Of a stretch of DNA of 64,000 bases, positions 1 through 64,000 are shown piece after piece. Every line of letters begins with the position of its first letter. The stretch's first letter is position 1. The translations under genes were made by a program, and so were the position numbers. Origin of the DNA: Macrostomum lignano (Eukaryota); contig NIVC01003891.1 in NCBI GenBank assembly GCA_002269645.1, positions 1 through 64,000 of the forward strand, in the 5' to 3' direction. The notes under the pieces were generated by a model, which was not told where the DNA came from, ran no database searches, and saw only the letters and a list, made by a program, of their open reading frames with translations.

Positions 1-283
1 GTGCTGATCGCGGTTCACTCGCCCGGAATTTCAGCCCGGATTTTGTGCTGATCCGTTCACTCGCCTGGATCTCACCCGGAACAGTCACCGGATTTTTTTT
101 AGCGATCCGGGTCTATTTCCGGAATTTTTCTTTTTGAATCCGGAAATTTCGCCGGATTCTGTAAACTTTCGTTACAGATCCGGAATTTCCACCCGGATCA
201 GATTGCATTACTGGAATAAGAAAAAATTCCGGGTGAACGCAAAAAATTCCGGCGAAAATTCCGGTGAAAAGTTCCGACGGGTA
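1..283. mobile_element. Probable terminal/subterminal region of a non-autonomous DNA transposon (CCGGA-rich subterminal repeats), cut by the window start
   Basis: Many short repeats (aattccgg/ccggaatt, gtgctgatc..ttcactcgcc twice) end at ...ttccgacgggta, directly before a GATA microsatellite. The other end is not in the window. Confidence 0.4.
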
Positions 284-284
284 T

Positions 285-440
285 AGAAATAGATATAGAG
301 AATAGAGAATAGATATATAGAGAATCCATCGATAGATTGATTGATTGATAGATAGATAGATTAGATAGATAGATAGATAGATACTGGTAGATAGATAGAT
401 AGATAGATAGATAGACAGACAGATAAATAGATAGATAGAT
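285..440. repeat. (GATA)n microsatellite
   Basis: Direct reading of the sequence. Confidence 0.95.
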
Positions 441-528
441 TATATTGTATAGTCAATCTCTAGAGCGTTATGGACAAGCAAACATACAAACCTTAGAGAT
501 TTAGTATATTAGATTATATTGTATGGTC

Positions 529-828
529 AATCTATCTATCTATCCATCTATCTATCTATCTATCTATCTATCTGTGTCTATCTATCTATCTATCCATCTA
601 TCTATCTATCTATCTATCCATCTATCTATCTATCTATCTATCTGTCTATCTATCTATCTATCCATCTATCTATCTATCTATCATCTATCTATCTATCCAT
701 CTATCTATCATCTATCTATCTATCTATCTATCTATCCATCTATTTATCTATCTATCTATCTATCTATCTATCATCTATCTATCTATCTATCCATCTATCT
801 ATCTATCTATCTATCCATCTATCTATCC

Positions 829-860
<32 letters not shown>

Positions 861-959
861 CTATCTATCTATCTATCTATCTACCATCTATCTATCATCT
901 ATCTATCTATCTATCTATCTATCCATCCATCTATCTATCTATCTATCCATCTATCTATC

Positions 960-990
<31 letters not shown>

Positions 991-1044
991 CATCTATCTA
1001 TCATCTGTCTATCTATCCATCTATCTATCATCTATCTATCTATC

Positions 1045-1075
<31 letters not shown>

Positions 1076-1081
1076 CTATCT
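529..1081. repeat. (TATC)n microsatellite
   Basis: Direct reading. ORFs 519..1088 and 523..1122 are repeat artefacts. Confidence 0.97.
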
Positions 1082-1083
1082 TG

Positions 1084-1492
1084 CCTGATGACACAGGTAA
1101 AATAGGAAAGAAGTGCCTGTAAATGACAAAAAAAGTACGAGACGTCACGGTACAAGTCGCCAAAAAAGTCGTCACAGAGTCACCTAAGAGTCACATTTTA
1201 GAGTTTTCTTTCCTGCTCTTACTCTGAATCGAGTCTGGGCAGTAGATTCGTATCCAAGGCGTGCCGGAGTCGCTGAGTTGCGTCTGAAGCACATTTGCGT
1301 CGCTTGATGAATTTGAGTCCTTATCTCTAGCGAAAGTTAAGCGCCATACACAACGATTCTTGACGACTCTTTCGCGACTTTTTTTACGATTCTGCAACTC
1401 GGGTGACACAATAGGTCGACCAGAGTCGCTTAGAGTCACTTAGTAAGCGGTTTGCAATGATTTTTAGCAATTCTTGTCACGGGTTAGTCTGG
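1084..1492. mobile_element. Dispersed MITE-like repeat, copy 1 (related copy at ~11971-12350)
   Basis: Start gatgacacaggtaaaatag.aaagaag and internal blocks (gtcacggta.aagtc, cttgatgaat.tgagtc, aagttaagcgcca, acgactcttt, tacgattct.caact) match 11971-12350. Weak TIR: cc(t/a)gatgacac versus gggttagtctgg. Confidence 0.7.
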
Positions 1493-1494
1493 AT

Positions 1495-1557
1495 CAAGGG
1501 GCGGCCCTCAAAGCCTCTCTATCTGGCCCTTGAGGTAAAAAAGTTTGCCCATCCCTA
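1495..1557 (-). mobile_element. 63-bp internally deleted hAT (Charlie-like) element with 8-bp TSD
   Basis: Direct repeat GTCTGGAT at 1487-1494 and 1558-1565. Minus strand starts tagggatgggcaaacttttttacctcaagggccagatag, resembling Charlie/MER58-type ends. Confidence 0.75.
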
Positions 1558-1706
1558 GTCTGGATAGCGATTTCCCGTGTTTTGAATAGACCAACAGGTT
1601 AAATTTCGTTTTGTCCGCGAACCCTGACTCAACCCTCCTATGAGCTGTATAGATGATGAAGTGCAGGAATCTGACCACGAATTGGCAATCGCTTGCCGCC
1701 TCCCAG

Positions 1707-2993
1707 GTGTCCAGCTCTGCGGACGCCGCTGTCCGCGCCGATTCGCCGGCGCCGCGCAAACTCGACAGCCAGCCAGTTGACGCCAGCGCCGCCGCCGACC
1801 TGGTGGCCATCGCCTGTCGCCAGCATCTGGTGTTGCTGCGCTCACCGGGCGCCGTTGTTGCCACGGTAGCCGCTTCGGCTCTGACCTGCTGCGCTTTGTC
1901 CCCGGACGGCGCCACTCTGGCAGTTGGCGGCGCCGACGCTAAGGCGCCAATTCGGTTGCTATCGACGCCTCAGCTGGCCGAGATTCAATCGGTGGCCGAG
2001 CACCAGGCCGAGGTGACGGCGCTGGCCTATTCGCCCGACGGAGCCAATTTGGCCGCCGGATTTGCCGACAGATACGTGCGCGTCTACTCCGTTGCCAATG
2101 GTTACGGGCTGGCTAACACTGAGGAATGGTGCTTCCACACGGCCAGGGTGAACTGTTTGGCTTGGACACATGACTCTAAATATTTGGCTACCGGTTCTCT
2201 GGACTGCTCCATCATTGTGTGGAGTCTGGACTCGCCTAGGAAGAGAATTGTGGCTAAAAGTGAGTGGCGTTATTGCTTTCTGGGTATTTTTGTATATATT
2301 AGTTACTTTGGCGTAACTTCACTAGCTGTTGGCTTTGGCATTAGCTTCAGTATTAGCTTTTGCATTAGCTTCAGTATTAGCTTTGGCATTAGCTTCAGTA
2401 TTAGCTTTTGCATTAGCTTCAGTATTAGCTTTGGCATTAGCTTCAGTATTAGCTTTTGCATTAGCTTCAGTATTAGCTTTGGCATTAGCTTCAGTATTAG
2501 CTTTTGCATTAGCTTCAGTATTAGCTTTGGCATTAGCTTCAGTATTAGCTTTTGCATTAGCTTCAGTATTAGCTTTGGCATTAGCTTTGCATTAGCTTCA
2601 GCATTAGCTTTTGCATTAGCTTCAGTATTAGTTTTTGCATTAGCTTCCATATTAGCTTTGGTATTAGCTTTGCATTAGCTTCAGTATTAGCTTTCGCATT
2701 AGCTTCAGTATTAGCTTGTCATTAGCTTCATTATTAGCTTTGTCATTAGCTTCAGTATTAGCTTGTCATTAGCTTCAGTATTAGCTTCAGTATTAGATTT
2801 TGCATTAGCTTCAGTATTAGTTTTTGCGTTAGCTTCAATATGAGGAAAACATCGGCAGTTATTACATCCATCCCATCCCGCAGACGCCCACCCGATGAGT
2901 CAGATCACAAAGCTGACTTGGATTGACGCCAATCACTTGGTCTCAACTGGCCAAGACTCCAACATCAAGGTGTGGAATGTGTCCTTCGACTAG
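1707..2993 (+). CDS. WDR1: WD repeat-containing protein 1 / actin-interacting protein 1, last two exons (1707-2259, 2884-2993); upstream exons lie before the window
   Basis: WD40 repeats including WCFHTARVNCLAW and GSLDCSIIVW. The GT-AG intron 2260-2883 joins in phase to give K-N-AHPMSQITKLTWIDANHLVSTGQDSNIKVWNVSFD*, a typical AIP1 C-terminus. Confidence 0.9.
2333..2838. repeat. 12-bp minisatellite (attagcttcagt/attagctttggc) filling the WDR1 intron
   Basis: Direct reading. Confidence 0.95.
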
Positions 2994-3615
2994 ATCCATT
3001 TATTAAACAAATTTTTGCGCTTAAGCATATTTAAACTGGAACTGTTATGCTGGCAAAGTTTTTCTGTGACTACAGCAATCCAGATTCTATTGCTACTGAA
3101 GTTCATTAATTAATCAACGGTGGCCAGCTCTTGCTCACGTGTGCTACCCAGTGAGACTGTTGTTATTTATATCTATTCAATATAATCCAGTTTTGCCAAC
3201 CTATTTTATTGTTGTTAGTGTATTGTTGGCACTAGAGTACAAGTAATACTTGCATGCAATTCATTGTTACACGGCAAAGCCTTATTGTATTCATATCTAT
3301 GAATATGTTTTCTGCAGACTGGGTCATTATTCAAGCCTAATTATAGTTCTTTATTTATACATTTACAGTAAAACTATTTAAAAATCACTTTCTACTTCTG
3401 ATAGATCGATTCTTGATCGATTTTTTCAACTTTTTACTAAATTATTCAATCAGTCAGTCGCTGTTTCTAAAAAATTAACAAATTCTCCAATTTTTGTTAT
3501 AGTTGCACTATCGTTTGTTTGTTTAAATTCCGCCGCTATTAGTTGAAGTTTTTCAATAAACAAATCGGTTTTTATTAATCTGAATTCTGTTTTTATTCTG
3601 ATTTTTACTTAAGCC

Positions 3616-4090
3616 ACCTAGTTTGGACACAGTTTGAGACAGGTGAGCTGAGACACATAGTTTGGGACATATGAGCTGAGACACCTAGTTTGAGACAGGT
3701 GAGCAGAGACACCTAGTTTGAGACAGGTGAGCTGAGACACCTAGTTTGAGACAGGTGAGCTGAGACACCTAGTTTGAGACAGGTGATCTGAAACACCTAG
3801 TTTGAGACAGGTGAGTTGAGACACCTAGTTTGAGACAGGTGATCTGAGACACCTAGTTTGAGACAGGTTATCTGAAACACCTAGTTTGAGACAGGTGAGC
3901 TGAGACACCTAGTTTGAGACAGGTGAGTTGAGACACCTAGTTTGAGACAGGTGATCTGAAACACCTAGTTTGAGACAGGTGATCTGAAACACCTAGTTTG
4001 AGACAGGTGAGTTGAGACACCTAGTTTGAGACAGGTGATCTGAAACACCTAGTTTGAGACAGGTGATCTGAAACACCTAGTTTGAGACAG
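3616..4090. repeat. 28-bp minisatellite (acacctagtttgagacaggtgagctgag), ~16 copies
   Basis: Direct reading; lies between WDR1 and ETHE1. Confidence 0.95.
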
Positions 4091-4347
4091 TTGGCCCTGT
4101 TGGTGTGAATGCCAATTTTTGTGCGCAAGCCCCAAATTAATGTGGCCGAAAACCAGGGGTTCACGGCGCCAGAGCCAGACGTGCTTACCGCTGAGCAGCT
4201 CTGCCCCGATTGCAAAGATCAAGGGCTGCGGCAGGACGCACCAGCTTGCTGTTAGATAAGCTTGGCTGGCAAAGCACTATAAATTAATAAAGGCACGAAT
4301 TGTGGGCTCAACATTGCAGCCTGTGCTCAAAAACTGCCCTTGCCGCC

Positions 4348-5447
4348 ATGCGCCTGTTCCGCCCTCAGCCTCCTGCTTGCCACTCGGCGCTTCTGCTCAG
4401 GCGGAGGCGGCGGCAGCGGCAGCGATCGCATCATATTTCGTCAGCTATTCGAGCCTAAGAGTTGCACCTACACCTATCTGATTGGTTGCCAGGCAACGCG
4501 AAACGCTGTTTACATTGATCCGGTCATTGAAACAGCCGAACGCGATGCCAATTTGGTTAAGCAGCTGGGCCTGAATCTGGTGTACGCCATCAATACGCAC
4601 CTGCACGCTGATCACGTGACTGGCACCGGCCGACTCAAAGCGCTGCTGCCTGGCTGTCGTAGCGTTATTTCCGGTGCTTACAAAGCCAGAGCTGATGTGC
4701 ACATTGAGGACGGGACCAAGGTGAGATCTCCCGTTGTCAGCCTAGTCTCTGGGCTAAGATTAAGCCTACAGTAGAGTCTGCCACAAACAGTGCAGTAGAG
4801 TCTGCCACAAACAGTGCAGTAGAGTCTGCCACAAACAGTGCAGTAGAGTCTGCCACAAACAGTGCAGTAGAGTCTGCCACAAACAGTGCAGTAGAGTCTG
4901 CCACAAACAGTGCAGTAGAACCCCCCTTTGAATAGTTCCAGAGAGTTAGAAATAAATTTCTCAACAGCAGCGTTAATCATCACAAAGCGGAAGTTGCGCT
5001 TTTTGTCCTACTATCAGTAGCTTTCATCGCCCATTTTAACATCCGCAGATTGACTTTGGCCGACTGCAGCTGGAGACGCGGTCAACTCCCGGCCACACGG
5101 ACGGCTGCCTCACCTACGTGTTGCACAGCCACGCCATGGCTTTCACAGGCGACGCGCTTCTCATTCGCGGCTGCGGCCGAACCGACTTCCAGCAGGGCTC
5201 GCCTGATCGCCTGTACGAGTCGGTGCACAGCCAGATATTCAGCCTGCCTGAGCACTACCTGCTCTATCCTGCTCACGACTATACGGGTCAGTCTGTCACC
5301 ACCGTAGCCGAGGAGAAGAAATACAACAGCCGGCTGACCAAATCCAAAGCTGAATTCATCAATATTATGAATAACTTGAACCTGCCCTATCCTAAACAGA
5401 TTGATACGGCCCTGCCGGCCAATATGATCTGCGGAATGCAGGACTGA
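4348..5447 (+). CDS. ETHE1: Persulfide dioxygenase ETHE1 (exons 4348-4720, 5049-5447), with an apparent 1-nt insertion near 4363
   Basis: IFRQLFE..SCTYTYL, THLHADH (HxHxDH), [40 protein letters not shown]. Phase-0 GT-AG intron 4721-5048. The only nearby ATG (4348) is one base out of frame. Confidence 0.92.
4769..4918. repeat. 24-bp minisatellite in the ETHE1 intron, ~6 copies
   Basis: cagtagagtctgccacaaacagtg repeated. Confidence 0.95.
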
Positions 5448-8400
5448 GTGAGGCCGGATTGAATGATTTCATTATTTGTTGTCATCTTTCATCTCACCAA
5501 AGCAGGCTGCGTGCCCGGGCTCACTAGAGAAGTGTAGATCGAAGGATGAGAAGGGAATACAAGAATTCAATCTGTTAACAGAAACTTTTGAGCACAAGGA
5601 TTCTGATTCAGAGCTTAGTTTTTATAGAAACAGAGTACCCGGTGTCCTTAATAATTACAGCTGTAGTGGTTGTTGTCGCGGTTCAGCAAGTTTTAGTCAC
5701 TTCACATCTGTCTTAAAAAAGGTTTCCGAGGACGCCGTCAATTGAACAAAGTCAATGTCAAAGTCAAAGTCAATAACAAAGTCAACATTCGCTCCCAAAG
5801 TCCCTTACAACTGAGATATATCATTAGTGTCTGGTCCCTGTCAGAGGCGTCGCCATGGATTTTATGGTGGAGGGGACAAAGCCAGGAATTCTACATGTAC
5901 ATGTACATTATTCTCAGAATCGGTGGTGTTTTCATAATTCTAGATTTTTTAAATCTGATATGGTACCTGACTGACTTTTTGCATGTTTCTAATTAATTGT
6001 GCTTGTTTTTTTCAATCAAGTCAAAATGATTATTTATACTAGTTGCTAGAGCTTTGCTATTGAAAATTCAGATCGCGCAGTGAATATAGAGTTCTCTGCT
6101 CTGTTCCTCGTGTCAAATCAGAAATCACCGATGTATCGCTTCCTGTTGAAAATAATTGATGTTATTGTACTTATACACACAATTGGTCTGATGCTGCTGC
6201 GTCCGCATTCACAATAAATATACTCAATTGTTTGTTTTGATTTCATATTGTTTAATTGAAAACCGATCGATTGATTTAATAATCTATAAATTATATAAAT
6301 GTGTAACTTTTTAGCTTTTCAGAAAAGGGAACTAATCATCAGGCTCTATAAATGTACGAGCTATATCAACGGCATCTCATTTTTCATTTATACATATTAT
6401 ACAGTAAACACGAATTAAGCTATTTAACCTGTAATTGAGATGTGGACTAAAGTCAGCTCCGCCCATAAACAGTCAAATGAAGACGACTTCCAATATCATT
6501 TTAATTAACTATCGACATCATTAGTAATACAAATCTACTCAAGCTCTGATACGTATACCAATAATACCATTATGATGGCATGCATATGTTGCAAACCGAT
6601 GTACAGCTCAAGGTAGCCGACCAGCTCATTAATTTATTTTAGCGAGTTAATTCCAAAATATATATATTGTCTAAATATATATAGACAAAATATATTTGTT
6701 TTCAATTTAAAAATACTTTACCGGAGCTCAGATAGTATTGTATAGGGCCAAGGGGTCTCCAGATTTTGAATTTGTTAGAATTTGATTGTTGCACATGAAT
6801 AAAATTTAAATATAAAGTAAATAAATTTGACTATAGATCCGAGTACGTTCTGCGCAAGTTTTTGCTTTTCACTGTGTTAATAGGGCTATTCATTCTTTCT
6901 TAGAACAATACCCGATGTGGTCACCAATGCTGTTACATGCACTTACACTATACAGCAATCGTTTATATTTATAATATCTTAACTTCTTAAGAGCTTTCGA
7001 CGTTGGTTGATATATAAGTTATGTATAAGTTATAACTACACGATTACATTAGCCTTGAACTTGGCTATTTTTTGTACGCCGACTGTGTACACTTCATGTT
7101 GAACCTGAAAATTCCATACGCCAAGTCGTGTACGTCAAGATTGTCAGCGAGAGCAAAAATACGCCGGAATTTTCCGGCGTAAAGGCCACCTTCCAGACTA
7201 TGGGCTATTAGTGCTCTTAGTTTTTGTATTTCATTTTCTTCTACTCTACTAGTAACTAGTAGTGTCTTATATGTTTCTGGTAGCATTGTATTATGTTTTA
7301 TAGGCCCCTAGGCATAGCTGTATGGCTATGGCTCCAGTGAAATTTTATAAGTTATTTTTTAGTAGGCCTAGGTTAATTTTTCTAGCAATGGTGGCCTAGT
7401 AAATTATTAATAAATTAATAATATTAATAAATTATTTTGATCTGTTTTCTTTATTTTTAGAATAAATTAGGGCCTATGGCTGGATAAGATTAAGCATGTA
7501 CTACTATTTACATTACTATAGTACCTTCTAGGCCTACCAAGTTGCAGCTATTAGCCAACCTCTAATACTTAGAGTTAGACATCACCTACTGCAATCTAGT
7601 ACTTATAATAGTATATAGATACTATTACTAATTCAATTATATAATCAGTTTGCCAAAATTTAATCAAATACTAAATCGTAATTATAGGCCTACTGATTTG
7701 GGCTTCAATAGTAGGGACTCTAATATAGTGAATACAACCTATTTCAACAATATATTAATAGCCACTTCAGTAATTCTAATTGCCATTTCTTGTAATATGT
7801 GCTAGGGGTTAGTTTCTTTCCCTACAAATAATTCCACAATGTCACCAAAGTTGTCATAGGGCTTAATTTCTATTTTTATAAATTTTGGTAGCTGCCACCA
7901 AGACTATAGTATATTCTATTAATAAATAATGAGTTTATTAATCTTAAAATAAGTTTGAAAAATGTTTTTATAATAAGTCTAAGTACATATCTGAGTATTT
8001 GTCAAAATATATATTTGAGAATTTGTCTGAGTATAAAGAATACTATTTAGCCCTTACAAGTATCATTCTCCTGTTATTCCAGTAGCATTTACTATTTTCT
8101 AGTAGTGTTCTATTAATAATTTGGCCTGAATGGTATATTTCTTTCTTAAGGAACCAGGATGCGCAAGGTTTGTATCTCCTCCTTCAAAAATGCTTCTGTT
8201 TATACTAAAATTTACTGCTAGTTTAAACAAAAATAGTTTGCATAAAATATTATTAAAAATACGTATAGTATAACAAATGTGTTTTCCTAGATTTGACATG
8301 CATTCAAAATGAGTTATACAATTACCAATGTTATAAAATAATCAGGAGGGGCCCTGCACAAATAACAAAAAAATGACCATTGGTAATTGCCACTTCAATA

Positions 8401-8929
8401 ACAAAGCAGATTCATGACTGTCAAATTTGAAAGCAAAGAAAATTAGGCCTAGGCCTAAGCAAAGTACATTTTGAAAATTAAAATTTTATAAGTAATTGAT
8501 GAAGAAGAAAGTAGATTCTGTAACTCAGAGATTCTAATGTTTAAAATATTTGGTCAATTTATAAGACATCTTTTGTAGCTAGTATATGCATCTGGTACAC
8601 TCAGTAATTTAAAAATATTTGTTAAAATACTTAAACAAATTGTTTTCTGCATAAATAAAAATCTCTCAAAGTGTACAAGAATATATCTTAATTATTTTTT
8701 GTTTTTCCTTCAAGTTCATTTGCATATTCTTTTGGAGTATATTAATAAATATATACTATTATCAGTGTTATTCTCATTTGTTATCAAAATGGCTATTATG
8801 CAATATGCAACAACTATTTTTTTTGTCTTTTAGGCTGTGTAATAGAACCAATATATGTATTTAAAAGATTTCAATTTTTCAATAAATTATGCAAGTGCAC
8901 ATGCACAACCTTGGGAATCACTTGGTTGT

Positions 8930-9000
8930 TTCTATTGGCAACACACACATGTAAATTGCTATTGGCTGAGAACAGTCATGTGACTACTATTCCATCCAAT
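8930..9000. promoter_or_regulatory. Possible CCAAT-box/E-box cluster ~600 bp upstream of eIF6
   Basis: Two tattgg motifs, gtcatgtgac and ccaat within 70 bp. Could equally be transposon-derived. Confidence 0.25.
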
Positions 9001-9598
9001 GCCTTACTATACTGAGATTAGCAAAATATTTATCTTGTATTGTGGCATAAAGAAGACACAAAAAAGCAAGTATAAAAATTACAAGGTAAAAGTACAATTA
9101 AACTAAAGTTTACATTTTAATTATTAATAGCTGATCAAAATAAGATAGTGACAAAATCGTTTTGTCCAAAGTAAAGTTAAATAAGTCTTGAAACTTGTGT
9201 AAGTTACAAAATTGATGACCAAAGAATAAAAAAGACAAGAATGGGCAGAAAGGAAAGAGGGGGAAGCAGTACAGGGAAGCTAGAAAGTGTTAAGCCAGTT
9301 TAAAAACTTAAATGGCATTTTTAGTCAAATATAACTAATTTGCATAGACAGTGTAATTTCAATGCTGTTTAATAGTTTCTTTCTACATTATTAGTTAGCT
9401 AGATAAAAAATTGTGAAATAAAAATCTCAATTGGTCAGAAAAACTCTTTTTAACCTTGATTTCTCACTTGGTGGTTGGCTTTGCCAGTTCCTGTTTTCTT
9501 TAATTTCATTCCAATATGCAAATAGTTAGCATAAAGTCTGTGGTACTCTGTGTTTTCATTTTTCATGTAAATTTTGTCATCTAGCAAAAAAGTTTTTA

Positions 9599-12500
9599 AT
9601 GGCTGTCAGAACCGACTTTGAGGGCAGTAGCGATGTTGGCGTTTTCGCCACCCTGACTAACAAATACTGCCTGGTTGCTATTGGTGGCTCCGAGAATTTC
9701 TACTCAGTATTCGAAGGCGAACTCGAAGAGATTCCCGTGATTCACACCTCCATTGCCGGGATTCGCAGCATTGGCCGGATGACTGCCGCTAACAGCCATG
9801 GCCTCATTGTGCCATCCAATACCACAGACCAGGAGCTGCAGCATCTGGTCAATTCTCTGCCAGATGGTGAGTCTGTGCAATAATGCCATTTGTCATTTTT
9901 AGCTGTGCAATAATGCCATTTGTCATTTTTAGCTGTGCAACAATGCCATTTGTCATTTTTAGCTGTGCAACAATGCCGTTTATCATTGTTAGCTGTGCAA
10001 CAATGCCGTTTATCATTGTTAGCTGTGCAACAATGCCATTTATCATTGTTAGCTGTGCAACAATGTCATTTGTCATTTTTAGCTGTGCAATAATGCCATT
10101 TGTCATTTTTAGCTGTGCAACAATGCCATTTGTCATTTTTAGCTGTGCAACAATGCCATTTGTCATTTTTAGCTGTGCAACAATGCCGTTTATCATTGTT
10201 AGCTGTGCAACAATGCCGTTTATCATTGTTAGCTGTGCAACAATGCCATTTATCATTGTTAGCTGTGCAACAATGTCATTTGTCATTGTTAGCTGTGCAA
10301 CAAAGCCATTTGTCATTTTTAGCTGTGCAACAATGCCATTTGTCATTTTTAGCTGTGCAACAATGCCGTTTATCATTGTTAGCTGTGCAACAATGCCATT
10401 TGTCATTTTTAGCTGTGCAACAATGCCATTTGTCATTTTTAGCTGTGCAACAATGCCATTTGTCATTTTTAGCTGTGCAACAATGCCATTTGTCATTTTT
10501 AGCTGTGCAACAATGCCGTTTATCATTGTTAGCTGTGCAACAATGCCGTTTATCATTGTTAGCTGTGCAACAATGCCATTTATCATTGTTAGCTGTGCAA
10601 CAATGTCATTTGTCATTGTTAGCTGTGCAACAAAGCCATTTGTCATTTTTAGCTGTGCAACAATGCCATTTGTCATTTTTAGCTGTGCAACAATGCCATT
10701 TGTCATTTTTAGCTGTGCAACAATGCCGTTTATCATTGTTAGCTGTGCAACAATGCCATTTGTCATTTTTAGCTGTGCAACAATGCCATTTGTCATTTTT
10801 AGCTGTGCAACAATGCCGTTTATCATTGTTAGCTGTGCAACAATGCCATTTGTCATTTTTAGCTAAGCAACAATGCCGTTTATCATTGTTAGCTGTGCAA
10901 CAATGCCATTTGTCATTTTTAGCTGTGCAACAATGCCATTTGTCATTTTTAGCTGTGCAACAATGCCATTTGTCATTTTTAGCTGTGCAACAATGCCATT
11001 TGTCATTTTTAGCTGTGCAACAATGCCATTTGTCATTTTTAGCTGTGCAACAATGCCGTTTATCATTGTTAGCTGTGCAACAATGCCATTTGTCATTTTT
11101 AGCTGTGCAACAATGCCATTTGTCATTTTTAGCTGTGCAACAATGCCGTTTATCATTGTTAGCTGTGCAACAATGCCATTTGTCATTTTTAGCTAAGCAA
11201 CAATGCCGTTTATCATTGTTAGCTGTGCAACAATGCCATTTGTCATTTTTAGCTGTGCAACAATGCCATTTGTCATTTTTAGCTGTGCAACAATGCCATT
11301 TGTCATTTTTAGCTGTGCAACAATGCCATTTGTCATTTTTAGCTGTGCAACAATGCCATTTGTCATTTTTAGCTGTGCAACAATGCCATTTATCATTGTT
11401 AGCTGTGCAACAATGCCATTTGTCATTTTTAGCTGTGCAACAATGCCATTTGTCATTTTTAGCTGTGCAACAATGCCGTTTATCATTGTTAGCTGTGCAA
11501 CAATGCCGTTTATCATTGTTAGCTGTGCAACAATGCCATTTGTCATTTTTAGCTGTGCAAAAAAGCCATTTGTGATCATTGAAGAGTGAAATTATGACGA
11601 ATACAAAACTACCAGAGCCCTGTCTGTCCTCATCTTCAGGCGTTGTTGTCCAACGCGTTGAGGAGCGCCTGTCGGCCTTGGGCAACATAATCGCATGCAA
11701 TGACTATTGTGCACTGGTTCACCCGGACTTGGATAGAGAGACAGAAGAAGTGATTGCTGATACGCTCAAGGTAAGTTGATACTTTTAGTAGCTTATTTAA
11801 ACAAAAAAATTGATAGGTTTTCAATATTTTTTGTAAAGCATCGGTACGTAGAACGATAAGTTGAGCTTTTAACTTATCGATTTGAAACATTGACTGAACG
11901 TGCTACTTGCAGTAGAAGTATTGAGGTAACCCGATGAAAGCGTACGCTCGTACCTACGCCAAGAAGCGTCCCAGATGACACAGGTAAAATAGAAAAGAAG
12001 AGACTCCAAATGACTCTAAAACAACAATATGTCACGGTAGAAGTCACATTGATGCGATTTATTGTCTGCGACTCTGTGGCCGTTAAAGCGCACTTGCATC
12101 GCTTGATGAATCTGAGTCACATCTCGGGCGATTCAACGGCGTTCTCCAGTCGCTGAAAAGTCGCAGAAGAAGCGCTTGACCGTCACTGTAGAATCGTTAG
12201 TGCGTCACTTCTGAGACGCTCTGGATGTGTTACAGAGTGAGGGTTGCCGTTGACCAATCAACATCAAGTCTAGCGTACTCAGTAGTAAGTTAAGCGCCAA
12301 CATAACGACTCTTTAACGACATTTTCGTGACCCTTACGATTCTACAACTGACGTGATGCCCTTGTGACTCAACAGGTAATGGAGACATAATTGACAAGCT
12401 ATCAATTTCCCAATAAACCAGGTGGAGGTGTTTCGCCACTCAATCGGCGAGCACCTGCTAGTTGGCAGCCGGTGCGCCCTCACCAATCGCGGCGGTCTGG

Positions 12501-12757
12501 TGGACCCGATGACCCCGAAGGCCAGCTTAGACGAGTTGGCCTCCCTGCTGCAGGTGCCGCTAGCCGCTGGCACAATTAACAAAGGCTCGCCAGTGATTAG
12601 TGCTGGTTTAGTTGTGAACGACTGGATCGGATTCTGCGGAGTGGACACCACGGCCACTGAGTTGGGCCTTGTTGAAAGCGTCTTTCAGCTGGGCGACAAG
12701 CTGCCCTCGTCTGTGGCTGCTAATATGCGCGACGCATTGATCGACACCATGGCCTAG
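9599..12757 (+). CDS. EIF6: Eukaryotic translation initiation factor 6 (exons 9599-9866, 11640-11770, 12422-12757)
   Basis: [74 protein letters not shown]. Both introns are GT-AG and phase-compatible. Confidence 0.96.
9873..11570. repeat. 30-bp minisatellite (~56 copies) filling eIF6 intron 1
   Basis: agctgtgcaacaatgccatttgtcattttt plus a ccgtttatcattgtt variant. The 30-bp phase is kept throughout, and the array starts ~6 nt after the donor. Confidence 0.98.
11971..12350. mobile_element. Dispersed MITE-like repeat, copy 2, in eIF6 intron 2
   Basis: Similar to 1084-1400; diverged, and the right end is not evident. Confidence 0.65.
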
Positions 12758-12857
12758 GAGGCTCTGATAATGTACGACTGATTTTCTTAAGTACAGCTTA
12801 CTGATGACAAGTCTTCATTTGACAGGTTATTGTTATTAACTGGCGAAAATTCCACTG

Positions 12858-13380
12858 ATTAATAGTGGCACAGGTGAAATATTGGCTGGTTAATAGTGAC
12901 ACAGGTGAAATATTGGCTGATTAATAGTGACACAGGTGAAATATTGGCTGATTAATAGTGACACAGGTGAAATATTGGCTGATTAATAGTGACACAGGTG
13001 AAATATTGGCTGATTAATAGTGACACAGGTGAAGTATTGGCTGATTAATAGTGACACAGGTGAAATATTGGCTGATTAATAGTGACACAGGTGAAGTATT
13101 GGCTGATTAATAGTGACACAGGTGAAATATTGGCTGATTAATAGTGACACAGGTGAAATATTGGCTGATTAATAGTGGCACAGGTGAAGTATTGGCTGAT
13201 TAATAGTGACACAGGTGAAATATTGGCTGATTAATAGTGGCACAGGTGAAATATTGGCTGATTAATAGTGACACAGGTGAAATATTGGCTGATTAATAGT
13301 GGCACAGGTGAAATATTGGCTGATTAATAGTGGCACAGGTGAAATATTGGCTGATTAATAGTGGCACAGGTGAAGTATTA
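12858..13380. repeat. 31-bp minisatellite (gattaatagtgacacaggtgaaatattggct), ~17 copies, downstream of eIF6
   Basis: Direct reading. Confidence 0.96.
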
Positions 13381-13848
13381 ACAAATGAGACCCCCAGTGC
13401 CTAATAAAATCAGTTCCTGTCAATGTAGTGATTTTTTGTCACTGATTAATTTTGACTGTTGAAAGTACATCTGAGTAATAATGGCGCTGTAATTAAAGTA
13501 AGTCGATCCATTGCCCCGGATAAACTCCATTGCCGCTTCCCTCATTGTTGCATTCACTCAACTTCAGTTAGGACAAAAAATGTATTTTTTTAAGAGCAGC
13601 CATGCGCATATGCTGTGCAACCGTATCATCAGTGTCCGGTTATATTGTATGTGGCCCAAGCTTTAATAATACACATTATCCTATCTTTGAGCCAGCTGTC
13701 AAGAGTCAACGCTGAAAATTAATTCTACCGCTTGATGAAGAACTTCACCGTTTTGAATTTTGTGTTTCGGTGTTTTTCAATATTTTTACGAGTGTACACG
13801 TTCGATGTTTGAATATTCGTATCTACTCGGTGAAAAAACCACCCCTTC

Positions 13849-14540
13849 ACTGCCACCCCCTCCCACCTGTCTTCACTGCCATCACCATCATCCCCACCTG
13901 TCTTCACTGCCACCCCATCCCCACCTGTCTTCACTGCCACTCCATCCCCACCTGTCTTCACTGCTACTCCATCCCCACCTGTCTTCACTGCCACCCCATC
14001 CCCACCTGTCTTCACTGCCACCCCATCCCCACCTGTCTTCACTGCCACTCCATCCCCACCTGTCTTCACTGCCACTCCATCCCCACCTGTCTTCACTGCC
14101 ACTCCATCCCCACCTGTCTTCACTGCCACTCCATCCCCACCTGTCTTCACTGCCACTCCATCCCCACCTGTCTTCACTGCCACCCCATCCCCACCTGTCT
14201 TCACTGCCACTCCATCCCCATCTGTCTTCACTGCCATCCCAGCATCCCCACCTGTCTTCACTGCCACTCCATCCCCACCTGTCTTCACTGCCATCACCAT
14301 CATCCCCACCTGTCTTCACTGCCATCACCATCATCCCCACCTGTCTTCACTGCCACCCCAGCATCCCGACCTGTCTTCTCTGCCATCACCATCATCCCCA
14401 CCTGTCTTCACTGCCACCCCAGCATCCCCACCTGTCTTCACTGCCACCCCAGCATCCCCACCTGTCTTCACTGCCACCCAGCATCCCCACCTGTCTTCAC
14501 TGCCACCCCAGCATCCCCACCAGTCTTCACTGCCACCCCA
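13849..14540. repeat. 21-bp C-rich minisatellite (catccccacctgtcttcactg...)
   Basis: Direct reading; the overlapping ORFs are artefacts. Confidence 0.95.
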
Positions 14541-15169
14541 CCTTACTCTCTCTCAGGGTCTCTCAGGGAAATCTTCAAATAGGACTAGTTGGCCGTAGTG
14601 CGGTGCTGTTGCACTACTCATAAAATGCAGCTACAATGTCTATTCTGAGCATGCTAAGCTGCAAGCAGGAAGAGTGCGCCGCGCCTATTTGTCAAAACAA
14701 GCCCTCGACTGTCAGCTGGATCTCAGTCAGGCAGCAGAGCCGTTGCAACTGGCTTGGAGCACCATCATTAAGAGCTACAGGTCTATTTTCGAACTATAAT
14801 ATCGGCTCTATTTCCTCCTCTTCTCGAGTTTGCTCACGTGCTTGCCTGATTGCCAGGGTCTGACTGATACTCCTAAGTCTCTGGCTTTACCCTGGACGAG
14901 GTGGAGCGCATGTGTGTAATTAACCTGTTGCAGAAATTGCTAGTCTCTTGCCCGAGCGGATGACGTCTATGGGCGGGAAATTCTTAGCCCGGAGCTTTGC
15001 GCTTGCTTTTGCTAAATCACTGCGGAGGAGGCAATGTGTAGTTGAGAGTGCCTGCTAATGCATGCGATTGCTGTTTGATTGTTTACTTTACTGTGTAAGA
15101 CCGTGCCAGATGTCTTTCTGCTCTCGTAATTTTTAATTTCTGTTATACTTACAATTTTTCTCCTGTCTC

Positions 15170-15590
15170 ATTCGCCCCCTTTCCCTCTCCTCTCCCTTTC
15201 CGTCTACCTCTCCCCTCTCCCACTCTCCCTTTCCGTCTACCTCTCCCTCTCTCCCTTTCCGTCTCCCCTCTCCCTCTCTCCCTTTCCGTCTCCCCTCTCC
15301 GTCTCTCCCTCTCCTCTCTCCATCCCCCCCTCTCCCTTTCCGTCTCTCCCTCTCCTCTCTCCCTCTCCCCTTCTCCCTTTCCGTCTCTCCCTCTCCTCTC
15401 TCCCTCTCCCCCTCTCCCTTTCCGTCTCTCCCTCTCCTCTCTCCCTCTCCCCCTCTCCCTTTCCGTCTCTCCCTCTCCTCTCTCCCTCTCCCCCTCTCCC
15501 TTTCCGTCTCTCCCTCTCCTCTCTCCCTCTCCCCCTCTCCCTTTCCGTCTCTCCCTCTCCTCTCCTTTTCTGTCTCTCCCTCCCCCCCTG
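15170..15590. repeat. Polypyrimidine (CT-rich) tandem repeat
   Basis: ccctttccgtctctccctctcctctctccctctccccctct units. Confidence 0.92.
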
Positions 15591-16423
15591 CTCCCGTCCA
15601 TCTTCCCCCGACCTCTACTAAGTATTTAATATCCCCAAGCAACATCTATCATTGATTAAAAATCACTTTGAATGTAAAACTTGCATCTCCCGGTACAGGT
15701 TTCCGCTGCGGCCACCCTCCGCCGCCGCAGCCGCTAGACTCATGGCGGGATCCCATGAGAATCCCTATGCGCGCGCGGACTTCGGACGCAAATCCCTGCC
15801 CGATCCGATCTTCAGAATCCCGCCGACACTCTTTGCCAACCTGAGCCAAACGCGGCCTGTGCTTCATGTCCCCCTTCCTTGATGCAGAGGGTGATGATAC
15901 GGTTTGGAAGCGCATTCGAGCTCCTGAGTCCTCTCTCCTTTCCCGCAGCTCTGCAGTCCCGGGAGAGAAGCGCTGGCGTCAGACAGAGAGAGGGGGGCAG
16001 AAGAAGAAAGAGAGTTCTCATGTAATCCCTGCGGCAAAAATGCGGGGACACGGGCCGCAGGACGGAACGGGGGGCACTCTCGTCCATTGCCTTTTATTTT
16101 TCTTTTTTTTGTTCCCCTCCAGCTGCAGTGGCGAGTAAAAGCGAATGAAGGGAGGCAACTGCCGTTTGAGTTTTTGAAAATCGGCTTGCCTGAGTGAGTT
16201 CTTTAACTAGCGGCCTTTCTGCTTCACACGATGCTTTCCTGTGCTTTCTTTATATGCGTTTTCGCCTCACCTAGCTTCGAATTGCTGCGTTTTGACACTG
16301 TTAACGTAGCTGACCTTCTAAATTATTATCATGTGCACCTGTGTAACTATTCATCTGCGGCATCTGTTGTGTTTATATTCTATCTGTCTGACTTTTCGGC
16401 GGCTGCCTTGGTGCCTGTTCTAG

Positions 16424-16447
16424 TGTCTGTCTGTCTGTCTGTCTGTG

Positions 16448-16498
<51 letters not shown>

Positions 16499-16499
16499 G

Positions 16500-16534
<35 letters not shown>

Positions 16535-16535
16535 G

Positions 16536-16594
<59 letters not shown>

Positions 16595-16638
16595 GTGTCT
16601 GTCTGTCTGTCTGTCTGTCTGTCCTGTCTGTCTGTCTG

Positions 16639-16674
<36 letters not shown>

Positions 16675-16702
16675 CTGTCTGTCTGTCCTGTCTGTCTGTC
16701 TG

Positions 16703-16767
<65 letters not shown>

Positions 16768-16877
16768 GCCTGCCTGTCTGTGTCTGTCTGTCTTTCTGTC
16801 TGTCTGTCTGTGTCTGTCTGTCTGTCTGTCTGCCTGTCTGTCTGTCTGTCTGTCTGTCTGTCCTGTCTGTCTGTCTG

Positions 16878-16913
<36 letters not shown>

Positions 16914-16941
16914 CTGTCTGTCTGTCCTGTCTGTCTGTCTG

Positions 16942-17014
<73 letters not shown>

Positions 17015-17092
17015 GCCTGCCTGTCTGTGTCTGTCTGTCTTTCTGTCTGTCTGTCTGTGTCTGTCTGTCTGTCTGTCTGTCGGTCTGTCTGT
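16424..17092. repeat. (CTGT)n microsatellite, left flank of the 17.1-25.8 kb element
   Basis: Direct reading. Confidence 0.97.
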
Positions 17093-17096
17093 GTTA

Positions 17097-20000
17097 CTGT
17101 CTGTGTGTTTACTTGGACCTTTCGTCGGTTCAGTTGCCGCATTAGCTGGACCTTTCGGTTTAGGTGGACAGCGTAGGTGGACCACCGAATAACTTTGCTC
17201 CAGACAACGTTGAGTGGTTTATAAGGACCACAAAACAGAGCAATGGATGTCAGGAATGAGTGCCGCAAAGCGCAACATTCATCGGCATTCATGTTCAGAA
17301 AAAAATGCATTTCAGTTTACATGGACTTTTTGCGATGTCCACCTAAACCGGGTCTGAAAGGTCCAGCTAAACAAAAATTGTCAATGAAAATTTCTGAATT
17401 TGTCTGTTGCAGTCTGTTTCAGTCTGTTTCAGTCTGTTAGCAATTTACCTTTTTACAACATCTTTTACGCCAAAAAAGTAATATATTTAATTTCCGTGAT
17501 CTTAAATTAGGCACACACGGCTTTGTTAAGCTTTCTTCAAAGCCTTCCCACGGTTTTGTGCCCGAAAAATATTCGAATGACGGTTCCTTTATCACGTTAG
17601 CTGCTGATAGTAGTTTAAATGGATATTGTATCCTATAGGCCTATCGACTTTCCTTCTTTTAGATTCCTTTTGATATTTGATATTTATAAAAGTGTCGAAC
17701 CACAATAAGAAATAATCCTGGTGGAGAGTTTCGGCCTTGAGAAGAAGGTTCTGCTCTCAGATCCCTGTTTAGGGGTGGGGAAGCACCAAACCAAGCTCAA
17801 AGCGAAGGTCTGATATTTTTTATTTTAGTTTAGCCTGGGTCCCACTAAACACAGTTGCACGCACATCAAATCGTCTGTTGAGGTCCATGTAAACGAAACT
17901 CGAAGCGCACAACACAGTCACACAGACTAGAGCTGCATTGGTTAAGGACTGATTTCGGAGAGGTTGGTAAAAATCGGACCACCCCCACTGGGAATGCCAG
18001 CCAATAGGAGCAGTCCAAGGGACAGACAGTCCGTCGACTAAACGAGTCAGAGAGGGGCAGAGCTATAAAAGTGAAAACCTTTGGTCTAGCTAAAACAGGC
18101 TTACATGGACCACCTAATTTCTCGGATAGACTGAAACATTCAACTGAACTGTCAATAGTCAATACACGAGAAGACACGAATGTCTCGCAGGAGATATCCC
18201 AATAACACAGAGTCCCGGAGAGGTGCAACAGTAACAGATGTTACATCAAGTGGACTGGATACCTAAGGTAAGCATAAAATGAAAAGATTCAATTTAAAAG
18301 ATTGACTTCCTCGCATTCTAATTCTCTAGTAAAACCAAGCCTTTGGATTACTACGTAGCTAATAAAACAACACACGACTTTTAGATCTAACTACTTGGGA
18401 GCCAGTGAAAAATGTTTTCGACGACGTTTTTGAAAAATTGCATTGAAATTGCAGTAAGTACCAAAACGAAGTGTTATTTAGGATGAAAAAATGATAAACA
18501 TTAGTAAAGAGCCTCAATAAGAACCTACTCAATCGAAATTTCAGAAATATGTTTTCCTGCCAGACCAAAAAGCAAAATCTACCAGGTAAGCAAATCGGTG
18601 CACATACAACTTAAGCTGGTCCAGCTAACCTACAGACTGTACTGACGCCACTGAGACAGTCTGTTTAAGAGTCTTTCAGATGGGAGGTGAAATTCAAGTT
18701 TAGGAGGTCCAGCTAACCGACAGACTGTACTGACACCAATATGCCAGTCTGTTTCAAAGTCTCAGTAGAATCAAAGTATCAGTTGTAAACTGTCAATCCT
18801 GAATTCTCGTATAAATGCCAAATTTGACAGGCCCAGTCTGGAGACGGCAAGTCAGCTTTGATGCAGACAAGTGACGCAAGCAACTCCAGCAAGATATCGA
18901 CCAAGACTTTAAAGGCCAAGAGCCATTAAGTCGACTATAGGCTGACGCCTCACGTCTGGACACCTCTAAGAAGTCGGCTGAGGCACCTGAGACGCTGGTC
19001 AGTCCGGTGGACAGACGTGTTGCCTCATCGTAGTTCAGTCATCGGACGAGATTGAATCTACTGTGGTGAGCTTGCTGCAAAAGTGTTCAGGTTTGGTTTA
19101 TCATATTCTAATTGAACTGGTCCAGCTAACCTACAGACTGTACTGACGCAACTGATCCAGTCTGTTTAGGAGCCTCACAGATGGGAGGTGGAATTCAGGT
19201 TTAGGTGGTCCAGCTGACCTACAGACTGTACTGACGCAACTGAGCCAGTCTGTTTAGGAGCCTCACAGATGGAGGTGGAATTCAAGTCCAGGAGGTCCAG
19301 CTAACCTACAGACTGTACTGACACCACTGTGCCAGTCTGTTTCAAAGTCTCAGTAGGAAATCAGTTGTAAATTCTCAATCCTGAATTCTCGTATAAATGT
19401 CAAATTTGACAGGCCCAGTCTGGAGATGGCAAGTCAGCATTGATGCAGACGAGTGACGCAAGCTACTCTGGCAAGATGTCGACCAAGACTTTAAAGGCTA
19501 AGAGCCATTGAATCGATTATAGGCTGACATTTCACGTCTGGACACCTCTAAAAAGTTTGCTGAGGCACCTGAGACGCTGTTCAGTCTGATGGACAGACGT
19601 GTTGCCTCATCTCAGTTCAATCATCGGACGAGATTGAATCTACTGTGGTGAGCTTGCTGCAAAAGTGTTCAGATTTGGCTTATCCTATTCTAATTTAACT
19701 GGTCCAGCTAACCTACAGACTGCACTGACGCAACTGAGCCGGTCTGTTGAGGAGCCTCACAGATGGAGGTGGAATTCAAGTTTAGGTGGTCCAGCTAAAC
19801 TACAGACTGCACTGACGCAACTGAGCGAGTCTGTTTAGCAGCCTCACAGATGGAGGTGGAATTCAAGTTTAGGTGGTCCAGCTAACCTACAGACTGTACT
19901 GACGCAACTGAGCCAGTCTGTTTCAAAGTCTCAGTAGGATATCAGTTGTAAATTCTCAATCCTGAATTCTCGTATAAATGTCAAATTTGACAGGCCCAGT

Positions 20001-23000
20001 CTGGATACGGCAAGTCAGCATTGATGCAGACGAGTGACGCAAGCAACTCTGGAAAGATGTCGACCAATACTTCAAAGGCCAAGAGCCATTGAGTCGACTA
20101 TAGGCTGACATTTCACGTCTGGACACCTCTAAAAAGTTTGCTGAGGCACCTGAGACGCTGTTCAGTCTGATGGACAGACGTGTTGCCTCATCTCAGTTCA
20201 ATCATCGGACGAGATTGAATCTACTGTGGTGAGCTTGCTGCAAAAGTGTTCAGATTTGGCTTATCCTATTCTAATTTAACTGGTCCAGCTAACCTACAGA
20301 CTGCACTGACGCAACTGAGCCGGTCTGTTGAGGAGCCTCACAGATGGAGGTGGAATTCAAGTTTAGGTGGTCCAGCTAACCTACAGACTGCACTGACGCA
20401 ACTGAGCCAGTCTGTTTAGCAGCCTCACAGATGGAGGTGGAATTCAAGTTTAGGTGGTCCAGCTAACCTACAGACTGTACTGACGCCACTGAGCCAGTCT
20501 GTTTCAAAGTCTCAGTAGGATATCAGTTGTAAATTCTCAATCCTGAATTCTCGTATAAATGTCAAATTTGACAGGCCCAGTCTGGATACGGCAAGTCAGC
20601 ATTGATGCAGACGAGTGACGCAAGCAACTCTGGAAAGATGTCGACCAATACTTCAAAGGCCAAGAGCCATTGAGTCGACTATAGGCTGAGACCTCACATC
20701 TGGACACCTCCCAAAAAAGTTTGCTGAGGCACCTGAGACGCTGGTCAGTCCGGTGGACAGATATGGTGAGCTTGCTGCAAAATTGTTCAGATTTGGTTTA
20801 TCCTTTTCTAAATGTAATTGAACTGGTCCAGCTAACCTACAGACTGCACTGACGCAACTTAGCCAGTCTGTTTAAGAGCCTCACAGATGGGAGGTGGAAT
20901 TCAAGTCCAGGAGGTCCAGCTAACCTACAGACTGTACTGACGCAACTGAGCCAGTCTGTTTAGGAGCCTCACAGATGGGAGGTGGAATTCAGTTTAGCTG
21001 GTCCAGCTAACCTACAGACTGTACTGACGCAACTGAGCCAGTCTGTTTAGGAGCCTCACAGATGGAGGTGGAATTCAAGTTTAGCTGGTCCAGCTAACCT
21101 ACAGACTGTACTGACGCCACTGAGCCAGTCTGTTTCAAAGTCTCAGTAGGAAATGAGTTGTTAATTCTCAATCCTGTATTCTCGTATAAATGTCAAATTT
21201 GACAGGCCCAGTCTGGAGACGGCAAGTCAGCTTTGATGCAGACGAGTGACGCAAGCAACTCTGGCAAGATGTCGACCAAGACCTTAAAGGCCAAGAGCCA
21301 TTGAATCGATTATAGGCTGACATCTCACGTCTGGACACTTGTAAAAACTTTGCTGAGGCACCTGAGACGCTGTTCAGTCTGATGGACAGACGTGTTGCCT
21401 CATCTCAGTTCAGTCATCGGACGAGATTGAATCTACTGTGGTGAGCTTGCTGCAAAAGTGTTCAGTTTTGGCTTATCCTATTCTAATTGAACTGGTCCAG
21501 CTAACCTACAGACTGTACTGACACAACTGAGCCAGTCTGTTTAGGAGCCTCACAGATGGAGGTGGAATTCAAGTTTAGCTGGTCCAGCTAACCTACAGAC
21601 TGCACTGACGCCACTGAGCCAGTCTGTTTAGGAGCCTCACAGATATTCAAAGTTTAGGAGGTCCAGCTAACCTACAGACTGCACTGGCGCAACTGAGCCA
21701 GTCTGTTTAGGAGCCTCACAGATGGGAGGTGGAATTCAAGTCCAGGAGGTCCAGCTAACCAACAGACTGTACTGACGCAACTGAGCCAGTCTGTTTCAAA
21801 GTCTCAGTAGGATATCAGTTGTAAATTCTCAATCCTGAATTCTCGTATAAATGTCAAATTTGACAGGCCCAGTCTGGAGATGGCAAGTCAGCATTGATGC
21901 AGACGAGTGACGCAAGCTACTCTGGCAAGATGTCGACCAAGACTTTAAAGGCTAAGAGCCATTGAATCGATTATAGGCTGACATTTCACGTCTGGACACC
22001 TCTAAAAAGTTTGCTGAGGCACCTGAGACGCTGTTCAGTCTGATGGACAGACGTGTTGCCTCATCTCAGTTCAGTCATTAGACGAGACTGAATCTACTGT
22101 GGTGAGCTTGCTGCAAAAGTGTTCAGTTTTGGCTTATCCTATTCTAATTGAACTGGTCCAGCTAACCTACAGACTGCACTGACACAACTGAGCCAGTCTG
22201 TTTAGGAGCCTCACAGATGAAGTTTAGGTGGTCCAGCTAAACTACAGACTGCACTGATGCCACTGAGCCAGTCTGTTTAGGAGCCTCACAGATGGAGGTG
22301 GAATTCAAGTTTAGGTGGTCCAGCTAACCTACAGACTGTACTGACGCCACTGAGCCAGTCTGTTTAGGAGCCTCACAGATTGGAGGTGGAATTCAAGTTT
22401 AGCTGGTCCAGCTAACCTACAGACTGCACTGACGCAACTGAGCCAGTCTGTTTAGGAGCCTCACAGATGAAGTTTAGGTGGTCCAGCTAAACTACAGACT
22501 GCACTGATGCCACTGAGCCAGTCTGTTTAGGAGCCTCACAGATGGAGGTGGAATTCAAGTTTAGGTGGTCCAGCTAACCTTCAGACTGTACTGACGCCAC
22601 TGAGCCAGTCTGTTTCAAAGTCTCAGTAGGAAATGAGTTGTTAATTCTCAATCCTGTATTCTCGTATAAATGTCAAATTTGACAGGCCCAGTCTGGAGAC
22701 GGCAAGTCAGCTTTGATGCAGACGAGTGACGCAAGCAACTCTGGCAAGATGTCGACCAAGACCTTAAAGGCAAGAGCCATTGAATCGATTATAGGCTGAC
22801 ATCTCACGTCTGGACACTTGTAAAAACTTTGCTGAGGCACCTGAGACGCTGTTCAGTCTGATGGACAGACGTGTTGCCTCATCTCAGTTCAGTCATCGGA
22901 CGAGATTGAATCTACTGTGGTGAGCTTGCTGCAAAAGTGTTCAGTTTTGGCTTATCCTATTCTAATTGAACTGGTCCAGCTAACCTACAGACTGTACTGA

Positions 23001-25788
23001 CACAACTGAGCCAGTCTGTTTAGGAGCCTCACAGATGGAGGTGGAATTCAAGTTTAGCTGGTCCAGCTAACCTACAGACTGCACTGACGCCACTGAGCCA
23101 GTCTGTTTAGGAGCCTCACAGATATTCAAAGTTTAGGAGGTCCAGCTAACCTACAGACTGCACTGGCGCAACTGAGCCAGTCTGTTTAGGAGCCTCACAG
23201 ATGGGAGGTGGAATTCAAGTCCAGGAGGTCCAGCTAACCAACAGACTGTACTGACGCAACTGAGCCAGTCTGTTTCAAAGTCTCAGTAGGATATCAGTTG
23301 TAAATTCTCAATCCTGAATTCTCGTATAAATGTCAAATTTGACAGGCCCAGTCTGGAGATGGCAAGTCAGCATTGATGCAGACGAGTGACGCAAGCTACT
23401 CTGGCAAGATGTCGACCAAGACTTTAAAGGCTAAGAGCCATTGAATCGATTATAGGCTGACATTTCACGTCTGGACACCTCTAAAAAGTTTGCTGAGGCA
23501 CCTGAGACGCTGTTCAGTCTGATGGACAGACGTGTTGCCTCATCTCAGTTCAGTCATTAGACGAGACTGAATCTACTGTGGTGAGCTTGCTGCAAAAGTG
23601 TTCAGTTTTGGCTTATCCTATTCTAATTGAACTGGTCCAGCTAACCTACAGACTGCACTGACACAACTGAGCCAGTCTGTTTAGGAGCCTCACAGATGAA
23701 GTTTAGGTGGTCCAGCTAAACTACAGACTGCACTGATGCCACTGAGCCAGTCTGTTTAGGAGCCTCACAGATGGAGGTGGAATTCAAGTTTAGCTGGTCC
23801 AGCTAACCTACAGACTGTACTGACGCCACTGAGCCAGTCTGTTTAGGAGCCTCACAGATTGGAGGTGGAATTCAAGTTTAGCTGGTCCAGCTAACCTACA
23901 GACTGCACTGACGCAACTGAGCCAGTCTGTTTAGGAGCCTCACAGATGAAGTTTAGGTGGTCCAGCTAAACTACAGACTGCACTGATGCCACTGAGCCAG
24001 TCTGTTTAGGAGCCTCACAGATGGAGGTGGAATTCAAGTTTAGCTGGTCCAGCTAACCTTCAGACTGTACTGACGCCACTGAGCCAGTCTGTTTCAAAGT
24101 CTCAGTAGGAAATGAGTTGTTAATTCTCAATCCTGTATTCTCGTATAAATGTCAAATTTGACAGGCCCAGTCTGGAGACGGCAAGTCAGCTTTGATGCAG
24201 ACGAGTGACGCAAGCAACTCTGGCAAGATGTCGACCAAGACCTTAAAGGCCAAGAGCCATTGAATCGATTATAGGCTGACATCTCACGTCTGGACACTTG
24301 TAAAAACTTTGCTGAGGCACCTGAGACGCTGTTCAGTCTGATGGACAGACGTGTTGCCTCATCTCAGTTCAGTCATCGGACGAGATTGAATCTACTGTGG
24401 TGAGCTTGCTGCAAAAGTGTTCAGTTTTGGCTTATCCTATTCTAATTGAACTGGTCCAGCTAACCTACAGACTGCACTGACGCAACTGAGCCAGTCTGTT
24501 TAGGAGCCTCACAGATGGAGGTGGAATTCAAGTTTAGGAGGTCCAGCTAACCTACAGACTGTACTGACGCAACTGACCAGTCTGTTTAGGAGCCTCACAG
24601 ATATTCAAAGTTTAGGAGGTCCAGCTAACCTACAGACTGCACTGACGCAACTGACCAGTCTGTTTAGGAGCCTCACAGATATTCAAGTTTAGGTGGTCCA
24701 GCTAAACTACAGACTGTACTGACGCCACTGAGCCAGTCTGTTTAGGAGCCTCACAGATGAAGGTGGAATTCAAGTTTAGGTGGTCCAGCTAACCTACAGA
24801 CTGTACTGACGCCACTGAGCCAGTCTGTTTCAAAGTCTCAGTAGGAAATCAGTTGTAAATTCTCAATCCTGAATTCTCGTATAAATGTCAAATTTGACAG
24901 GCCCAGTCTGGAGACGGCAAGTCAGCTTTGATGCAGACGAGTGACGCAAGCAACTCTGGCAAAATGAAGACTAGTTTTTTGTGCTCAACCGCAATAGTTT
25001 GTTTACGATGATATTGACTGCGACAGCTTGTGGCTTTCTGTGAGATGATTCCGCTATCCTTCGTAACATGTCTTGTCCGTCCGTTAAAATTTTTTTTATT
25101 GTTCAAAAATTGAGTGGAAAGTTGTTCTATTGTAATACGTGAAATTATTTGGGCAAATTTATTATTTTAGTATTTATTCAGTATTTATTAATTATCATCG
25201 TCAATCTACTTGCTTTTTTGGCACATAATTGGGACGTTAAGTGTGTTTCTTTAGATTTATCATTATTCTAGTGCACTACAAATATGAATTTTTGCTATTT
25301 AAAGTTTTGCTTGGCCGTTAATTTGCACTTGTAACTATTTTTCTCGGCCTAAAAATTAGTTGCATTTGATTCATTTGTTTTTAATGAGGATGATCGGTTC
25401 TTGAGTCCGGAGCAAAGTAGAACTGAATGCATAATTTGCACTTTATTACATATTTTGTATTTGGGGCTTCCGTCACGTGACTTTTTAGTGTTTTTTCTCG
25501 TGCTTAACAGTACTGGGTCGATAATAATCCCAGTACTCTGCTAAATAAATGATGGTCCACCTAAACGGTGTCTTTTTGAAGGTCCACCTAAAACAGGTCC
25601 GGGCTGGTCCAGCTATCCCAGTTGAAAGTGACATGCAGTTTCCACGAGATGGCTAATCTGCAGGCTAAACTGAAAGACAACCCACGCTAACTTTTCGTGT
25701 AGAGACAAAAGACACCGGTTTTATAGCGAAACTAGGTGGTCCACCTAATGCATTAACAAAACTCTGGTCCCGCTAAACACACAGACAG
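17097..25788. mobile_element. Putative ~8.7-kb non-autonomous element with bipartite imperfect inverted termini and an internal higher-order repeat array
   Basis: 17097-17119 matches the reverse complement of 25766-25788 at 20/23, and 17139-17152 matches the reverse complement of 25738-25751 at 13/14. The GGTCCA(G/C)CTAA motif recurs at both ends and through the array. No intact transposase ORF. Confidence 0.55.
18615..24960. repeat. Hierarchical tandem array: ~40 copies of a ~50-bp double-palindrome core, short variable linkers and 10 long (~370-bp) modules
   Basis: Core ggtccagctaacctacagactgtactgacgcaactgagccagtctgttt. Long modules start near 18750, 19340, 19920, 20500, 21130, 21790, 22610, 23270, 24090 and 24825 (last one truncated). 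Confidence 0.95.
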
Positions 25789-25794
25789 CGGTAG

Positions 25795-25795
<1 letters not shown>

Positions 25796-25836
<41 letters not shown>

Positions 25837-25956
25837 GTCTGTCTGTCTGTCTGTCTGTGTCTGTCTGTCTTTCTGTCTGTCTGTCTGTCTGTGTCTGTCT
25901 GTCTGTCTGTCTGCCTGTCTGTCTGTATGTCTGTCTGTCTGTCTGTCTGTCTGTCC

Positions 25957-26007
<51 letters not shown>

Positions 26008-26060
26008 GTCTGTCTGTCTTTCTGTCTGTCTGTCTGTGTCTGTCTGTCTGTCTGTCTTCC

Positions 26061-26100
<40 letters not shown>

Positions 26101-26132
26101 CTGTCTGTCTGTCCTGTCTGTCTGTCTGTCTG

Positions 26133-26163
<31 letters not shown>

Positions 26164-26213
26164 CTGTCTGTCTGTGTCTGGTTTGTCTTTATGTCTGTCT
26201 GTCTATGTGTCTG

Positions 26214-26245
<32 letters not shown>

Positions 26246-26307
26246 TTCTGTCTGTCTGTCTGTCTGCCTGCCTGTCTGTCTGTCTGTCTGTCTGTCCTGT
26301 CTGTCTG

Positions 26308-26340
<33 letters not shown>

Positions 26341-26423
26341 GCCTTAGTGTTTGTCTGTCTGTCTGTCTGTCCGTCTGTCCTGTCTGTCTGTCTGTGTCTG
26401 TCTGTCTGTCTGTCTGTCTGTCC

Positions 26424-26467
<44 letters not shown>

Positions 26468-26495
26468 CTGTCCGTCTGTCCTGTCTGTCTGTCTG

Positions 26496-26531
<36 letters not shown>

Positions 26532-26594
26532 AGTCTGTCTGTCTGTCTGTCTGTCTGTGTCTGGTTTGTCTTTATGTCTGTCTGTCTGTCTGTC

Positions 26595-26647
<53 letters not shown>

Positions 26648-26677
26648 GTCTGGTTTGTCTTTATGTCTGTCTGTCTG

Positions 26678-26728
<51 letters not shown>

Positions 26729-26744
26729 GTCTGGTTTGTCTTTA

Positions 26745-26779
<35 letters not shown>

Positions 26780-26818
26780 GTCTGTCTATCTGTCTGTCTG
26801 TCTGTCTGTCTGTCTGTG

Positions 26819-26887
<69 letters not shown>

Positions 26888-26910
26888 TTCTGTCTGTCCG
26901 TCTGTCCTTC
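25796..26910. repeat. (CTGT)n microsatellite, right flank, same orientation as the left tract
   Basis: Direct reading. Confidence 0.97.
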
Positions 26911-28353
26911 CGTCAGTCAAATCAAAATATCTAGTCCATTTTTCACCAAGCAGCTTTCTAACTATTTTAGCTACAGTAGTAACTATTATCCAAAAGTTGA
27001 AATTTCTGTAAAGAAACTTTTCAAACTCGAGCACAGGCTCGCTCAATGGCCAGCGAGACGCCAGCGCAGGCCGCACCTGCTAAAATGCGTGAGCACGCCT
27101 TGAACCGGAGCGAGGTGGGAGAGAGAGAGAGAGAAAGTGATCGGGGCTGAGAGAGGCGGAGGTGACAGGCCCGCGCGCGCAGGCTGGGGATGAAAAGCTC
27201 TCGAGGTTCTCCCTATAGCTTGTTGCAAAATTCGGCGCTGGACGGGGGGCCCATTAGCCAATTATGCGCAAATGACCGAATAATCACCTGCAGGCAGGTG
27301 AGCCCTCTCCTTTTCTAAGCCGTGCGCTAAGCCCGGGGAGCGGGGTTGCAGATTGCCATCTACCTACCTTTATTATTTCGTCTTCCCCTCTTCTCTGTCT
27401 TTCGCCTCTTTTCCCGGGAGGCGAAAGGTCTCCCTCATCCAGCTGTCTGACTGCGCTCCACCCCTTCATTTCCAGTGCTGCAGGAGTCCTGTGTGTGTGT
27501 CTGTGTAAGTTGAGCTCCGAGTGCATGCATGTTGCGTGTGTGAGAGGCGGGGAGGGAGACATCTTAGGTAACGTCAGGCAGCCGGCACCTAGAGGGGCTG
27601 CTTGCGACGGCAGCTTTGAAGTTCGCGGCACACACAGTGGGGGGGTGGCGGGCAGACAGACAAACGCGAGGAGCAGCGCAGAAGCGGCCGCAGCTCTTGA
27701 GGGAGCAGCCAGTCGAAGAGAGCCGAGCAAGGCGGCTCAAAGTCGTCGCATAACAGACGCACACAGAGATTGGGAGCGGGCAGCGGCCCTCCTTGCCCAT
27801 CGCCGGCTCTTCTCTCTTTAGATGTTGCATTCCCCCAGCTTCCTGCTCCCAATCGGGACGGGCCAATCGCTCGCTACAGATGGCCAGCCTCCTGCGCGAT
27901 GAAGGAGGAGCTGTGGAAAATAAATAGAGGCCAGCGCCTGGCAACACGGGCAGGGATAACAGACTGGAGAAGTTTGTCCCGGACCCGTGCCGGACCCCTG
28001 AGCTTAATTAGCCGAGTTTGACTCGCCATTTGCACCCATCACCCATTTGACGGCAGCGGCCGAGCAGTCTGCCCCGGTGTTCCGCTTCCTGTCTCGACTC
28101 GATCGAGAATTAATGAAGGCAGCGAGGTCTGCGCGAGCCTGACCGCAGCACTCATCTGAGCAGCGGGGCGCCAATTTATCCAAAGGTTTGAGCAGACTCT
28201 CGCAGTTTCTGGGTCCCGCTGGACTTTGCATAAACGGATTAGGCGGCCATGCAGCGGGCAGGCAATCCACGCGGCCTCGGCCAGTGCGGGTTGCTCGTAT
28301 GGATAGATAGATTTCAAATCGCAAACAAACTAAGCCGCTGAGACGCTGTAGCA

Positions 28354-28367
28354 CACGTGATCACGTG
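28354..28367. promoter_or_regulatory. Tandem E-box palindrome CACGTGATCACGTG ~340 bp upstream of the PH-domain gene ATG
   Basis: Two CACGTG motifs form a perfect 14-bp palindrome. Confidence 0.4.
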
Positions 28368-28707
28368 ACCCCGTGTCCTGTACCTTCTCACTGCCCCCCT
28401 CCAGTCTGGTCAGCTCCTCCTTGGTTGCTAATTATTTCTCTGCCCCGGCTCGCCTCAGCGTCTTGCTGGGACAAAGCGGGCTTTTGCTTTTAGAAAAGAA
28501 GAAGCTGGCAAGAGCAAAATTGCCGCTCCCCAACCCCCCCCCTCTTCGCGAAAGCCGAGCCGCTCCGGGCAGGCCAAATCTTCACTTTGCTGTCCCTCTC
28601 TTCTAATGCGGCTTTAAGCCACGGCTGAAGCAGTGAGCTCGGCCGAGGTCTAACTGCTCACTCGCCGCCTGCCTCCCCCCACCCCGGGGCAGATCTCGCC
28701 CAGCACG

Positions 28708-31700
28708 ATGAGCTTCGCCAGCCAGGAGGCGAGTCCCGTAAAGCCCAGCCTGCTGACCGTGGTGAACTCGCACAAAATTCTGCGGGCTCGTCAGTCCACT
28801 TTCACGCCAGACGGCCTGCAGCGCCTGCGCCAGTTCGGGCTTGAGGCCGCCTGCGGCTGCGCCCGCTGCTGCGGCGCCAACGGCGGCTTCGCTTCCCCCG
28901 GCGACAATGACAGCTGCGAGAAGTCGCGGGCGAAGTGGCAGCTCCAGCTGGAGCCGCGCGACATTCAGCTGCCCGACTTCGCCTGCGAGGTACGACAGCA
29001 GCCGGTGGATGAAGATGATGAAGACAACCATGCTGACATCGGCGAGGACGCCGACGTGGACGCGGAAGTCGCTGATAGCCGCCGACTCGCCGTCCTGGCC
29101 GACTGCTTTCTGCTGCTGCTGCGCGCCGGTCCCCGCGCCGCGGCTGCCGTCGGGGACCTCGCCGAGCAGGCCGAGCTGGGACTCTGCCGGGCGCACTGGA
29201 CGGCCATCGTTGCCTCGGCGGATTCCGTCATGCACGAGGCCACCGTCTGCCTTCGAGGGGTTCGGCTTGAAGCTGCCGACGGTCCCCTCGGCGGCTGGGT
29301 TCGCCTGGCTTGGCCCGGCGAGGGATGCCAGCCTGGGGTGCAGCTGGAGCCGCTGTCCTGCAGTGCGGCCACCCTGCTGGAGCTGCTGCTGGCCGCCAGC
29401 CAGCTGGACGCCCGCGGCCTACTGGCCCAGCTGCCGCCCGAGCCCGGCCTGATGGCCCTCGCCGCCGCTGAATTCCAGGCCGGCAGCAGCTCGCAGCCGC
29501 ACTCGCCAGTTTCGATGCCGCACCCGCCGACGCTGATGCTGCCGCTGGTCAGCCAGCAGTCGGCGCAGGCCGCATCGGCCGCCGGCCAGCTGCCGCCGCA
29601 GTCGCCGCACGCGCAGGCCTCGACGCTGCTGCAGTCGCCTCTTGGCCAGCAGCCGCGGTCGCCGCGGTTTTTCAAGCGCAAATTCGACTCGCTGTGGGCC
29701 TTCTTCGGCACCGGCGGGGCGCCGGTCGCCCAGCCGTCGCGGATGTTCTACGCGGCGCTGAGCCGGCCGGAGCTCGAGTCCTGCCTGCACGTGGCGCGGA
29801 AGCCGCGGGCGCGCCGGCAGAAGCTCTGGTCGGTGCTGCACACCCGGACGCTGTACTTTTTCAAGCAGCGCTCGGCCGCCTGCAACGCCGAATTCGAGGT
29901 TGACCTGGAGAACCTCACCGGCCTGGAGGTCACCGAGGACGCGGCGGCCAAGGATGCGGCCAGGCGGGACCCGCTCTCACCCTGCGGCCTGCGCACGGTC
30001 ACCCTCCGGTTCTCCAACTCGAAGAAGTGCGTCTACCTGACCCCGCTGGACAAGTTCGACCTGCGCCGCTGGGTTGACAGCTTTGAGCGTCTGTTGAACG
30101 GCGCTAGCGGCGGCGGCGGCGGCTCGGTGGGCACCCCGGATGAGGACGCGGCTGGCCGCCTTCAGGCGCGGCGATTGTCCGGCCTGAGCAACTCCTTCCA
30201 CAATCTGTCCTCGGCCGGGGCCAGCCGGCCGGCTTCTCCGCCGTCCATGGCGGCCGGCGGCACGGCGGGTGCGGGCGGCGGGGCTGGAGGCGGCGGCGGA
30301 GGCGGCGCCGGCGGCGGCAAAGTGGCTGGCAAAGACGGCCGGCTCGGGGTGCCCTCGGTGAGGAGGGCAATCAGGCCTGTAAACTTTTGACAGATTAGCG
30401 TTAATCCGGTATAATTAAGGTCTTAAAAAGAGCCGGGGGTAAACGGCGAGAGTAACTATGACCGTAATTGGTTTGTACGTGCGTAAAATACTTCTTCATC
30501 CAATGAACTTTTCAACGGTAATTTTTTTGCAGAATCTGAACAATCGAGAAATGATGGCTTCCTGCAACAATTTAGATGAGCTGAGCGGCCGGCGTGAGTT
30601 ACAATAATACCTGCGTAGTTTTTATCTTTCGATATGTTTCGTATTCTACTTTATGGGCTGTAAAACTAACACTTCTAGTAAAAGTGAGCATAGGATACCC
30701 TGGATATCCCACAGCGCATGTAATGAACCAATACCCCATCTCATGGAATACCTGAGCTCATGGAATACCCCAGCTCGTGGAATACGGCACCGGCTCGAGG
30801 AATACCCCAGCTCATGGAATACCCCAGCTAGCTCGTAGAATACCCCAGCTCGAGGAATACCCCAGCTCGTGGAATACCCCAGCTCGAGGAATACCCCAGC
30901 TCGTGGAATACCCCAGCTCATGGAATACCCCAGCTCGAGGAATACCCCAGCTCGTGGAATACCCCAGCTCGTGGAATACCCCAGCTCGAGGAATACCCCA
31001 GCTCATGGAATACCAACAGTTCAGAGTTTGCCGCCTCCGCAGAGTCCCCAGTCCGCAAGTTCAGTCCTGTCAGCCAGGCCGCCCTGCTGAGCCATCCGGA
31101 CGGCGCCATGGCGGGCATGCCGATGCCCATCATCACGGTGAACTGCAGCGATGATCTCAGCCCGCAGAGAGACTGCGACGATGAGGAGCAGGAAGAGGAG
31201 GACGCCGACTGCCAGGTCGGTTGGGGATCGGCTGCCGCGAACTCGATTCTACTCTCCCATCTACTCTCCCATCTACTCTCCCATCTACTCTCCCATCTAC
31301 TCTCCCATCTACTCTCCCATCTACTTTCCCATCTACTCTCCCATCTACTCTCCCATCTACTCTCCCATCTACTTTCCCATCAACTCTCTCATCTACTCTC
31401 CCATATACTCTCCCATGTACTCTCCCATCTACTCTCCCATCTACTTTCCCATCTACTTTCCCATCTACTTTCCCATCTACTCTCCCATATACTCTACCAT
31501 CTACTCTACCATCTACTCCCCCATCTACTCTCCTATTTACTCTCCTATTTACTCTCCTATCTACTCCTATTTACTCTCCCATCTACTCTCCTATTTACTC
31601 TCCCATCTACTCTCCCATCTATTCCCCTATCTACTCTCCCATCTACTTTCCCATCTACTCTCCCATCTACTTTCCCATCTACTCTCCCATCTACTCTCCT

Positions 31701-33234
31701 ATATACTCTCCCATGTACTCTCCCATCTACTCTCCAATCTACTTTCCCATCTACTTTCCCATCTACTTTCCCATCTACTCTCCCATATACTCTCCCATCT
31801 ACTCCCCCATCTACTCTCCTATCTACTCTCCTATTTACTCTCCTATTTACTCTCCCATCTACTCTCCCATCTACTCTCCTATTTACCCTCCCATCTACTC
31901 TGCTATTTACCCTCCCATCTACTCTCCCATCTATTCCCCTATCTACTCTCCCATCTACTCTCCCATCTATTCCCCTATCTACTCTCCCATCTACTCTCCC
32001 ATCTATTCCCCTATCTACTCTCCCATCTACTCTCCTATTTACTCTCCCATCTATACTCCTTCCATCTATTCTTACCATCTACACTCCTATCTAATCCTCT
32101 CATCTACTCCTCCCATCTACTCCTCCCATCTACTCTTCCTATCTACACTCCCATCTAATCTTCCCGTGGGTTTATACTTATCTGTCGTGGTGTTATATCA
32201 CTCAATTCTATCACTCTACCACCATACTTTCGCTCTGCTCACCCAATGATATAAAAAACAATGCCAGTTTTTGTACCCCTTCTATACCCCTTCATCTGCA
32301 GCTAAAGAAGCTGGAAATCTGGCGTTCCTCATCCGAATCGGTCGACCAGCTCACGCCGGAGGAGATCGCCGAGCTGAGACGGCGTCGAATCTCCACGGAA
32401 ATTCAGGTGAAAGATGGGTCAGAGTGATGAGTCAGAGTGATGTGTCAGAGTGTTGGGTCAGGAAGATGGGTCAGAGTGATGTGTCAGAGTGATGTGTCAG
32501 AGTGTTGGGTCAGGATGATGGGTCAGAGTGATGGGTCAGGAAGATGAGTCAGGAAGATGAGTCAGAGTGATGTTCAGAGTGATGGGTCAGGAATATGGGT
32601 CAGGAAGATGGGTCAGAGTGATGGGTCAGAGTGATGGGTCAGAGTGATGGGTCAGAGTGATGTTCAGGATGATGGGTCAGAGTGTTGGGTCAGGGTGATA
32701 GGCCAGAGTGATGTTCAGAGTGATGGGTCAGAGTATTGGGTCAGAGTGATGGGTCAGAGTGATGTTCAGGATGATGGGTCAGAGTGATGGTCAGGATGAT
32801 GGGTCAGAGTGTTGGGTCAGAGTGATGGGTCAGAGTGATGGTCAGAGTGATGGGTCAGAGTGATGGTCAGGATGATGGGTCAGAGTGTTGGGTCAGAGTG
32901 ATGGGTCAGAGTGATGGTCAGAGTGATGGGTCAGAGTGATGGTCAGAGTGATGGGTCAGAGTGATGGTCAGGATGATAGGCCAGAGTGACAGGCCCTAGC
33001 CTCCATGAGCACCCACCTAAGACAATGCAACAATTATTGCAGCTGCAAAGCCTGCAGTCGGAGATCAAGAAGCGCGAAGAGCACCTGTCAGCGAAGCAGC
33101 TGCAGGCCTTGAACGTGCAGATGTCGGACATGTACGAGGACATCCAAGAGCTCAGCACAACGCTGGCCAAGGTGCAGCGAAAGCGGGGATCGGGTGGCGG
33201 CTTCTTTGCTAACTTGAAAAAGAAAAGCTTCTAA
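28708..33234 (+). CDS. PH-domain protein with C-terminal coiled coil, family not recognised (exons 28708-30357, 30533-30593, 31025-31215, 32302-32406, 32993-33234; apparent 1-nt deletion near 33020)
   Basis: PH-like segment [54 protein letters not shown]. Four GT-AG introns chain with phases 0,1,0,0. The last exon reads ALASMSTHL, then needs a -1 shift into [21 protein letters not shown]...KKKSF*. Confidence 0.7.
30437..30462 (+). other. 26-nt fragment matching the conserved 28S rRNA helix-69 region, inside intron 1 of the PH gene
   Basis: gggtaaacggcgagagtaactatgac versus the recalled eukaryotic 28S GGGTAAACGGCGGGAGTAACTATGAC (1 mismatch). The flanks are not rRNA-like. Confidence 0.7.
30740..31012. 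repeat. 17-bp minisatellite (ggaataccccagctcgt) in PH-gene intron 2
   Basis: Direct reading; ends just before the 3' splice site. Confidence 0.95.
31249..32157. repeat. 12-bp minisatellite (ctactctcccat) in PH-gene intron 3
   Basis: Direct reading. Confidence 0.95.
32414..32990. repeat. 13-bp minisatellite (gggtcagagtgat) filling PH-gene intron 4
   Basis: Direct reading; runs from just after the donor to the acceptor. Confidence 0.95.
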
Positions 33235-33489
33235 AACTGTCAGAGTCACTCTGCCGCTCACTCCGGCTGTCATTCCGATAGTCACTCTGACAGTCACTCC
33301 AAAGAATTGAGTTGCAGAGAGGCATTGGGTGTACAAACAAATATACAGGCAGCAGTTAGATGGAGGAGGGAATTGTAGAATTCACAGACATACATGCGAG
33401 TAATTTAAAGACATGCATACATTAGAAAGAGATTCTATATAGCTATGTATACGCATACATAATTGAGGGAATTTATCGGCATAAGATAG

Positions 33490-33840
33490 ACACAGATAGA
33501 CATTAGGGACAGACAGGCATTAGACACAGATAGACATTCGGGACAGACAGGCATTAGAGACAGATAGACATTAGGGACAGACAGGCATTAGACACAGATA
33601 GACATTAGAGACAGACAGGCATTAGACACAGATGGACATTAGGGACAGACAGGCATTAGACACAGTAGACATTAGGGACAGACAGGCATTAGACACAGAT
33701 AGACATTAGGGACAGACAGGCATTAGACACAGATGGTCATTAGAGACAGACAGGCATTAGGGACAGATAGACATTAGGGACAGACAGCCATTAGACACAG
33801 ATAGACATTAAGGACAGGGGCAGACAGACATCAGACACAG
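33490..33840. repeat. ~34-bp minisatellite (agacattagggacagacaggcattagacacagat)
   Basis: Direct reading. Confidence 0.92.
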
Positions 33841-34489
33841 GAATATATAAGCATAGCCGCAGATGTATATATTGAATATATGGACAGTCGGACATTCGAT
33901 CAAGGCATTACATGCAGACTCAGATAGACTTTATACGAAGATTCCAGTGAAGAGATCGAAAGCAAGAGAAGGCCGGCATGGTTCAGTATGATATATCATG
34001 CTCTATACTGTGTCGCGAGCCTCTCTCTTTGACAAGTCGGCTCAAAGCGCTGCACGACTGAGGACTCTTGGGATGGGATGCCAGAAGGGGTGCGGGAGGT
34101 TCCTTGACTTCTCTTGCTGCTTCTGTGAGCAGAATCTGAAGTGGGAGCAAATATAGCGCTGATCCTGCCCTATCCCAGTCCTCTCTCCCACTGTGGATAC
34201 CGACTCAGTCTGCTCACTCATGCTGTGCCGGATCTAAATGAATTGACACTTTCTTTGTCTTAATTCTACTGCGAATATACGTTCGTACATGTTACAAGCT
34301 CCCTTACCCTAAAGCTCTTGTCTTGCACTGTTATAAATACACAACCGCATTGCGAACAAAGTGAACATTAATACTATCATTGTGAGTTAATCACGATGTA
34401 CTAAATTTCAGTGTTTGACTCGTATTAAATTTATCTGTGATTTAGCACGTATGTGATCAACATCTAGCATGTACATGTACATGTATGTT

Positions 34490-35190
34490 ATCCAGCATGT
34501 CCCTGGCTCCCATCCAGCATGTCCCTGACTCCCATCCAGCATGTCCCTGGCTGCCATCCAGCATGTACCTGGCTCTCCAGCATGTCCCTGACTCCCATCC
34601 AGCATGTCCCTGACTCCCATCCAGCATGTCCCTGACTCCCATCCAGCATGTCCCTGACTCCCATCCAGCATGTCCCTGGCTGCCATCCAGCATGTCCCTG
34701 ACTCTCATCCAGCATGTCCCTGACTCCCATCCAGCATGTCCCTGGCTGCCATCCAGCATGTACCTGGCTCTCCAGCATGTCCCTGACTCCCATCCAGCAT
34801 GTCCCTGGCTGCCATCCAGCATGTACCTGGCTCTCCAGCATGTCCCTGACTCCCATCCAGCATGTCCCTGACTCCCATCCAGCATGTACCTGGCTCTCCA
34901 GCATGTCCCTGACTCCCATCCAGCATGTCCCTGACTCCCATCCAGCATGTCCCTGACTCCCATCCAGCATGTCCCTGACTCCCATCCAGCATGTCCCTGA
35001 CTCCCATCCAGCATGTCCCTGACTCCCATCCAGCATGTCCCTGACTCCCATCCAGCATGTCCCTGACTCCCATCCAGCATGTCCCTGACTCCCATCCAGC
35101 ATGTCCCTCTTACCTGACTCCCATCCACCATGTCCCTCTTATCTGACTCTCATCCAGCCTGTCCCTCTTACCTGACTCTCATCCAGCCTG
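34490..35190. repeat. ~22-bp minisatellite (cccatccagcatgtccctgact)
   Basis: Direct reading. Confidence 0.95.
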
Positions 35191-35592
35191 ATCATGACTC
35201 ATCTGGGAGACACACTGTGCCCCCAGGCAGTTTAAAAGTGGCCTGTTAGGCATTGGTGCCCCAAGCTAATATTTATCTTTTGTTAGACTAAAAAATTTTA
35301 CATTCGTTCTCTATTTGCAGTAGTATAGCGCGGTATCTCGAACCAATCTACCAATGTTATTTAATATTTATTTAGGTTTCCCAAAGTCATTTGAATTCCT
35401 TTTTGCAATGGATTCTTGATAGTACTCTCGAAGAAGTTCTCAATTGAGCTGCCAAATAAATTATTTCAACCAGCCTGAAATCTGCATCATGCAAACTGAA
35501 GTTGCTGGGACTGCAGAGTTGTGACTTTCGTGAAGCACAATAACTCATTGTGACCTGGTGAGTGGCACGAAATTCATACTTCATTTTATTAG

Positions 35593-35950
35593 TGTCAAGT
35601 CGCGCCCAGTAAACGATGACAAGGCCGCCCGTGGGCTTGGTTTGAGTCAAGTACGAAGTTGTGTATTTGAGATGAGCGAATTATTGCAATGATTGTGAGA
35701 TACGAGGTGGTAGGTGGCGAGACCAATATATAGGCTTAAAAGACAACAAGTAAGTGGGCTTAAAACTCAGAATCGATCACTACTGAATATTATCATGTCA
35801 AGGGGGAGAGAGAGAAAAAGTACGCAGAGCAGCGTACACCGGAGTAGGCCGGTTTGGTTAGTTAGGCTGGCTGGCTAGTTAGAGTTACTCATAATTGGAC
35901 TCAGGTGAGTCAGGTGCAGTGCAGTACATCAAAACACGCCCGGCACCTCA
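35593..35950 (-). repeat. 3' LTR
   Basis: Matches 39869-40226. Confidence 0.98.
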
Positions 35951-38900
35951 TCTCCCCCCTTCGAATCGCAACGGGGGCACGCCTCGATTCGCTCGGAGGT
36001 TGTAGCTCGGTCTCTGAGCCGTAGTCGCCTTGTCAGTTCCGGCTCTGCTCTCCGCTAAGCGGTTGTGGCCACCGGACTCGGGAGTACTCGGGACTGAGCT
36101 CGCCGCCGGCTGGTTCTCCACCTGCTCTGACGTGGCCGAGACCGGAGGTCCGTCGCTGCCGGGCGTCACTGTTGGCAGGTCGGCGGGCTTCGCCGCCCCC
36201 TCGGAGCGGAGGTTGCCGTTCAGGTCGGTTGTCGCAGTCGCGCCGCCCTCATTGTTGTCAGGCTCGTGTCGCCGAAGTTGGTCAAGGTGGGCGAGTGTGA
36301 CTCTGTTGCCTTGTCGCACGATCAGCGCCGTGTTGGATCCCTTCTGCGCTAGGAATTCTGCCTTTTCCGGGATCGCGCCTCTCCTTGGGGCGTACCACAC
36401 CTCGGACCGGATTGCTGTTCTCATGGTGATGGGGTTCCGCAGCTGCCTGCCCATCAGCTGCGCTGGACTGAACTCTCTTCCGGCATGCGGCACGCATCGG
36501 TAGTTTAGCAGAATCCGCGCGAGGAACGCGTCGTACGACTCCTGCTGGTCCCAGCCCGCCGAGGCCACCTTGATCGTCTGCACCATGCGCTCAGCCAGGC
36601 CGTTCGACTGGGGGTGGTATGGCGGAGTTTTCACAGCGCGGCAGCCAATTCTGCTCAGCCAACTCACCAACCCTTCATCATGAAATTCAGCAGCATTGTC
36701 ACTCACCAGGGTTCGGGGAACTCCATTGCGGGCGAAGACCTCCTGGAGGACCTTCCTGACGGTCGCGGCGCTCTTGTCCGGCACTCGGACGGCCTCCGGC
36801 CAGGCGGACATGGCGTCGACCAGGACCAGCAGGAGCCCGACCTTTGGGACGTGAGCGTGGTCCATGTGGACGCGTCCCCAGGGTTCAGAGTCGGCCGGCC
36901 ATTGATGGACGCTGCTGTGGCCGCTTTGGCGTTGCTTGGCGCAGGTGTGGCAGGCACGGACGAATCCTTCCACGTCGCCGCAGTAGCCTGGCCACCAGAC
37001 GGAGTTGCGGACCAGCGCTCGTGTGCTCGAGGCACCGGGGTGCGCCCCGCTGTGTACCAACTCCAGGACGCGGCTTCGCAAAGACGAGGGAATGACTGGC
37101 CGGTCTCCGTAGCACACTACCGAGTCGTCTATTGTAAGCGCGTGACGAATTGCCTTGAAGGGCCGCTCTGCAGGGGAGCAGCCCGACCAGCGATTTCCGG
37201 CTATCCTGCGCATGACATCTGCTAGCAGCCTGTCACGTTTTGTCTCCTCTGCTAGCTCATTCCAACCAATGACGCTTTCACCAGCCCAATGCACCAGGTG
37301 GTGGTGGTGAGTCGCAGCTTCAGCCTGGTCGTCCGGAACGTCGGCAAAGTCGAGCCGGGAGAGCGCATCGGCGTGCGGAATTTGGGCTCCTCGGACGTAC
37401 TCAATTGCGAAGTCGAACCCCATGAGGCGGATGGCCCAGCGAAGCAGTCGAGCGTTGGCGACCTTGGGGAGTTGTTGTCTTGTTCCAAACAGGAACTCTA
37501 GAGGGCGGTGGTCCGTTCGCAGTGTGAAACGCTTGCCTAGAAGGAACTGTCGAGCCCTCTCCATCGCCCAAACAATCGCCAGAGCCTCCCGCTCGATGTT
37601 GGAGTAGCGCGCCTCCGCCTGTGTCAATCGCCGGCTGAAGTAGATGACGGGGTGCCCTTCCTGCGTGAGCACGGCGGCCACCGCCTTTTCACTGGCGTCT
37701 GTCGTCAGCGTTGTCTCTTTGGCTCGGTCATAAGGCTGGATGATCGGGCCGGAGCTCAGCAGCTTCTTCAGCTGGTGGAAGGCCGCTTCTTGCGCAGCTC
37801 CCCACACAAACTCCGCTCCCTTCTTGCGCAGCTGGTTCAAAGGCTCGACAACGTGCGCATAGTTGTTGACAAACCTTCCGAAGAAATTGCAGAGACCAAG
37901 GAACGACTCTAACTGGCGACGGTCGCGTGGCGCGGAGATCTCCATGATTTTGCTGACCAGGCCGGGGTCTGGCGAGATTCCGTCTGCGCTGATTCTGTAG
38001 CCCAGGAACTTGACTGTCTTGGCCCCCAGGTTGGATTTGGCGAGATTTATATTCATGCCGGCCGCCTGTAGGGTCTTGATTACTTCATCAACTTTGGCCT
38101 TGAGACCCTCGGCAGATTGACCTCCGATAAGGATGTCGTCTTGATAAATGACCTTGCCGCTTACGTCCTCGAGGGTGGTCTCCATTGCCTTTTGAAAGAT
38201 GGCGGATGCTGACTTGAGGCCAGGCACTAGTCGGGTGTAGCGGAACAGCCCTAAAGGAGTTGCAATCGTGGTGACCTCCCTGCTCTTCTCCTCGAGCTCG
38301 ATCTGTAAGTAGGCGTCAGATAGGTCGAGAGTGGCAAAGTCAGTCATTCCGGCAACGTCCGAGAAGATCGTTTCGACGGTTGGCATGGGGTAGGTGTCCC
38401 CGCACACCTGATGGTTGACCCCCGCTTTGTAGTCGGCGCAAATTCTGACATTGCCATTAGGTTTTAGGACGCAGACGATCGGGGACGCCCATTCGCTGCC
38501 GCCCTCCGTCACCGGCTCGATGATGCCCTCAGTCACGAGACGCTTTAGCTCCTGATTGACGCGGTCACGCAGGTGCAGCGGCACTGCTCTGGCTGCGCAG
38601 TAGAAAGGCTTGGCACCCTCAATCAGCTTGATCCTGGCCTGGAAGCCTTTCAGACAATCGAGATGTTGAACTACGGAATCCTGAGCACTGGCTGCCTGGC
38701 CTTCGGGGTTCCAATCCAGATTGTCAAGACCCAGCAGTCCATGTGACTTGCGCGCTGCTGTGACCACCAAGTCGACTGTGCGGAACTTTTCTTGGTCATC
38801 CCACGTGGCAGTGAACTCTCCCAGGGTTCTTATGATCGATCCGTCGAACTGTCTCAGAATTCGTCTGGATTTCCTCAGTGCTGGGCATCCAAGTGTCTCC

Positions 38901-39868
38901 CAGTGGCCCCGTGGAATGAGACTCACATCAGCGCCCGTATCTACCTGCATTTGCAGCTCCTTGCCGTTGATTTTTACCTGCCGGAAGATGCCGTTCCGCT
39001 CTCTGCGCTTCGGTCTGATGACGAAGACGTTGGCAGTATCTCGCTCCATCTCGGCGCCTTCGTTCTCCTCCCAGGTCTCTAGATGCACGGTGCGGGACCT
39101 GCATACGGCAGCGAAGTGGTTTTTCTTGTTGCAGGCGGTGCACCGCTTGCCGAACGCAGGGCATGCGCCTTGCTGGTGCAAACCGCCGCAATATTGGCAC
39201 TTCGTCTTGCTGATGTTCCTCGGTGGTCTGGTGTCCGGCGCTGGCTGTGGGGGCGTGCCGCGCCGCCCTGCATAGGCGATGCTGGCCTCGGTGTTGGCAG
39301 CGGCCCCGGTGCTGGTGTTGTAGCAGCGGATTTGCTCAAGTTGCTCAAGTGTTTGCAGCACCTCGTTCAGCAGCATGTCGGTAGCTTGCATTCTCTCCAA
39401 CAGTCTATGTTTGTGGTCCACAGAGGCGAGTCCGTCCACGAGCCGCATGGTGATGAGCTCGTCCTCGCTTGACTGTTTCGTCCCGAGCTTCTCAAAGCTA
39501 CACGTAGCCGCTGCTGCACGGAGTCGGCGGTAGTAGGAGGCGACACTTTCGCTTGGGTCCTGCCTGAGGGCGAGGAATTTTGCTCGTTCGGCAATATCGA
39601 GGCGCTTCTTGGGCCGGATTGTCTCCTTGATGATGTCTCGAATTTGTTCAAATGTTTTTTTCTCCAGGCTGGTCGGGGCAGCCATGAGGGACAGCGTTCT
39701 CAGTGCCTTGAGACCTGCCCTGGCGAGGAATAGATCGGTGATCTGCCGATCTTCTTCTGTGTCCGTCAGTTTCTTGGTTCGTGCGGCAGCCGCAAAGCTG
39801 AGCAGCCAGGCTTCGGCTGTGTCTGGGTCATCCAAGTTTAGTTCGGAGTTGTTTGCTTGCGACGCCAT
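35948..39868 (-). CDS. Gag-Pol polyprotein, 1306 aa (CCHC knuckles, aspartic protease, RT, RNase H, integrase)
   Basis: CQYCGGLH...CTACNKKNHFAAVC; VDTGAD; LDLSDAYLQ...YQDDILI; TDAS...YSNIEREALA...TDHRPL; H..AHPG...C..C, HMDH...SDNA...SNGLAER. The order PR-RT-RH-IN is Gypsy-type. First ATG at 39868; the track's start at 39898 is a TTG inside the LTR. Confidence 0.97.
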   Translation of the reverse strand: MASQANNSELNLDDPDTAEAWLLSFAAAARTKKLTDTEEDRQITDLFLARAGLKALRTLSLMAAPTSLEKKTFEQIRDIIKETIRPKKRLDIAERAKFLALRQDPSESVASYYRRLRAAAATCSFEKLGTKQSSEDELITMRLVDGLASVDHKHRLLERMQATDMLLNEVLQTLEQLEQIRCYNTSTGAAANTEASIAYAGRRGTPPQPAPDTRPPRNISKTKCQYCGGLHQQGACPAFGKRCTACNKKNHFAAVCRSRTVHLETWEENEGAEMERDTANVFVIRPKRRERNGIFRQVKINGKELQMQVDTGADVSLIPRGHWETLGCPALRKSRRILRQFDGSIIRTLGEFTATWDDQEKFRTVDLVVTAARKSHGLLGLDNLDWNPEGQAASAQDSVVQHLDCLKGFQARIKLIEGAKPFYCAARAVPLHLRDRVNQELKRLVTEGIIEPVTEGGSEWASPIVCVLKPNGNVRICADYKAGVNHQVCGDTYPMPTVETIFSDVAGMTDFATLDLSDAYLQIELEEKSREVTTIATPLGLFRYTRLVPGLKSASAIFQKAMETTLEDVSGKVIYQDDILIGGQSAEGLKAKVDEVIKTLQAAGMNINLAKSNLGAKTVKFLGYRISADGISPDPGLVSKIMEISAPRDRRQLESFLGLCNFFGRFVNNYAHVVEPLNQLRKKGAEFVWGAAQEAAFHQLKKLLSSGPIIQPYDRAKETTLTTDASEKAVAAVLTQEGHPVIYFSRRLTQAEARYSNIEREALAIVWAMERARQFLLGKRFTLRTDHRPLEFLFGTRQQLPKVANARLLRWAIRLMGFDFAIEYVRGAQIPHADALSRLDFADVPDDQAEAATHHHHLVHWAGESVIGWNELAEETKRDRLLADVMRRIAGNRWSGCSPAERPFKAIRHALTIDDSVVCYGDRPVIPSSLRSRVLELVHSGAHPGASSTRALVRNSVWWPGYCGDVEGFVRACHTCAKQRQSGHSSVHQWPADSEPWGRVHMDHAHVPKVGLLLVLVDAMSAWPEAVRVPDKSAATVRKVLQEVFARNGVPRTLVSDNAAEFHDEGLVSWLSRIGCRAVKTPPYHPQSNGLAERMVQTIKVASAGWDQQESYDAFLARILLNYRCVPHAGREFSPAQLMGRQLRNPITMRTAIRSEVWYAPRRGAIPEKAEFLAQKGSNTALIVRQGNRVTLAHLDQLRRHEPDNNEGGATATTDLNGNLRSEGAAKPADLPTVTPGSDGPPVSATSEQVENQPAASSVPSTPESGGHNRLAESRAGTDKATTAQRPSYNLRANRGVPPLRFEGGR

Positions 39869-40226
39869 TGTCAAGTCGCGCCCAGTAAACGATGACAAGG
39901 CCGCCCGTGGGCTTGGTTTGAGTCAAGTACGAAGTTGTGTATTTGAGATGAGCGAATTATTGCAATGATTGTGAGATACGAGGTGGTAGGTGGCGAGACC
40001 AATATATAGGCTTAAAAGACAACAAGTAAGTGGGCTTAAAACTCAGAATCGATCACTACTGAATATTATCATGTCAAGGGGGAGAGAGAGAAAAAGTACG
40101 CAGAGCAGCGTACACCGGAGTAGGCCGGTTTGGTTAGTTAGGCTGGCTGGCTAGTTAGAGTTACTCATAATTGGACTCAGGTGAGTCAGGTGCAGTGCAG
40201 TACATCAAAACACGCCCGGCACCTCA
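39869..40226 (-). repeat. 5' LTR
   Basis: Matches 35593-35950. Confidence 0.98.
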
Positions 40227-40294
40227 ATTAGTGTTAATGCCGAGCCATCACCAGGCTTCCGTGAAGGTTATGATTTTTCATCTATATTTTTACA

Positions 40295-41710
40295 TTTACA
40301 TCTAGCTGCCGTCTACTTTACATCTAGCTGCCGTCTACTTTACATCTAGCTGCCGTCTAATTTACATCTAGCTGTCATCTCATTTACATCTAGCTGTCAT
40401 CTCATTTACATCTAGCTGTCATCTCATTTACATCTAGCTGCCGTCTAATTTACATCTAGCTACCGTCTACTTTACATCTAGCTGTCATCTCATTTACATC
40501 TAGCTGTCATCTCATTTACATCTAGCTGCCGTCTCATTTACATCTAGCTACCGTCTACTTTACATCTAGCTGCCGTCTTATTTACATCTAGCTGCCGTCT
40601 AATTTACATCTAGCTGCCGTCTTATTTACATCTAGCTGCCGTCTAATTTACATCTAGCTACCGTCTCAGTTACATCTAGCTACCGTCTACTTTACATCTA
40701 GCTGCCGTCTTATTTACATCTAGCTGCCGTCTCATTTACATCTAGCTGCCGTCTTATTTACATCTAGCTGCCGTCTCATTTACATCTAGCTGCCGTCTTA
40801 TTTACATCTAGCTGCCGTTTTATTTACATCTAGCTGTCATCTCTTCTACATCTAGCTGCCGTCTTATTTACATCTAGCTACAGTCTACTTTACATCTAGC
40901 TACCGTCTACTTTACATCTAGCTACCGTCTACTTTACATCTAGTTACCGTCTACTTCACATCTAGCTGCCGTCTAATTTACATCTAGCTATCGTCAAATT
41001 TTCATTTAGCTACGGTGTACTTTACATCTAGCTACCGTCTCATTTATATCTAGCTGCCGTCTAATTTACATCTATACTAGCTACCGTGTACTTTATATCT
41101 AGCTACCGTGTACTTTACATCTAGCTACCGTCTAATTTACATCTAGCTGCCGTCTTATTTACATCTAGCTGCCGTCTAATTTACATCTAGCTACCGTCTC
41201 AGTTACATCTAGCTACCGTCTCGGTTACATCTAGCTACCGTCTACTTTACATCTAGCTACCGTCTTATTTACATCTAGCTGCCGTCTCATTTACATCTAG
41301 CTGCCGTCTCATTTACATCTAGCTGCCGTCTTATTTACATCTAGCTGCCGTCTTATTTACATCTAGCTGCCGTTTTATTTACATCTAGCTGTCATCTCTT
41401 CTACATCTAGCTGCCGTCTTATTTACATCTAGCTACAGTCTACTTTACATCTAGCTACCGTCTAATTTACATCTAGCTATCGTTAAATTTTCATTTAGCT
41501 ACCGTGTACTTCACATCTAGCTACCGTCTCATTTATATCTAGCTACCGTGTACTTTACATCTAGCTACCGTCTCATTTATATCTAGCTGCCGTCTAATTT
41601 ACATCTATACTAGCTACCGTGTACTTTATATCTAGCTACCGTCTAATTTACATCTAGCTACCGTCTTATTTACATCTAGATGCCGTCTACTTTACATCTA
41701 GCTGTCATCT
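40295..41710. repeat. 21-bp minisatellite (tttacatctagctgccgtcta), ~65 copies
   Basis: Direct reading. Confidence 0.96.
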
Positions 41711-42947
41711 TAGAACAGTTAGCATTAAGTATTAAGTAAGACAATAAAAATAACAAAATCCAAAAAGACAGAATTTGCGTTTGCCAGATTTGCAGTTTAT
41801 TCAGAGATGTTAATTAGCGAATTATTTGTTGCTGTTTGTCCTCACGAGAGCAGATTTCTCTTTTTTTAGAAAACTCGCACGGGAACAGAAATTTCTTGCC
41901 AGTTCTGCTTTTAGTAATTCTCGCTTCAACGCTCGCGTCCTTATAACTTCCGCATCGGAGCGGCTATATCAAATAGGTCCATTTGAATGAGGGGGGCAGG
42001 GGCGGATCGACAGAAACACGAGAGATGATTCACACATACTCGACACAGACAAAGAGCGGCCACATCTAAGCCAAATAGTAAGACGAATAACAATTTTTGA
42101 ATCTTAAATAATAACAAAAATAAAGTTCAGTTATCACATTGACTGACGGATTCCGGGGTGCGCTGGGCGGGGCGAACGCCTCAAGTTCATGCGCTACACA
42201 ACAAGGCGACACAAGATAGGAACTGTTTAATCTAGACTTTGCTTAAAAATAGACACGGCTACGGGAAATCTGGGAGAAGTTAAGAATTGCGCAAATAATT
42301 CTACATAAGCGCCTTTCCCGCGATCACCACGTGCAGATAATTTTACGAGTAAATGATTTTGATTTTGATTTTGATTTTCCAGCTCTACTAAGAGTGTTAT
42401 TAATTTTCTGATTTTTTAAATCTATTTCTGCAGTGGCGCAAAAACATTTTTAAGGACCCAAATACAGACATCGCAAGCGGATAGAACGAGGACAGAGAGG
42501 CTGCGGTTGTGCTAAGTGCGCGTTAACATAAACCCGGAAAAGTGGTACATATAAATCTGATGGTAACAGTTACAGTAAAACAAAATAATAATATCAATAA
42601 TATTTAGTTAGACGATTAGACAAATATTCGGAACAATAAAAATAGAATCTGCATTTCCATTCAGTTCTTTAATTTCCAAGTTCCTTGATCTGACAAGCGG
42701 GGCTGATCTAACAAAAATAGTTTCTTTTTCAAACGGACGAAAATGACGGAACAGCGACGAACAACACGCGAGCGACACGAATGACGAGGAGACAGAGTTG
42801 AGAGACTGGGCGGGAACGGAGAGGCCAGAATGAGGGCTGACAGAGACAGATGCGGGGGCGTTAGAAATGAGAGCCAGATTCACTTGTCGGGGCGTTCCAA
42901 AGGTCCGGTTATTTTTTTGCACAGCTGACGGTGCCGCTGGGCTCCGC

Positions 42948-45900
42948 TTACTCGGCGAGGCGGTGCCACTCGGCGATCTGCTTGCGCGGACAGTTCATGG
43001 CCTCCTGCCAGTGCTTGTCGGCCAGCTCGCCGCGGCCGAGGCCCAGCTCCAGGCGGCCGATCACTTCGTTCTTGGTGACTCGGTCCCAGTCCAGCACAAG
43101 CAGCTCCAGGGCCAGCTGGTGGAGGCCCTCGTTTGGCGGCACTTCAAACACGAACGATTCGTTGTAGACTGGATTCAGCGTGCGCTTCTTCACGTGGGTC
43201 TTCTTCTTGGCGATCCGCTGCCCGTTGTACTGCAGGTAGAGCTTCACGTAGGGGTCGCCTGGGGGGGATTTTCAGTTGGTTAATTCATTGTCAAACGGAC
43301 TCGAACTACCCAAACTTGTCCTAAGCGTTTATAGCAACAACGTTTCACGCAGATAGCATTCGAGAACGTTGCGATATCCAACGATAACCTCGGTATTATG
43401 TAAACCACCTGTGTTATTATATTTTCGCGCATATGCCTTTTCTGGCCTCCACCTGATTAAACACTATCAAATGTTCCTCTTCGAACCTATATGAAGTGGT
43501 GACTGTGTACATAATCTATGCGATGTGCCTGCCCGGATGTAGACTGCGGCTTCACTCGGTCTGACATCGCAAAGTTAAAAAGTGTCTCCCAAAAGCGTAG
43601 TATTGTACTGTCTGTTATCGAACTGTGTTGATTGATTGATGCATCATCAATGTCTGTGGACAAAATGCTGTAACCAACCTTGAGCAGCACGACAGACTTA
43701 AATGGAACAAGGCCTGTCCAATGTATTTGTCATTTGTCGAATCAGCATCTATTCCGCCCGCCCAGAGGTGAACTGAAACCCCGAGGTCTTATGTTCAGAT
43801 ATATTTTATGCCTGCTGTTACACACAGAGCTAGAGGACTGAGCTAGACTCTGAGCCGGAGGCCGCTCCTGCAGCCCCTAGGGCATTCGATGTCGCTGTGA
43901 GGAGCCGCTAGAGCCAAAGGAAAGTGTATTAATAAAAGAATATTATGTAAAGGCGACAGAAGCGGAAGAAGCGCTAAGATGCTGCACAGATCTAAAGTGA
44001 GAGGGGAGGCAGGCAGAAAAGAGGATTGTGGGGCAAATTAGAATAAGTGCGCTAGAGGGGAAAGCCGCAACGGAGATGGCAGAGTGAGTGGAGGCTGCAC
44101 GCGCCCATTCAAGCAACTCTGGGGCTTCTGTCTCTCCTGACCGCCGGCTTTATGCAGCCCCTCCCCCTCCCATGCTCCTGTCAGCTCCCCTTTGCCAGTT
44201 GCTTACTTCCACAGTGATCTGTTTCATAGCAAAGCATATAGCAGAGCAGGTATTCTCGCTCAGCCCGCGCCCTCCCTTGCGTGCCTCACGCGAATTCGAC
44301 TCGAGGCTGGACAAAACGCTCTCTCTGATCGCTTTTCGCTTAAAAGCGGCACCCACCCACTCAGCAATCAGCCCAATATCCGTTCGAGGGTCGCGTACCT
44401 TTCCTGATTGCAGTCTCAGGCCCTTCCTGTCTCACTCAGTCCCACTCACCAGCCAGTCCGGTCACGTCCATCTTCGGCAGGTTGCGGGCCTTCAGCACAA
44501 CAACGGTCAGACGGTTAGCCGCAGGCTGGTGGCACAGGCTCACCAGCAGCTCGCCACGGTTCTGGTTCTTCACCTGGGTTTGGTGCGAAATTTCGGGAAT
44601 TGAGGCTGGTTTCTTATAGTCCGGCATAAGCGAGCGATAATTATTTGCAGATCAGGCAAAATACAGCTTCAAAATCAGACACTCATAAAGAGATAATGAT
44701 GCAGCGATAAGAGATAAGCGACGGTTAAATGGCTAAAGTTACTGAGATAACCGCTAGGCTAAAGATGCTCAGATAAGCGACATTTAAATGGCTAAAGTTA
44801 CTGAGAGAAGCGATGGTTAACTGGCTAAGGTTACTGAGATAAGCGACGGTTAAATGGCTAAAGTTACTGAGATAAGCGACGGTTAAATGGCTAAAGTTAC
44901 TGAGAGAAGCGATGGTTAACTGGCTAAAGTTACTGAGATAAGAGACGGTTAAATGGCTAATGTTACTGAGATAACCGCTGGGCTTAAGATGCTCAGATAA
45001 GCGACGATTAAATGGCTAAAGTTACTGAGATAAGCGACGGTTAAGAGGCTAAAGTTACTGAGAGAAGCGCTAGACTAAAGATGCTCAGATAAGCGACGGT
45101 TAAATGGCTAAAGTCACTGAGATAAGCGACGGTTAAATGGCTAAAGTTACTGAGATGGTTAACTGGCTAAAGTTACTGAGATAAGCGACGGTTAAATGGC
45201 TAAAGTTACTGAGACGGTTAACTGGCTAAAGTTACTGAGATAAGCGACGGTTAAATGGCTAAAGTTACTGAGATGGTTAACTGGCTAAAGTTACTGAGAT
45301 AAGCGACGGTTAAATGGCTAAAGTTACTGAGATGGTTAACTGGCTAAAGTTACTGAGATAAGCGACGGTTAAATGGCTAAAGTTACTGAGATGGTTAACT
45401 GGCTAAAGTTACTGAGATAAGCGACGGTTAAATGGCTAAAGTTACTGAGATGGTTAACTGGCTAAAGTTACTGAGATAAGCGACGGTTAAATGGCTAAAG
45501 TTACTGAGAGAAGCGATGGTTAACTGGCTAAAGTTACTGAGATAAGAGACGGTTAAATGGCTAATGTTACTGAGAGAAGCGCTAGACTAAAGATGCTCAG
45601 ATAAGCGACGGTTAAATGGCTAAAGTCACTGAGATAAGCGACGGTTAAATGGCTAAAAGTTACTGAGATGGTTAACTGGCTAAAGTTACTGAGATAAGCG
45701 ACGGTTAAATGGCTAAAGTTACTGAGACGGTTAACTGGCTAAAGTTACTGAGATAAGCTACGGTTAAATGGCTAAAGTTACTGAGATGGTTAACTGGCTA
45801 AAGTTACTGAGATAAGCGACGGTTAAATGGCTAAAGTTACTGAGATGGTTAACTGGCTAAAGTTACTGAGATAAGCGACGGTTAAATGGCTAAAGTTACT

Positions 45901-46755
45901 GAGATGGTTAAATGGCTAAAGTTACTGAGAGAAGCGCTAAAATGGCTAAGCGGTTAAATGGCTAAAGATGGTTCAAGATCGCTCGTACTGAGAAAAGGAA
46001 TAAACTATGGAGTTAAGAGAACGCAACAAGCCAAGCACCTTGAACTGCCTCGGCTGAATCTCCCTGGTCACGCTCAGTAGGTCGTCCGTCTCGGTCTCGC
46101 CCATGGGGAACAGGACCTCCCCGATGATGTGGTCGCGCGAGAACCTGTCGAAGCTCAGCACAACAAAGTGCAGGCTGGCGGACTTCACCTGGGCCGGGCG
46201 CATCCCGTAGAAGCTGAACGTCTCCTCGTACACCGGGCTGCAGGTCTTGCGCAGCACGCGGGTCTTCACTTTGTGCCGCTTCTCCGGCAGCAGCTGCAGC
46301 TTCACGTAAGGATCCGAGGAGCCCAGGTGGGCGTCCTTGGCCGGCAGGTCCTCGCAGCGGACGATGGTCACCAGCAGAGTTTGCTTGCACTTGTCGTACA
46401 GAACAGAGAAGGTCAAACTGCCCAGATTGCCGGCCGCCTCCTCCGCCTGCGGTCCCGTGTCGGACACCGGCGAGTTGCCCTCGGACATCATCTGCAGCGC
46501 GTCCGGGGTTGTCGGCGACTCGCCCTGCCGCTGCTGCTGCTGCTGCTGGCGCTGCTGCTGGTTGTGCAGCGAAAGGTTCCGGCTGATCTTCTGGGCCCGG
46601 CCCTCCTCGGCCAGGCTGCGCTTGATGACGCTGGACAGGCGGAAGCCGGGCGACTCTTCGCGACGGCGTTTCAGCGACTTGTAGCCGTAGGTTGCCAGCC
46701 CGGCGACGGCGAACACGGCGCCAACGGTCAGGGCCACGACCGCCCCGATGCTCAT
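42948..46755 (-). CDS. SYT4: Synaptotagmin-4/11 family (coding exons 46755-46039, 44573-44450, 43258-42948; probable 5' UTR exon ending at 47291)
   Basis: N-terminal TM segment. C2A: [52 protein letters not shown]2B: [62 protein letters not shown]. Intron phases 0 and 1 fit. Confidence 0.92.
44700..45970. repeat. Composite 33/26-bp minisatellite filling synaptotagmin intron 1
   Basis: gagataagcgacggttaaatggctaaagttact alternates with gagatggttaactggctaaagttact. Confidence 0.95.
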
Positions 46756-46959
46756 GCCGCCCAGACTCACTGCGGGATGGGGTAGTGCGACTCTCAGCTG
46801 TTACATGCAAGCCCCCTGAGCACTGGCCATGCCACAGCCAAACTTGACTAATCGATACAGTCCCATTTACAGACCTCACTTGAGCCCGAATACGAAGTAA
46901 AGGTTTAGGAACCCCTTTTCAGGGACAGTGATGACTAACTAACAAACTATATATCTCCT

Positions 46960-47262
46960 CTATAGAGAAGAGGAGAGAGGAGATACGAGAGGATAGAAGA
47001 GAGAGGAGAGGATAGAAGAGAAGAGAAAAGAGACGAGAGAGGAGAGGAGAGAAGAGACGCGAGACGAGAGAGGAGATACGAGAGGAGAGACGAGAGAGGA
47101 GAGGATAGAAGAGAAGAGAAAAGAGACGAGAGAGACGAGAGGAGAGAAGAGAAGAGGAGAGAAAAGAGAGGAGATTATTAGAGAGAAGAAAGCTGAGAAG
47201 AGACGCAAGCCTGGAGCGGGCCGGATTGCTGTTGTAAATTCCAAAGGACCCGAGTAGGTTTA
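46960..47262 (-). repeat. GA-rich tract plus a dispersed repeat shared with 63058-63130
   Basis: Reverse complement ctcgggtcctttg..agcaa.ccggcccgctc.ag..ttctcagct matches 63058-63125; both are followed by TC-rich sequence. Confidence 0.65.
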
Positions 47263-48467
47263 GCTGAATGCTACTAAACTTGAAACTCACCTGGTTGCAT
47301 AGCAGAATCAGCTGATCCGTGCATAGGCCGAATCACTGGCGCCATAATTTGTTAAACAGCTTCAGTCGCCTCAGCTGCTGCTGCTAAATGACGCGCGATC
47401 GGCTACTGGGCTCGCTCACTCACGGTGAGATCTCCAGAACATGCAGGCAGGTAGAAGCAGGGTAGAAAAATTCGGCAACAAGATGTAAAAGATGTAAAAG
47501 ATGCGGCAGAATCAGCCGGGAGTCAACTCCTGGCTGCTCGATTTTTTGCTATCGTTTCTTCTCCTCTCTCTCTCTATCTCGCCCCGAATCTGTCTGCAGG
47601 CCGGAGCACAGCGAGTGCGCGCGCGAGAGAGAGCCCTCCTTGGGGCGCCGGGCGGGAACTTATAGAGATCCCCCTTCCCCGCATGCGTCGATCTCTGCTG
47701 GCGCTCCGCGGCGGCGGGGAGAGGCGGGAACGGAAGGAAAGATGGAGAGAGCGACAGAGAGAAAGAGCCTCGCTGCGTACGGTGCACGGAGGAAGGAAAA
47801 GTGTGTGGGATAAAAATAGAATTAAAGCCTTCATCCAAGGATGCTGGTACCGAGACTCAATCCGAAGGGATTATGGAGATGGAGAAGACGGCCGAGGGAT
47901 AGAGAAAGAGGATAGAAATGCTGGGGCAAGGAAATGCGCCCAGCGCTCAGAATGGCCGAGCCACGTTGAACAGCCTGAGCTGTACTCAACTCAGCCTTCA
48001 GGCCTGCGGCTTAACATCTCCCTCCCCCATCTCGCTGCCTCCTACGCAGAACGAGAGGCTGGCGTCCTACGCTCCCTAAACTCCCCACTTTCTGTGGGCC
48101 TTGCTGAGTCTTTTCATCTTTTCTCCGCTGCCTGCCTGCTTTTGCAGTCTCCCCCGTTTCCTGCCAAAGGCCAGCCAGGCTGCAGGGAGTTGCCGGGCGC
48201 CTCCTGCTTGACTATCGGAGCAAGAGATTGGCGTAGGATGGGGCGGGCATCACAGAGAGTCCTCTCCTCCCTCCCGATCCCGATGTCCCGAGCCCGGCGG
48301 GCTGACTCGGCTGACTCGGTAGGCTATGGGAGCAGCTGAGCCCCCCCCCCTCGGGCAGCTGCAATCTGGGATGGGGCATCCGGGCTGAGGGCTCACAAAT
48401 CAACGAGAGATGAGCTGCAGCACTGCGATGCAGGGCGGAGGCTGGAGGGGCTGGAGAAGAGGCTTGT

Positions 48468-48468
48468 G

Positions 48469-48509
<41 letters not shown>
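48468..48509. repeat. (CA)n microsatellite
   Basis: Direct reading. Confidence 0.97.
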
Positions 48510-48512
<3 letters not shown>

Positions 48513-49181
48513 CGCACCAAGCCTTCTTAGTTTCTGCTGTATGCACGGGGCGCCCTATAGAGGAGCCTCTATTTGTTCCCCCATCGGCCACCTTGCATTA
48601 GCGAGAGGATCGGGAGTGAGTGGAGTGAAATTTGGGAACGGGGAGGATAGGCCGGATCCCCCCTGTGCTCAATGCTCTGCCTAGCAACCAAGCCTGTCAG
48701 TTAATCACCGTGGAGGGACTGAAAACCGCCGTATCCCTTTCCCAACCTCAAATCCACATCCTCTCTGATGGCTGGCCAGGTGCGCTAGCGGAACTATCGG
48801 ATAGTGAGGATGCGAACATCGCCTGCCTGCAGACTCTCATTGTTGCACTTTTTCATACGAACGAATCGCCAAATCCATTTATTTGCGTCATCAAGCTCAG
48901 GACAGGAGAAGCAAAAGCTTTCGTGGTCTGCTTCATTTTCACCCCGAAGACAAATAAACTTCCCAGAAATAGTCTCTTCGTTTAGGATTAAAAAACCTTT
49001 GTAGCTTCGTGTAATTTCATGCGCGTGAAAAATCGATATTTATGCAAAAAGCAAATTACAAAACATAATAGGCCCGAGTCACTTGTTTTCTGTTAATATG
49101 GAGCAGTCTATAAATAAACATTAATATTCGAACACAGGTAACAATGATGGGATTAAGCATACGCAGCAGGGCCCGCTCTGC

Positions 49182-58592
<9,411 letters not shown>

Positions 58593-59609
58593 CGTTATTT
58601 TATTTTAGGATTAATGCGGTTTGTTTAATAAAAACTTTTTTGAATCAGTTTTCAATTCAGTAAATTTTATTTAATATCGTGCGGATTTCAACGGAATCCT
58701 AAAAAAATTATAACTGTTCAACGATACAGATCTATCCAAAAAATAAGTTACTGAAGTTCTTTCAAATAAAATAAAACTATTTACATTAGTTTTGAATCAA
58801 TAATTTGTGTTTAGAAAGTTATTATTGATTAAATAACAAAAAGTAACTGCGCAACTGTGTAAGAATTATGATTAGCATGAATAGTTTAACTTACTACATT
58901 TTAAGTTTTGTTTTAATACTTTATTAACGTCACCTTTACAGTAAAAACTTCCAGATGCCGGGACCTCAGCTTAAAATTAGTAGGTTTATTTGCCATCACT
59001 AGTTAAACGATTAATATTTAAAAGATGTTACTTGTCCTATATACATGGCACTAAAAAGTAAAAAATTAAAATTCGTTGCTTTCTATATATACTGTTTAAC
59101 TCAATCGGAGCACGATCTTTGACTTGTTGGCAGAACTCCCCGGCCCAAAGAATTCAGAATCAGAATAGAAACAGGGCAAAAAAAATGCCTGCAGATGAAA
59201 TTTACCCGTCTAATTTGCACATACTTGTCATGTAAATTTTGTATTTGGATTTCGCATCAATAATTTTTCAATTCTACAATTTGACTGCATCATCAACGCT
59301 TCGCGCGGCGTCAATTATATACTGCATGTAACCATGGGTTTCCTAGTGTATAGTAGGGATGTTCATTATATTAAATCTGCTTGGTTAGGGAGATAGTGCA
59401 TAGTTTTGATATCATTTGTGTACGAAATAATTAAATAATAATCATAACACATTTTAATGTACATGTATATCTCGCATGAGGGCTAAGGATCTCGTAATAA
59501 TACGGTTGAATTTTTTAGCACTTTTTTACCTTATTCTGTAAAAACCATATTAGGCGATGGTGAAATTCGCGCAGGTGGCAACATTACACACGCCTGCTGT
59601 TGTCCGCTG

Positions 59610-59864
59610 TTAATTACATGTATGAACCGCTGGATTTCCCCCTACCCGAAGTTCAGATACACAGCTGTATGCATGGGTTTTATCCCGCATGCACGAGCTG
59701 AATGTCATCCAGCAGTCGTATTTTAACGGATCGACTGCATGAGAAAAGAGCCATACGGGGCTTGAAGAAGTCGCACAGCAGGTTGGCAGCTGCATAGGCC
59801 AATTAGCTTCAAGCACCAGCAATGTCAAACAGCTCAGTGCAGTATTTGCCCAGGTGACACCCAT
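59610..59864 (-). CDS. Candidate small secreted cysteine-rich peptide (84 aa from ATG 59864)
   Basis: Hydrophobic N-terminus (MGVTWANTALSCLTLLVLEA), then a CC...C...C...C...C pattern. No homologue recognised. Confidence 0.4.
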   Translation of the reverse strand: MGVTWANTALSCLTLLVLEANWPMQLPTCCATSSSPVWLFSHAVDPLKYDCWMTFSSCMRDKTHAYSCVSELRVGGNPAVHTCN

Positions 59865-60641
59865 ATATAGTTTCTGTTGCTGCTGCACAGGATGAAAAAA
59901 ATGAATGTTTGACTTGAGACAAAGCGGAGGCGTTTTAGGGGTTTGTGAGGAAGCAATGAAACTGTCGCAATTTTTTCTTCATTAAAGAGCGCGCATGCTC
60001 AAAAATGCTTGCTGCTATTAGGAGAAGCAAAACTTCTATGAGGTAGAATCCACAGGAGCGCCTCTATGACGATCGATGAATACTTTTATTTCTTTAGAAA
60101 GCAGATTTTAATTGCGTGAAAAATGATGATACATTTAAAATGATTCACTGCATGGCGCTGAATGCATGCAGGCTGCTGAGAAAAGGTCCCCTAGCTAGCT
60201 GTATCAATTTTCTCAGTTGAAAAATCTGCTTATGCAAATCAATAAAGCTTAAACACATAGTTTTTGGTCATTTTAAATGGGCCTCTTTATTCGTGTTCTA
60301 TATATTTCCAGAAAAACTTTGTTGCGTCAAAGAATCGAATTTTACAATTAGGAGCATTTATTTATTTTCTTATTATGAAAGGTGTCATAGCTATTACATG
60401 TATATAATCATCATACGATATCTAGTATGTCGATATGAAATTTGTTATAACTAACTAGCTACATGTACATGTAAATAATTATCGTACTTGCAGCCAAAAG
60501 TACAGAAGAATGAAAAAAGCAAATGGAAAAAAATTAGTGCGGAGAATCAATTTGTATGATCGAGTATCTTTACTACTGTACACGTTTCAAAATTTCAAAC
60601 AATCGCGAACGTCTGGTCAGTGTGAAGCTATAATAATAGCG

Positions 60642-61052
60642 TCAATTCTGACTGTCCTGTCGACCAGCGACGGCCGTCATGTCGTTATTCCTAGAAACAA
60701 TTTGCATCAGGTTGGTGAGGGTCGCCTTGACCAGGCAGGCCTGCACAAGGCTAAACGACAGCATAAACAGGATTCTCATTGTGCTGTGGTGCGTGACAAT
60801 GTCCGGATAGCAGGTGACGAGTTTCTCATTGCGATAATAGCTGTGAGAGCAGACGTCGCAGCAGTAGAGAAAGGGGTGGGGATAGGTGGTGGCCTCGCCG
60901 CAGCAGTAGGTCGGACACAGGTAGGACAGGTTCGCCTGGCCGAGGAAATTTTCGTAGCAAATCTCGTCGGCCAGACAGACGGACTTATTGAGAGTCTGGA
61001 TAGCTGTCATGCAGATGATGATGAAGCTCTTCGAGTTACGTAATGACTTCAT
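60642..61052 (-). CDS. Candidate Shisa-like (C-C-CC-CC) small membrane/secreted protein, 136 aa
   Basis: Signal-like N-terminus, then EICYENFLGQANLSYLCPTYCCGEATTYPHPFLYCCDVC, then a hydrophobic stretch (MRILFMLSFSLVQACLV). Confidence 0.55.
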   Translation of the reverse strand: MKSLRNSKSFIIICMTAIQTLNKSVCLADEICYENFLGQANLSYLCPTYCCGEATTYPHPFLYCCDVCSHSYYRNEKLVTCYPDIVTHHSTMRILFMLSFSLVQACLVKATLTNLMQIVSRNNDMTAVAGRQDSQN

Positions 61053-61169
61053 TTTTGTCCGTATTCCAATGAGTTCTTTCAACTGCAAACTCTAAACGTT
61101 TCGCTACTTTCTAGAGTATCTGTTTGACTTATATTTAGTTTTTAAGCTTTTTAGTCTGTGGCTCTAATT

Positions 61170-61460
61170 CTATTCGCTATTCACAGGAGGGCTGTGCATG
61201 AGTGCACCCGACTACCGAGCTCACACGCTCACACGGGGTGTACAGCTGGCGGCCCTGACTTTCTATAATCGTCATACATGATCTACTCTTCTTGTGCCTT
61301 GCGGGGGGTTGGCCTTCAATGGGTGTGAATCGCCCGATCGACAGCCCCGGACCAAATTTGGTGCACAATCCCAAATCAACGATCAGGCCGCGCGTGCACC
61401 CGGAATAGAAGCAGTAGGAGCGGGAGTCAGACGCGCTTAACGCTGAGTTGCTCTGCCCGG
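61170..61460 (-). mobile_element. Older, divergent tRNA-derived SINE-like copy
   Basis: Degenerate A box (aactcagcgtt) and B box (ttctattcc) on the minus strand. The body shares ccaacccccc.caagg and agggccgc..tgtacac with 61570-61923. Confidence 0.5.
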
Positions 61461-61569
61461 CCCTCCCTCATTCTATGTTGCAGATTGCTTATTTAGTCTT
61501 AGGGGTATTTTTATATCAATTTGAAGAACTTTCGCTCCAACCTAAAATCCAACAGACAAAAGCAATCAT

Positions 61570-61923
61570 CTTATTAGAGGCAGGGGGTTGTGTGCACCCT
61601 TGCGCACTTTAAGCGACATAGGCACACAACCGGCGAGAGGCATTACTGCCCATTCCGCCGACTCCCCTGAGCAGGCATACAAGCGCGCGGATACGTACGC
61701 AGGCACACACTCACACAAGAGTGTACAGCGGCCCTAACTTTATATTATCGTTAGGCATGTACACTTCACTGCGCCTTGGGGGGTTGGCTCTCAAGGCCGT
61801 TAATTGCACGAGCAGAGCCAAGCCGAGATTCCAATTCAGCCCCAATTTATGTAACTGCACTTGGAATCGAGCCTGGGTCGCTGGCACACCAGAGCAGCTG
61901 CGCTACCGCTGGGCTACGGCCCC
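61570..61923 (-). mobile_element. tRNA-derived SINE-like element
   Basis: Minus strand starts GGGGCCGTAGCCCAGCGGTAG (A box) ... GGCTCGATTCC (B box), with no matching 3' acceptor strand, followed by a ~290-bp body. Confidence 0.7.
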
Positions 61924-62043
61924 CAAAAAGCAATCCTCCCAATTGTTATTCCGAAATCAACAAGAAAGTCGGACGATTACTATATAGCTAGTTTACCTAA
62001 TAGAGCAGGGGCAAGGACTACTCAAGTAACATATATTTAAATA

Positions 62044-62148
62044 ATAAACGCCGTTTAATTCACATTCTGTGGTTAGAATGTCCGAGGACCATTGATTGTA
62101 GCCGAGGATATTCTAACCACAGACTATGGTGAATTAAGCGGCGTTTAT
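62044..62148. other. ~105-bp imperfect palindrome (hairpin with ~40-bp arms)
   Basis: 62044-62083 is nearly the reverse complement of 62106-62148, with two G:U-type mismatches and a small bulge. Confidence 0.85.
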
Positions 62149-62386
62149 CATATATGAACTTCGATATCTTATTTTTCGGGGGCATCCCATCTGATTGATA
62201 GACATTATAGGCTTAGGCCATTTGATTCCGACCATAGACAAATCAAATACGTTTCTCACAAAGATGCAGTCACGAAGCAGCCAGTCAATCAGTGGTGGCA
62301 AAAAGTAAAAGCCAAATTCAGAGTCGCTTCTTCTTCAAAATAGAATCAAAAATACAATATGGAAGGACGCAACACTCGAAATCTAT

Positions 62387-62994
62387 GGTAAATGTTTTGA
62401 AGGCAACTTTTCGCCGAAAAATACACTACAGAGATAGGAGGTTTTAATTTTTTTCAGCACAAAAATTGTTACTGCTTTCGATAGTAGAAAGACCCAATGT
62501 TCATCTTTTGATATGCTGTGCCTTTCTTTTAGCTCTATTGATATTCATGAAGCTTCTTGTTCAGAAAATTAGGATTCTATGCTAATGTTTTATTCTACGT
62601 ACATCCTGTACCTAAAAATAAAAAAATGCATGGCACTGCTCCAAACTTTGGTTCTATGAATCTATTTTATCATCTCTGTTACACATATTGTTACACAGTC
62701 AGCTAAGAATAACAAAATGGATTCATAAAACCAATGAGCTGAGCCGTGCCATTTTGATGATTTTTAGGCACAGGAGACATGCAAATGTACGTAGAATAAG
62801 AATTGAACATTGAATCCTAATTTTCTGAACAAATGCTTTATGAATATCAATAGAGCTATAAGAAAGGCACAACATATCAAAAGATGAACATTGGGTCTTT
62901 CTCCTATCGAAAGCAATAACAATTTTTGTGCTGAAAAAATTAAAACCTCCTATCCCTGTAGTGTATTTTTCGGCTTGCCTTCAAAACATTTACC
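62387..62994. mobile_element. ~608-bp foldback MITE (palindromic almost to its centre at ~62690)
   Basis: ggtaaatgttttgaaggcaa.. versus ..ttgccttcaaaacatttacc. About 190 bp of strong inverted identity, with weaker identity continuing inward. Confidence 0.85.
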
Positions 62995-63011
62995 CTTGAG
63001 TTGTCCTTGAG

Positions 63012-63130
63012 CAGGGGTCGGCAAACTCCGGCCTGCGAAGCCGATCTCTATCCGGCCCTCGGGTCCTTTGAAACTTCACCAATATAGCAACCCGGCCCGC
63101 TCAAGATTGACATCTTTTCTCAGCTCTCTT
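63012..63130 (+). mobile_element. hAT (Charlie-like) left end followed by a dispersed repeat
   Basis: caggggtcggcaaactccggcctgcg resembles the MER58-type hAT terminus CAGGGGTCGGCAAACT. No right end found. Confidence 0.55.
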
Positions 63131-64000
63131 TCTGTTTCCTTCTCCATTGTCTTACATGTACGAGTATCGCTCTTCTCCGTTCTCGTCTTATCTTTTCTCT
63201 CATTCATTAATTCATATCTTATCTATCCGATCCTTGTTATCTCCTTTCTCCTGTAGAGCTTCTCAGCAGACAGCATCCAATGCGGATTCGAACTCCTGTG
63301 AGCTGCATTGTCCTCAGCTGCATGACAGGTTGCAGCCAATCGGATTGCCGCCGATTTCTGTATAAATATCTAGCATTACCGTGCAGTCAGATTCCTGCTG
63401 CACTGCAGGTAGAGACAACTTCTATATGCAGAGGAGACCTCCGACTCAAGCTCCACTCTCAGTGCAACTCCTGTCGCTCGCTCTGATTCGGACCAGCACT
63501 CGCAAACGAAGACTGCCAGCTAGCTAAGTGAAAGAAGGGACGAAACAGAAGAGAACTAAAAGGAACAAATTGACAGCCAGCCATCCGTTCAGCCGCTGCA
63601 CACGATCGCCTTGGCCCGGTGAGTGCCCTAACGGCCCCGACGGAAATTATAACCGTAGATGTCCCCAGCGGGTTTCTTCGGTAGCTATGCGGTAGCAGAT
63701 TGATTAATCCGCCTTATTTCTGGCAACGCGAGTTAATGTCCGCAAAACAGGACGCATTAGCCTCAATAATGGTGATAAAAATCACATTTATATCGAAGCC
63801 TACAGCGCGGCAACTTTTTTATGGTTGAGCAATGCCAAGAAATCAGAATGTTATTGCTTTCACTGCATCAGAACACGTGCATTTCCACCTTTGAATTATG
63901 AATATCCCGGATACCGAATCGGCCATAGCCTTGCATTTCTTCCTAAAGTTATGCCTTTGCTTTTCAATCAAAGCCACAGACAGAAGCAGATAATAAGATA

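What the first reader, a model, noticed from the sequence alone, without database searches (positions are those of the whole stretch)
16424..26910. ~8.7-kb inverted-repeat-bounded element embedded between two (CTGT)n tracts: candidate microsatellite-targeting or microsatellite-carrying mobile unit
Seen: two same-orientation (CTGT)n tracts bracket the unit. Its ends form a bipartite imperfect inverted repeat (17097-17119 vs 25766-25788, 20/23; 17139-17152 vs 25738-25751, 13/14). The terminus begins with CTGTCTGTG, mimicking the flanking microsatellite. The motif GGTCCA(G/C)CTAA is clustered at both ends (reversed at 17140-17180; forward at 17335-17370 and 25550-25620) and is also the core of the internal array. 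Established: subterminal repeated motifs mark transposase-binding ends in CACTA/hAT-type elements, and Helentron-derived DINE-1/HINE elements carry a GTCY microsatellite plus expandable central tandem repeats. Inference: this is one non-autonomous element whose own end motif was amplified into a satellite. It is either a DNA transposon inserted into (GACA)n or a HINE-like element, and I cannot match it to a named family.
Basis: partly seen in the sequence, partly recalled or inferred. Interest (0 to 1): 0.8.

Follow-up and report, generated by a model that had tools for sequence, protein, structure and literature searches.

The report
Satellite-filled transposon inserted in a microsatellite
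In one duplicated copy of a flatworm (Macrostomum lignano) locus, an 8.7-kb non-coding element with inverted-repeat ends and an internal satellite sits inside a (CTGT)n microsatellite that two sister copies of the locus carry uninterrupted, so it is a real, recent insertion of a probably mobile but unclassified element.

Summary
The window is the first 64 kb of Macrostomum lignano contig NIVC01003891.1. Two paralogous contigs, about 1% diverged in unique flanks, carry one uninterrupted (CTGT)n tract between the same unique flanks. These are empty sites. A third contig with 0-2 mismatches per flank segment reproduces the left junction.

The inserted unit (17085/17097-25788) is non-coding. It is bounded by 23-nt inverted repeats plus a second conserved block. 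Copies of the motif GGTCCAsCTAAAC sit near both ends in opposite orientation. A rare CGGT unit flanks each end and may be a 4-bp target duplication. Inside is a 6.35-kb array of 87-bp monomers, each with a back-to-back motif pair, alternating with a 357-bp spacer.

The best reading is a non-autonomous cut-and-paste (TIR) DNA transposon of unresolved superfamily. The Helentron/HINE reading fails three of four testable features. One complication remains. About 1.45 kb of variant ("type B") microsatellite next to the element, on both sides, is also absent from the empty sites. The block may therefore have arrived by recombination between microsatellites. Copy number, target preference and an autonomous partner could not be tested. 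Interest is moderate.

The parts
16424..16639 (+). Left outer (CTGT)n, 'type A' (GTGT and C interruptions). It is orthologous to the left part of the uninterrupted arrays in L006 and L007.
16640..17084 (+). Left inner (CTGT)n, 'type B' (GT, TTGT, CTTT, CTGC and CTGCCTGC interruptions in a roughly 243-bp higher-order period). It is absent from the empty sites. It ends with the single CGGT unit (17081-17084), a candidate target-site duplication.
17085..17119 (+). Left terminus. The 23-nt terminal inverted repeat is 17097-17119. It is preceded by a 12-nt partial duplicate of the terminus, CTGTCTGTGTTA (17085-17096).
17139..17152 (+). Second conserved block of the left end (GCATTAGCTGGACC). It matches 25738-25751 at 13/14.
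17109..17229 (-). Cluster of 4-5 motif copies in reverse orientation (17109, 17142, 17160, 17173, 17219). These are the presumed protein-binding sites of the left end.
17142..17373 (.). Foldback of about 230 nt. Reversed motifs at 17142-17173 pair with forward motifs at 17333-17370. Single-strand folding z-score is -5.5.
17402..17438 (+). Internal 10-bp repeat (GTCTGTTTCA) x3.7. It is the only GTCT-like simple repeat inside the unit.
17439..18617 (+). Unique left arm, non-coding. It contains internal copies of the end sequence, for example 17838-17854 GGTCCCACTAAACACAG, which matches the right terminus at 16/17.
18618..24966 (+). Internal satellite of about 10.4 higher-order units. Each unit has 1.6-5.3 monomers of 87 bp plus a 357-bp spacer. 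Each monomer carries the palindrome TTAGsTGGTCCAGCTAA and the inverted pair ACAGACTG...CAGTCTGT.
21494..24451 (+). Very recent tandem duplication inside the array, 2 x 1479 bp with 1476 identical positions.
24967..25765 (+). Unique right arm, non-coding. It has forward motif copies at 25554, 25581, 25606 and 25738, and a stem pairing 25563-25576 with 25707-25720.
25766..25788 (+). Right terminal inverted repeat, GGTCCCGCTAAACACACAGACAG.
25789..26785 (+). Right inner (CTGT)n, 'type B'. It begins with the only CGGT unit of this tract (25789-25792) and is absent from the empty sites.
26786..26906 (+). Right outer (CTGT)n, 'type A'. From the CTAT landmark onward it is orthologous to the right part of the arrays in L006 and L007.

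Best explanation
The unit at 17085/17097-25788 is a non-autonomous class II (terminal-inverted-repeat, cut-and-paste) DNA transposon of an unnamed Macrostomum lignano family. It landed in a (CTGT)n microsatellite.

Shown:
- It is present in one paralogue lineage and absent from two others, which keep a continuous microsatellite.
- It ends in imperfect 23-nt inverted repeats followed by a second conserved block.
- It carries no recognisable gene or RNA.
- Each end has 4-5 copies of GGTCCAsCTAAAC, in opposite orientation on the two sides.

Inferred:
- A transposase supplied in trans binds these motifs, cuts at the CTGTCTGTG.../...CACAGACAG termini and integrates with a short staggered cut. The duplicated rare CGGT unit would be its trace.
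- The 6.35-kb internal satellite grew by unequal exchange from a unit of about 581 bp. Its 87-bp monomers each hold a back-to-back pair of the same motif. Growth is still recent, as shown by a 1479-bp duplicate that is 99.8% identical.
For: - Empty sites. L006 (NIVC01000887.1) and L007 (NIVC01000142.1) align to the window up to about 17047-17108 and resume at about 26132-26221. Each has a single tract of about 620-720 bp of (CTGT)n between identical unique flanks.
- Divergence. The unique flanks differ by only about 0.6-1.3% in substitutions. The three lineages form a near-trichotomy.
- Second occupied contig. L003 (NIVC01004858.1) reproduces the left microsatellite, the junction and 2.4 kb of the unit at 99.3% identity.
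- Inverted repeats sit exactly at the ends of the non-microsatellite DNA and are significant.
- The motif occurs 73 times against 1.8 expected, only inside the unit, with opposite orientation at the two ends.
- CGGT occurs once in each flanking tract, both times at the end next to the unit, and never in the empty-site tracts.
- There is no Pfam, Rfam or tRNA signal, and no ORF above 120 aa.
- Precedents for TIR transposons that insert in microsatellites are MuTAnT, Micron and TAFT (PMC4486113).
Against: - Only one insertion was seen, in two near-identical contigs. No other copy occurs in the 64-kb window or in about 116 kb of paralogous DNA.
- No autonomous partner could be sought.
- The target duplication is ambiguous. 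CGGT requires a 12-nt terminal duplication on the left. A TA reading requires 3 extra nt on the right.
- The outer 11 nt of the repeat are microsatellite-like, so the exact terminus is uncertain.
- The unit abuts 'type B' microsatellite on both sides. That type is also missing from the empty sites, which simple transposition into the ancestral array does not predict.
- Recombination between the flanking direct arrays could delete the unit and mimic an empty site.
Confidence: 0.6

Rival explanations
1. Arrival by microsatellite homology rather than by a transposase at this locus. In this reading a 10.1-kb block (16640-26785) came from another (CTGT)n locus. The block is the unit together with its own 'type B' (CTGT)n flanks. 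It could have come by ectopic gene conversion or double crossover. Alternatively it was a circle popped out by recombination between its flanking arrays and re-integrated by a single crossover. The second route gives outer type A, inner type B and the unit in the middle, as observed. The unit could still have been a transposon when it first entered the donor array.
For: - The variant maps show 18 GT-type interruptions and a roughly 243-bp higher-order pattern only in the tract parts next to the unit, on both sides.
- Both empty sites and the outer parts of the window's tracts share type A variants and landmarks ('GTGT n C 4' on the left; 'CTAT ... CCGT' on the right).
- Landmarks are conserved among all three paralogues, so the tracts do not turn over fast enough to make in-situ replacement the obvious default.
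Against: - No donor locus was seen.
- The type B core could have evolved in this lineage before a normal transposition.
- Homology-driven transfer does not by itself explain the inverted repeats or the CGGT duplication at the edges of the unit.
Confidence: 0.2
2. The unit is ancestral to all paralogues. It was lost from L006 and L007 by recombination between the two flanking direct (CTGT)n tracts, which would leave a single tract that looks like an empty site.
For: The unit is flanked by 0.7-kb and 1.1-kb direct repeats, which are good substrates for deletion. The three lineages are about equally diverged, so the tree gives no polarity.
Against: - It needs two losses, or one if L006 and L007 are sisters.
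- Both losses must have crossed over within the short outer type A parts, so that every type B variant was removed.
- The empty-site tracts (620-720 bp, all type A) are longer than the window's type A remnants (216 + 121 bp).
Confidence: 0.1
3. A Helentron-derived non-autonomous element (HINE / DINE-1-like) that moves by rolling-circle transposition and carries a GTCY microsatellite plus central tandem repeats.
For: - The module order resembles a HINE: an end motif, a short GTCT-like repeat at 17402-17438, a variable stretch, central tandem repeats, then an end motif.
- The motif is half of a palindrome (AGGTGGTCCACCT), similar in form to the palindromic subTIRs of mite and Culex Helentrons.
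Against: - The two ends are symmetrical. Motif copies sit about 12 and 40-45 nt from each end. A HINE has them 2-4 nt from the 5' end and 38-60 nt from the 3' end, with a 3' stem-loop.
- The target is (CTGT)n, not TT or a T-rich site.
- The outer, type-A parts of the GTCT tracts lie outside the repeats and exist at the empty sites.
- The right flank after the array is 820 bp, not about 60 bp (PMC4067079, PMC7492417).
Confidence: 0.05
4. Assembly artefact: a chimeric join or a collapsed or expanded repeat in a PacBio assembly.
For: The region consists of microsatellite and satellite. L003 breaks inside the array. A 1479-bp duplicate is 99.8% identical.
Against: The left junction is reproduced in a second contig. 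Both junctions show matching inverted repeats and a matching CGGT, which a random misjoin would not create.
Confidence: 0.03

Closest known systems
Microsatellite-targeting TIR transposons: MuTAnT (Mutator-like, Medicago), Micron (rice), TAFT (maize)
   Same: A non-autonomous TIR element sitting inside a microsatellite, with paralogous empty sites as the evidence of insertion (PMC4486113).
   Different: Those families target (TA)n, are short, have hundreds of documented copies, and for MuTAnT have a 9-bp duplication and a known transposase. Here the target is a tetranucleotide (CTGT)n. There is one copy, of 8.7 kb. The element's own terminus imitates the target repeat, and no transposase is known.
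Helentron-derived HINEs: DINE-1 (Drosophila), Cg_HINE (oyster), lepidopteran MINEs with (GTCY)n
   Same: Non-coding. Central tandem repeats with variable copy number. Association with a GTCT-type repeat. A palindromic end motif (PMC4067079, PMC7492417).
   Different: HINEs have asymmetric ends, a 3' stem-loop, insertion at TT without duplication, and the microsatellite inside the left flank. Three of these features (asymmetric ends, TT insertion and the internal microsatellite) were tested here and not met, and the 3' stem-loop was inconclusive.
Tandem-repeat-containing MITEs of bivalves (DTC84 of Donax trunculus, pearl/CvA)
   Same: A modular left flank, tandem-repeat core and right flank, with a neighbouring microsatellite (PMC3879986, listed).
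   Different: Those carry 1-5 monomers of about 160 bp and are now assigned to Helentrons. Here there is a 6.35-kb two-level array (87-bp monomers plus a 357-bp spacer) between true terminal inverted repeats.
Tetris foldback transposon of Drosophila virilis and its TIR-220 satellite (from my own knowledge, Dias et al. 2014; not checked here)
   Same: A transposon whose end-derived repeats were amplified into a satellite.
   Different: In Tetris the tandem repeats are part of the long inverted termini. Here the array is central and in one orientation, and only the 11-13-nt motif is shared with the ends.

Membership tests
Class II TIR (cut-and-paste) transposon, non-autonomous | Terminal inverted repeats at the exact edges of the inserted DNA | tested here: met
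   20/23 plus 13/14. Score 31 against 14.1 +/- 2.3 in shuffles, and 0 of 2000 random windows reach it.
Class II TIR (cut-and-paste) transposon, non-autonomous | Occupied versus empty site in related sequence | tested here: met
   L006 and L007 have one continuous (CTGT)n between the same unique flanks. The caveat is that deletion between the flanking arrays could mimic this.
Class II TIR (cut-and-paste) transposon, non-autonomous | Target-site duplication of a length typical of a superfamily | tested here: inconclusive
   CGGT occurs once in each tract, both times next to the unit, and never in the empty sites. The microsatellite context and a 12-nt terminal duplicate leave 4 bp (CGGT) and 2 bp (TA) both possible.
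Class II TIR (cut-and-paste) transposon, non-autonomous | Several dispersed copies sharing the termini | not testable with these tools
   No M. lignano genome DNA search was available. No other copy was found in the window or in L003-L007, and none through protein look-ups.
Class II TIR (cut-and-paste) transposon, non-autonomous | Autonomous partner encoding a transposase with the same ends | not testable with these tools
   No ORF above 120 aa and no Pfam hit inside the unit. The genome could not be scanned.
Helentron-derived HINE / DINE-1 | Asymmetric ends: 5' subTIR 2-4 nt from the end; 3' subTIR 38-60 nt from the end | tested here: not met
   The motif copies lie symmetrically, about 12 nt and 40-45 nt from both ends (PMC4067079).
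Helentron-derived HINE / DINE-1 | Short palindrome / stem-loop between the 3' subTIR and the 3' terminus | tested here: inconclusive
   The only 3' palindromes are AATGCATT (25747-25754), read from the sequence, and a stem half made of the flanking microsatellite.
Helentron-derived HINE / DINE-1 | Insertion at TT / T-rich sites without target duplication | tested here: not met
   The insertion is inside (CTGT)n. The flanking bases are ...GTTA|C or CGGT|C on the left and G|CGGT on the right.
Helentron-derived HINE / DINE-1 | GTCY microsatellite inside the left flank of the element | tested here: not met
   The large GTCT tracts lie outside the inverted repeats, and the microsatellite exists at the empty sites. 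Only a 37-nt (GTCTGTTTCA)n lies inside.
Helentron-derived HINE / DINE-1 | Central tandem repeats | tested here: met
   The array at 18618-24966.
Microsatellite-targeting DNA transposons (Micron / MuTAnT / TAFT type) | Most copies of the family flanked by the same microsatellite | not testable with these tools
   Only one insertion is available. It is in (CTGT)n, and its terminus CTGTCTGTG imitates the target.
Foldback-type elements with satellite-forming termini (Tetris-like) | Tandem repeats forming part of long inverted termini | tested here: not met
   All 40 monomers (full and 48-bp truncated) found by BLAST and all spacers are in one orientation, in the centre of the unit.

The most novel reading that the evidence does not exclude
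A flatworm transposon family whose termini imitate (CTGT)n and which lives in, and spreads between, (CTGT)n microsatellites. Spread would occur either through a transposase with microsatellite target choice or through homology (pop-out circles or ectopic conversion that take 'type B' microsatellite along). The family would also turn back-to-back copies of its own binding site into an expanding satellite.
Probability: 0.15. Interest if true: 0.7.

Novelty: new member of a known kind. Interest (0 to 1): 0.4.

Why it matters
- It documents a young structural difference between the duplicated subgenome copies of a neopolyploid model flatworm whose repeats are largely unclassified.
- It is a concrete case of a mobile-element end motif becoming the seed of a satellite.
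- It hints that long microsatellites may act as landing pads, or as recombination handles, for moving a 10-kb block.
- If other copies share the (CTGT)n context, the family would extend microsatellite-targeting DNA transposons, so far documented for (TA)n in plants, to a tetranucleotide repeat in an animal.

Tried and rejected
Searches for other copies or for the organism that returned nothing:
- Exact-protein look-ups for the 560-aa neighbouring ORF, two ORFs of the unit and the gypsy ORF: nothing on record.
- Homology searches with the 560-aa ORF and with 634 aa of concatenated ORFs from the unit: no hit.
The same protein was accepted through cluster-member ids.
- Metagenome scan with the monomer core: 0 hits.
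- BLAST of the unit against L003-L007: only the allelic or duplicate copy in L003.

Searches that returned only chance-level matches:
- Metagenome scan with the terminal pattern GGTCCNNNTAAACACACAGACAG gave 5 contigs. All are one locus of an unrelated eukaryote, with a single motif next to a short (CAGA)n and no other similarity.
- Viral scan with the 17-nt palindrome gave 7 hits. I did not examine them, and I infer that this number is expected by chance for a pattern of that length.

Feature searches inside the unit:
- Rfam at E up to 1 gave only sub-threshold miRNA noise. There are no tRNAs and no Pfam domains.

Literature:
- Searches found no description of M. lignano transposon or satellite families.

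Ideas rejected:
- Seeding of the flanking tracts from the unit's own termini. The right terminus is inverted relative to the right tract.
- hAT-type 8-bp, Harbinger TTA and piggyBac TTAA duplications. None fits both junctions (read from the junction sequences).
Full report
**Origin of the window.** A WD-repeat exon at 1653-2400 is 99% identical to NCBI protein BOX15_Mlig006413g3 of Macrostomum lignano. The contig that encodes it, NIVC01003891.1 (assembly GCA_002269645.1, 71,190 bp), is 100% identical to window 1-12,993 over its first 12,993 bases. The window is therefore the first 64 kb of that contig. [quoted passage not shown] This explains why near-identical copies of the locus exist.

**The observation.** All stated features are present.
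- TRF reports (CTGT)n at 16424-17108 and 25795-26906.
- The sequence shows 17097-17119 CTGTCTGTGTGTTTACTTGGACC against the reverse complement of 25766-25788, CTGTCTGTGTGTTTAGCGGGACC (20/23).
- It also shows GCATTAGCTGGACC (17139-17152) against GCATTAGGTGGACC (13/14).
- The terminal alignment scores 31, against 14.1 +/- 2.3 for shuffles, and no random window out of 2000 reaches it. Without the 11 microsatellite-like nucleotides it still scores 26, against 13.1 +/- 2.2.
- GGTCCASCTAA with up to 1 mismatch occurs 73 times against 1.8 expected, and only between 17142 and 25776.
- The aligned motif consensus is GGTCCAnCTAAAC (alignment A1).
- Copies near the left end (17109, 17142, 17160, 17173, 17219) are reversed. 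Those in the right arm (25554, 25581, 25606, 25738, 25766) are forward.

**Empty sites.** The listing of cluster members gave ids for the eIF6 and WD-repeat proteins of paralogous genes. Those ids fetched the paralogous loci.
- L003 (NIVC01004858.1) is collinear with the window at 98-99%. It runs through the left microsatellite and 2.4 kb into the unit before the contig ends (L003 17317-19744 = window 17000-19428, 99.3%).
- L003 has 0-2 mismatches per flank segment relative to the window. It is the same locus assembled twice, or an allele.
- L006 (NIVC01000887.1) and L007 (NIVC01000142.1) align up to window 17047 and 17108, then resume at 26221 and 26132.
- Their sequence shows one uninterrupted (CTGT)n, about 620 bp and 720 bp long. 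It lies between exactly the same unique flanks...ggtgcctgttctagt and ccgtctgtccttcc(a/g)tcagtcaaatc....
- Unique flanks differ from the window by about 0.6-1.3% in substitutions. L006 and L007 differ from each other by about as much.

The unit is thus present in one of three closely related lineages, and the microsatellite pre-exists. It supports an insertion into (CTGT)n.

**Anatomy of the unit.**
- There is no ORF above 120 aa, no Pfam domain, no Rfam family above noise and no tRNA.
- The left arm (17097-18617) starts with the inverted repeat and the reversed motif cluster.
- A 230-nt foldback follows, in which 17142-17173 pairs with 17333-17370 (z = -5.5).
- The left arm also holds internal copies of the end sequence. 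For example, 17838-17854 GGTCCCACTAAACACAG matches the right terminus at 16/17.
- The array (18618-24966) has about 10.4 higher-order units. Each has 1.6-5.3 monomers of 87 bp plus a 357-bp spacer at 90-100% identity. The last spacer is cut at 136 bp.
- A 1479-bp segment is duplicated with 1476 identical positions.
- Each monomer carries the near-palindrome TTAGsTGGTCCAGCTAA, which is two motif copies back to back. It also carries ACAGACTG...CAGTCTGT. Its first 22 nt resemble the right terminus.
- The right arm (24967-25788) has forward motifs and a weaker stem.

It does not hold for longer end sequence.

**Junctions.**
- The left junction reads ...CTGT CGGT CTGT CTGT GTTA | CTGTCTGTGTGTTTAC...
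- The right junction reads ...GTAAACACACAGACAG | CGGT AGGT CTGT...
- CGGT occurs exactly once in each flanking tract, both times at the end next to the unit. It never occurs in the empty-site tracts.
- I read this as a candidate 4-bp target duplication. The unit would then start at 17085 with a 12-nt partial duplicate of its own terminus.
- A TA duplication (Tc1/mariner type; PMC5199201) is possible only if the right end carries three extra bases.
- 8-bp, TTA and TTAA duplications do not fit.
- The superfamily remains open. Sola and Ginger make non-TTAA 4-bp duplications, according to my own knowledge, which I did not check.

**A complication.** Variant maps of the tracts give these results.
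- Both empty sites consist only of 'type A' interruptions (GTGT, C).
- The outer parts of the window's tracts (16424-16639 and 26786-26906) share type A and its landmarks.
- The inner parts next to the unit, on both sides (16640-17084 and 25789-26785), are 'type B'. They contain 18 GT interruptions plus TTGT, CTTT, CTGC and CTGCCTGC in a higher-order period of about 243 bp.
- The lineage-specific block is therefore 16640-26785, about 10.1 kb.

Two histories fit. The array in this lineage may have evolved a type B core before an ordinary transposition. Alternatively, the unit came together with type B microsatellite from another (CTGT)n locus. That could happen by ectopic conversion, or by pop-out and re-integration of a circle through microsatellite homology. 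The second route predicts exactly the observed order A-B-unit-B-A. I cannot decide between these histories without the genome.

**Rivals.**
- Deletion between the flanking direct tracts could mimic empty sites. It needs crossovers confined to the short type A parts, in two lineages. It also leaves the longer all-type-A tracts of L006 and L007 unexplained.
- The HINE/Helentron reading shares central tandem repeats and a palindromic motif form (subTIR list). It fails on the symmetry of the ends, on the target and on the position of the microsatellite.
- A misassembly is unlikely. A second contig shows the same left junction, and both junctions carry matching repeats and CGGT.

**What could not be done.** No tool could search M. 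lignano genomic DNA. Protein-based routes to other copies returned nothing. Pattern scans of metagenomes and viral contigs gave only chance-level matches. Copy number, target preference, the true target duplication and the autonomous partner are therefore untested.

**Verdict.**
It is a genuine, recent, TIR-bounded, non-coding insertion in a microsatellite. The most likely identity is a non-autonomous cut-and-paste transposon of an unnamed family (confidence about 0.6). It is not a HINE.
- It is a new member of a known kind, of moderate interest. A more unusual possibility, microsatellite-mediated spread, remains open.

Noticed in passing
window 1-64000: The window is exceptionally rich in minisatellites (79 TRF rows; units of 12-34 bp in arrays of 0.3-1.7 kb). 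The same arrays recur in the paralogous contigs with different copy numbers.
   Followed up: partly
window 9569-12757: The eIF6 gene (244-aa reading frame rebuilt from three exons; annotated as a 254-aa partial product) has a 1.7-kb array of a 30-bp minisatellite (9873-11573) inside its first intron.
   Followed up: partly
window 35948-39898 (-): One uninterrupted 1316-aa ORF of a Ty3/gypsy retrotransposon, with gag, protease, reverse transcriptase, RNase H and integrase domains. It is possibly a young copy. The exact product is not on record as a gene.
   Followed up: partly
window 28708-30390 (+): A GC-rich 560-aa ORF with only a sub-threshold PH-domain match and no homologue in the protein collection. 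No gene is called at the corresponding place in L006 or L007, although the DNA is 96% conserved there.
   Followed up: partly
window 45973-46770 (-): A long exon encoding a C2 domain preceded by a hydrophobic stretch that may be a transmembrane segment, with a glutamine-rich linker. It looks synaptotagmin-like.
   Followed up: no
window ~7802-7805 versus L006 7605-8432: L006 carries about 0.8 kb at this point that the window lacks. This is another insertion/deletion difference between paralogues.
   Followed up: no
window 26176-26747: The right microsatellite contains a complex 19-nt variant (GTCTGGTTTGTCTTTATGT) four times, the last three at roughly 80-90-bp spacing. This shows higher-order duplication inside the microsatellite.
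   Followed up: no
L008-L012 (JGI metagenome contigs Ga0056130_1045768 and others): One locus of an unidentified eukaryote, found in five metagenome contigs, has GGTCCAACTAAACACACAGACAG directly followed by a short (CAGA)n/(GA)n run. It has no further similarity to the unit, and I judged it a chance match.
   Followed up: yes
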